Below are positions 1 to 64,000 of a stretch of 64,000 bases of DNA, piece after piece. Source of the stretch: Lobosporangium transversale (Eukaryota); NCBI RefSeq assembly GCF_002105155.1, contig NW_019029000.1:124001-188000 (forward strand), given 5' to 3'. Each line of letters opens with the position of its first letter. Position 1 is the stretch's first letter. The position numbers and the translations under genes are program-made. Below the pieces are notes generated by a model. That model searched no databases, was not told the origin of the DNA, and saw only the letters and a program-made list of their open reading frames with translations.

Positions 1-843
1 GTACGGGCATAGTCCAAAGAGTAGACGAAGAGGAGAGAGCAGGCACCAGCAGCACCACCGGAGGCGATGTTACCAGCGAACCACTTGGCATAACCATCCT
101 TCTCCTTCTTGAAGTTGAACATGGCCTTGAAGTAATCCTTGAAGGCGAAGTTCAAAGCCTGGGTAGGGAAGTAACGGATGACGTTGGCAGTGTTACCTCT
201 CCAGAGGGGGGAGATACCCTCATCAGCGACAACGCGACGGAAGCAGTCGGTGATGCCCTTGTAGGGGTGGGAGAGACGACCAGACTTGAGCATCTCATCC
301 TGATTCTGGAGGAGAAGCTTGATACGCTCAATAGGGGCAGCAGCGGTCTTGGAGACAGCGGCAGAGACACCTCCCTAGAAATAAGATATTGGGAAATCAG
401 GTAACCATGAGTCAGTCATCATTGGATTCATAAAGGTTGAAGTATTCTTCTAAAGTTATGAGAACTAGATGAACTCATCCGGATTGGTGAAAAAAGGATC
501 ATTAAACAACGATGAGATGAAACGAGATTGGAAACACTCGATCCATATAATTAAGAATAGTGGACAAGTTGTTGTCTGCTTCAGTTTTGATCACTTTATG
601 ATCTGAGATCACAGATCGGAAGTCGGACCATGCGGAAGAAAAAAAAAAAAAATACACTTGGATGATGACAATTGACGACGATGAAGGTGCTGATCAGGAT
701 GATGAGACTCGCTCTCTTTTCCTTTTGTTTGCAGGTATAAAGACAGGAACAGTTAGAGATATTCGTATCAGCATGGCACTCACCATGAGGAAATCGGCAG
801 CGAAAGCCTTGGCGTCCTTCTTGGGCTTCTGAGGGGAAGACAT
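1..843 (-). CDS. AAC: Mitochondrial ADP/ATP carrier, runs off the window start; intron 375-783
   Basis: Exon 1 [26 protein letters not shown]. Exon 2 from 374 reads [28 protein letters not shown]...[24 protein letters not shown], diagnostic of ANT/AAC. Confidence 0.97.
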
Positions 844-1234
844 GTTTATGAAGAGTGGGGAGAGAGAAAGAAAAGAGAAGGAGCAGACCTGTTCCGGGTG
901 GATGATTGTATTTATGGACACCTGTCTCTTGGTGTAAACAACAAGTAGAAAGTCCGACAAACTAGTCTAAATCCCCTGTATTGCGATTTCGATGTCGTGC
1001 TGAGATCTTAAGCTGAAAAGCAAAAATTTTCAGCCAAGCCACTGATACTAGGTCATATCACGTGCCAGTCATATTTGGCAATAAAGCTGTTGTCCAATGA
1101 TTTCCAGTTTTGTTTGTTGTAGACATTAAGAAAGCCAATGTTTTCGCTCATGTGAGTGTTTAAAATAACAGCCTCTTTCTCGTTTTGGTACCAGATTCAT
1201 ACCGCTATATACGCTATACCGGCATCCGATAACC

Positions 1235-4076
1235 ATGGCCTCTTCAGACGCGGCAGAAACAACTGCAAATGCAGCTCTGTTAGAGGCTGCGCCACCTTCG
1301 CTTCTTGCGCTCCAGCAAACGACAAATGAGAATGTGAGGAATCTTAAGCGCAAAGTCATTAGTGTCACTAAGCTTATGGAAGTCTTTAAGAATAAGGAGA
1401 AAGGTAGCGCTTGATCTTAACCTCTACGTATTGTGTCCTCGTAGGGTTTGAAAGGGCATGGACTTTTTATAATCTAACTGTAATTTGTGGTAAACCTTTC
1501 TATAGAAACGGCATTATTGAAGCAGCAACTAGAAGATGCTCAAAAGGAGATCAAAGCGCTACAGGGGAAACCCAGCAGCGATACATCAACCGAAATGGAA
1601 ACTGAGATGCTAGGCGGCTTTGCTGAAAAGCAAGCTCAGCTAACAGAGCAAGCAAAGATAGAGGTAGAACAGGCTAAAGCAAAACAGAAGCTAGCCGAGG
1701 AAAGTCTTGCGAGACAAACGCAGAAACTTCGAGCTATCGAGATGCTCAATACGCAATTGGAAGCAAAAGGAATTAATTTCGACAAGATTAAAGGAGAAAT
1801 GACTGAGCTTCAAAAAAAACTAACCAGCGCACAAAAAGAATTAGAACAGGTTAGCCGGAGAAGGTAGATATAATTAATTCACGATGTTAATTTTATGAAA
1901 CCTGTGTTGCATACGCAGCGATATAGCGAGTTACATGTTATTGACCGTTCAGTCGCTCATCCCATGATTACGTATAGCAAACAAGAGTCATCTGAACTTC
2001 GCGCGAAACTCATGAAAGCAGAAGCAGATATGGGGAATAGGCATGAGTGGCTTTCACAGCAAAAAGAGCGCTGGGAGAGAGAGGAGGAAAGTAAACGTGG
2101 TAACCAAACGAAGGAGTTGCAGCAGCGGATCAATGAGCTGGAGCAACAGCTAGAAGATAGCGGTACAGAACGCTATCTAGAAATAGAAATGGCAAAAGAA
2201 GAGCGAAAAAATTCCGAAGACAAGCTGAGGAATGCTAATGAAAAGCTGGATGATGCCAACTCAAAAATCAAATCCCTTCAACACACTATCATGGAACTTC
2301 GACTTAAGAATAGCACTCTCGAGCGCAAAATCGATACGTTAGAGCATGAAGTCAATACTCAAACACTTAATAACACAGAAGTAGAAGAGTTCGAAGAGAT
2401 AGTCCCTGATTCAATATCCGCCCGAACCCCAGTGGCTAAAAAAGTAGATCGACCAACCATACATCCTACTATGCAATCAATGTCACTGAGCAATTTATCA
2501 AGAGATCGTCTGGACCATGCTTTGAGCGTCATTGATGACCTCAAGTCGCAGCTTACGCTCGTTCGTTTGTTTTCAGATGGTCAAAATCATAAGCAAGGAT
2601 TGGTGGCCTTGACAGAGCAGGTCAAGATATTAACCAAAGAAAAGCAGGCGCTGCAGGACGAACTCACACGTCGACTTTTAGATTTTAACAATCAACGCTC
2701 TTCAGGGTCTTCTATCCAATCGGCCTCTGTGCTCTCTCACCAAATGACCAAACATCCCAGCAGGCTAGATGAAGCCAAGACGCCAACCTCTGCTGATACT
2801 ATTGCTCGAACTAATTCTGCACTACCCAAAAAGACAGCTAGAAAGCGGAAACAAACAGAAAATATTACAAATTACGATACCCATCCAGCTGCAGACTCCT
2901 CTTTGAGTCCGATGGACCAAAACTTCAACATGGATGACATCGACACTATTACAGGTGGGGGCTCCCCAAGCTCTTCCTTGATAGATTCAAATATCAAGAA
3001 GAGAAGTCGGAGCTCTGAACCATCCGTTGTTCCTACATCCGGTACAAAGCCTAAGAAAGCAAGAGCGGGTAGAAAGGCCACGAAGACTACTTCAACTGAC
3101 CTTTCTCACATTCAAATCAGAAACATCTCTGTCAACCCTGTGACACCATCCATCGCTGTACCTCGTCATTGTAAGTATCTGCTCCTAACAGCTTGAATAT
3201 CTTTTACAAGAAGGCGTAGTAGAGATTATCTAAACTATATTTTTGTGTCATCTGACGCGCATAGATTTCTCGTTGCTGATGAACTCTGCTATCGTGGATG
3301 ATAGCCAGCCTTATACTAAACTCGAAGCGATTGCAAGAATTCTACCAGAGAAATTAAGTGACTTTTTCGAAACCGTGCAGTCAAAAGCGAAGGATATAAT
3401 CGCGACCGTCTCTGGGTATCGAAGAGAGCTTGATATCATGCAGGATTCAACCAGATCATGGGAGCTAGATGGCTTCGAGCCCATTGTGATAACAGAGTCT
3501 CTTCACCTATCAGAAGTATATATAGTCCAGCTAGTGTGTCTTCTTCAAGCTCGCTTTAGCGAGGTAAGTCTTTCAAAATATGTTATTAAATTGCAAAGAC
3601 TATACTGAAAACTCACCGATATGCATAATCTTTTGAATATAATAGATAGATATTCTGCACAAATTTTTTATAACTATGGGTGAGTTCATCCTGAAAAGCG
3701 TACAGATCGATGAAGAAGCAGAGCGTATGAGGTATGCATAGTTTAACCTGGCATCAAAATGAATGCATTTTTTCAAGGGTGTACCATGCAGTAGTTTCTA
3801 ATTTCGACTTTTTGTATTCCTAGCGTGCTAATTCGGATCGTTACAGGCGTCGCTAGGGCGCAGGACGATATCGAGTCAATACGAATTATTGCTTACGACA
3901 TCTTGCGCGAGATACCCAAAGCTAGGCCCTCACTTGTACTCTGTGAGTCGATTGCAAGTGTCTGGCCATCCGTCTTTAAGCCTCCTCCTAACTCTAAAGA
4001 ACATGGTAATGACTCTAACTAAATATGTAGCCCTCATTTCTGTTTCATTTGTGGAATTGAGTCATTAATTTTTTTA

Positions 4077-4118
<42 letters not shown>

Positions 4119-4838
4119 CGTAGACCTTGAATGGCTCATGTTAAAGGCTTTCCAAGCTGTTCTTGGTACACATCAAGAGGCCATAAAAAGCATAGAGGTA
4201 GATATTGAGCTTTTTGTATGGCATCTTTGTCGATTATGCTATTAGTATATCTGATCATGAGTATACTGCTTAACAATTGTTAGATACCTTTTGGATATGA
4301 CACCTTCACGAGAAAGTGCAGCTGGCCTGCGCTTGCTGATGCTCCGTTTATTGATGAACTTGTGAATGCAATGATGAGTGAGCTAAAAGGACCAACATTT
4401 ACTGAGAATTGTCGAGCATGTCCCAGGTACGAATTCTCGTTTAGAAAGGCTCTTGAATTGCTTCTTGTGCATGGGTACGAAGGAGTTGAAATTTTCAACG
4501 ATTTTATCAAACCGTATTTCTTGAAGATGATGATCGATGAATCACTGCACACGTTTGCGATGCCACTTGTGGCTGCTTTATTGCATGAGGCACGGTTCGG
4601 GTCTCCGGAAGACAATCGGATGAATCCTGTTGTGGATGTGTCCTCTATACGAAACTTACTTGAGGCCATTTTAGTTTCCGAAGCTCAATTGAGCCACCAG
4701 TCACAGTCAGCCATGGCTATTATTGGGTTGAGTAGCGGACAAGAAGAGCATCTATCGAAAGCGAAGGCGTGGCACAATAACTTGAGCAAGGATGAGAGGG
4801 CAGGCCTTCCTCTTCTGCTTCAAGAAGTCTTACTGTAA
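1235..4838 (+). CDS. Large multi-exon protein: N-terminal coiled coil, disordered middle, C-terminal helical domain (possibly ICE1-like)
   Basis: ATG at 1235 (MASSDAAETT). ORFs 1487-1867, 1895-3196, 3243-3608, 3825-4022 and 4362-4838 are linked by GT..AG introns. Divergent from AAC. Confidence 0.75.
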
Positions 4839-4946
4839 TAGTTTATTAAGTCAAATTCTAGTACGTCCATTAAAAGCCAAATAATGTTTCATAGTTTTAC
4901 GTAGAGACATCGAGATAGGGAAAAATAAGTGAGCAAGCGTCAAGCG

Positions 4947-4980
<34 letters not shown>

Positions 4981-5089
4981 CCAGTTTTTCCTTTGAATAA
5001 GAGGAATGAGAGGAATGGGGAAATGAGTGCATGAAGAATTGAACAAATAGCAGTGTTAATCTGATCAGATCGCTTTTAGAGCGCGCCGC

Positions 5090-8000
5090 GCGCGTGTAAC
5101 TGAAGATCTTTTTTTTACTTTTCAGTTAGATGGTTCCAGTTCGTGCCTGCTTCTTTTTTATTTATTTTATTATACATCATACATCATTGCCATTTATTAC
5201 GATCACTACTACTTGCAACACTTACTCGTACTCACAAATATCTTCGCAACCTCCTCAATAATACAAAGCAGCCTATCAACATGCCCCGCGGAAATGCTAT
5301 CGCTTCTTCATCTTCTGGCAATGCTGCCTCTTCATTAGCAAACGCAGGTCCAAGCGGCGCCTTCTTTGAATTTAGCGTGAAGCAAGGGAAAGAAGGAAGA
5401 AGCGGCTATACATGAAAGGCTAAGAAAGCCAGAGATGAAGGAGAAAAAAGGAGAGAGATCCATGAGGGCAAAAAAAGGGCCTGTTCTGTAGACGTCCATG
5501 ATGTCGCCGATGAACAGACCCCTCGTAAGTAGGTCTATTCCCAAGACACGATGATCGGTGCAGCAACAGCTAGCTCTTCCAGCTATCTGAGGAAACAGCA
5601 GAACAGAGAAATACATAAATGTAAGAATATAATAGATGTTCTGCAACGCAAGAACTGCAGCGTTGATGCAAAGAAAATGCTAAAGTTTTTCGAGGAGGTT
5701 GCTTTCAAACGGACAGTTAAGAAATATATCGATCCAAACGCAGGATTCAGTGACGCCGTTGGAAAGGCTCCATCACAAGCAGCCAAGTCAGTGTTGCAGG
5801 GCAAGCTGACTCGTGAAAGCATGAGGAAACCGAAGGCTTGGAAAGCAGAAACAGAAGAGAGTACTTTTCAAGATGTCGTCCATGAGCTGGAGCAAAATCA
5901 TAGTCAACATGATTCACAGCCTTATGGGACTTTGGTCTTTGAGGAGGTTGAGGAAGCCTTCCAAGATGACAAAGACGATGCAGGAAGCGAAGACGAGGAA
6001 CACAATCATTCGCAACCGCCTGAAGAAGAGGCTCTCATGTCTGCTGAACCTCAAGCCCTAATGGTCTTCTCCATTGCGGAAAGAACACAAGATAAATCTA
6101 GTGTAACCAGTAACCATGTAACCAAAACAACCTTGTACAAAGCTGCAGTTCATTCCTTATTGGTAGTCTGACTCTTCATTTTAACCCAAATTTAGTTCTC
6201 CCGCATCTGCAAACTGATGAGACTGGCCGAAAATTCATCTATGCGCCTATCTCGATAGAGACGGTGGATTGTGCCAGGAAGGCGTTAATTTACCTCTTCA
6301 GGGAACAAGCGTCATTAAAGGTAGAATGGCCAAACCCTGCACCTCATCCGCGCAAGAATATTCCGCTGAAGGAGGCTATCGAAGAATGCGAGGGAAACCA
6401 GTGTATGACACCTCATACCAGGGGTCGACGTGCACTGATACCTGTTCCATTCGCGACCCCTATAATGAGAAGTAGTTCATTCGGATGGCCCTCCATACGT
6501 GGAGTATGAAGCTAATGCTGCGACTAAAAGGGAAGGTAGATTTCAGTATATGCGTGAGCGCCTTTGTATCTTGGCACGCCACCATATGCTGTTGCGAGAT
6601 GAAGATATTCGCAATCTTAACCTGTCTGATGTGTCCAGTATTATGTCTTCTCACCCGGCAAGTGGATCCCAACCAGCTCTCGGACTTATGTTTTGCATAT
6701 CTCGTGGCAAAACATATAAAAAAGGCGTTAAGCTTTATGCGACCGCCCTTCGCCATACTTATAATAGCTGGATAAGGGGGATGTCCCAAACTTCACCGAT
6801 CCTGACGATCGGTACAACATAAAGCTTTTGGTCGCGGCCAGTACGATCGAGAGGCGCAACGCACGCCTTCGCAAGAATGCTGTTGCACCAAAGACTCAAA
6901 TTGATGCCACAGCTTCTGTGATGCGAACCTGTGATGTCTATTCGACCAAGGTCACTCACGCCGGTCGACATGCAGGGACATCAGATGCGTACCGTCTGGG
7001 TTTAGGCTCGGAGCATATCCATCACCTTGGGCGTTGGGTGATAGGGCAGATGGAGAGTTTCTGTGCTTCAAAGAACCCCACCACGGGTGCGTTTTATATG
7101 TCTCATTTCAACAAAGAGCATTAGCCCTATACCCTTGAGCGTAACCTCATTATCCCTGACCTAGAGTTGCAGGGAAAAATTTTCCCTTAGATCGAAGGAA
7201 ACTTTAACAGCAGCGCTAGAGAGAATGAGGAATGAGTTAAGGATTGTGACGATGCTATGACGGATGTAAACCCAGATCTCATCACGGAAGATGAGCTGCA
7301 TTGGGGAGGCTGGCAGGAGCGTATGCGCCATTCGACAGCGGCTAGAGATCAGGATGAAGAAACTACGGGGAGCACCGCCGCAACGACCAATAGGCTCATG
7401 AATAGTGCAATGATTGATCGACGAGCTTTCCTACTATTACTGGTACGAATGAGGAGAGTTATCCTCCAAGACACTGTGCTGTACCTGAAGCCTGACAGTA
7501 AAGGAAGGACTTTGCGCAATAGACTTTTGGAATCACTTTCAAATATCTTTGAGAGTCAGCTGTTCCTAGACTTTCAGGCAGTACTCCTTCGCGCAATTGA
7601 AGTCCACCAGCAGAATGCCAATGTCGTCAATCCAATGGTCCCAGTTGCCAAACATGTGGTCTCCAACGCGCTAAACAACCTCAGCCACAAGAATGCATCT
7701 CTTGAAGCAGCAATTGCTCGACAAGGGGCGCAAATGGCACAGCAAGAGGCACAGCAAAGGATACAGTTGTCTGTCATGAGCTCAGAGCTTGCGACACTAA
7801 AGCAGCAAATGGAAATATTGATACATTTATTGTAAAACCCGTCAGCTCGTCAAGCTCCAACGCATCCCTTGAATCCAGCCGGTCTTCCTGGCCCATACCC
7901 TCATACTGTGCCAAGCTACCCTGCTCTGCATGGAGGCCCTCAACAGCAGTCGCTTGCAATGCGCCCCCCACAGGCACTTCAACAGCACTCACCACTGGCC

Positions 8001-8837
8001 CAGGCACCTTTACAATGCTTCCAAAGAGCGCCGGAGTCACCGCACCGTTCGTTCCCAGGCTCCGGCTCATCAAGCGCCACTTTCAAACTGAAAGCAGACC
8101 GTGGGAAGCTCACGGTGGCAGATGTATGGGAGGGGTTTCATGGACCTCTTGCGGCATTTAAGAGATTGAACCCGAGTTGGCCAATAAGTACATCAGACCA
8201 AAGGCCTACAATCGACGATATGAGCTGATTAGGCCGATCAACGAAGCAGCGTGAAGGGAGGCCGCAAGGCCGAATACATTGTTGCTAAGTGATCCAAAGC
8301 AAATGCCGGGGAGACTATTAACTCGTTGTTGATATCTATGAAAACTAAAGAGCATGAGGATCCTGAAGATGACCAAGAATAAATGACGATATATTTCCCA
8401 AGTAGGTAACTCATATAGAAGCATGTACGATAGTGACTCCAACATATATATATTAGAATAATAAAGGCTTTAATTGATTTGCAGAAAAAGAAAGTTGGTA
8501 CGTTTGTGAGTCGCGCGTTTGTGATCCGTTTGTTGTTCGGTAACGGCTTCACGCGCTTTCTCCTCATTTCCGTCGAGAGAATAAATGGCGAATAGTAGTA
8601 TAGAGTATAAAACAATGGAATATTAGATTAGACTAACTTGATTACATGTGTTCTGTAAAGAGTTAGATGTATATATACCAGAACAGAGGTAGCTGAAATA
8701 TCAGTTATTGAAAAGGAAAGAACATACTAAATTTTACGCATTTTGCAGTTTCTATAGTTTAACTTTACGCACTTTGACTTAAATATACGCCAAATTGGTT
8801 ACACAAACAAGGCAGAGAGCACCTGTCTTACACGCGC
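5090..8837 (+). mobile_element. Degenerate Crypton (tyrosine recombinase, Ndc10-like) element
   Basis: Fragments ARHHMLLRDEDIRNLNLSD, ISRGKTYKKG..ATALRH and KVTHAGRHAG..LGRW, then a GCR1_C-like TVADVWEGFHGP near 8110. Several stops and frameshifts. Ends inferred from the 10-bp inverted repeat GCGCGTGTAA (5090-5099) / TTACACGCGC (8828-8837). Confidence 0.85.
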
Positions 8838-9390
8838 ACGCGCCTGCCAATTACGCCCTTAAATAGCTGAAGCTTATTTTTATGTCTTAACTGTATGTGG
8901 GCCGAAGGACTGTGAACCATCATTGCTTGCTGTCCAACCATGTGTATAGTCCGGCTCTAGAAATAGTTGCATTCGCCAGCACTATATTCACTTGTATTAA
9001 TGTACGCACCTTCTAGGAAAAAGTCCTTTCTGTAGACAGATGTGCAGTTATGTTTTTGATATGTCTAATAAATCTACATGCTCGTGGGTCCTTGTTTTCA
9101 ACTTCAATAAATACCCCCATGGCTGTGGTGTGTGAACCCACAGCTTATTCTCATATACTGATTTTTTTTTTCTCATAATATGAGATGCAGTTTTGATATT
9201 ATTTTTGCCAATGCCATTCTCTCTGGGGGTAGGGAGTGGTGGTCATTTGATTGACAAACTCTTTACCGGAATACATCAGATTGGATGTCACGGAAAAAAT
9301 CTCTCCTTTCTCAATCTACTCCCACGCTCACACTCGTGCCCTCCTTTATATTAATCTCCACCATAATTACAACGCCGAATACTATTTAAA

Positions 9391-10260
9391 ATGGAAGTCG
9401 TAGATGTGTTTCCGTTTTTCGAGGAAATGGAGGTGCCTACAACTGAGGTTGACATGTCTTACGTCTGGAGTGTTGAAGACGATATGCTTAATTTTTACTT
9501 CTCTTACGTCCGCTTGAGTCATATGTGGCTCACTTTTGCGAGCTTTCGTCGATCTCGAAATGAAAATCATCCTCTTGTACTCCAAACCCTGGCTAGCAAG
9601 ATCCACAAGAAACTTCTAGAGACATTCTCCCAAGATACCAAGGCAGTTCTATATTTCGATAGCTCGTCCACAATCCAAAAGACAAAGGCGAGAAATGTAA
9701 GAATGGAGCGCAACCAAAAGACAAGCAAGCGTTCAAGGACTTATCTCAAAAGGTCTTTCATTTGCTGGAATCCAGAGGCGACAACCTGAATCAGAGGACC
9801 CGAAAACGCAAGCTTCTTCGGCTAAACCAATGCACTAAGAAAAGTTGGTCTGCAGCAAGAATAATCGATCCAGATATCAACCTAGACCCCTTTAGAGCTA
9901 AAACAATTGGGATGGACCATTTGCTGCTGATAGAGAGAAGCTGACGTTTGTATTGGCCGCAAGGCTGTACTGGATCCCGGTATGGTTGTTGCTGCATCTG
10001 CTGAGTTTGACTTGTTGTTTTATGATCTGAGAGCCCTCCTAAGGAAGAATCCAAGAAGGGCACCTATACGGAATTCAAGATAGACAACATACTGCAACCG
10101 CTTGATGCCAATCGACATCAATGGGTTGTGGTGGCTATGCAACAAATAAACGATTATACAAATCACGTCCCAGCCAAGTCATTTTCAAAAATTTGGCTGC
10201 AGTAAGAGAGTGCAAACATGTTGACGATCCATACAAAATATAATTCCAGTATTGCGCCCA

Positions 10261-10293
<33 letters not shown>

Positions 10294-11565
10294 CGAGAGT
10301 CGAAAGCGAGATTGAGACGAAGAGGGTTATAGTTGCAAGCGCTACGAATAAAGTCACGACGGCTGACAATACATCAACGTTGGCAATCATCATGCCTATA
10401 AAGACTAAAACCTTTCGGACTTCTGGTAAAAGGCTTGTACCAGGGATTTTAATGCCCCAGAATTAATTCAAGTCCAAAAACCTGTGCCGGTTTCCAAGTT
10501 GAAGAAACGAAAGGTTAACATTTCAGAAGATAAAGGTGACTCAAACAAGATACAAAAGATTACTGATCAAAGACAACCGAAAAAGTCGAAGGCGGTTCAA
10601 AAATCGAGTACAAAGAAAGTTATGTGAAACAAGGCTTCAAGAATGGTATGTCAGCAGCAAGTTACCGAAGGCCAGAGCGCTGGAAACGCCAATGGCAAAA
10701 AGGGGTACTGAAGAATATAGTCGGAGACGTGATAAATAAGTATTTCAAGGCCGTTACCTTAAGCATCGGTACACTTACTCCATGTCCCCAGCGCTCTGCA
10801 GAATTTGTCCTTTTTCAAAGGTTGTCACAATCGGAACAGTCAACGACTGGCCACGATATTAAGGTACCAAAAGAAGCTCCAACAATTTGAGACGACTGAG
10901 GGTATAATGGGTATTGATGGTATACAAGCAAGAACTCCACAGACTCTGCCAACTCAAAGGAAGGGGGATTGAGTTAACAATTCAAAGTGCTCAAACATTC
11001 CTATAACAGCCATCTAATTCCCGTTGCCTCCATTGATGAACACCTAAGATCATTCTATGGGTTGTCAGAGTCTAAAGTCGAAAGGTACAGGAAGGATTAA
11101 GGAGAGAAGGCAGAAGATGGACGATCGATAGGTGGGATGTTGAAGGTCGTCCAAGGAAAAGCAAAAGTAGATAAGAGAGTGGTGATTTCAAGGGAAGAAA
11201 AGATGTGGGTGAAGGTGAAAAAGTTTATTTATTTATTTATTTATTATGGCTCAATTTGTTTACCTATATTCAAATTACTTCTATATCTAGGCTGCGGGCA
11301 AGGAATGTTTGTCTGCCATGTAGACAAGTTCAGGGCATCGGTAATTTGTTGCACTTGCCATAAAGGAATGAAGGCAAAAGGCCGATCTGTTATTTGCCCA
11401 AACGACACAAGTCCATGGCATGGCAAGAAAGGTTTTCAGCGCGATCGTGACGACAATGCTGGCCAGAATATGGCCAATGAAGCCTTTCAGTGGGTAAAAG
11501 AATCTCAATGGCTGATCGTGCTGAATCCAGAGCTTGCAAAAAGCAAGGAGTGTTATGTGGAATAA
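9391..11565 (+). pseudogene. Degenerate gene with XPG/FEN1-like PIN nuclease motifs followed by Fanzor/TnpB-like RuvC-zinc-finger motifs
   Basis: N-terminal MEVVDVFPFF and VLYFDSSSTIQKTKARNVR; GWTICC**READVCIG...VVAASAEFDLLFY (EAD at 9937-9945); H3TH-like QWVVVA..NDYTNHVP (~10120-10170). C-terminal HLRSFYG..KAE and VCHVDKFRASVICCTCH..RSVICP..RDRDDNAGQNMA. Confidence 0.75.
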
Positions 11566-11884
11566 CGCAAATCATTATGTCTCTGAAGCGAGTTCTCTCA
11601 TTTTTTGTCCGATTCGAAGTACATGCATGTATCATACTGTTTTAAATATTAATTGGATGTAACCTTAATTCAAAGTCACAACGCGTTACAACCATTTTTA
11701 GTGGCGTGACTAAATGAACCGGACTTTGTGTCAAGCCTTACCTAGAATTGTCTACAAGACTGGTGGCAAAAATAAAAATGTTCTTCATGCTCTTCATCCT
11801 TTTCGTGCCATTCCCATTCCTTTACACTTCCACCCCCTCACATTATTATCCTTACTATTATCAACAGAGCAAGTTGCTGTGACC

Positions 11885-14540
11885 ATGGCAGACAGCATCT
11901 ACACCGCTGTCTATTCTGGAGTGCCTGTGTATGAGCTAATGTGCCGCGGCATTGCAGTCATGCGGCGTAAGGAAGACTCTTACTTGAATGCTACCCAGAT
12001 TCTTAAGGTCGCTGGGATAGAGAAGGGAAAGCGTACGAAAATCCTAGAACGGGAAGTGCTCCCTGGCGAACATGAAAAAGTTCAAGGAGGTTACGGCAAG
12101 TACCAAGGAACCTGGTAAATAGAAAAACCACTTTTTTCTTATTATATCATAATTTTTAAATAGACAAAGAGCCTGGGCTTTCATTATACACCCAACCTTA
12201 CACAACACGCGCTTTTTTGTGGTCTTTAGGGTGCCATTTAAGAGGGGAAAGGAGTTGGCAAAGCAATACCAAGTGGAACCCTATTTACGCGGATTGTTTG
12301 AATATGAAATTCCTCCTGGAGAATCTGACACAGTGACCCCTACAAAGGAGATGGTGCATGCGGCACAAAGGGCTAAGGACGGCCCAAAGCAGAAAAAGAA
12401 TTCTGGATCACCTAGAATGAGTCCCGCAGTCAAACATAGTCGAAGCGGTTCAGCCATGCCCTCAGGATCAGCAGGGTCGCAAACATTCCATAATGGTCCT
12501 TCCATGACACCGTCTCCTCTGCATCCTTCTTTTAATGCACCCTCTCCTTCAATTCCACCCTCACCACAGTGGCACACGGAACATCCGCCCAGAAAAAGGC
12601 TACGAACAAATAACTCACCACCACCACTACACGAGTTTGATGATGAAGGGCCTTCCAAATCCACACCAAATCATTTCTTGTCGTTGGAGCAGCATTATCC
12701 TCATTCACAGCGGCAGTACCCGTCTAATCATCCCTATCGCCCCTATCATGGAGATCCATATAGTGAAATGGAATATGAGCGCCAAGAACGTGGATTGATA
12801 CCTTATATAGATCATCCAGTTGACGAGATACCACTTGAAGGAACTGAAAAGTATCGAACGATTATGATGAGTATTTTTTTAAACGACGACCAAGATCAAA
12901 TTCCGGACATCCTAGCAGACCCAATTTCACCACCAGATTTTGATATTAACCTGGTGATCGATGATCAAGGCCATACTGCACTGCATTGGGCTGCGGCGCT
13001 GGCGAGGATATCAATACTGGACCTTCTTGTGCGGAAGCAAGTGGATATACGTCGGGTCAACTATAATGGTGAATCAGCTTTGATCCGCGCAGTCTTGGTT
13101 ACCAATAACTATGACAAACAATCGTTCCCTCATGTACTCAGCTTGCTGTATACAGCCATACCGCTAATTGATCGTAAAAATCGGACTATACTTCATCATA
13201 TTGCTGTTCATGGAGGAATTCGTGGCAGGGAGGCGAGTGCTAGATATTACATGGGTTGCTTATTTGAATGGATTGCACGGCATGGAGGCGATTTCGCATC
13301 AATTGTCGACATCCAAGATAAAAATGGCGATACGGCGTTGACGATCGCTGCCAGAGTTGGGGATCGCTATCTGACCAAGATGTTGCTTGATGTTGGCGCT
13401 AACCGTGAGATAGAGAACAAGGTTGGACTGAGAGCAGGAGATTTTGGCATAGAGGAGCTGGTAAGTAGGCCCCTATGACGGCTATATGAAAGTATAGTAT
13501 GTAGCTTTATGTTTCAGCCATATATATTATTATTCTTAATATGTAAATCATATACATTTACTAATCTTATTCAATTCTTAGTCGGAACTGTCCGGTCCAC
13601 CGCCTCCAGCACGTCCCATCATTCCTGCTTCCGACATGGACACTGAAGAAAGTTCAAAGACTGGCAAGAGAGGCAGGGACTTAATGAATGGTGAGGAAGA
13701 GGAAGCGTAACATGGCCCAAATTCAGCGGATTTATTTACTTTTGTCTTTTAAATGCGAAGGCTAATCGTCCGTTCTTGTAAACTACTCGTAACTCGTATT
13801 TGTTAGTCGTTCAAAAGATGGTAGATGAGCTGGATCTGGAATTTTCGCATGAAATCATGACTAGACAAAGTCAGCTCCAAGATACTCAAACTCTTTTACG
13901 AAATGCGACGAGCGAGCTTTCGGAAATGAGGCGGACACTTAAGAATTGTAGAACCCAAGCACAACAATTGACGGAAGCGCAGCAAAAAATCAAAAATCTG
14001 GAGCTTTCATTAGAAGAGGAATCTCAAAAAACACGTAGTCAAAATGGATATTCGAGCGCATTGCGACAAAAAGATAACACTAGTGATGATATTGATCAGT
14101 ATCTCTCAGTTCCCACGATATCAGCTTCCACTGCTGTTGACAAAGAAGAAAAAGAGGAAGATGCCTCTACGGGGGAAAAAAATTATGGATCGAATGACTA
14201 CCAAGATAGAGAGGCGAAGGCGCGTGAAGAAGTACTCCAGTTGCGTGCTCGAATTTCGGCCTACGAGCAGAATGAAAAAGAGCTCGCGCAAGAACTGGAA
14301 TCGATCAAGGATCAGTCGCTAGATAAGGAGCTTCAATGCCGCAAAGTCATTTCTGTGTGCTGTAACATTCCAATTGAAAAAGTGGATGAAATGCTTGTAC
14401 CACTCACGTTAGCGGTTGAGAGCGATGGGGCAAGTTTAGATCTTTCGAGGGTTGCAGGATTTATGAGTAAAGCCAAGCAACAGGATGCAGTTGCCTTGGC
14501 TCAAAAGGCGTCAGGGACTACGGCACCCAAGCCATTGTAA
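11885..14540 (+). CDS. MBF/SBF cell-cycle transcription factor (APSES/KilA-N plus ankyrin repeats; Mbp1/Res1/Res2-like); 4 exons
   Basis: [49 protein letters not shown]; ankyrins [13 protein letters not shown] and [15 protein letters not shown]-terminal coiled coil. Confidence 0.95.
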
Positions 14541-14636
14541 ATAGTCACCATCATTTCAACTAGCTTAACATTTAATAGTAATCATCATCATTATTCAACT
14601 TCCCACATGGTGGATCCAATACATATATTACTGCTG

Positions 14637-14668
<32 letters not shown>

Positions 14669-14741
14669 GGTTTCTGAAAATAAATATAACACTGTTTAGG
14701 TTACAAAATTGTGCATTGGTGCCAAAAATCTTTCCTTTTTG

Positions 14742-16373
14742 CTATCGCCTCATGCGCTTTTTAAAGCGTTCCATCACAAGATCATCTGTAGCCATGCCAC
14801 GGCCAACGCCGCCTCTGTTGTGTTGACCATATGTGTTCTGGAAGCGATGATTTGCTCCTGTAGCAGAGTCCGAGTGGTTATTGTTGTTGTTCCTGCGATT
14901 GTTTTGCTGATGATGGGAGATGCGCTCGCGATCCGAAGGGATATAGGCAGGTTGTGAGAACTAATTTGGATTCATAAATTAGACATGGAGTTATATTATT
15001 ATTATTATTATTATTATTATTGTTTTTAAAGACTTCTCCAATACGATCCGTAAGGAGTTAATTGACGTATGGGGAATTAGAACAAATCAGTTTTTATTAC
15101 CCTCTCTGGATTGATAGATGTGGTTGTCCGTTCCTCATACAGCTTACGCTTCGCCTTCTCAGTCTCTTCAATGTTCTTAAGCCTTGACCTATTAATGAAA
15201 TCATCCCAGAGTATAAATATTAATAAACCATTGTATAAAAATAGAATTGCTTTTAAAGGTGTTCGTTAATAAAATAAAACTGAAAAAAAAAAAAAAAAAA
15301 AAAAAAAAAAGAAATAAATACTCACTCCATGCCAAGGTCAACCTCAGGGATGGCTGTTAACATTGTGGTCGAGAGTTGAACATTTCCTTCCTGCTCAGGC
15401 TTAGGTGCAGCTTTCTGAAGCGGGGAAAAAAGAAATCTTGCCATTAGTCCAACGAGGTTTAGCAAAAACAAGGCAATATGGATCCAAGGTAAGTTAGAGA
15501 TCTCCATTTATTTTATTTTTTTATTTTTTATTTTTACCTTAATACCAAGTTCATCCAAGATATCAGCGTCGCCATTATAAGTACGGTTTTGTTCTTCAGT
15601 ATTTTCATCTAATGTTGCATTTTCGCCCTTGCGCCTCCTCATCTCTTCTTCAATGTATTTCATCATATGTTTATCAACATCCAGTGCATTGGTTTGCTTA
15701 GTAAAAGAATTTAAAATTCCTGTAGACTTTTGTTCACTAAGGTGAAATTAATGCCCACAAGAGTAAAAAAGAAAATAAAAACATAAAACTGCGGGTTAAC
15801 ATTTTTTTTTCCTTTTTATTTTTTCCTTTTTTTTTTTATTTTATTTATTTTATTAAAAGCAAGTAGAGCATATACTTACCTGTCGTCCTGGTGGTCAACT
15901 AAACGGCCAGTTGAAGAGAGCTTCCAAGGATCAGTAGCCACTATTTTATCCTTCTTCTTCTTCTTCTCTGTTGTATCGCCAATAAGAAGATCTGTTGCCG
16001 CAATTCCTGCTGGGCGTTGACGAAGTTTACGAAGCTCCAGTAACTCTTCCAACCTTTTGGTAGAAAGAAAGAAAGAAAAAAGAAAAATGGAGGAAGGAGG
16101 AAAAGGGAAAGAGGAAATAGCTCCTGATCAAAAACAATATTCCAAACCTCTGATTGACTATGACACTAAAGGGAAAACGTAGACCAACTGTACCCTTGAA
16201 ACATACGTAAGTCCCTCTTTCTCAGCTTCCCTATTCGTCGCTGCGTCTCCTGTAGCGCCAGACGAAGAGGAAGAGGGGGAAGGGGCAAGACCCGATGAAG
16301 AATCTTTATCTGCTTCCTCCTCTGGCGTGGTCTCTCGTTTACGATAATTCCTTCTTTTAGTAACCTTGCTCAT
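14742..16373 (-). CDS. TLS1: TLS1/C9orf78 (HCA59) spliceosome-associated protein, multi-exon
   Basis: Spliced peptides LELRKLRQRPAGI, FTKQTNALDVDKHMMKYIEEEM, MLTAIPEVDLG, RLKNIEETEKAK and ATDDLVMERFKKRMRR*. Confidence 0.9.
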
Positions 16374-16647
16374 TATCGAATATTATGTCACTTGTCACTG
16401 TGTAAAGTTCCTTTGTTTCTTTTGCTTTTTTTTTTTATTGTTGATTTCCTGTGTTTTATTGTAAACTGATGTATATATGCGTTTTTGTGTCCAGATGAGT
16501 TAGAAGAGTGTAGAAAAAAAAAAAGGATGAGTTTTCTTGGCCCTGTGGCTTTGTATAGTTCACACATCCTTCTTTTGGTTTCTCTCCATCGTCCTTAAAT
16601 TCTTCCAAATTAGCATTGAAAGTGACAGAAGATTTTAAGAGTTCGAA

Positions 16648-17912
16648 ATGTCAGATTTCAATATAGCACAGGCCCCAGAGAGCGAAGGAAAACGACTGCC
16701 CAAAGCTGGTGGAGTTTATGTACCTCGCCACCGAAGAGGTACTGACGACAATGCAGAATCTGCTTGGGGATTGGAAGAGTCCAAACAAGGCCCACCCAAT
16801 AACTATAACAGCTCGTCCTCACGCCAACGGTCTTATACCTATGGAAGCAATAATACCAGAAATCAAAGAAGCAATAGTTATAACAATAGTAGTTTTAGAG
16901 GGGAGCCATCAAATGATGACAATTATTCATCTTCCTGGCGTTCTGGAGGCTCAACAAATAGTAGCAACGAAGTTCAACGACGTGGACGAGGAAGATTTAT
17001 GGGGCCTGGAGGGAACGAGCCCTCTCCATCAATAAACAGTGGGAACTTGAAAGGTACCCGAGATTGGGATCGAGATCGAAAGGCCAGAAGTGGTAGCGGC
17101 AATAGAGCTTACAACAATAGCAGCAACAGCAATTATATTAGCCAAAGTAGCAGTGCTAATGACCTACCATCGCAACAGTCGCAGCAACAGCAACAGCAAC
17201 AACAGACAACAGGATCAAGGCCCTCAAAGGGACGAGATTTTGATGCGACAGTATTGAGACGTTATAATGGCGATGAAATTAGATCTACAAGCTTTTCTCG
17301 ATCTGGTAGTTATAATTCAAGTCGATCAAGCAGCAGTGCCAGCAGCAACTACAACAGCAATACCAGTCAGAGCCACTTTTTTTTCAGTTCGTCTTCAGGC
17401 TCAAGACCATCCAATACTTTCAGCAAGAGACCAGATCGAACAGAAGAGAGTTCATGGAGGAGAGACGAAATAAGGAAGCCAGGAGATCAAAATCAACAAG
17501 AGCAATTAAATCATAGCCCTATTGATGATTCAGATACAGGACTCTCTGATATGTTGGATCGGATACGGATTAACGCAGACGAGGACAAGAAAAAGGACGC
17601 TGATGCTGACATCAATAAGAATAATGATAATGACAGCGATAATGATAAGAAAAAGGACAGGGATATAGACAGAGACAAGGATAAGGCTAAGAGCACTGGC
17701 AACGAGAGCTCAGAGGAACTGGAAGATTGGGAATTAGCACTCCAAGATTCGGATGAAGATGCTATTCCTATTCCACGGATAGATAATACCAAGGACATTA
17801 CAAGTACAAAGCCATCAAAACCTCGCCCTGCAGGACATCTCAGCTCCACGTTCTCTAAGAATGAGCCAAAAGCTGGCGGTTGGTCTGAAGGTGCGCGACA
17901 TCATTAATGCGC

Positions 17913-17943
<31 letters not shown>

Positions 17944-18753
17944 CCACGTATTTCTCTATTCAGTAGTGTTTCTTTGCCCTGTAATTCTCAACGTTCTTTT
18001 CTTTTCTTTTCTTTTCACAGCTTCCTGTGATGATATGTATATTCTTGAACTGTACGACTTTTCGCCATCGATTAAAACAGTGCATATCACAGAAATGTTT
18101 TCAGCATTTGAAAACCGGTCAGGAGGATTCCAGATAAAGTGGCTTGATGATACGAAAGCTCTAGTAATATTCGAGTCCGCTGCTATTGGTAGGTGTCGTT
18201 GGAGTCGTCAAGTAAGGAAAAAATCAGGTAATCTTCTACCTGACGTACTAACCATCTTTTCCATTATTATACTCCTCATAATGTACATAAATATACATGT
18301 ATTATGCAGCCAAACAAGCATACATTGCCAATCTCACAAATCAAATAGCAAAAATTAAGCCATACACTGGAGCGGATAAAGAGAGCCTTCGTAATCCAGG
18401 AGGACCATCTAGTGGTTCCTTTAATGGCGTGAGACCTGCTAAAACTGACTCTGTAGCCCGGCGTCTAGTTCAGGGAGCACTTGGTCTGCGGGTGAGGAGA
18501 ACACCAGAACAAATTGCAGAGGAAAAGGCCCTTGTACAGGCTGCTAAAGGTAAGGTCTTAAATACCATATTCATACCCAAGTCAAAGTCTAACATCGATT
18601 AATGGTTTGTAGTCGAGGCTTTCGTCTGACTGATACATTTGTTGTCGCTTAATGTCAAAATTGAAATAATAATATCTAACAGAGGCTCGCGAAGCACAGC
18701 GTCTGGAGCAGCAACGACAGCGGCAGGAGATGGATGCGATCTTTAACTCTTAA
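16648..18753 (+). CDS. R3HCC1/R3HCC1L-like protein: disordered N-terminus plus RRM-like domain
   Basis: ILELYDFSPSIKT..FQIKWLDDTKALVIFES..AKQAY and RPAKTDSVARRLVQGALGLRV match the R3HCC1L C-terminal signature as I recall it. Last exon ends TAA 18751-18753. Confidence 0.75.
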
Positions 18754-18868
18754 GAAAAAATAAGCTTAGCTTGGCTTGAATAGTTCAACTGTAATCAATT
18801 CCACTATTTCAATCATATATATCATCATTATTGCCCAACATGATGCCCATGGTAACCATTACTGCCTT

Positions 18869-20269
18869 CTAATTTACTTCATCTGGTGAATTGAGTGAAT
18901 CTAGCTGATGAATTAGCTCTATAGATGGATATGTCTTGGTATAGGTCGCCTGCAGAACAAACATTTAATAATAAAGCCGATTAGTCTGCGCCTGAACATG
19001 CAGCAAATAGCAGTAATAATAATGGCTTATGTAGCAGCATATACTTACTGTAGCGACATGTTTATAGGTATAAGTGTTCTCAGTTGCATTCCATACAACT
19101 TTCCATTTGGGAGGTGCAGCAGCTTTCTCAATAGTGTACATATACTCAAGCATTTCACCAACGATCCCTCCGTAAGGAGGAGGATTTGTGATTTCAGTAC
19201 TCTTACCCTTGCTTACTCCCTCAGCATGGTCCTCATCCTCGTCATCATCACTATCTACATCCATTTTTGAATCATTAGCCGTCTTCTGTGCCATATATTT
19301 AGCTCTATCCTCTCCTACAAAATATTCTGGCTTCATTCCTCCTTGCTCCCAATCTAGAATCCGAATCGCAAACTCAATGAGCCGGTTTTCCATACTTTGT
19401 TGATCGATCGTGAGACTTGAAAGAAGTGAGAGCTGATATATCCTGCTATAAATGGATTGTACTGTTTGTGTCCGCTGCCATTGCTCCTCCAACTCTATCT
19501 CTCTAAGTGAAGAATGAGTGGCATCGGCAGCTATGGTAGGATCTGACGACGAGTCGAGGGAGAGAGGTTCTAAAGTGACTCCCGGTGGATAGGATTGATC
19601 TTTGTCTGTTAAAGGTATATCATCAATCTCGCGGAGGAATGCGTCAAAGATGAACTGTTGTTCAGTTGTTAGCACTACCGTCCTTGTAAGCTTTGGTGAT
19701 GGGAGACTTTCCTGATCTTTCGATAATGCTGATACTACCGCTGTCCCTGCATCTTCCTGAATCTCAGAATCCTCCGGGTTGCTACCACCAGCTACTACAC
19801 TTTTTGAGGAAGCTGAAGAAGTTTCTATTATAGTTTCGGGAGAAAGAGGATCTTGTGGTTGAGCTTGACCTTGACCTAGAGCTTGAGCTTGAACTTGGGT
19901 TTGTAGTACCGCCGTATCGTCTTCAGATGTTGTGGGCTCCTGAATGTTGGCGGCAAAGCTCTGTAGATCTTTGAGTGCCACAGAAACATAGTCATCATCA
20001 TCATCCCCGCTGCGATCGTTGCTGACAGCTTTGGCAGTAGTGTTGTCTTCAGTCGCCATAGAAATATTTGCATCATTGTTCTGTCCTGAAGTTGCTGCAA
20101 TACCATTATTTTGTTTGTCTTTTGTGAAAGTCAAGGCGGCTGAAGTGGTGGAGGTGGAGGTGGAGGAAAGTCCTTTGGTAATGGCAGCATTGGAAGTATT
20201 GAGGATGGATCTTGATTCTAACTCGGATTCGGATTCGGATTCACTTGAGTACTGAACAAGGCTTTGCAT
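18869..20269 (-). CDS. Acidic, disordered protein with a C-terminal WW-like motif
   Basis: 434-aa ORF ending PPKWKVVWNATENTYTYKHVAT|GTAAGT; short last exon ..TYTKTYPSIELIHQLDSLNSPDEVN*. Confidence 0.7.
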
Positions 20270-20606
20270 TTTTTTTTTTTTTTGTTGTTGTTGTTGTTCG
20301 ATTTACTTGAAAAAAATAAATAAATATAAACCCATACGTGCTGGAATAGATTATTTTGTTCATGGGCAAAGCTTCTTGTTTTATTGGTGCTCTTTATTTT
20401 ATATTAATTGAAATCCTTGCCCATTGAATCGCATCTCAATTTTACTTGAAAAGCTTACTCGTTTACAACATCAGATTCCATCAGACTCACAAACTTCCTG
20501 TATTTTAATATTTTTCATTCTTCTAACAACACACATTCATTCATTCATTCAATCATTTTAAAAAAAGAAAGAATAAAAAAACTTCCATCTTGACGACTTG
20601 AAATCA

Positions 20607-21034
20607 ATGGCCAAGACAATTGAAAAGATGAGCGCGGTTAAGATCCTGACCATCAGTAAAAAGTTGTTCTTTGGTGGATTTTGTCTCCTTCCATTCCTCT
20701 GGGTCTACAACATTCTTTACATTTGGCCTGTCAGGAACCGTAGCGACCTTAATCCAAAAGTGCGACAGTGTATGTGAGATGTGTCCCATTTTGAACCACG
20801 ATGACACTCGCTGCCATCATTTTGCATGTTTTTAAATAGAAGCATCGCTAATTTTTTCTTTTTAAAAATGCTCTACACTTGTTATTCATGAACAAAGATC
20901 TATTAATGTCAGGAATTATGGCAGCAGTGCTCTTTGTTATATTTGCCGCTTGGTTTGGTGTCTTCGTAAACCATCGCCTGCAATGGGGTGAAACAGGAGA
21001 CCTGCTGACAGTTGTTCTTGTCAAAGGTGTATGA
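20607..21034 (+). CDS. PSENEN: Gamma-secretase subunit PEN-2 homologue; exons 20607-20769 and 20898-21034; missing from the ORF track
   Basis: Spliced product MAKTIEKMSAVKILTISKKLFFGGFCLLPFLWVYNILYIWPVRNRSDLNPKVRQYLLMSGIMAAVLFVIFAAWFGVFVNHRLQWGETGDLLTVVLVKGV* carries the GGFxxLPFLWxxN and RxxWGxxGDxL PEN-2 signatures. Confidence 0.92.
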
Positions 21035-23420
21035 AACGATCAGCAGCTATCAACTGATCACCCATCCATGTACAACAATCTTTTTATAATAAAAAGTTTA
21101 TATATCATATTAGATTTAATATCTTCATTTCACTCTTCTTTGTATAATACATATATTTATTATATGTTGTGATACCTTCAGACTTGGTAAAGTCACTTAA
21201 CAGCTGTTGTGGGATGCATAATATTATAAATATATATATATATAAATGTATATATATACTATAAAAAGTCTTGCAGGTATAAATTATGCTCTATGTTTAG
21301 TCGAAAACAAAAAAAGTTATAATTTAGTTACCAGAAATAAAGTACAGTCGCACTTTATACCCCTTCATATTTCCCAAGAAAGGCGGATTTGATCTGCCAT
21401 GCAAGGGCTCACTTGGGCGAGCTTGCAGCTGTGTAAAGAATGGTGGGGATTCTTTTGAAGCAATTATATCCATCCCAAGGCACACTTGGTCACAAATTCT
21501 TCTGGAGCGAGGATGTAAATGTATTTTTCCAAGTGGAATTGTCGATAGCTTTGACATGGCCTGTGCGTTTGTGCGCCATGACTGGCATGGCAGTCCCTCG
21601 TCACGGTATTCTGATGAATCCGCATTTGGAAAGAGAAAAAGGGGGATTTTGTAGAGACACCAGCTTCAGGATTAGGGGTGTTTTACACAAATGATGCGCA
21701 GATCACATGCGGTCAAGAAATATTCCACAAAAGAAAAGTCATGAAACAGGCAAACACTTTATTCTTTTATGATTTTTTTTTTTTTTTTTTTTTTGATGGC
21801 CGAGATTATTCAGCAACAGAGAATGGAAAAGTGAGAAAGGTGAGGAAAAGAGGAGAAAGAATAATTACAAGAGCTTTTTTTTTTTTTTTTTGAGAAAGTG
21901 GCTTTTTTTTTTTTTTGCATCATCACATCATATCAGCAGAACAGTGCAGAAAAAAAGAGAGCAGACGCTGTGGAAGGCTTCAAAGCAAAAAAATAAGGCG
22001 TATCATCTTTTTTTGTCTCTTTCCTCCTCTTGCTCCCCCCCTCTCTTCTTTTTCCATTCACTCCTACACAAATCACAAAATATAGTCCAGTGTCTCCAAT
22101 ATTACAATTATCTCCTTGTTGCCCTTGCTTATTTTAGTAGCCTTCCTTGACTTGACATTGACCCTCATTGACTTTCTGACTGCGGTTGCAGTGCGCTGTC
22201 CTCTCTCCCTTGCAGCCCAAGCCAACACAGTCAGCTAATCTAGTTTCACCCACCCTCTCGGTTTTTTTTTTTCTCTTCTCCACAGTCCCAAAGTCCAAGT
22301 GTGTACTTCATCTCATCATAATCCCATCTTTACTTTTCTCTAGTGATCTTTCTTTCTTTCTATTCCTTATTCTGTATCCACATATACACACACTAGACAC
22401 GCATACAATTCTCATCTGCTCTTATCACATTCACTTTCATTCTCAATCTCATTCTTCTTCCTTCATTCCTGTTCTTATCCCAACCTTATTTGTCCACCCA
22501 CATTTTAATTCTTTTGTTTCCTGGTGACAAGCGTCATCTCTTTTTGGCCATCTTACATTAAATCCATCCAAATACTTGAAACACTTTTGTCTCTCTCCCT
22601 CTCTCTCTCTTTCTCTCTTGTCCTTTCCCGTTTCGGTAAGATTTCTTGATCAATTGTATATTTATAAAGAATGATTCTCTGCTCATTACTACAGCACATT
22701 CCGATCGGATAAGGGTTGGATGGGGAAGGCGGGATATTCAATTGTCCCGTTTAATATTTTTTGTTTTAAAATTTATCATTCATGCTGGAATACGCCTATT
22801 TCTTTCCTTTTTAATGTGTTTCTTCCCGTGCGTAATTCCATTTGTGGGTCTTTTTGTTCGTCTTTTGATGGAGGACGAAAGAAAAAGAAAAAAACATACG
22901 CCACCATTTTTAGCCACCTTTCTGAAGCTCTACATTTTCTTGCCTTCCTTTGCTCCTTTCGAAAGATATCATTTGCTAAATGATAAAAGGGGTAGTAGTC
23001 TTGCTGTATTGCAGTCATAATTATAACCAGAATCAATGTAATAATGAGTGAAGACGGAAAAAAAAGTTTGGAGGAAGGGAGCTTTGTTAGCCTCCTTGTG
23101 TGTTCGAAAGCGAGCAAAGTGGGTGTGTAGCATTGGGATCTTGGCTCAATACAAGGACCATGTACTTCTGTTTTTGCTCTTTTTATTTTTTTTTACAAGT
23201 TCTTCACTTCCAAGGACCAATTTCACCTAAAAGCAGTAGACCCTTGTACTCCTTCTAAATTTGTCATTCTTCCATAATAACTCTTCTTGAGATCACATTG
23301 AGGATGTGTTCCTGCAAAACTGCCATGGTACATCGGGGTATCCCAGATTAGTATCTCTTCACGCCAATTAACTGATATCTTCTTACATCCTCTGTCTTAG
23401 CTTTTTAAAAATTATTATTA

Positions 23421-24071
23421 ATGGATCCCAGTCGGCTGCAGCGACCTCATAGCGTCCAATCTCCACCAACCCCACCTAGTCTTCCTCAGTCCTCCTCGAC
23501 TACTACTTCTTCCTCCTCCACTTCTACCAGAGCAGCGCGTTCATCTCTTCATCGTCCGACATCTACTCATACCGATACCGAGATGACAGGGGGTAAACTT
23601 ACCACAGAGCATATTGGTACCAATCATGGACGACACAACGACAGGCAACAACACTCCAGCCGCCGAACCTCGTATTCTTCTTCGGTGTCCACTGCGCCAT
23701 CGCATCGCCGCCAACCCATCTCGACCACATTCTCATTGGCACCTACGACCACAACAACTGTCGTGACCACAACTACGACGACATCGACTGAATATCCTCC
23801 ACTCTATTTCAGACCACCGCCTATACCCGCTCACCTCGATCCAAAGATTTTTCCTCTTGCAGAGACCCCAACCCCTCCTGCGCTGAAAAAGTTTTGCTTC
23901 GATCTGAATGGACAACCAACCTTCTTCAGAGAAAATCAGGAGAGCGAACAGACCATGGGACAGGTATGCAATCCTGGATCAAGTATTTTGGTTTATTGCT
24001 GCGCATATTACTTTTTTTTTTTTTTTTTTTTTTTTTGGTAGTGTGCTGGTACTAAAGTATGTCCTTATTCG

Positions 24072-24103
<32 letters not shown>

Positions 24104-27100
24104 TACTACAGCTTGAGGATGCTTTGTTCAATCTTAGTGCTTCTGCACATCAACGGGCGCTTCGGACTGCCTCGGAACATAGCTCCCATAAAGGAAACAG
24201 CAACCAAAAGACAGACCTTCATGATCAAACTAACTTTTCAATGACTCAGGAAGTTATTCGTGGCGACGGAAATGATAAATCAACAACCACCACCATCACG
24301 CGTAAATCCATTGAGCATCCCCAACGTGGTCTTACAGCTCATCCTGCTTGGCGTTCTCGTGAGCGTTGTCGCGCCAAGAAGCGACCCGCATCTCCGATCA
24401 CACCTATCAATTCGATTGATGTATCGACACCTTCATCCACACATGCTGGTATTCCTTCTGTATCCCGCAAGATAGGTGATCGGGCCGATACTTCGTTTAT
24501 TGGCCGATCTTCTCCCCCACATAAAAAGTCTAAGCGTCCATGGACTCATGCTTCGCCTCATGCACAAGGAGCAGATACGTCCGAGTCATTGTCTAGCTCT
24601 TCTAGTAAAAAGATGGCTACATCGTCATCAGCTCCATCGTTCGCCGAGTTTGCTACACCGGCTCTTCCAAGTCGCTCAACCATCACGGACCGCACCAGGG
24701 AACATCATGCACATACATCTCGCTTGACAGGAATTGTGGATCCATCTAGTCTACCTTCACCTTCACTTTCACCTACAGCAGCCACTCAAGGTGCCTTAGC
24801 AGGATCAGGTTCGACAATGTCTGCGGATGGCATGATCACACGAAGACGATTTAAAACTGCTCCAACTTCGTACCATCATGGACAAGAGAGCTCTGAACAA
24901 AGCGCGGTTACAACTGATGGTTTGGTGGATGAGGAAGAAATTTACATGAGTGATGGTGATGATGAAGAAGATGGGCAGGAAGAGATGGACGTAGAACGAT
25001 CACTTCAACATGCAGGCATACATCATACGCCTACACTTCTTGATCTGCCTAACTTGGTTGCAACATTTGATGCTTTGCCTTCAGGCCTTCAGTCGTACAT
25101 GCTTTTCCATCTTCTTCGACGATGCCCCGCCCCTACATTGCAGTTTGTAAGTTCTGTCATTCTTGCCACTATGAAGCAAGATTTTTTGGCTCTCTTGCCC
25201 GTAGAATTGAGTCGAAATATTCTCCGCTTCTTGGATGGGCGCAGTCTCTGCAAAGCAGCTCAGGTTAGCAAGCAATGGAGAGCAGTTGTTGACTCGGATG
25301 CTCATATTTGGATGCATCAATTCCAAAAAGAAGGCTTTGTGCTTGATGAGCACGAGGAAGAGGAGGCCTTTGCTCAAAGATTGGGGATCGATGGACATTA
25401 CGGAGTACGTCCAAGCTATCACGAGAGGAAACAGATGGCCAAGAGAAGAGCTGCTAAGGGTAAGGGACGTCCCAGTACAGCTGTGGTGCGCCAGACCGAT
25501 CTACCAGAATCTCCTCTGTACCCAAATGATGTAACAATGCTCGAAGAGGATGAAGTGGGAACTCCAATGGATGTGGTACCAGGACATCATGGATCGGGAC
25601 ACAAAGGTCATGGATGGGATAGTGATACAGCTGAAGAGGATGGTGATGGTAAAGAGGAGGAGACGTTCATGACCCCGGATGCTGTACCGCCTTCGCCCAC
25701 CACTAGCCATACTGGCCGATTTAACGATGTTGATTCCGAAGACGAAATAATGGAACAGGATCCAGTTGATGGTCCTTTCGGCCCTATGCCTCCATCGACT
25801 GCACATCCATATAAGGCCCTCTTTCGTCGCCACTGGATTATTCGCCAAAACTGGGCCAAAGGCAGAGCCAAGTACATTCAGTTCACAGGACACAGTGATC
25901 GTGTGGTCACATGTTTGCAATTTGACTCTGAAAAGATTATTTCAGGTTACGATGATCAATCTATTCATGTCTATGACACGGTTACTGGTAATCGTCTCAA
26001 GAAGCTTGATGGTCACGAAGGAGGTGTGTGGGCACTTCAGTACCGTGGCAACACATTGGTCTCTGGAGCGACCGACAGGACCGTCAGAGTTTGGGACATT
26101 GAGAAGGGAATTTGCACGCACACATTCCGTGGCCATACTTCGACAGTGCGTTGCCTACAAATTGTCATGCCGGTTAATGTCAACAAGGATCCTCATGCTG
26201 TTCCAAAGTATGAGCCAGAATTTCCCGTGATTGTGACTGGATCCAGAGATTCGACCTTGCTCGTATGGCGCCTTCCAGACCCAGAGTTAAATGGCCACAT
26301 TTCTCCAACGGATGGTTCATGGCTCTTGCATACTTTAGTCGGCCATACACAATCTGTCCGCGCTTTGGCCGCAGAAGGAAGCACATTAGTCTCGGGATCG
26401 TATGATTGTTCTGTCCGCGTTTGGAATATTTGTACTGGAGCCTTGGTGCATAGACTCCTAGGCCATACCCAAAAAGTATATTCTGTGGTCTTGGACACGG
26501 AACGCAATCAATGCATGAGCGGAAGTATGGACGCATTTGTTCGAATCTGGTCGCTCGAGGATGGCTCTTGTCTCCATGTTCTTGAAGGTATTTTTTTTTA
26601 TAGTAAAGCAATTATGCTTTAAATCCCTATGCCTACTTTTCTGTTATATTTGACAATTGTCCGACTGATAATTATTCATTCTGTATACTCTGCTCTCAAC
26701 CATTAGGCCACGGATCGCTCGTTGGTTTATTGGGACTGAACGCTAATCATCTTGTGTCAGCAGCCGCAGATTGCACTGTGCGGATCTGGGATCCTGCTCG
26801 TGGCGTTTGTCTGCGTGTCCTGGCCGCACATGCTGCAGCAATCACCTGTTTCCAGCATGATGGCAATAAAGTGATTTCTGGCTCGGATGGCAACCTTAAA
26901 ATGTGGGACTTTAAGACTGGAAAATTCATTCGTAATCTTTTGACAGGGCTTGGAAGTGTCTGGCAAGTCAAGTTTGATGAGCGGCGATGTGTTGCTGCGG
27001 TACAAAGGGCTGGAACAGGTGGAGCTAATAACGGCGCTACCTACTTTGAAGTAAGTTTATTGTCATTAGTCTCTTGTTCGATATGATATCTGGAAGATTT

Positions 27101-27407
27101 ACCTATTGTTAAAATTATTATTACTCTGATAACTAATTGGACAATTAATTGGACATGCGTCTATATTCTCTCTCGATATGAATAGGTCTTGGATTATGGA
27201 GTCTATGGTATTGAGGAACCACTCGAGAACGCTCCTCCATTGCTGGTTGATGAGAGTGCTGAAGCTGGGGCCCCTCGAACTGGAGCTGCTCCTGCTGGTG
27301 GAGCCGGGGCTGCAGGCACTGGTGCGGAAGGCGCGGGAGCTGGAGCTGGAGCTGGAGCGAACCCCAATGCCAACCCTGCAACAGTCGTAACAGGTCCAGC
27401 TACTTGA
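23421..27407 (+). CDS. CDC4: SCF F-box/WD40 substrate receptor Cdc4/FBXW7, about 4 exons
   Basis: F-box DFLALLPVELSRNILRFLD..AAQVSKQW; WD40 repeats VVTCLQFD, GHEGGVWALQY, GHTSTVRCLQI and VWQVKFDERRCVAAVQR. Confidence 0.95.
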
Positions 27408-27580
27408 TAAACATGTCGATAATGTTCTTTTTTTCGCGTTTAGCTATTCTAGTTTCTTTTATTGTTTCAGAGTAATTCTCTCTCTCTTTATTCCCTTGTA
27501 TTATTGAACAACAACTGTTTATTTCTTTTGTATTTTTATATACACGTTGTTGCATTTTTTAATGTTTTAATGTTTAATGT

Positions 27581-28126
27581 TTAGCATTTCATGTTTGATT
27601 TTTTGTCCATTGGTGTATTGTTACTAGTCTTGGTGGTTATGGTAGGTGAGCTTGGGCTTATGAGGGCAGTGTAGAGAGCGACTGCACTCCAAATGGCAAC
27701 AAGAATTAAATCTGTTACAATGACGACCCAGACATGTATGTCTGTGTAAAACGGACATGGTGTGTAATGAAACTCAATGTCTTGATGGTTCTCACTCCCG
27801 TCCATTGTCGACGACAGTATCTTGGCCTCGAATAGACCAGAATAACCTCCATACTCTGCCATCAGAGATCGTTGTGTTATCTCTCTTACACGAACTTGCT
27901 CTGACTTTGATTTTGGAAGGCTAGATGTGGTGAATGCTTTCCATTCAAAATCACCGTGTTGCTGTTCACGTTGTTCTTGTTCTAGTTGCATCTTCTGACG
28001 AACATGTGTGACATCGCATCCAAAGTGATCATGACCATTCAAGACAAAATCGGGTTTAATGTTATTCAGAATCCAATTAGTCGTATTGGGCGTCAACATT
28101 GTTTGTTCGATAATTGTGTTATCCCT

Positions 28127-28162
<36 letters not shown>

Positions 28163-29173
28163 AAAAAAAAAGGAGTCTGGGTTTGAGTTTGAGCTTAAAG
28201 TATAAAGGTTTAGCATAGCAATTTGAGGTTCGTTGACTTTACAAATGAACTTGGATATCAGGTGCATCCACACAGATGCCTTGTTCCTTATGGAAGGGAA
28301 TATGAGTTAGAAGAACAATCTTGTCATTGGGATTCATGGTTTTGATCTTTGCAGCATCTTGCATGAACTGCCATGTTTGTGTCCGAAGATCCTAAAATAA
28401 ACAAAGGAGTGTTATTAAATATAAACTTTTCAAAAGGAGCCCACAAAATCTTTTTTCTTACCTCATCTGAAGAAGGCCCGTCCAAGAGCATTGTGTTGAC
28501 TACCAGCAGATGCAATTTACGTTGCTCTTGTTGGTTTAGTTGTTCTGTTGCCGAGGAAGAAAAAAATGAAGACGAAGGGATGACCACTGTAGAAATGAAA
28601 TTGGACATTCCAAATGCTTTCTCCCATCGAATCAGTCGTGATTGCGAAATGTCGTTTCCGTATCCAATATCATGGTTCCCAGTAATGTTGATCAATACTG
28701 GGATATCTTCTTTCAGGTCTTGTATCTGATCCTGATCCTGATCCTGATCCTGGCCATAACTTTGGCCTTGGCTTCTTTCCTCTTTCCTCCACAATGATGG
28801 TGATGATGATGATGAAAATGAAGGAGACAGTCCAAATAACGATGATAAGAATGATGATGATGATGACGTGAAGAGAGCGGTTGGGTCCATAAAGATCGAC
28901 TGATAACGTCCTAATCGAACATTGAACTCGGCATCATCGATCCATTGACTTGAAAATAAATCTCCTAAAACAACAGCATGCGTTGGTCGAGTTCCTTTCT
29001 TATGACGATTTCGTGAATTAGAAAAGAAGTTTATTGGAAGTATATCAAGTGGTGATGTCCAGCTGGGCGCCATCATGGATTTGTAGACATGGTGCATATA
29101 TGCATCGTTGAAAGCCAGATCTACTATTGCTGTTCAAAGGTAAAAAAAAAATTGTTGTCAAAGGTCAGTTGCA

Positions 29174-29204
<31 letters not shown>

Positions 29205-29521
29205 GAATCCGTTTGTTGTCGCACAAGTTTTTTTTTTCTACCTCGCTTTCCAAGACGTTTAATCTTGGCATCACCTTCCATCTGCGGATCTGCAAAGACA
29301 ACCATGCGAAGAAAGGATGAGTTTTCATGCTGTGCATTCCCATCCCTAGTTGGTGCCGTTGATGCTGCCGGTCCTGCTGTCGTAGTCAATGTGTCTTGGA
29401 TGGAGTAGGATGCCCATCGCCAGTGACAAGAGATGCGAGCATAGTATTGGAACATCAGCGTTACCACCACAGCCGCTCCAGTCACCGCCCATAGAATAAG
29501 TAATATCGGTCGAGGGATCAT
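27581..29521 (-). CDS. TED1: Ted1/Cdc1-like membrane metallophosphoesterase (GPI remodelling), multi-exon
   Basis: N-terminal TM segment, FADPQMEGD, DLAFNDAY, VLGDLFSSQWIDDAEF, GNHDIGYG, LLTHIPFHK, NGHDHFGC, REITQRSLMAEYGGY, C-terminal TM segment. Confidence 0.85.
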
Positions 29522-29845
29522 GTAGTTCTAATGTATTATATATGTGACACGCAGGCAAAAAGAATGGAGGGAGAGGAGAGGAGAGGAGAGGGAGAGGAGA
29601 GGGAGAGAAGAGAGGTTGAAAGAGACGACGCTATCTGTTGAACAGGCTACGTGCGTCTTTTTATGGATTGGTGTGGAGGGAGAGAGGAAATTAGAGTAAA
29701 ACGAGTTTCAGGTACAACAGTCGAGTGGGGGGGTTTTTTTTTTTATTCAACTGTTACAACCTTAAATAAATAAATATTTTACAATGTATCTCCATATAAT
29801 TCTGCGTGCGTGCCTATCTTGACAATCCACCTGATGCAGGCTTAG

Positions 29846-31566
29846 CTAACGGTTGCCTGGTGGTAGCGTAGTAGGGGTTATAGAGTGGGTGTCAGTAGAT
29901 CCAGACTTGTTGGCTAAACGACGTAAATTGTCCGATGCCCTTAAAAGTAGTGAATCCTGTTTACTGCTGACAGTTTTATTTCGAGACATATAGCGAAAAG
30001 GAGAGGAAGATGATAAAATGGAGGAGGGATAGAAAGACGAAGGTGTGAGGGATGCTGATGATGACGACGAATTAGAAGACCCCTCAATTGATCGACCTGT
30101 CGCAGGGAATTCATCCTGACTTTGCTGTGAGTCGAGTGTTCCTCCAGCTCCAACTTCAGTTCCAGCATGGATCGGCAGATGTGTCAATGAATTAGACGCG
30201 AGAGCCATACTCGGACGTGCTTTCGGAATTGTCGGGGCCGATGTCCGTATATGTTGAGGTACTATGATGGTGGAAGTAGAGGAAAGTGAGGACATAGATG
30301 AAGAGCCATCCATAGATGCCACTGCTGTTGTTGCTACTGGTTTTCGCGTTTTGGGCGTAGGATTGTGGCTGTGTTGCCCTAAAAGCGCTAGTCCAGAGGG
30401 TGTGGATATTGATCCTGATGATCCATCAATAGTAGATCCTCCAGTCAATTTTGTTGTTGATGAAGAGGGTGAGATCCATCCTTGTCCCTTTCCGTCCCCT
30501 GTCCTATGACTTGGTGTCTGATTGAGAAATCTATACAGATTTGGATACTTTTGTGGGGAGGGCTTGTTTGCAGGGCCTGACGCCTCTGCAGGCAAGTAAT
30601 CAGAAATTACAACAATCTTGCTGAGTATTCCATGTAATAATGTCGTAGTTGTCTCTGCCTGCTTTTCAATCGCATGGACTTTAATGCATTGAGGAAATGG
30701 AGAAAAATCAGCCTTTTTTTTTTTTTTTTTTTTTTTTTTCAAACTTATGAAACTGTGAAACATAAATCATGAACGAATAGCTGGCAAAAAGCTTTCTTTT
30801 TACCAGACAAGAGCTGATCTGCGTGACTCTTGGCCTGATGATGAATGGATGCCAATCCCTGAACTGCGCTAGTTGTAAAATGGTCCAGAGCCTTCATTTT
30901 TTGAGCCAAACCTCGCTGATAATCCTGAATATCCTGAGCACACTTTTTGTGATGAGAGCTCATCTGTATCAGCATATCTACCAACGTGTTGTGGTTGAAA
31001 GCCATTTCTGCCGATTCTAGGTAAAGAAGTAGAAAAATGTAAACAATTTGTAATACCAAAAGACACATGGCTTATACTGAATAAAATGCTTGCCAGAATA
31101 AGTTTACCATTCTTTGAAGAGTCTGTGTATATGGAGAACGAGCCAAAGACATTGGCAAGTGAGAAATGGCTTGGCTGCTCTGGAACAACTAATGGTTCGA
31201 ACTGGATACAACCAAGAAACAAGTAGTAAGTTGTCAGCAAAGGCATAGTTTAAAGGGCTAAGAACATCTCTCATGCTTCGTAGGTTTGGAAGAGACGCAC
31301 GCACCCTCGGGAGCTCCCTAAGCGCCGCTAATGCTTCATCTTCCCGATCCAGCGACTGATCCACGACTGTGATAATACCCTATCATTTAATACACATATT
31401 TGAATACATTTTTGACATGTCATTGAGCATTTGGAGTGAGAGGGCAGTAAAAAAACTGGAGCCAAGCAGTATATGAGTCTGACAAAAGTTTTTTCTATCG
31501 ACTGACTTTCACCTTGCTTTGCTCCATTGAAGACGCTGGGTGGCGAAATGGCAGAGAAAATGACAT
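29846..31566 (-). CDS. BORCS5/LOH12CR1 (BORC subunit 5)-like protein with Ser-rich tail, about 5 exons
   Basis: Spliced reading MEQSK|GIITVVDQSLDREDEALAALRELPR|FEPLV...HHKKCAQDIQDYQRGLAQKMKALD...HADQLLS|VHAIEKQAE...ISDYLP. Confidence 0.7.
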
Positions 31567-31765
31567 GCGGTTCATCTTAGTGTGGAGACTATATGCTAAT
31601 GGTTGGGTTTATCCTGGTTTAAGGGGCCTCCCCAATATGGCAAAGCAATTACGGCTCATCCAATGACTTAACTTGATGCTCATTCCACAAGGATTCAAGT
31701 AAAGGACGAAGGTTGACAGACAGGAGTTGATCACACAGAGAAGAATAAAAAATAAATAAATAATA

Positions 31766-32698
31766 ATGTCAAAGCAACTTTGTTCACCACCACCACCAGA
31801 GGAGGCCACTGATATTGCACCACCACCACCTGCCCCTCCTCCATTTCCTCCACCACCACCAGAGATTTCTGATATATTGCCTCCGTCTCCTCCACCACCT
31901 CCTCCTTCAGGCCCAGACGGCTTGAAGGAGGTGGAGCCCAATGTGGAAACTGAGGTGCTTTCAAATATCAAGACTTCAGAAGCGTTAGTGGATCCGCCAC
32001 GAAGGAAGCGGAGATTTTCTCCTCCTGATCAGGACTCCTGTTCCATTAACTCAACAGACCATAATAACCCTTTGAAAGACAAGGAAGCTCACAGTGGCGG
32101 CTATCACAAGGCAGATATGCCTTCTTTATCTTCCAAACCTAAATCAGAACGGTCTATGGGGCCTGGATCAATCCAAAAAACAATACCAATACCACCCCTT
32201 TCAGCAAACCGATGGGAAAAGACGGCTTTCGTTGGAGACAAAAGTGGAGAAAAGCGGATTAAGTTTTTACGCCTGAGTAAAGCTGCGTCTACAATAATAC
32301 TCAAAAAAAAAAAAAAAAAAAAAAATGCATACGACATTGCATAATCTATAATGAATGTTTTTGGTATTTATCGCTTTTTCTTTTCGCCTTTTATCCCTTT
32401 TATCCATCCAAACTTCCCTCGCATTACATGCGCCCAGTGGGGCTAGGAAAGACCACAGCGATCGAAGCTAAACCAGAGTGTCCGGAAGAAGCTGTATGTG
32501 ACAATATTGTTCATAATGACGCGTATCTTTATAACTTCAAGCTTTTTTTTTTTATTAACGATCTGTTCTTCATTTTTTTTTTTTTTTTGGACTCCATATA
32601 TTATAAAGTCAAGGGACGCGGCTGAACGACAGCAACAGATGGCAAACATGGAAAGACAATATGAGCAAGGACGTAGACGCCAGCACCGGTTTACCTAA
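31766..32698 (+). CDS. Pro-rich protein with C-terminal small-acidic-protein (SMAP)-like domain, 3 exons
   Basis: NRWEKTAFVGD..KRIKFLRL|MG (Met codon split by an intron) ...MERQYEQGRRR; KFLRLMG and ERQY are SMAP-domain motifs. Confidence 0.75.
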
Positions 32699-34226
32699 GG
32701 CAATCCTATCAATGTACTTGATCGGATAGTCTTTTTTTTTTTTTTAGCGTCTAACCGTGTGACCAGTGATAACAATCAAATAAAAATGAGTTCGAAAATC
32801 CACTGAATATTTTAGTCAGGGTGATCAGTGCGCGCGTCACTCACCTCAAACATCTATAGTACATGTTTATCACCTAAACCTCTGAATCACAAGATGGTAT
32901 ACATCCATTCTCTATAGTAATGTAAATCAAGGCAGGGCCTGATCGCTTAAGCTTCTGGTACTATGATAATTAAGCGTGCCTGCGTAAATAAGGGGGCAAT
33001 GATAGGGTAAGAAGATTTGGAAAGAATAAAATAAGTTAAAGTTGACAAAGAAAGCAAAAGAACAGAGAGTAGACATATAGCCCTAAAATTGACCAGTGCT
33101 ATGAAGATCCGACAAGAAGAGGCGGAGCATTATGAATCAACTCAAGGAAGGAGCCTTCAGGAACCTAGATCTTAGAAGCAGAAACGAAACTAAGCAATAA
33201 AAGGACTAGGTCAGCTTGAACGTGGAAGTATGCTCTGTGAAGAGATTGATGTTTGTTAGTAAAAATCTTCTGATTCTTATACTCGCTGCCTGGATTAGTA
33301 GTTATATGTGACAGTCGTTGGTAAGGCCCTAGGTGTTTCAGGAGGATTCACCAATAAAAGATGAATGACTTTAGCATGAAAGAGATCTCTTAGCTGTGGA
33401 TACTTTTATACTATTAATATAAAATTACGAAAGATAGTTATCCTAAGTAGCAATATGGTAATCAGCCACAATTCTGAGAATATTCTTTTCATTCAGTATT
33501 GTAAAAAAAAAACATATATCCCAAGCGTTTTCCGCACATGTGCCTGGAAACCCGACAACAATACAAAAAGATCACAAAGAAAACAGATGTAGTACGTAAA
33601 ATAGTCCTTTTTATCGCTCAGAACAACCGCTGAAATGCTCACCCTTTCGACTGGCCTTGATCCATGCAGACTTGCAATATCTGGCCCTATAGTATGACCC
33701 ATAATATAGCTAACAATGGTACGTCTTGTTGTCATCTCCCGGTGGATTAAAACAAACAAGAGTCCTTCAAAATGATAAGGGCTATACTACGAGACTAGTC
33801 CTGTAGCTTCGCTATCCTATTCCGAAGAGAAGTTGAAGGCCTCCCGACTGGTCTATCCATCAGGTTTTACTTATTATGACTAATAAGCGACATTGAAATG
33901 ACTCAAAGAAGAGGTAGAGGTATCTTCTACTTCACTCACATTAAGCTACTAGAATGGAAACTTGGAATGCGATTACGTGAAACCAATGAGATGGACGTTA
34001 TTTGAAAGGCCAATCACATGTTGGAATACGTGAGTTGGAATTAACATTAAAACTAAATCACCCAAAATATCAGGGTCAACCTACATGAGCGGAAAAATAA
34101 AAAAAAATTACGTCCGTGCTGACAATTGTTGACATGAGGCTGCCGTCATTTTTAAAAAAAAAAACTTCTATTTCCAATTTTTCAACTTCTTTCATCCTTT
34201 CCACCTTCACGTATCGCATAAAAAAA

Positions 34227-35784
34227 ATGACACAACGACCAAAGGCTACACGCCAGGAAACCTCCGAACTGGAAACACCACCAACCACTTTGAGCAAGAG
34301 ACAATTTCAACAGGTATGAAAAGCAAAAAAGTACATTTTTCTGATCTACTGCTGTTCAGTTCAGATCAATGCTCATAGCTTATTCCACTGTTTCAAGTAC
34401 CTGTCTGACCGTCTCTTGATCGCAAATCAACCTTTAGGTCAAAAATCTTACGAGGGACGATGGGCACTTCAACCTTGTTAGGTAGGATCAATAATTGTTG
34501 CCAAAAAAAAAAAAAAAAAAAAAAAAAACATTTGATCAAACTGAGCTATGTTATGCGCTGTGTTGTTTCTATTAAACTGAATGCTAAAAAAAAAAAAAAA
34601 AAAAAAAAATCCTTTTTTTTTTTTTCATTCAATGAATGAACAGGAATTTCCATCTTGCAGATGTGATCACTCTCTGTAATGGAGCATGTGGTGTGTTCTC
34701 CATTTTTTCGAATTTGCGTTATCTTATTACCAAAGATTCATATTATCTTTGGTTCTCAATGTGGAGTATTGCAGCAGGCTTCACATTTGATATATTTGAT
34801 GGTCGTGTTGCTCGTTGGCGAGAGACTCACTCCATTCTTGGCCAGGAAATGGACTCACTTGCAGATGTGGTACGTCATTTCTTTTGTTTGTTCAAAAAAA
34901 AAAAAAAAAAAAAAAAAAATACTTTTAGTGAATTAGGATAGAGGATAACCATAGGGTATCAATGAGAGAACAATTTCCATTTTCATAAACTCGTGTTCAT
35001 CATTCTCTCGTGGAACTGTATCATTAAAAGGACTGGACAGCTCAATGCATCATAATGCGGAATCAAGGAACAAGGAAGAAAACGATCGCTTCACCGCCAG
35101 GAAACAGAGCCAATAAGTCTATTGCGATACTATTGTCATAACAAGACATGTTTTGTGGAATCAGGAGCAGGGACAAAAGAATTTTAGGCATTTTTTGACG
35201 TCATGCTCGCATAAACACCCTGATGCCCAGCTGGATTTTAATTTCAACAAACATTAACTCACATAGAACCGAATATTTACTAATTCTATCACCTTTTTTT
35301 TATACTTCTTTCTGAAAGATTTCTTTTGGCGTGGCACCAGCTGTTTTAGCGTTTGTTTTGGGCATGCAGAGCATTCTGGACAATGTGGTTTTGGCTTGTT
35401 TCGTTTGCTGTGGAATTGCGCGCCTAGCGCGCTATAACGCTACGATTGCTATTCTCCCCCATGACCAAAGTGGGAAAGTTTCCTACTTTGAAGGGACGCC
35501 TATCCCAACATCTCTTGCTCTCGTTGCAATCCTTGCATATCTTACGTATACTGGGCAGATAGGAGAACGCTTGCCAGGAGGTCTTGTTGAGATCATACCC
35601 GGATTTTCCTTTCATGCTATCGTGATCTTGTATGGTATCAGTGGCTCATTGATGGTCAGGTAAAGAATAATAACAGTGTAAATCTTAAAAAAAGAAGGCT
35701 TCACGTCTTTTTTTTGGCGTTAAATTCTGATGTTTTCTTCTTTTCTGTCCAAATAGCAAATCACTCAAGATTCCCAAAATGTGA
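34227..35784 (+). CDS. CHO1: CDP-diacylglycerol:serine O-phosphatidyltransferase, 5 exons
   Basis: DDGHFNLVRNFHLADVITLCNG, FDIFDGRVARWR..LGQEMDSLAD, RLARYN, YFEGTPIPTS and SKSLKIPKM*. Confidence 0.96.
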
Positions 35785-35924
35785 AAATACAATGGAGTCC
35801 CAATTATTAAAATAAATTAATATAATTTAAAAAAGCATTTCTTCGCGTCTTTTCTTGGCCTTTTCATTACCACTGCGAAGTGTCTCGGTTATCGTGATCA
35901 TAAATATCGTTCATGTTGACGTTT

Positions 35925-36416
35925 CAATGTTCCCTCACTAAGCCGTCGAAAATCGACGGCTTGTTGAAACCGAGCCTCTAGGTTGTGGCGATCTTCGAGG
36001 TGGAGTGGAGGGTGTGCCTGAAATCGTTTGGTCGATATTTCCTTTGCTATACCAACCGCCTAGGCCATTGTATGAGGGTAGGCTATTGATATCAAAAGGA
36101 AGTTGTCCATTTCTAGCAAATTCTAATATTTTTAATTAAAAACGACGATTGAATTGATTTGGTGACCACGGCATCCATTCATTCTATTCGAAAGTGTATG
36201 GGTTTCTGTCTTCGTACGTAATATTTTGTTTTTCAGATTCTAATTCAAATTAAGTATTTTAAAATATATCCAGTTTATGACTTTTTGGCGAGGACTAAAT
36301 GTCTGGTACGGGCCGAGGTTTAAAAAATGTTGATTTAAATATATTTTTTGAATTGAAATAAATAGAGACTTGATTTCAACGTCGTCGATTTTCGACGGCT
36401 TAGTGAGGGAACACTG
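35925..36416. mobile_element. Non-autonomous MITE (~490 bp) with CAGTG-type termini, probably Tc1/mariner-derived
   Basis: TIR CA(A/G)TGTTCCCTCACTAAGCCGTCGAAAATCGACG matches 33/34 and extends imperfectly to ~55 bp. Right flank TA, left flank TT. No coding capacity. Confidence 0.88.
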
Positions 36417-37098
36417 TAAATGAAAAGATCATAGTTTCATATGTTCGAGCAATACCATTCTTCTGCTCAACAAATCCACAACATTGTGTTTTCTGCATGG
36501 CTGCTGGGTATGTTAATAACTTACAAATCACTGGCCGTTAAGCTTGTCGCTCTTTGGTTAGACCTTTTCAAATATAAGTGGTTTACCTAACAAAATTCTT
36601 ATAATTGAAAAGGACTAACCAAAAAGAATGCATTGCATAAAACTAAAACTTAACTGTGATGTCTGACGCGCCAGGAAGACATCTTGGTATATAGTGTTCA
36701 TCGAGACATGGGTTCGTCTCGTCATGTCGTCTGGCGGTCATTGAGATGCATTTTGCATGTCCTTAGTGCGCCAGCTATTTTGCACTCGTTTGCTTGTGAG
36801 TGCCATTTAGTGTGGCGGCCGATCAGTAAGAGATTTGTTTGAACCTGTTTCATCGTGCAAGCAGCGGTGTTTACAGTCCTGCTTTAGGCGGGTGCGCGAC
36901 ATATCCTTATACCTGTCTTCTCTTAGCTTCTACTTATAGCACCTAATGAGCAATGGGTTTGCTTCCTCATGTTCCCGGGGGTCCCTGAGTGTTTTTCTTT
37001 CGATATTTCAGCTATTCGAAATGTCTTTAGAGCTTTCGTTAATACCGATAAAAGGTTTATTAATTGAAAGCATTATACTTATCGTATATAGCCTAAAC

Positions 37099-39596
37099 AT
37101 GGATTCCTGCAATAGCCATGACAAGGCAAAGACGACCACACATAAATGGCGCACAGAGATTGATCACGATCGTCCAGGCGCCGACTATTTCCTTTCACAG
37201 CCCGATCCAATCATATTTGACCCACTTGCTTACTTACAAAGGAGAAATAAAGACAGATACGTCAAAAAAGACGATTAAGGCAGAATGGATTCGATGGATC
37301 CTGTATTTTCGCGAGTGCCCAGTGCAAATAATCCGAGAAAGAGCTGCGACGGCACCCCCAATGGATTCATCAACAATCACTACGTATTTAGAACAGAAAT
37401 TAAATAACGAGCGCGTTATTGATCTTTTGAAAATCAATAGTGAGCAGTTGTTACTTACCGGAAATGCACAAACGCGCTCTCTGAGGTCACAATGGGGCAA
37501 CCAAGCCCAAACTGATGGAAAGAGGAAGCTCTCAGCATTTGGAGCGAAAGGTAAGCCTCAGGTTCTATTGAATGTTTGGAATCAACGTCCAGGCGCTATA
37601 CACGTCGAAACTCACCATTATATGAATCCTTGGTGAAGCATCGACAACTAATGAGGCGACACTTGGCACATCTTCAGTATGCGTCAATACACCATCGTCC
37701 AGAGAGACTCTCGATCAGACTATCACTATCACAAAGGAATCATTTGACGATGAAGACAATGTCCATGAATTTTTTTTTCGTCACGCCCGTATCAAGCTGG
37801 ACCGATATTGGAGCTTTTACCAACTATTTGTTGAGTCGTAATTTCCAGACATCTTGCAAAGCAGCATTCTTTACATACTACAATAGCCTCCGGTCAATTA
37901 GCAAGAATCCAAACATTGATCCTGCTGCAAGAGACGTTGCAAAAACTGCCATTGTCATTCGTGAATCGCGCTTCCGTACAGAGTTCTTCAAAGCCGAGGA
38001 AATCTTCGTCAAGGCAGCCGCTAACATAAATAATTCATCGGAAGTTACAGAAAGAAGTGAGTGAAGGAAAGTCTATAGTCAGAAAGCGCCACTATTTGGG
38101 CCTTCTGGATGATCTTCCTTCTTCTCAGGACTCTAGCGACAGTTTTTCTGGAAAGGAGAGTTTTTCGAGAAAGAAAAGCAACATAGAACGTGAAGAAGAC
38201 CATACTGGCGAACTTCCCGAACCGATGAATGCTGATCGACTGGTTGGACCTGGTACAATTTCAAGCTCTTTGTCAAATGGCCCAGAAAGCCAGTTAGTTT
38301 GTACTGATGGATATAGTATATCTGAAGCACTAATGAGATACCGGAGAGTGAACGTGATTCAGAAGGTTGCAGCAACCGTTGAGGATATTTTGTAAGTGTC
38401 TAATTTTCTATTAAATAGATTGTTCATTAATGCTATTTGTCATAAATTGAAGGCTATCCAACTTTATTGTATCAAGGCCGCTCTTGTTGAAAGTGTTACC
38501 CATCTCAGTTGTACAGGAAATGTTCCCCATTCGCAACCCATTGAATTTGGATACTTCTGACATGGAGCTTGTTGTTCGTCTGACTACTCGTGCCTCAGTT
38601 GATTCGTTTGATGAGCTGCAAGACTGGCTGGCAACGGAGCCAAGGATGACTTCATCTGTAATATATCGTACGATCTCTATATTCTTGGCAGAAGCAGATC
38701 TCTGGGCCGGTAATAATTGGCACATAAAAGGTAGTGGCGATAATGAGGATACGTTTATAGACAACCTCCTCAAGCCTATTAGTGCCCTTCAAATATTAAA
38801 TTAAAAAATGTCATGACTTTTCGACTGTTGCGTTCGCCTAAAAATGGCAAATTGCAAATTTTTGTTTTGATATTTGAAGGGCGCTATTTTGTCTGCAGCT
38901 TTTGGAAACTTTGCAGGATGTTCTTTCCGCTGCTAAGTTATTAAGGCTTTTTTTTTTTTTTTTTTTTTTTTTTTTTGAGAGTGGAATTGAAAATGCCTAA
39001 TGTTCTCATGTTTACACAACGCATGTTGAATTGCTGTATAGGACTCGCAATAAGCTACGGGCTGTACCCGAAAATAATATGGATGCTAGATTAGAGTTGC
39101 CTGACTACCAAGTATGTTTGGTCGGCATAGTTTTATCTTGGGAGAATTCAAAACAGCCGTAGCTTCTCGTGAGCTGATGGAGGAAGATTTTATCAAGCTT
39201 GGAGTCATGGGTAAAAAAGCTGTTGATAGTCTTTTTAAGGCTGGCTATCCTCAACCTGTTGTTCTCATCCATGGACGCGGAATGGAGGTGGACATTTATA
39301 CGCTGTCTTTACGCGCAGAGGCTCTCTACCAACTGGATCGCCTTGGAACATTTGGTTTAATAATAAATCCATATCAATTTCCGCTGTTGGCAAGCCTTGG
39401 ACCATTGATATCTGCAAGAGTAAGGAAAAAAAGAAAAATAGAAAAATAGAAATGAATTCAGAAATTGAGTATGAAACTAACTAATATCATTCATTTAAGA
39501 TCCACTTTCGAAGCAGTTAAAACTCGCAATAGGGTGCAAACAAATAAAGCATGGATGAGAGGAACCTTTGATGGGAAGCCTGTCAAGCTGCAATAG
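37099..39596 (+). pseudogene. Frameshifted multi-exon gene with a C-terminal PD-(D/E)xK restriction-endonuclease-fold domain
   Basis: NEDTFIDNLLKPI..LPDYQ (PD at 39100)..ILGEFKT..EDFIKLGVMGKKAVD. Frameshifts near 37245 and 39113, and a MITE insertion at 38781. Confidence 0.7.
38781..38885. mobile_element. 105-bp MITE with ATT target-site duplication
   Basis: TIR AG(T/C)GCCCTTCAAATAT matches 15/16 and extends imperfectly to ~33 bp. ATT at 38778-38780 and 38886-38888. Removing it restores LLKPILSAAFG. Confidence 0.88.
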
Positions 39597-39749
39597 GGAC
39601 CAGACCTTGAATAAAACCATATCCAGTCCTGAGTCCTTGCTCTAAGCCTCCCAAGTAGAACACACTTCAGTAAAGGGTTTGTTTTGCCCATTACAAAGGC
39701 CTTTTCTTTTTAATGGACTATTCAAATAGCATCAACAATTAAACTATTT

Positions 39750-42700
39750 CTAACCCGTACGCCAATGACCAATGGCGGCCATTGTTTCTTTGCATGAATA
39801 ATGCACCACAACTCCATCAGGGAAAACCGCAAAGACACTATTTGTATGAGTTGGATAAGAAAAACAAAACATTTAACGCCTGTTTCAAAGGATCTCAATG
39901 TAGAAAATAGTAAAAAGGCGACTTTTTTTTTACCTGTTCCCAATACGCTTATTGCATTTTGGACACATTCTGTCCTCTGTTATCTTAACCCTTCGTGATC
40001 GGTAAAATGTGAGTTGCTCTTGTGTCTATTGAAAAATGAAATGCGTATATCAGCTCCAGAACCACTTTCCACCTTTACATGATAAAGATCTCTTTTGCTC
40101 TCGTAATTACAAGTTCAATAGTAAGGCGTGAAAAATCGGAAATAATAAAATAATAAATAACAAAAAAAGGAAATACCTGGAGTCTTTCGGCCTTAAGTAA
40201 ATTTTTGACAATCATGTTCATATGTTTTGTCTTGTTACTTTCACGAATCGACTTCTCGAAAAACTTGTAAAGCTGATCCACGCGAGTTCCTGCTGGAAGC
40301 AAACGCAGAACCTGAACAATACATTATAGTAGTTATATAATCAGTCTCAAACGATCTTTTTTTTTTAAAAAAAAAATAAAATAAAATATAAAATAATAAT
40401 AATAATAATAATAAAGGTAATTCTCTCCAGGTTTCTCTATTTAAAAACACAATAATAGAATAAATTTTCCTTACAGCGGCTGGATCGATATGGTTGCCAT
40501 GTCGGGTGAGGATATCTAGAGCAGGTTCGAGCATCGGCTTCTCGCCTTTAGGAGGTATTAAGTATACTTCAAGTAGCATAAAATACACATTTTTGGTTGG
40601 ATTATTGCTGTCAAAGTTTTTAATGCAATATCTATTGAGAAAAGAAACAAGGGTTAAGTCATGAACAAGTAAATATTGAAGAGAGTAGGGGGGGTTTTCT
40701 TAATAAAAACTCACTCTTCTGCTGCTTGGAAATTATGTAATTTGCGCACATAAATGTTCAATGCCTGATCATGTTGCCCAATACGACTTAGTAAAATAGC
40801 TCTCTCCTCAAAGCACCCTAGAATTTATCTCCTTATCAGTAATCATCATTTTTCAAATAAACATGCCAGAAACATAATGTTTTAAGAACTAACCATCCAA
40901 TGGTAGGCGACTCAGAATGCGCTCGGCTTTATAAAATTTCGACTTGTCCAAGAATTGCAACAGTTTAACTCGTGTGTTCTTAACAGCTTCTATCATTTTT
41001 TTTTTTTTTTTTTTTTTTTTTGTGTTTGATAAGAAATGAGAATCATTCCACGACAATGTAGTCGATTGAAACATAGTACAATTGAATAATCTACAATCTA
41101 CCTTCATTTCCAGATGCCGAGTCGCGTTGAACTTGGGAGAGATATGATACAACAAGTGTATTGTGGAACTCTGATGTTTGATCCGCAAGCTCATGAATAA
41201 CATGCTCCAAATACATGGCACATAAATCCAAGGAGAGCCTTTCTAGGTAAGATATGACCTTGTACCTTGGCAGAGTATCAATCTCTGGCTCGTCATCAAT
41301 GAAGATCTGTAGTAGTCCATTATCAAAACATAACGTAAGTGTACAATCCTTGATTGTTACATTGAACCCTTGTCATAGTCATAGTGTGGTAACCTGATAA
41401 AACAACATCACAAGGAAAAAAAAAAAAAAAAAAAAAAAATAGCACTAAAGTCAACTAACCTTCATTGCAACAACCGGGTCTGATTCTAAAATCCAGGTTC
41501 CAAACTCTAAGATGAGATTAAAGTGGTCCGCACCAAGTCTCTGCAGGTAGTGGACTGTTGGGAGTACGCCCTGCATCTCTCCAGTGGTTGTATGAATGGA
41601 TTTAAGTAGCTCAAGTGCCTTGCGATGTTGTCCTTTGCCACGATAAAAGTCAACCAGCTCTTTATATTTCTGTATATTTTCAAGGAAAAAGCAGGTCAAT
41701 CACGGTGAATCGGTAATTTGAACTTTTGCGATGCCCAGTCCTAATAATGTAATACAGTGCACAATATTCACCTTATGTTTTAGCAACAAGCTTTCAGTTT
41801 CTTCAAGATTACAGTGATTTGTAACTCTTAAGAGAGATCCTACCAATCTCTCATTAGTCATCATATAGGACTTAAGAAGAGCGGTATCTACAATTTCCAA
41901 TACATGCAGCTTTGCTTCAATCTCCTTTTCCTGATCCTGATGGTTATATGAAAACGAGTCATTGTTTTGCTGCAACTTTTGAATTGATTTTTGAATCTTC
42001 TGGCGCTTATCAGCTAAGAATCTAATAAGGCAACCTACAGCCTCTTCGAGTTCTTTGGTGCCTACAATTAAAAAAGAAAAAAAAAATGGGAATACCTATT
42101 AACAAAAAAAAAAAAAAAGATATGCCGTCGCTTGGCGCCTTCCGCTCATAATTCTTCTTTTTGAGCTAAATGAGGTATTGCAATGCTACAACATACTCAT
42201 AATGATGGGCGGGGTATTTTTGGCATTCAGTGAATTCGAGTCCGTCTCAGTTAGTGTGGCCGAAGTGATAGCCCCAGATTCTTTATCCTTTGGTGGCAAA
42301 TGACCAGAAATAACTGCAGGGTAGAGTGCAATAACATCTACCGCAGGGACATCCAGCTCCAAAAAGAGGCCAAGGGCTTCCTCATACTGATGTGTCCGGA
42401 AAAGATGGTGCGCATACAGTTTCTTAATACGACCAAGAGTATCAACCTGAAGCAAAATCATAAAAGTTATGAACAGGTTAAACCAAAATATTATTCCAAC
42501 AAAAACTTTCCATTAGAGCCTGATAGAATGTAGCTATAATAGCTCTACTTACGTTCTCATCTAACAAAACAGGATCAATCTGATTTATAAGACTAATAGC
42601 TTCTTGGTACTCTTCCTTTTGAACTAACTCGTCAATCTATTTGTTTATAAAATAATAATAATGATGTTAAACGAGTAAGCCTTCAACAAACTCTATTATG

Positions 42701-44311
42701 CTCTCAACTATTATCTCATACTTTGGGTAGTAGTCAGAATTGCGAAATAGCATTTTCAGTACCTGTTGAGGGAAGCTGTAAGGAATCAAACGCCAGACTT
42801 CGCTATGACTCGCGATATAGAGGAGCTTTCCTTGTGTAAGGAGGCGTGCATGCGGTAAGTCTGCACTTTGTACGAGGGCTCTGGTCTCGATGTTTCTGAT
42901 CTCAATATGACGGGCCAGAATAGCAACAGCATAGGGATATGAGTATCCTAATTCCTCAGGTGTTCCTGACCACTCAATCCCATTTTTGCGTTTCGGCGTT
43001 CCGTCAATTCCAACAGATATGCTGGAATCTATCCAATAGGGAATCAGCATAAACAAATACCACCGAGAAACCAATGCACATGTTAAATACGTTAAATGTA
43101 AAGTTAATTGCATAATGTAATGCGGGGAAAACTTTTTTTTTTTTTTTCGCCAAATATTACGTTCTTTGCCAAGAAGAATTTCATCGTTTGGAAGACGTGT
43201 GATAAGCGGCTTCCCGGGTTTTGATCCGAAGCCCATGAGGCCCCCAGTAGCAATGGAACTGAAGCTATTCAATGTATTTAAGGTGCTCTCCAGAGTCGAT
43301 CCGATAGCTCCTTGGTTAGATGCAGAGCTAGGTGAGAACAAGGTCGTCAGAGCGCTCGTTTTACAGTCCATGAGAGCGTACTCGTTATCGAATCCCATAC
43401 AGAGGTTTTGAGTACCGACCCACTCCATTGTCCTGACTCTGTCTGGAATAGAGTACTCCTATAATCGCAATAGCAATAAAAGCAACAACCGCAAAAAAAA
43501 AAAATAAGGAATTAAAATCGACTCTGTTAAGAGGTACTGTAGGACAATAGAAAAAAAAAAAAGAAAGCTCTATACCTTAGTATCCATGAACTCACTATCC
43601 TGCCATGAAAAGACAATAATTTTCTTCCTGACCGCTACTGCGAGCCGTGTAATCACTTGTGGCACTGATCCATCCTGAAATTCGATTTTTGAAAACACAG
43701 AAAATAGATTGGCGCCTTTGGTTTTTCCAAGTTGCGTTCGCAATGCAAATGATTCCAGATCATGAAGATTCACATAGTTGTCTACGGTATACATGGTACA
43801 TATCATTAAAACTTGTTTCGAGATAGATAGACACACATAAAAAAAACTACTGCATTGTTACCAGACAACGTAACCAGGACACCCACTGCCTTGATTATAT
43901 CAATCTGTTCGATAGCCTTTTTTGAGAATGTTTTCAAGGTCTCCATGAGAGTAACCGATATGGCCTCATCCTTGCCTTGTAGAAATTTTAAAAAATAAAG
44001 ATACTGGTGAGTAAAAAAAAAAAAAAAAAGCATGGATGGCTGACTTTCTTCAACTGGTAGCATACCTAATGGCTCTCTCACCGAGTAGACCAATAATGCA
44101 CCATAGAATGTTCCCACATAGAGCTTGTCACCTGTATATGTTTATATGTCGAGATAAAAGTGAAATGTTAGGAACATGGAGTTATCTTGATATCAGCCTC
44201 AGTTAATTGTTAGAAAGTTCATTTGGTTATTGAATTACCTTGTGCAAAGATGGACTCAATCTTATGAGGAAGTTTCTCAATGACTGTATAGACTTTGAAA
44301 GCGTCGTGCAT
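39750..44311 (-). CDS. VPS39: HOPS subunit Vps39/Vam6, many exons
   Basis: Starts MHDAFKVYTVIEKLPHKIESI; CNH-like region LAVAVRKKI and YSYPYAVAI; IVDTALLKSY; ELVDFYRGKGQHRKALELL; C-terminal ITEDRMCPKCNKRIGNSVFAVFPDGVVVHYSC. Confidence 0.96.
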
Positions 44312-45022
44312 TGATTCTAATTTGCTTGTTTCTGTGATCTAATGCGTGAACTAATGGAAGAGTTGCTGGTATTGCTGAACTGGTTCCTGTCTAATATGGG
44401 GTCCCGTGTATTGTATACTCCCGCCTGTCACTATCCTGTTGCTCAACGATACCAAGAACGCCAGCCGCTCGTTGCAAAAAATTGGATTGCAAAAGGGATG
44501 TTAAAATGGACTCTGTGTTTGCCCTCAGCAGCACAGCATCTCCACATTCACGACAAACGCGCGCCGAAGGACTGTCATTTGATGTTCATGTGCTCAACTG
44601 CATTGACTATCTGACTATCACCATTGTAGAAGCGCTTGTGTAACACATGTTTCAATTACTGCATCCCATAAGCTAGCGTCTCCGGACCTTTGTGCCCATT
44701 ACAGCGACTTTGTTTAAGGTTCATTACCATGAAATCTCACCGAAATACTATTCTACGCTTACAGTAGACTTATAGGTTGTTCTGTTCGCAGAAGGAAGAA
44801 TTGTCCATTCAAAGACCTTTGGAACATTAGGCAGACATACTGGCTTTGTATCTCTGAGATATTCTGTAGACATAGATTAAATCAGAAAAGCATTAACTCT
44901 TACAATTGACAATCATTATGTTCTACAAGTTTTGGCTGTTAAAACCAATTCTTTTAACTGGATAGGTTCTACAAAAGATAATAAATATACGCTGAGTTAA
45001 ACAAAGGTAAAGGATTTTCATA

Positions 45023-46267
45023 TAGTGCCGTTCATCTAGTCACGAATAAAATTAGGGAAAAACCTTAATTTGTTGCGTTTTGGGGTCGTCGCAGCCACAT
45101 TGTTTATGAAGTGCTAATGGCCACCAAGTTGGTGTACACCAATCATCACTTATACAACTGCAGCATATCGAAGATACAATGGGTGCTTTAAATAAAACAA
45201 AGAGACACTTGCGCGATGCTCGCAAAAAAAAAAAGCAAAGCGCAGAGCTATCGAAGCAGCACAGAATTTGCAGATGGAAATCGTAGATGACTCAGCTGTT
45301 GTAGAGCTTAGCAGCGTTGAACTCGGGGAGGATTTAGTCAAACCTCAGCATATTCAGGACTGGGATGATATAAAGAACGATCCAGGGACTGAGGGAGAGT
45401 CGGGGGATGAGACAGAAGAGGAAGATTGGATTATGAGGGTGTGCTCCAACAACGATTTCTGGCAGAAACTGCAGCCCCAGATGCAAGAAGCAGCCAAAGC
45501 AGTGAAGACCACAAAAGCATATGCAGGAACTTCTCGATCTGCAATTTTCCGCAAGAATCAAAGACTTAAAACGGCTGCCATGGGCACACCATCTCTCACT
45601 TCAATTGGCTTTATTGGGATATCAAAGGAGCCTGCAGAGAGTTCTACCAATAACCATAATCAGCAACAAAGTATGTATAAATCGTTTCAAATTTATCATT
45701 CTGAACTTTTTTTTATTTTTTTATTGGCGAATACAATCAAAAGCATAGATTTATTTGGTATTATTGAAGCAATATCTCTTTTCCCAAAGGCTTTAAGCTC
45801 AGTGGACATCATCACCATTCGAAAATACGCAAGGAAGTGCTTTCGATATATGGACGCATATCGAAAAAAATATGTCTGGCCAAGTTGCTGAGCAACAAGT
45901 GAAAAAATATAGGTCTCATCGACGTATCCCAGCAAATTGGGGATTTAAAATTACAGTCCACTGAATAGTTTTTATATGTATCACACCCTTTATTGATGTC
46001 ATAGCAAATAAAGTTTAGCCAATCATATTTCGAGATTTATGTAGCGTTTTGCCCCTCACATATGAAAATGGTTCATTTTTTTTTGATGGTAGCTCAAGAA
46101 GAAGAAGTCATATCGACAAAAACCCTCTATTTTACCAAAGAGAAATGGCAAGTGAAGAAGAATTTAGAGCTACTTTTTACCTGAGATTGATAACTGGGGT
46201 GTTGCTCCTCTTCTCCCTCAGGCCAAATTTTTCTGAAAAAATTTTCGTGACTAGATGAACGGCACTG
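45023..46267 (+). mobile_element. Internally deleted IS630/Tc1/mariner-superfamily DNA transposon
   Basis: 24-bp TIR (C/T)AGTGCCGTTCATCTAGTCACGAA matches 23/24, with TA on both sides (45021-45022, 46268-46269). Transposase N-terminal piece YAGTSRSAIFRK and C-terminal IRKYARKCFRYMDAYRK..VKKYRSHRRIP are present; no DDE core seen. Confidence 0.9.
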
Positions 46268-46479
46268 TATATAAAAAAAGGTTACCGTATGATATGCTCA
46301 TACTCTGCAAGGCTGCCTTACACTTCTTAGTGGTATCTGGGACTTTTGCCTTTTTACCTTGCATTGGAAGAGTGGTTGGTTGCAGGGGTGAGAGCTTCAT
46401 TCTGGAGAGAGTAACTCTGGAAGATTTGGCGAAGAACTCCCACTGAGGCATTCTCCTCTAAATAATTATTAACATCATA

Positions 46480-47120
46480 CTCCGCTTCATCGTTTTGATC
46501 TCTATCGTCTACTCGTTACTCTTTTGTCATCCAAGCCAGTGAACAAAGACACTTTTATCAACAATATGGTCAAGCCGGGCATAGACGGACTGTTTGGGAC
46601 TTACCACACATCACTACGCACTGGACAAGTGGTGAAATCAAGTGCGCGGACGGCTACAAGAATGAAGAGAAGCTATAACTCGATCTTCATATCTCGATCA
46701 AGAAGCATTCTATTGTATTCCTGGAGGCAAAGCCTTCAAGTGGAACCGCAACAGACTACATGAATGATCGATTGATGAAGACTCTTTGACGGGATGAAGT
46801 TGGCCGTTGACGGCCTCTTGTGACGCGGTATCTATAAAGTGGTAGTTGATATCAGGATTTCGAGTCGAGACTTTTGTGATGACACTGGAGTATAAGGTAT
46901 CTTATCTACCAATCGGTATTGGGCCCTTTGATCTCATTGGATCGCGGTTCCAGGTTGGCAGTCCATTGACTGCTGCAAAATTCTTGCAATCAGCTCCAGA
47001 TACTGTCAAATGGACATTGGAAGTGGTTTATGAAGCCTAAGGAGAGCCTGTGAAAAAACATGTGGGTCAGAGACTCTTACCACATAAAGCCCATCAAAAT
47101 TAGCCCACGTCAGAAGTAGA
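46480..47120 (+). pseudogene. Second, more decayed PD-(D/E)xK-family remnant resembling 37099-39596
   Basis: NKDTFINNMVKPGIDGLFG vs NEDTFIDNLLKPILSAAFG; ISGFRVETFVMTLEYKVSYLPIGIGPFDLIGSRFQ vs GRGMEVDIYTLSLRAEALYQLDRLGTFGLIINPYQ; WVRDSYHIKPIKI vs WMRGTFDGKPVKL. Confidence 0.65.
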
Positions 47121-47179
47121 TTATTTCTCACTTGCTCCATCCAATCCTAGCCGCTTATCCCAGCGAAAAGCAATCCCCG

Positions 47180-47967
47180 CTGGGTGCTCCTGCCTGGTCT
47201 TGGGTTTTCGAACGTTTTTACTAGAAGCACCTTTCCCTTGTTATGATTCTTTCTATTGCATTAGAAAAAATAATATTTGTGTGCTCTCCTTTTGTAGTAG
47301 CGTCAACGAGCTTATTTGGACTGCTCGCAGACGCAACCCTCGTAGTGAGCCGCGTGTCCCAAGGAACCGTCTCTATCAGTGATCTCGAAAGCAGGATATC
47401 CACCTCTATGGGGTGAGGACGCTAGCATTGAAAGGTATCTCTTTAAACTGGAAAAAATAAAAGATCACCTTGAGCATTATAATGAGGAAAGGCTTGTTGC
47501 GAGACACCAATGGGCTCCAGAAGGGCTAGAGACGCTGAGTACAGTATCATTGCTGCTTGTCTTTTCAAGCTGGTTGGAAGATCAATTTGTAGAAAAGAGG
47601 CAAGTGCAATTAAGCTGTAATTGGGGCTGGACTTGGCCTGTTTGACTTTCATCTCTACATTAATCACTTGTATCATTTTTTTTTTTTGTGTTTATGTTAA
47701 TTATCATTTATTGAGATAGGCTTGCTCTAACCACATCTGTATATTATTTTCTAGGCATTTCCCGTTGGATATATTGTTGTAGGCGTCAATGAGTACTCAC
47801 ACTACCTTTCCAAGAAGCGTGAGAAGTTTGTTGGGCAGGTTGAGATTCGACGACTTTACTGCTCGAACTGCAAGGCATTCATGCATCGTGACAATATCTA
47901 CAACGTTGCTCGCGACTATCTGACCCATCAAGGGAGATCTCAGTATCTCCAGCCTGTTGACACTTAG
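47180..47967 (+). pseudogene. Fanzor/TnpB-like C-terminal remnant; last exon 47755-47967 is not in the ORF track
   Basis: PPLWGEDASIERYL..LEHYN, RRARDAEYSIIAACLFKLVG and VIGAGLGLF; then after AG 47753-47754: AFPVGYIVVGVNEYSH..FVGQVEIRRLYCSNCKAFMHRDNIYNV..QGRSQYLQPVD. Confidence 0.8.
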
Positions 47968-48154
47968 GTGCAGCGTGACGTAGTTTCAGAGTTAATTGTC
48001 CTATCTCACACAAATAAAAAAAAAACAAAACATATCGCTTTGATCTGCAAAGACTGGACAGCGCATTTAACATTCCTCCTGTTCCTCCTCTTTCCCTCCT
48101 CATCTGAATCACTCGATTCGTATAATACATTAATACATAAAGCCATATCACATC

Positions 48155-50641
48155 ATGGCACGATTTGATCTTAATAACCTACCCGAACATGAGGAGGATA
48201 TCGATTTCTCTGATATTGAGGAAAGATTCCAGCTCTCATTCGAAGAGGGCTTCAACAACGTCGTCGTTGTTGACAACATCCCACTCGTCGATGAGACAAA
48301 AGAGGAGAAGCTGATTCAGTTTTTGCGCAAGATCTTTAAGAATGTTGGCGAGATCAGAGATAATCACTTTGTCATGCCTAAGGCTGTCAATGAAAAGGGC
48401 AAGCTTATGAGCAAGGGGTAAAAAAACTGCTGTTACCACTTTGAACTCGTGAAATCGATGGCGACAAAATTTGCTTGGCGACAGTTTATACTCAAGTTTG
48501 AACGCGTTTTATTCCTATTTTCTATGCAGATTCATGTTTATTGAGTTCGAGACTGACGAACAGGCTTCTCTTGCTGTCAAATTAATCGACGGATTCAAGA
48601 TGGACAAATCCCACACTCTTGCTGTCAACCGCTTTACTGATGTTGAAAAATACACGAATGTTGAGGAAGAGTTTGTGCCTCCACCAGAAGAAGAGTTTGT
48701 TGAGAAGGTACGATGGATGATATTCTATATACTTTATTGAAGTCCAGGAAGAAGGCTTCAGGAAAGGTTTATAATTCTCTAAGCATTGAGTGGATGTCTG
48801 ACTCTAGTGCTTGTATTCTCTATTCTCATTTTGGGACAAAAATGTACTGGATTTTTATTTAATAACATTTACAGGAGCACCTCAAGTCCTGGTTGGCAGA
48901 TCCACTTGGACGTGATCAGATGGTCATTTACCGCCACAATGATGTTCAGGTTCTTTGGAACATGCAAAAGGAGCAGCCCCAGGTCGCTCACAGTAAATCG
49001 AATTGGACCGAGACCTATGTCCAATGGTCCCCACTTGGATCCTATCTCACTACTCTCCATGCCCCTGGTGTTGCTCTTTGGGGAGGCGAGTCCTGGAAGA
49101 AGATTATTCGCTTCAATCATCCTGGTGTTAAGCTTATTGATTATTCCCCTAATGAACGCTACCTTGTTACCTGGAGCAACGAGCCCATTGTTGTGCCTGA
49201 GGAAAACTATGATGGTCCATTCGGCCCTGAAGATGAGGGTAACCAGATTGTAATTTGGGATGTCAAGTCTGGCGCACTCCTCCGTTCCTTCCCCTCCATT
49301 GGACCTCAGGGTCCCAACAGCCGCCCTGCTGTCTCATGGCCTGTCTTTAAGTGGTCGCCCAGCGAGCGTTACTTTGCCCGCATCACTCCTGGGTCCCAGA
49401 TCTCTGTCTATGAAGCCCCTAGCATGGGTCTTTTGAACAAGAAGAGTATCAAGGTTGATGGCGTTGTCGATTTTGAATGGGCTCCTTCTGCTGGAGCTGA
49501 CAAGTCTGGTAAGCTTAGGGATGACATGCTCGCTTACTGGACTCCCGAAGTTGATAACCAGCCTGCTCGTGTCACACTTTTGAACATCCCCAGTCAGGAA
49601 ATTGTGCGCACCAAGAACTTGTTCAACGTCACGGACTGTAAGCTTCATTGGCAGAATCAGGGTGATTTCCTTTGTGTCAAAGTTGATCGCCATACCAAGA
49701 ATAAGAAGGTCACCTTCTCTAACTTGGAGATTTTCCGAGTTCGTGAGAAGGACATTCCAGTTGAAGTTGTTGAGGTGAAGGAATCCATCTTGGCCTTCGC
49801 CTGGGAGCCAAAGGGAGAGCGCTTCGCCATCATCACTACCAGTGATCCTAACTTTACGTCCGCTACCCCTGGATCTACCACACTGAAGACCTCGGCCAGC
49901 TTCTACTATTTGGACAAGGGTAAGGGCAAGGACACACTTCAGTCATTCAAGGTTATCAAGACTTTGACTGGCAAGTCATGCAACACTATCTTTTGGTCAC
50001 CTAAGGGCCGTAATGTTGTTTTGGCAACCCTCCGCTCGCAGACTGTGTGGGACCTCGAGTTTTATGATCTTGATTTTGAACCTCTGGAGTCTGCTGCTGC
50101 CAAGGTGCCTACTGGAGGTGAAAAGGACCCTGCTGCATACTTGCAGCTTCTGGCTTCGGGTGAGCATTATGGTGTGACAGATATTGAGTGGGATCCTTCG
50201 GGTCGTTTTGTTGCTACGAGTGCCTCGGTTTGGAGACACACGATGGAGAACGGATATCAGCTCTGGGACTTCAAGGGTCAATTGTTGTTTAAAGAGACGC
50301 TCGAGAAGTTTAAACAGCTCTTGTGGCGCCCTAGGCCCAAGACTTTGTTGTCGAAGGAGCAGATCAAGAACATTCGCAAGAATTTGCGTGAATACAGTGC
50401 ACGCTTCGATGAACAAGACATGGAGTCATCGTCTCAGGTATCAAGTGCTGAACGTCAGCGTCGCCGCCGACTGATAGAGGAGTGGGCTAACTGGCGCAAG
50501 CACGTTGAGGCAGAGCTCTCACAAGAGCAATCAGCAGCAGGTCAACAGGCATCTGCTGTCAATGCTGAAGATGAAGAAGCTGAGGAAGTGGATGAGTGGA
50601 TCGAGACAGTTATTGATGAGAAAGAGGAAATTGTTGCCTAA
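48155..50641 (+). CDS. PRT1: Translation initiation factor 3 subunit b, 3 exons
   Basis: RRM VVVDNIPLVDE..SKGFMFIEF; NWTETYVQWSPLGSYL; NLFNVTDCKLHWQNQGDFLCVKVDRHTK; QLLWRPRP. Confidence 0.98.
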
Positions 50642-51167
50642 ACAAAAGGACCAAGATTGGGCATCTGAAGAAGAAAAATGAATATCATCGAATAGTAATT
50701 AAAGTAACAAAGAAAAAAAAAAAAAAAACATAGATTCGGTGAACCAATGGTGTTTGTGTAAAGAAATGTGACCAGGCGGCGGATAAAGCATCCCGTAAAA
50801 GAGAAATATGCAAAACTTGGTTCTGAAGATAACAGTGCCTGCTGCCTTTTTTCTTTCATTCTTCTTTGCCTTTTTTTTTGGGTTGGCAGCATCTGTCGAC
50901 CCTTTTTTTCTTTAATTATCCCGATAGTTGTGGCGCCTTTTTGTCTGCACAAGCACAACTGCATTTGCTTTTTTTTTTTTTTTTTTTTTTTTTGCTCTTT
51001 CTTTTCAACTTTACTTCAATCCATTTGTTTTCTTAATTTGCAAAAAAAAAAAATATATATAAAAAAAATACGCGCGTGCGCTGTTGGATCCATTCGTTTT
51101 CTTGCACTATTCATTCAAAAGAGACCACTTTTTTTTCCTTTATCATCTCGTGATCTAAGACACAGTA

Positions 51168-51538
51168 ATGATCCGCAAAAAGAGAAACTTCAAGAACTTA
51201 GCCCTGGATGAGGCTGCTAATGAGAATGCACCTCCTGGTGGAAGCGCTCATGTACACAACTTGCCAGTAGCTCGTGGGGCACCAATGCCAGCAAATGCAT
51301 ACTCACGAAGGGAGCCTCTACCTGACTTGGAACTTGGTGTTGAGTTCAAACTAGATCTCAGGAGCGAGGACTTGCAAACACTTGAGGAACTCGGGGCTGG
51401 TAATGGAGGCACTGTCAGTCGTGTAATTCATCTACCCACAAGAGCCATCATGGCACGAAAGGTGAGGATGACACTTTTACTTTTGCGAATTTCATTTCTT
51501 TCTTTCTTTTTCATCTCTATTTCTGTTACTTTCAGTCT

Positions 51539-51575
<37 letters not shown>

Positions 51576-52474
51576 GGCCATTGAGGTGATTTATTCTTCA
51601 GGGATAAACGAACTACAATTTACTTACCATGCACCTCCACACTTTTTTTTATCTGATAACAATGAACTTGGTATAACAGGTCATTCATATTGACGCTCAA
51701 CCTGCCGTACGCAAGCAAATCTTGCGTGAACTCCAGATCATGCACGATTGCAACCATCCCAATATTGTCTCGTTTTATGGCGCATTCTTGCATGACAGTG
51801 AGATTTCTTACTGCATGGAATATATGGATGTAGGGTAAGAAGAAAGGAAAAGAAAGAGAAAGAAAGGACTATAATGATACCCAAGTTCATCCATATGTGT
51901 ATTCAGTCGGGAAGCCTCTCCAAGATAGGGGATACGGGACACAGACATAGGGAATAAGATAATAAGATGCTAGGACAAAAGATGAAAGGCATGGAAAAGG
52001 AAATGGAGCTCAGGACATATGCTCCCGTACAGGGCTAGCTGATAGCAGGACAATAAGAGGACCGATAAGGACCAACAAAATTTATAGGTGAACATATCAA
52101 GTAGAAGAGCATCAAAGGAAGAAAGAAAGAAAAAAAAAAAAAAAAAAAAAAGCTAAAAGGACGTTGTGCAGTACGCTAGAAGGCGAGACTCATCGCTCCT
52201 ATTTTTTTTTACTATCATTAGAGCATTGGATGGTATTTGTGCAAAGAATGGAGCCTTCCCCATGGATGTCATTGGGCTCATCACAGTCTCTGTACTTAAG
52301 GGACTGAGCTACCTTTACCATAACCACAAAATTGTTCATCGAGGTACATGATACTCCCTTTAACCTGCTTTTTGGTTTTATTATAATATCTCTATTTACG
52401 AATTGAACCAATGGCAATCGAAGAGAGTGGGGAGCACAGTCACTCTACTGGAACCGGAGACTTATTGATGATCT

Positions 52475-52511
<37 letters not shown>

Positions 52512-52796
52512 TTTTATTTTGTTTTAATTTCCATATACAAGATCTCAAGCCTTCCAACATCCTTATCAATTCTACGGGAATGGTCAAGATTTGTGATTTT
52601 GGTGTCTCTGGACAACTTGTCAACTCAATTGCCAATACTTTTGTCGGAACCAGCAATTACATGTCGGTGAGTACATAGAAAGGATACTAAGCTACAGGAA
52701 TTCTGCATCCAAATAATAGCAATAAGGAAGGAGGTTGACTCTATTTTGGCTCACGCTTTTTTTCCCTCTTTCTTTTTTTCTTTCTCTCTCTCTTAC

Positions 52797-52840
<44 letters not shown>

Positions 52841-53414
52841 CCTGAGCGAATTCGTGGATGGAACTATGGTGTACAATCGGATGTTTGGTCGCTCGGCATT
52901 ACCCTCATGGAGTTGGCTCTGGGACGTTTCCCCTTGGATGCTGAGTGTAAATCGTTGACAATCTTGGAACTGCTTCAGCATATTGTTAACGAGCCCCTAC
53001 CTACCCTTCCTCGCGGTCAGTTCCCAGAAGACTTTTGCAATTTTGTCGACGTTTGGTAAGTTGGAGTCGAGGCAGTAAATGTCACGGATTACGAACAAAA
53101 GGAATAATGATTTACTTTTTTGTGGAGATGAGGACATTATTTCCTTTAGAACAAATGATCAGCTGATGAACATTTATGCTATCTAGTTTGGCGAAGAACG
53201 TTGAATCAAGACCCTCACCCGATATGCTGGCTGTAAGTCTTTCATTGTTAATTTGTCTTATTTATAGCGATACATATCTTTTTATTTTTCGATCTAACGA
53301 TGTCATTTGTCACGCAATGTTGTGTAATCTTACTAGAATCATGCATATTACCGCCGTGCAGAACAGGCGCATGTGGACATGGAGAAATGGGTCAACAGTC
53401 TGGTCAAGAAGTAG
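51168..53414 (+). CDS. STE7: MAP kinase kinase, STE7/Byr1/Fuz7 type, multi-exon
   Basis: Docking motif [76 protein letters not shown]. Confidence 0.95.
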
Positions 53415-54406
53415 TCACTGCTCTTATGTCCTTCTTGAATAGAGTGTACGCACCATTTAGGTCCCACCTATTTCTCTTCTTCTTGTTTTTTGCCTTTCCT
53501 TTTTTTTATTTTTTTTTTTTTTTACCTTTCAATCATTCACCTTTCAACTCCTTTTTTTTTTATACGCCCATCTCCCTTCTCATTATCACTTTTATCTTCC
53601 TTCCTTCTATCTGTTTATATTTCTATAGCCTGCCTTATGTTAAGAAAGAAAGAAACGAAAGAAAGAAACGAAAATTAAGAAAAGGCATCGTTTGTGTCCA
53701 CAAGATTTAGAGCGTTTGCAATGCGAGTTAAAAACAAGTTGATAAAGGATATAATTCTAATGATTCATTTCAAAATAAAAAAAGAAAAAATATGATTGGC
53801 CAGACTAAAACGTCGGGAAACCCTCATAGATTTCGCAGCCACTTAAGTTTAATCGTTTCGGCCCTGGTTTCCTACGTCGTTTTACAAAACTCAAGCATTA
53901 CTTTCCCATTGGACTCGCGCCCATGTCTATTTTTACAGACATGAAAGAATAGGGAATAGACTAAAGTATACTGCTTCCCTCCTCTACACAGCTCTTGAAT
54001 CGCTTAGTTCTTGGTCCGCCTTTCATTTAAATACCTGTAATGGATGATGGTTTCTTGATGGTAGCTTTTGAACAATTCTTCGTGTATTTTTAAGTTGACG
54101 AAGAATGGCGGTGCTATAAGGCTATACCAAGGACTGTTATTAATAACCCTAACCTCACTACTGTTTGACAGATGGATTACTACTTTTTCGACAATCCTGG
54201 TTGTTCCGAGAAAGGGTACAGCAATTGTTATGATTGTGTATTCACAATTATGGCGAAAAGGCAATCTCTTCTCTTCTATTGAGCACCCAAATGGATTTGA
54301 TCTTGAGCACGAAATGGGCTTTATCATTCTTGTCTCTCCTTCAGTATTCTTTCTTGCCCATATCTCATTCTCTCTTCATCCATAGTTTAGTCACATTGAT
54401 TCTTGT

Positions 54407-54438
<32 letters not shown>

Positions 54439-54678
54439 GGTTGACTAATAAGTGCTCTCTCTCTCTTTCTTTCTTTCTTGGTCAGAAAGTTTGGAAAAGT
54501 AATTTAACTTGTTTACTTGGATTTTTTTATTAAAAAGATTAAGTCGTCTTTGACCACGAGATTCCCCCCTTTTTTTTATCAAAACCAACATCAGCAAGAG
54601 CACTTCTGTTGAATGTGTTGTCCTCTTTCTTCATCTAAAGGCTCCATGATTAACAATATAAATGTAATAAATGTATAC

Positions 54679-54713
<35 letters not shown>

Positions 54714-56750
54714 TATCCAAAACGGACAGAAATAGATTCCAGTAACACCTGCCTGTGATTATCATCTGAGATGAATCCGTTTTTCCCTTCCCTCTGCCCC
54801 CCTCTCTCGCTGTACATTTATAAATGTATTTCTTTCTTTCTTTCCGGACCTGGAGACGTCTTCTTTTGAAAAAGAGGGATTGTTCTTGGACCCCATCATT
54901 CCTCAATAGAATATTTTAAGAAAGGATGAATAAGGATCAAACAGTGGCCTGTATCTTGAATGAGCACTTAGCCTGCGACAACCTTTTTTTTTTTTTTTTT
55001 TTTTTTTTTTTGTAGCGTTGCCCTTTCGGAACGTGAAACTATGCATTCCTTTCGCTTCTATAGTCCCATAATAAAACGTCTAAGGTAAGAACCTGCTGTT
55101 GATCTGGTAACGATACCGCCTTCTGACACTTGTGTTGGGCGTGCTGTATGCCCACTACGACCACGAACCACGGTCCCTTTTAATATCGACATTGTTTTTA
55201 TGTTATCATTATCACCTTCATTGTCTGAGAGCGGCGTGGGCTCTGTCCCTAGAACCAACGTCTCATTGGCGTTATTATATTTATTAGTATCGTCGGCACC
55301 ACTGTTATTATCGCGCTCTGTTAGCTGCTAAAACATTAGCGCACTTTCCTTTCATAGACCATCCATACTCGCCAATTAAATGCAGATTAAATGCTACCTC
55401 CTCAGCAAATCGCCTGCCGCAGGAAGTTTTCTAACTTCCTTGCTTTCTTTTACGTTTTTGCTTAAAACATCAGGGTCTTTCCTCTGGCCAGAAGCCTTCC
55501 GAGTATGTTTGATTGAGTATTCTTAACGTAGTCGCAAGCAGTTGTTAAAGATACTTGAGATATCCGGAGATTTGTCATGGAGAACACCTATGCTATGACC
55601 TTCCGCAAAGCTGACAGCGGCTTCTCATCCAAAAGTCCTCCAAGGACTTATAAATGCTCTGCGACAGATCTTCTACATCCATTGGAAAATTAAGAGTTTG
55701 AGTTCATCGGGCCGTTGTTTTGCTTTTGATTCTCATAACCTTGAATGGATTTTGCCAAAGCTAGAATCTCTACGGTCCACTTCTTTGATGACTCAGGCTT
55801 GAGTCATCATGCCCTAAACTCAAACCTAGAGCATCATGACGTTGTATTGCCTTGTTATATCTGAGGGGATCAATAATTAAACTCCTCATTAGTAGGTAGC
55901 TGTATCTTACTCACGGAAATGTCCTGGAGAAAATGTGGAGGATATATGCATCAGAACAATCATTCCAGTAACTCAAGAAGATTGCGATCCGGGGAAGGAG
56001 GAATGACACATTCAAAAACAACGCGTCTTCAAAAAAAAAAAAAAAAAAAAAAACGCGACGCGAAATCATAAACCAGTTCCTGGGGGTAATTGTTTTTTTG
56101 TTGGTTGTACAAATTGTACAAGAACAAGAACGCGTAGTCAATGTCACAATGTTTTTTGTGGTCAATACAATATCATATGACCAAGTGGATATTAATGTTG
56201 TATTTGGGAAAAAGATGAAGTTTATCAAGTAAGATATTACAGACATGGATGGTGGATTGATCAGCACTGATTTAAGGATTGCGAGCAAAAAAAAAAAAAA
56301 AAAAAAAGACGATGTTAACAGGTGACTCCTTCGGCCTCCTTTCATTATCCTTGACCTTTTTACATGTTCATCCTTGATTCGTTATTTTTATTTGGAGATG
56401 TATTCATCAGCCCAGGAGCCCATCAGACATCTCTTTGGTTGCGAAATGTCCATTGTCTGTTGTTCATTATCTATTTCTCTGACGCATTGTTTTTTCACTT
56501 CCCCTTTTTATCCTTTTATCAACTGTTTATTTACGAAATCTGTTTTTACTCGCAGTTTGTTGACAGACCATGCGACAATTTTTTTGAGACTTGGTAAAAA
56601 AAGACATTGGACATGAGACACTTTGAGTGCTGTGGTGTGATGATGGCTAATTGTGCACCTGAATGTTTACACAAAGCTATTCAATGTTGTCTATCACATC
56701 ACTAATATAAAAATCATAGGATTGTATTCTATCTCTCTGACCCGGAAAAG

Positions 56751-56781
<31 letters not shown>

Positions 56782-57088
56782 AGCGTCCATCCATGCCATG
56801 CCCAAACTTATCAACGCTCCTGTTCTGTCATCAATGTCACATCCAAGTATCCGTCCCCATGCAACATGCAATACCATGCAGCTCTCTCTCTCTACACTCT
56901 TTCCTTTTTTCTTTCTTTCTTTTTTTTTTTTTTTTTATACTTTCTTTTCTTGTTCACCCCTACCCATCATCCTTCATATTCCTTCTCAATCCTTTGTTTA
57001 AATCTTCTCTTATACTGTCCTTCTTCCTCCCTCCATCCGTCCTTTTTGAAATATCCTCGGCTTCACTGTTGCTTGTTTGCTTCCAACC

Positions 57089-60000
57089 ATGGGTCAAAGT
57101 AACTCCACGCCTTCGCGGACCAGCAGGCGCTCCCGCTCCCGTTCCTTGCCCCAAAGACAGCAACACTTACAGGAGCACCATGCTTACACTCACTCGGCTA
57201 CTCCCACACAATCTACTATTCCTCGTGCTAATCGTGCTATGACTCTACCTCAGTCTCATGTCAATACCAGTTCACATGTAACTCCAACTAGAAACAATCG
57301 TAATTGTAGTAGCAATAGTCGCCATAATTGTAATAACAATAACAACAGCAACGATAATAGTAATTACAGCAATGACGGCGACCCATCCCTTTCACATCAG
57401 AACATTCAAAATCACATGCCCCAGTCATTGTCTCGATCTCATTCGTCACAACTACAACAGCAGACACACCAAGCACAACAGAACCAGAATCCTATGCAAC
57501 CTTCACAACCCACCCACCCACTTCCTGCTGGCTCTTCAGGGACTTCAGCTACAGCAATAACGCCCGCACGAGTTGTGCGCTCAACCACCCGTCGACGGCG
57601 ACTACTGGCAGCCTTCTATCCCTTGCTCTCTCGAAACAGAAACAGCAGAACCCCTAATGGCAATGACAGCAATAATGAGAATAGTAGTAGCAGTAACAGC
57701 AACAACAACAACAACAACAACAACAATAGTAGCAGCAGCAGGGGTAATAATGACAATCACAATAGAGGCAATAATAGTGCTGGCCATAGTATCAACAATG
57801 ATAGGCGTAATCCTGGCATCAATAACGTCAACAGTAGCAATGGAGGCGCTAATGGCAGTTTTACCAACATTAGAACAACTCAAGATAACAGAACTGACAC
57901 TCCTGGTGGTAGCAGCGTTGCCAACAACCGCCGACCTGCAGAGCCACGCACAGCCCAGTCCACTTCTCGCCATCGTCAGTCAGATCGTACGAGCCACACC
58001 CATTCGCCTCGACCAGCACAGACTCGTTCACAGACTCTCCAGGCCGTGTCTGGTACCCGTACACCCCGTGGTGTCTCTCGGGTGCGCCGGTACGACGAAC
58101 AGTCCATTAGGAGTTTCCGCTCCTCATCTAGTCGATCGTCCAGTCTCCTTGCACTCTCTCCCTCCTCAACAACAACAGCCGCCTCTTTGCATCCGCATGT
58201 CTTTCTGCATCACACTCATCGTCCTTCCTCGGAGCCTATGGAGGTTGACCTCGAACCAACAGCCGTTTCATACGCTCAGGCTGAGGTCGACTCTGGGCCA
58301 AGAGAAAATCACCGGTCATCTGACTTGGAAACTATGCCACACAATGGAGCCACCTCCGTCTCGGGCTCCTCCGGCGTCATGGACATGGGATATCCTTCTA
58401 GATTAGATACCAGCCTGTTCGTCGCTCGGTCAAATCCTCGAGTAGGCACATCCATTTCCTCAAGTCTGCTCCCAATACGACCTGACTCTGAAGATGAGGA
58501 CGATGATGGCTTTTTCTCCAGTGATGCTCATAGCCAACGTTGGAGGACAATGGAATATGAGCAGGCTCACAACTATGGACAGTTGAACACGTCGAGCGAC
58601 ACTGCCAGTTTACCAACACGCTATCGCCTCGACATTGCTGATCATGGGCTTGAAACAAATGAACCGACAGTTACAGCAACAAATGTGGGTTCAATTAGTC
58701 ATAGAGAGAGACGACCACGCGCATCACGTCCTAGTCGATATCCACCACCAGAAATGGTCGCGGACCTGATTCAACATCAAATTGTACAAGGAATAGCTGA
58801 AGCAGCAGCAACAACAGCAGCAGCCGGAGAAAATACGAGGACTTTATCACCTCAGAGCCCCAATGATATGCTTAATACTGATGCTACTGCAGAGTTGATT
58901 CCATCATCCTCTCCTCCTACTGCCACGATGACTAGTAACAATAACAACAGCAACAGCAATAACACCCCCGACGCAAGTCTTGAAGAAGCAGCCCCGATTA
59001 CAGAACGTAATGAGAATAACCTTCGTGCGGATATAACTTTGGGTGATGATGATTCGTTTGCTCATCGCAACTCAAGGGTCCACCGAAGACGACTTCGATC
59101 CTCAAGTCTTCGAGGATTACTTGGATTTCCACCTGCAGGCAGCTCTGGAAATAGCGAACGTGTGGTTGGTACGGGATTAGATCGAGGGTTTACACCTGTG
59201 CATCGTGAGCGAGCAGGAACTGGACGGTCTCTAGGTTCAGCAGGCTCTTCGGGATCGTTAGAGACATTGGACCAACGACGGCTTGTAGAGAGCCAGATTC
59301 CGTTCTTTGCGCGTCTCCTAGCGGAAATTGGGCGCAGTTTACGGGGACAGCAGGGCCAAGGTGATGATGGCGACCGTACTACGACAGATGGCAGTAGTGC
59401 ACTTGACGGATCTGATGGTATGGCCACAGCAGCAACATCTGCAGGAGCCACGTTTACTGTGCAGGCGACAATCAGAGAGAGGTCTACACTATCCGAGGCT
59501 ATGGGTATGTCACCTTTAACAAATGCTGAAGGCTCGGTCGGTCAGACAACAAATCCAGTTCGAGCAAGACAGGGGGCGACAGTTCGTTTCATTCAAATCG
59601 GTGGAAGTGGAGGGCTCGCTGCGTTCGGACAGAGACGACCGCGAAGCGAGTCTGTCACCTTAGGACAGGGTCAGGAACAGAGACAGGGTCAGGAACAGGA
59701 ACAAGAACAGAGACAGGGGCAGGGGGAGGAGCAGGAGCAGGAACAAGGACAGGGACATGGACATGGACAGGGGCAGAGGTCGGGATTAGGAATAGGATTT
59801 GGTCTGGGATCAAGATCAAGGTCCGGGTCATCACGTAGTGAACCATCAGAACCGTCTATGAGGGGCAGACGGGACGAGTTCACAGAGGCGATCCTTATGT
59901 TTTTGAACGACCCAGCCTCAGGAGCTGGATCAGACAATGAGTCACCGGAAAGTCCAACAACAGAAGGCAGTAATAGTAATGCGCCAAGAACGCGATCTCG

Positions 60001-60794
60001 AAGATCGCCTTGGGTTGTTTTTACACTTTCAGGAGCCTGTAAGTCCACGTCCCGCTCTCCCCTCTCCCCCCTCCCCCTTTTTTTTTTAAAAAAAAAAAAG
60101 AAAAAAAAAAAAAAAAAAAAAAAAAAGTTGAGGTTGAAGTATGTAAAAAACTGAGTTTTTTTATTTATTTTATTTTATTTTTTTTCGGCTTTTATGATAG
60201 ATCTCAGCAGCCTGCTGGCAGGCGGTATGGATGTTAACGATAGTGAAGGTCTAAGCTACGATGACTTGTGGATGCTGTCCAACTTGATAGGGCCAGCACG
60301 ACCAGTCACAACGACACAAGAGGCTATTGATGATGCAGGGTTCCATGTGGGTCAATTTGAGAATGCAGCACAAGGAATGCGAGGGTTTGAGATGCTTGGC
60401 GATGGATCCAAATGTTTAGTATGCATGAGTGATTATGAAGAAGGAGAAGAGCTGCGTGCATTACGTTGTAAACATGGCTTCCATCAAGCATGTATTGACA
60501 AGGTATGATTTATTTATGGTTTTCGTTTATTTATTTATTTTTTTGTGCTAAAGTGCTAAAACCACCCGTAGGTCTGAGCCAGATAAGACTATTGTCAGTT
60601 GGTCCAACCTTTAGTCAGTTTTGATGTCATCTATTCTAACGATTCTCTTTCCTTTCTCTTGATTATCGTAGTGGCTAACTACGGGTGCCAACAAGTGTCC
60701 TGTGTGCCGTGCAGCGGCTGTTGAGCCTTCAACCACGAACACCCCCGTAGCAACAGCAGCAACTAGTGCAGGACATGACTCAGTTTTTGAATGA
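57089..60794 (+). CDS. Large disordered protein with C-terminal RING-H2 (E3 ubiquitin ligase), 3 exons
   Basis: Starts MGQSNS; SYDDLWMLSNLIGPARP; CLVCMSDYEEGEELRALRCKHGFHQACIDK|WLTTGANKCPVCR. Confidence 0.9.
59663..59775 (+). repeat. Coding 6-bp-unit repeat encoding GQGQEQRQ/EQEQ/GHGH
   Basis: Degenerate GGACAG/GAACAG units within the RING-protein ORF. Confidence 0.7.
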
Positions 60795-61329
60795 AGACAA
60801 TAATCATTTTGTGTTTTTTTTTTTTTTTTTTTTTTTTTTTGAGGTGCCACGATGCTCTCAAATATTTTTATTAATTCAATTGGATGCCAGATGATTGCAT
60901 AGTGGCCGCATGGGCGGGGTGTTTTTTTAATATTAATTTGTAGATGACAGTTTATGTTTGTGTGCACGTAATGCTACTACACATTGACGAGAGCTTGCAG
61001 TGATTGGCGTTAATAATGACATGATGGAAAAGAAGACATTTTGTACACTGGATGTGCATTTGTTGCAATAGTGAACCTCAATTAGGAGAAAGAGGCATTG
61101 ACATATGTATTGTGTATCATTCACACGGTCCCAACTGTGTGAGGGAGTGGTTGAGTGGTACAGCTGTCCTTAATATTTTGCACACTGAAACCAGGGTAAC
61201 TTGGTTAGATACTTCTTGTTCTTCATCCATTCCATTGTTCATTTTATTCCTTCATTCTTCATTAATCGTTTTGATCATCCATTTGTCTTGTGACCCAATC
61301 TAACTTAATCCATTCTATCAAGGGTGACC

Positions 61330-62284
61330 ATGAGTCTCCCGCGCTTCCTCCGTGGGTTTCAAAGGAAATCCTCGTCTTCTACTGCCGTTACGAGCGCATC
61401 TGAAATTGATCCTCCTCGTCCAATCTCCACCGCTTCCACTTCCTCGTCTTCCTCGTATTGTGATGCCCTTGGATTTCCTATACCTGTCACTACGACCACA
61501 TTCACTCTTCTCTCTTCGCTGTCATCTTCGCCTGCATTTGCACCTCTTCCTGTAAATCCACCTGTTTTATCATCAACGGTCCAAGCTCCCACAGGGATGT
61601 CGCTCTATCCAATGCCAATGGATATTGCTTTATCCTCTGCCTCTGCCTCTTCGTCTTCTACTTCCCTTTCCCCTTCACCTGCTCCTTCTCCCTCACAGCC
61701 AATCCTGATGAACAACCATATAAACATCACCGGCTCCCCTGTAGTCACAAGTCAGCCAACGTTTGGTTCTAGGACCAGGCGGACATCTCGTTCTTCCTCA
61801 TATGTCTCTGCCGCTGAAGAAGATCCAGTGATGCTCTCTACATCCTGTCCTCTATTTACCTCTCCGATCCCTTTTAATACAAACGAACCAGTGCCTCCAG
61901 TGCCTGTACCAATTGTCAACATAACCTCTGCTGATTTCAGCAATATTAAGAACAATGATATAGCCACGACAAAAGTCGTTGGTTTTAAGATGATACCCAT
62001 TGATCCGGTCTCTGGAGCAGAGACGCAGGATATGACAGACTCTAGAGTGATTGAGAGTCGACCGGTAGAAAAAGATGGGAGCACCATCCAGACTGAGTTA
62101 ACTAAAAAGCCAAGTGAACAACCAAGTCAAGAACCTGTAGAGATAGCCGAAAATGAGGATGATACTCAACTCATGGGCCTGCAACAACAAAGACCATTAT
62201 TAGTTGTATCGGTAGTCAACGACTCGTCCAAAAATAATCGGATCCATTCCGATGCTGCTACAGTTACGACTGCCACTGCCACTG

Positions 62285-62323
<39 letters not shown>

Positions 62324-63166
62324 ATACTAATACTAATACTATGGCTACCACTATTACATCTGATCCTACTACTGCTGATTCTGTTGGTTCAGAAAGCAGC
62401 AATGAGACAGCGCCTTCAAAGGTGATTCGTCCATCCTATCGTCACATGCAGGGACATGCCACCAGAACGGTTTCCACATCTGATATGCCGTCTTCCTCCA
62501 ACACACAACCAATGAGACAACATCGACCACAGATTCCTTCTCCAACACGATCCAGATCCTTCTCCAATTCACATGTGGGGACTGGTTCCTCTTCATCTGT
62601 TGTCAAACCTGTGTCGATTCTCAAGAACAAACCAAAGTCCATTTTACGTACTCGTTCACGATCGGGGGGTAGTTATAGTAGTAGCAGTAGTAGTCCAGCA
62701 TTCGTAGAGACATCAGGTGTTGGCGGTGCTCTTGCATATTCAAATACACATTTGCATGATATGTTTATCTCTGCATTTCCAGCACCGCCTAAGCACAGCA
62801 CAAATAGTTACAACAACAGCAGCATAGCCATTCGTACGTCTATTTCTTCAGACACGTCGTCCATCTCACGATCATCACTGTATTTACTACAAGATCCTAT
62901 GGCGACACCTCCTATGAGCATACCAACGTCTCCTCCTTTATCAGTGGTAACGACCTCTACGACATCAAACACAAGTGCGAATGCAGCAACGGGGACAGCG
63001 ATGATAGGGGTAGGATTAGGCATCGATACAGAGCGACGAGAAGAGTCTGCCAAGGGCTTTTCAACAGAAGGTGTTTTAAAGACCAGCAGCAAGCCAACAA
63101 TAATAACAAGCGGTCTCCATAGACAACGGCGGGTATCTGTCAAAGAAGTGGGTGGTCCTGTTTCAG
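61330..63166 (+). CDS. First exon of a Ser/Thr/Pro-rich protein that probably continues beyond the window
   Basis: About 610 open codons from ATG 61330, ending at CAG|GTAAG (63166/63167); contains an (ACT)n poly-Thr tract. Confidence 0.65.
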
Positions 63167-63822
63167 GTAAGAAAAGAAAATAATATATATTTTTGAGTTT
63201 AGAGAGAGAGAGAGGAGGGAAGCACACAGACCACTCAGGACGCGTAAAAGGAAATGGTGGTACAAAAGAAAATCGCAAGAGAGACACGGGTATTTTTTTT
63301 TTTTTTTTCCTCCAGTCGAGTCAGTCCAGGAAAGAGAGAAGAAGAAAGGGACAAATATTCCATTCACATGAAAGAAAAAGAAAAGAAGAAAAGAAGGAAA
63401 AAAAAAAAAAAAAAAAAAAAAAGAGAGATGCGGAAAGAAATGAAAAAGCGTGCTAAAAGGAGAAAAATGCAGGTGTTGAGAAATCAATGAGCATTGAAGC
63501 TCTTTCGCTTTTTTATGGTCTGCATGGTAAATTAACAATTAAGGAGTTGCAAAAGAGACTTAGAAAGCACTAGGGGTTTGTTTTTTTGTTTTATAAGAGA
63601 TTTTCTAATACAGATTTGTTTTGGAGTTTAAAATATTCATATTCATAATATGTCGAGTGAATGAGCATTGGGATGAGATGGGATGGGATGGGATGGTGTG
63701 CAACAGCACCGAACAGGGATTAGCGATTTGTAGCAGATTAAAAAAGATATGCATATGGCTCTTTTTTGAACAAGCCATTCTCTCTTCCGCAAGCTTACCC
63801 CGAAAGAAGATGATGGGGAGAT

Positions 63823-63823
<1 letters not shown>

Positions 63824-63853
<30 letters not shown>
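63824..63853. repeat. (GA)n microsatellite
   Basis: Perfect GA run of about 14 units. Confidence 0.9.
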
Positions 63854-63860
<7 letters not shown>

Positions 63861-64000
63861 TGAAGTGAGCGAGCAAAAAAAAGTCCTTTCAGGTTTGAAA
63901 AAGTTAGTAGAAAAGGGATTGAAGGAGCAAAGAGCGAAAGAGCATTCATTGTTACACTGCCTTTAGGATAAGATGCCCTTTTTACTTTCTTCCCCCCTGC

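Follow-up and report, generated by a model that had tools for sequence, protein, structure and literature searches.

Fanzor1 is among the closest described systems, and several structures of it are available (SpuFz1, PDB 8GKH and 9CEU; GtFz1, 9CER; PpFz1, 9CF0). According to the accessible parts of Saito 2023 (PMC10432273) and Yoon 2023, the omega-RNAs of Fanzor1 occupy the same 3′ position as the folded stretch that follows the genes described below. In the accessible part of Yoon 2023, DPG at RuvC-I is given as a Fanzor fingerprint, which is found "near exclusively" in Fanzors. The two protein subfamilies dealt with here, A and B, are already catalogued, since both have entries in the supplementary tables of these papers: three proteins of subfamily A and at least P0141 and P0157 of subfamily B are filed as FZ1 in Supplementary Table 1 of Saito 2023, and the subfamily-A protein P0010 is among the Fanzor HMM hits in Table S2 of Yoon 2023.

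In Mucorales, ROr-4, PBl-3 as well as MCi-4 are MuDR-associated Fanzor1 elements, as described in the MuDR-type section of Bao & Jurka 2013 (PMC3627910). Like the family described here, they combine a fungal Fanzor1 with a Mutator-type element bounded by terminal inverted repeats. In that section, however, they are said to have no transposase and to be flanked by 9-bp duplications, whereas two of the loci that we recovered from metagenomes (L001 and L024) carry a MULE/SWIM transposase gene in divergent orientation and we detected no duplication. The section on MuDR-type fungal Fanzors does not mention a FEN1 head.

The 5′ nucleases FEN1, Exo1 and XPG (PDB 5V0A, 3Q8K, 4Q0R) also have to be considered. 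The head of the proteins studied here is similar to them in fold and in acidic residues, but it is only 15–19% identical to them in sequence and it is fused to a transposon RuvC nuclease.

The window, that is the whole stretch of 64,000 nucleotides of Lobosporangium transversale DNA that was analysed, contains two decayed members of this family. We read the one at 47 kb as a dead 3′ fragment of a FEN1/Exo1–Fanzor1 fusion gene, together with the likely right end of its MULE-type carrier, the proposed roles in guided cutting and end trimming belonging to intact relatives; we give this reading a probability of about 85%. The features are the following.

9391–11565, plus strand: 11-kb copy, a decayed subfamily-B FEN1–Fanzor1 gene with its FEN1 head at 9391–10190 and large internal deletions (tblastn, tree).
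47354–47687, plus strand: penultimate exon, in decayed form, of a Fanzor1 gene of subfamily A, from the interval between RuvC-I and RuvC-II (profile columns 847–965, tblastn pieces, paralogous contigs over 47400–47644).
47688–47754, plus strand: intron, with its acceptor AG at the conserved position of the family; the donor is the best guess of the aligner only.
47755–47967, plus strand: remnant of the last exon, with the RuvC-II Glu (47791), the second CxxC (47860–47871), the RuvC-III Asp (47890) and a premature stop.
47956–48008, plus strand: probable right end of the element, consisting of the 3′ strand of a predicted guide-RNA hairpin and the terminal repeat (matrix from relatives, nhmmer, covariance model, spacing).
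48155–50641, plus strand: host gene, which we presume to be that of eIF3b (Pfam eIF2A, E 9e-41); a neighbour outside the element, whose 3′ end is unmapped.

The original prediction had placed at 47755–47967 an ATG-less open exon that carries the Glu and Asp codons of RuvC-II and RuvC-III and a CxxC, and this is present as described; the distance of about 190 bp that it gave between this exon and the start of the eIF3b gene also holds (187 nt from the stop to the ATG at 48155). The word "open" is right in that the frame is unbroken, but the exon is not intact: in-frame deletions have removed the first CxxC as well as five residues that followed the final Asp, so that two of the four Cys zinc ligands are kept. 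Fifty-seven residues follow the Glu in the remnant, against 100–170 in most intact relatives. The acceptor AG that precedes the exon lies directly 5′ of the homologous codon in all 51 of the metagenome loci in which the motif could be located (54 were fetched).

The homology extends upstream of this exon. A profile (A1) was built from 72 relatives, picked by hand from 124 for their length and coverage, and aligned in a way that allows frameshifts and introns. The alignment covers 47354–47964 and scores 196.5 bits, while 30 shuffled sequences score 16.9 bits or less. It reveals frameshifts near 47399, 47514, 47615 and 47644 and a stop at 47661. The homology thus starts at 47354 rather than at 47180, the start proposed initially, because the alignment of what lies upstream does not exceed the level of shuffled sequences (56 of 60 and 140 of 200 shuffles score as high). 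As nothing in that region beats shuffles, about 940 of 1,186 residues are missing, including RuvC-I. A degraded RuvC-I near 47291 (FVVASTSL) was considered and rejected: its position is collinear, but its score is that of shuffled sequences. We looked for a FEN1 head or a transposase upstream of the remnant and found neither, and the 64-kb window contains no MULE piece. Two frameshifted pieces upstream of the last exon had been described as similar to a bridge helix. One of them, RRARDAEY, does map onto a long helix in a structural model of P0010, but the other, VIGAGLG, falls on a strand (residues 1021–1026). The remnant has four frameshifts and one stop, no RuvC-I, two Cys out of four and a scaffold that is mostly deleted, unlike a functional Fanzor1. 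Judged from its sequence, it represents the 3′ end of a dead Fanzor1 gene that belongs to a Mortierellaceae family, and in itself it is ordinary transposon debris.

The element probably keeps its right end at about 47975–48008, to judge from the motif found there, so that the feature likely runs on to about 48008. A matrix built from the ends of 15 relatives alone, and run over both strands of the window, has its best match at 47975 (21.4 bits; the runner-up scores 6.7). An IUPAC version of the end pattern, matched by none of 100 shuffles, was drawn up with the window in view and is not a fair test, while the matrix is. The nhmmer match at 47975 is modest (E 0.048). Overall, this end is well but unevenly supported, since a covariance model ranks this match second (E 0.22); its first match, at 52041–52083, lies inside an intron of a kinase gene and we consider that it occurs by chance. 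Rfam has no match over 44000–49000, and the segment 47940–48110 does not fold better than shuffled sequences (z 0.36).

The last conserved coding motif is separated from the end motif by 31 nt in the window, compared to 210–688 nt in 19 metagenome loci. This short spacing implies that the tail of the protein and the larger part of the predicted guide-RNA scaffold were lost in a deletion. The deletion that joined the end to the coding part probably measures at least some 180 nt. The loop of the hairpin seems to be the source of the stop at 47965 (compare locus L030).

It could be objected that the exon encodes a peptide of some non-RuvC zinc-finger family, or that its frame is fortuitous. The 70-residue peptide alone indeed matches no Pfam family, and among PDB sequences nothing is significant, the best match being ribosomal protein eL42 (E 0.12 or worse). 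However, when longer proteins are searched with this peptide, seven of nine candidates turn out to be related (best E 1.5e-13, 62% identity), and five of these seven pass the cut-off of the Pfam family Cas12f1-like_TNB; the homology is collinear over about 190 profile columns, the intron acceptor is conserved and paralogous contigs exist. The relatives, the profile alignment compared with shuffles, and the Foldseek matches of a relative (see below) refute this objection, which we consider practically impossible.

Another possibility is co-option of the remnant, in which the open exon of 70 codons or the right-end motif would act on eIF3b, for example as a promoter element. An unbroken stretch of 70 codons has a probability of only about 0.04 at the density of breaks seen in the upstream piece. 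The right end, near 48008, lies about 100 nt upstream of the start of a spliced eIF3b contig at 48105 (run X5), the end motif being about 100–130 nt before that start, and it contains what we take to be a CRE-like core. Against this, the exon has no ATG, the exon upstream is broken, zinc ligands were lost in frame and the stop was made by the deletion. The survival of the end motif requires no new function, because this motif is the best-conserved stretch of the family anyway. We therefore regard co-option as very unlikely, and we retain the reading of the remnant as a dead 3′ fragment.

The nature of the complete gene is deduced from the intact relatives. A search with one relative of the exon peptide returned 190 relatives, 120 of which are listed; among the matches listed, the genera of the organism-named relatives are, as we assume, Mortierellaceae. 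None of 82 pattern matches in viral contigs is a relative. The intact proteins are about 1,150–1,300 residues long and consist of a head with the FEN1/Exo1 fold followed by a Fanzor1 body. Foldseek, run with the model of P0010 (pLDDT 87), has SpuFz1 and GtFz1 structures as its top five matches, followed by Exo1, PpFz1 and FEN1. Residues 2–297 superimpose on Exo1 (Z 22.8, rmsd 2.6, 270 aligned residues), and residues 445–1122 on PpFz1 (Z 18.2, rmsd 4.0, 484 aligned residues). The body of the relatives is thus similar in fold to the Fanzor1 structures, which supports the identification of the remnant as a Fanzor. The head is also detected by sequence, with E values from 1e-10 to 3e-7 in profile comparisons with Rad2, FEN-1 and Exo1; the XPG Pfam cut-off is passed by only 2 of 25 relatives, and 19 of 25 have an E value of 0.05 or better.

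The RuvC catalytic residues are conserved in the alignment rows that cover them (Asp in 70/70, Glu in 63/66, Asp in 66/66). The Glu of RuvC-II is at the rearranged position near the zinc finger, seven positions before the first Cys, as in Fanzor1 according to Yoon 2023 (Glu 1063 and Cys 1070 in P0010). The C-terminal motif of Fanzor1 given by Bao & Jurka, D-x(125,275)-[TS][TS]-x-x-C4 zinc finger-RD, is found as well, with 188 residues between the Asp and the Thr in P0010; across rows, its residues are kept in 60/66 (Thr), 65/66 (Ser), 64–66 of 67–68 (Cys), 67/67 (Arg) and 66/66 (Asp). The WED motif is TDG, as in Fanzor1, in 50 of 72 rows and TNG in 13. The seven acidic positions of the FEN1 head, whose choice is based on FEN1 motifs as we remember them, are kept in 23/23, 33/33, 36/36, 37/37, 34/40, 41/42 and 44/45 rows (85–100% of the covering rows). 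Seventeen rows cover the full set of 14 positions, and all 14 are kept in 15 of them. Three relatives (P0027, P0032 and P0039) have in common a Lys at the position of the RuvC-II Glu and a Gly at one FEN1 acidic position; judging from these substitutions, they possibly form a nuclease-dead, domesticated branch.

Besides the length and the head, with its conserved acidic residues, and besides the fact that the 47-kb copy is a dead fragment, the main difference from Fanzor1 is at RuvC-I. All eight subfamily-B rows have DPG, but the 70 subfamily-A rows have DLG (52), DGG (7), DAG (5), DPG (5) or DMG (1). We counted the absence of the DPG fingerprint from most of subfamily A against the Fanzor1 reading. 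We treat DLG as a variant of the fingerprint, because Yoon 2023 describe the latter as near exclusive and because the table of Saito 2023 files subfamily-A proteins as FZ1.

Three loci were tested for the integrity of the fusion gene with introns of any phase allowed. In L001 and L024, a single spliced frame stays open between the FEN1 core and RuvC-III, and its four introns have the same phases in both, while L028 requires one frameshift. When introns are allowed between codons only, 2 of 10 loci are clean and the other eight have one or two marks, several of which are at introns that split a codon.

The elements that carry these genes were examined in 54 metagenome loci, retained out of 218 pattern matches. 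Among the 22 loci that include sufficient DNA upstream, 8 have terminal inverted repeats of 22–29 nt, which are clear in 7; many other loci begin inside the element. On the opposite strand, L001 and L024 contain transposase pieces with a SWIM match (E 8.9e-7, which passes the cut-off in L024) and MULE Pfam matches that are under the curated cut-off (E 6e-4 and 9e-3). Of the 17 loci that extend to the start of the gene, 12 contain MULE-like pieces. A MULE-domain transposase with a SWIM finger and terminal inverted repeats, which define a MULE-type element, are thus found with the relatives. Three elements (L001, L002 and L003) are more than 99.9% identical between their repeats and have different flanks, which suggests recent movement, although the samples are related and the assemblies may be collapsed. 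None of the seven complete elements is flanked by a target-site duplication of at least 4 nt, in metagenome assemblies that can join the flanks of different copies; by eye, their flanks have no 5′ motif in common. A second, diverged MULE-like transposase is immediately adjacent to the L002 element at its right end (L002:7650–8700, L037:207–2760), and L013 has a left flank similar to the end of an L032-type element. Given this neighbouring transposase and this flank, the elements may insert beside or into one another.

In the interval from the stop codon to the element's end, there is a conserved stretch of about 110–170 nt, whose motif is found in 35 of the 45 loci with a stop. It is predicted to form a short hairpin, in which four of six pairs show compensatory changes, and a second, long hairpin that closes on the terminal repeat (18, 15, 16, 14, 12 and 12 of 19 positions paired, in an ungapped count). 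The 3′ region folds with z values from −0.9 to −7.1 in nine loci. The location in an inverted-repeat element, with a 3′ region that is predicted to fold and that stops at the repeat, is a further likeness to Fanzor1.

The 11-kb copy belongs to the other subfamily, as had been proposed. BLASTP finds no match between it and the 47-kb remnant. In a FastTree tree, each remnant is placed inside its own subfamily with a support of 100; this tree has 41 rows (32 of subfamily A and 10 of subfamily B were chosen, three without the anchor motif were dropped, and the two remnants were added). The two subfamilies are nevertheless homologous, with a probability of 98.8% and 24% identity between their profiles. 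The 11-kb copy is matched by P0158 and P0157 in tblastn (E 1.6e-34 and 1.1e-38, respectively) and has 17 relatives among cluster representatives, and 9 of the 10 clusters of its relatives that were looked up have members from Mortierellaceae genera. A Lys replaces its RuvC-II Glu. Whether full-length relatives have an N-terminal PIN domain was one of the questions raised initially: those of subfamily B also begin with a FEN1-like head, so that the PIN/FEN1 domain is present in both subfamilies. This head is decayed but present in the 11-kb copy, and absent from the 47-kb remnant.

The presence of two subfamilies had led to the suggestion that the family was large and formerly active in this genome. 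The copies were counted in contigs assembled from three DNA runs (X1, X2 and X3, of which X1 may be the source of the window), which detects only DNA that is about 80% alike. Three extra contigs map on 47400–47644, over 168 nt (29 differences, 4 gaps), 77 nt (8 differences) and 41 nt (6 differences); by eye, their loose ends run on in codons typical of the family. Near 47514, one of the frameshift sites of the window, two of them have an additional base. No paralogous contig covers the last exon in these runs. A further run, which is presumably of RNA, has no contig over the remnant, and this carries no weight as to expression. Several copies therefore exist, but with only two to three paralogous pieces of at least 80% likeness, the idea of a large family in L. 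transversale is unsupported. That the family was formerly active can be inferred from the decayed copies in the window and from the near-identical intact elements at different metagenome sites.

How the two nucleases might work together can be proposed for the intact elements. The MULE transposase would excise and insert the element. The RuvC part of the Fanzor would cut the empty site left by excision, guided by an RNA from the 3′ end, the folded 3′ region being the putative omega-RNA, and homologous repair would then copy the element back; these steps are extrapolated from known Fanzor1 biology. The FEN1 head would resect the 5′ ends of the break, pushing repair toward homologous recombination. 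We rate this role of the head just short of an even chance. The general proposal, according to which Mortierellaceae MULE transposons cut and resect, an RNA-guided Fanzor1 and an active FEN1/Exo1 nuclease processing their own breaks to favour homologous repair or homing, is tentative, and we would put it somewhat below even odds. The 47-kb copy is incapable of any of these steps: its head, WED, REC and RuvC-I regions are gone, as are the tail, one of the zinc knuckles and the bulk of the RNA scaffold. Flaps, gaps and RNA–DNA hybrids are substrates of FEN1/Exo1 enzymes, and this would also be compatible with a function of the head in transposition or RNA processing, such as the trimming of flaps or gaps at MULE sites or of the 5′ end of the guide RNA, instead of the resection of Fanzor cuts. 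The head does occur in elements with a MULE-like transposase, and the conservation of its active site leaves the substrate unspecified. However, in both subfamilies, the head is fused to the Fanzor and not to the transposase, and it is kept in L008-type elements, in which only the 3′ part of a transposase was found. We consider this alternative possible but rather doubtful, and resection of the cut made by the Fanzor is the function that we favor.

The two-nuclease design appears to be undescribed, although the family itself is catalogued. In the freely accessible papers that can be searched, there is no description of a FEN1, XPG or flap-endonuclease head on a Fanzor. The accessible text of PMC10432273, PMC10711439, PMC10530073, PMC10691335, PMC11423790 and PMC13565253 does not mention it either. 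One preprint refers, in its accessible part, to "Fanzor flap endonuclease homologs" in animal viruses, and does not describe a fusion there.

If both active sites work, these proteins are a natural case in which a programmable cutter is fused to a 5′ resecting nuclease. Genome engineers build fusions of this kind by hand. The family would then also bear directly on the idea that, in eukaryotes, Fanzors aid cut-and-paste transposons by putting them back into the sites that they have left. Since the family comprises two or more deep subfamilies and some members seem to have moved recently, an intact protein and its predicted guide RNA should be at hand: L001 and L024 are complete and apparently intact elements, with a transposase, the fusion gene and a predicted guide RNA.

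Last, we note several other features of the window. A multi-copy element at 45015–46275, which we take to be Tc1/mariner-like, is closed by 48-nt inverted repeats with TA at each end and contains a decayed transposase-like frame; the nearest family-bearing clusters of this frame in the Atlas are DDE_3, with a score of 0.84 that is a lead only. It was considered as the carrier of the remnant and rejected, its own repeats closing it 1.1 kb upstream. Between this element and the Fanzor remnant, at about 46500–47040, there are frameshifted coding-like pieces, which presumably come from a decayed gene of the restriction-endonuclease fold that is common in these fungi. In run X7, every difference from the window over 44800–48600 is C>T or G>A, which is the pattern of a bisulfite library; the conversion affects 39/39 C and 24/24 G in the remnant, including four CpG positions, and 62/62 C in the repeat element. 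As this conversion is complete, majority methylation of CpG is not seen on these transposon pieces. Long open frames at 57050–60154 (1,034 residues) and 61309–63183 (624 residues) have no Pfam match. The other host genes identified with Pfam encode a transcription factor with KilA-N and ankyrin domains (11886–14540), an F-box/WD40 protein (23908–26622), a CDP-alcohol phosphatidyltransferase (34636–35663) and a Vps39-like protein (41700–44141), and the kinase gene mentioned above, read by eye, is at 51680–53240.
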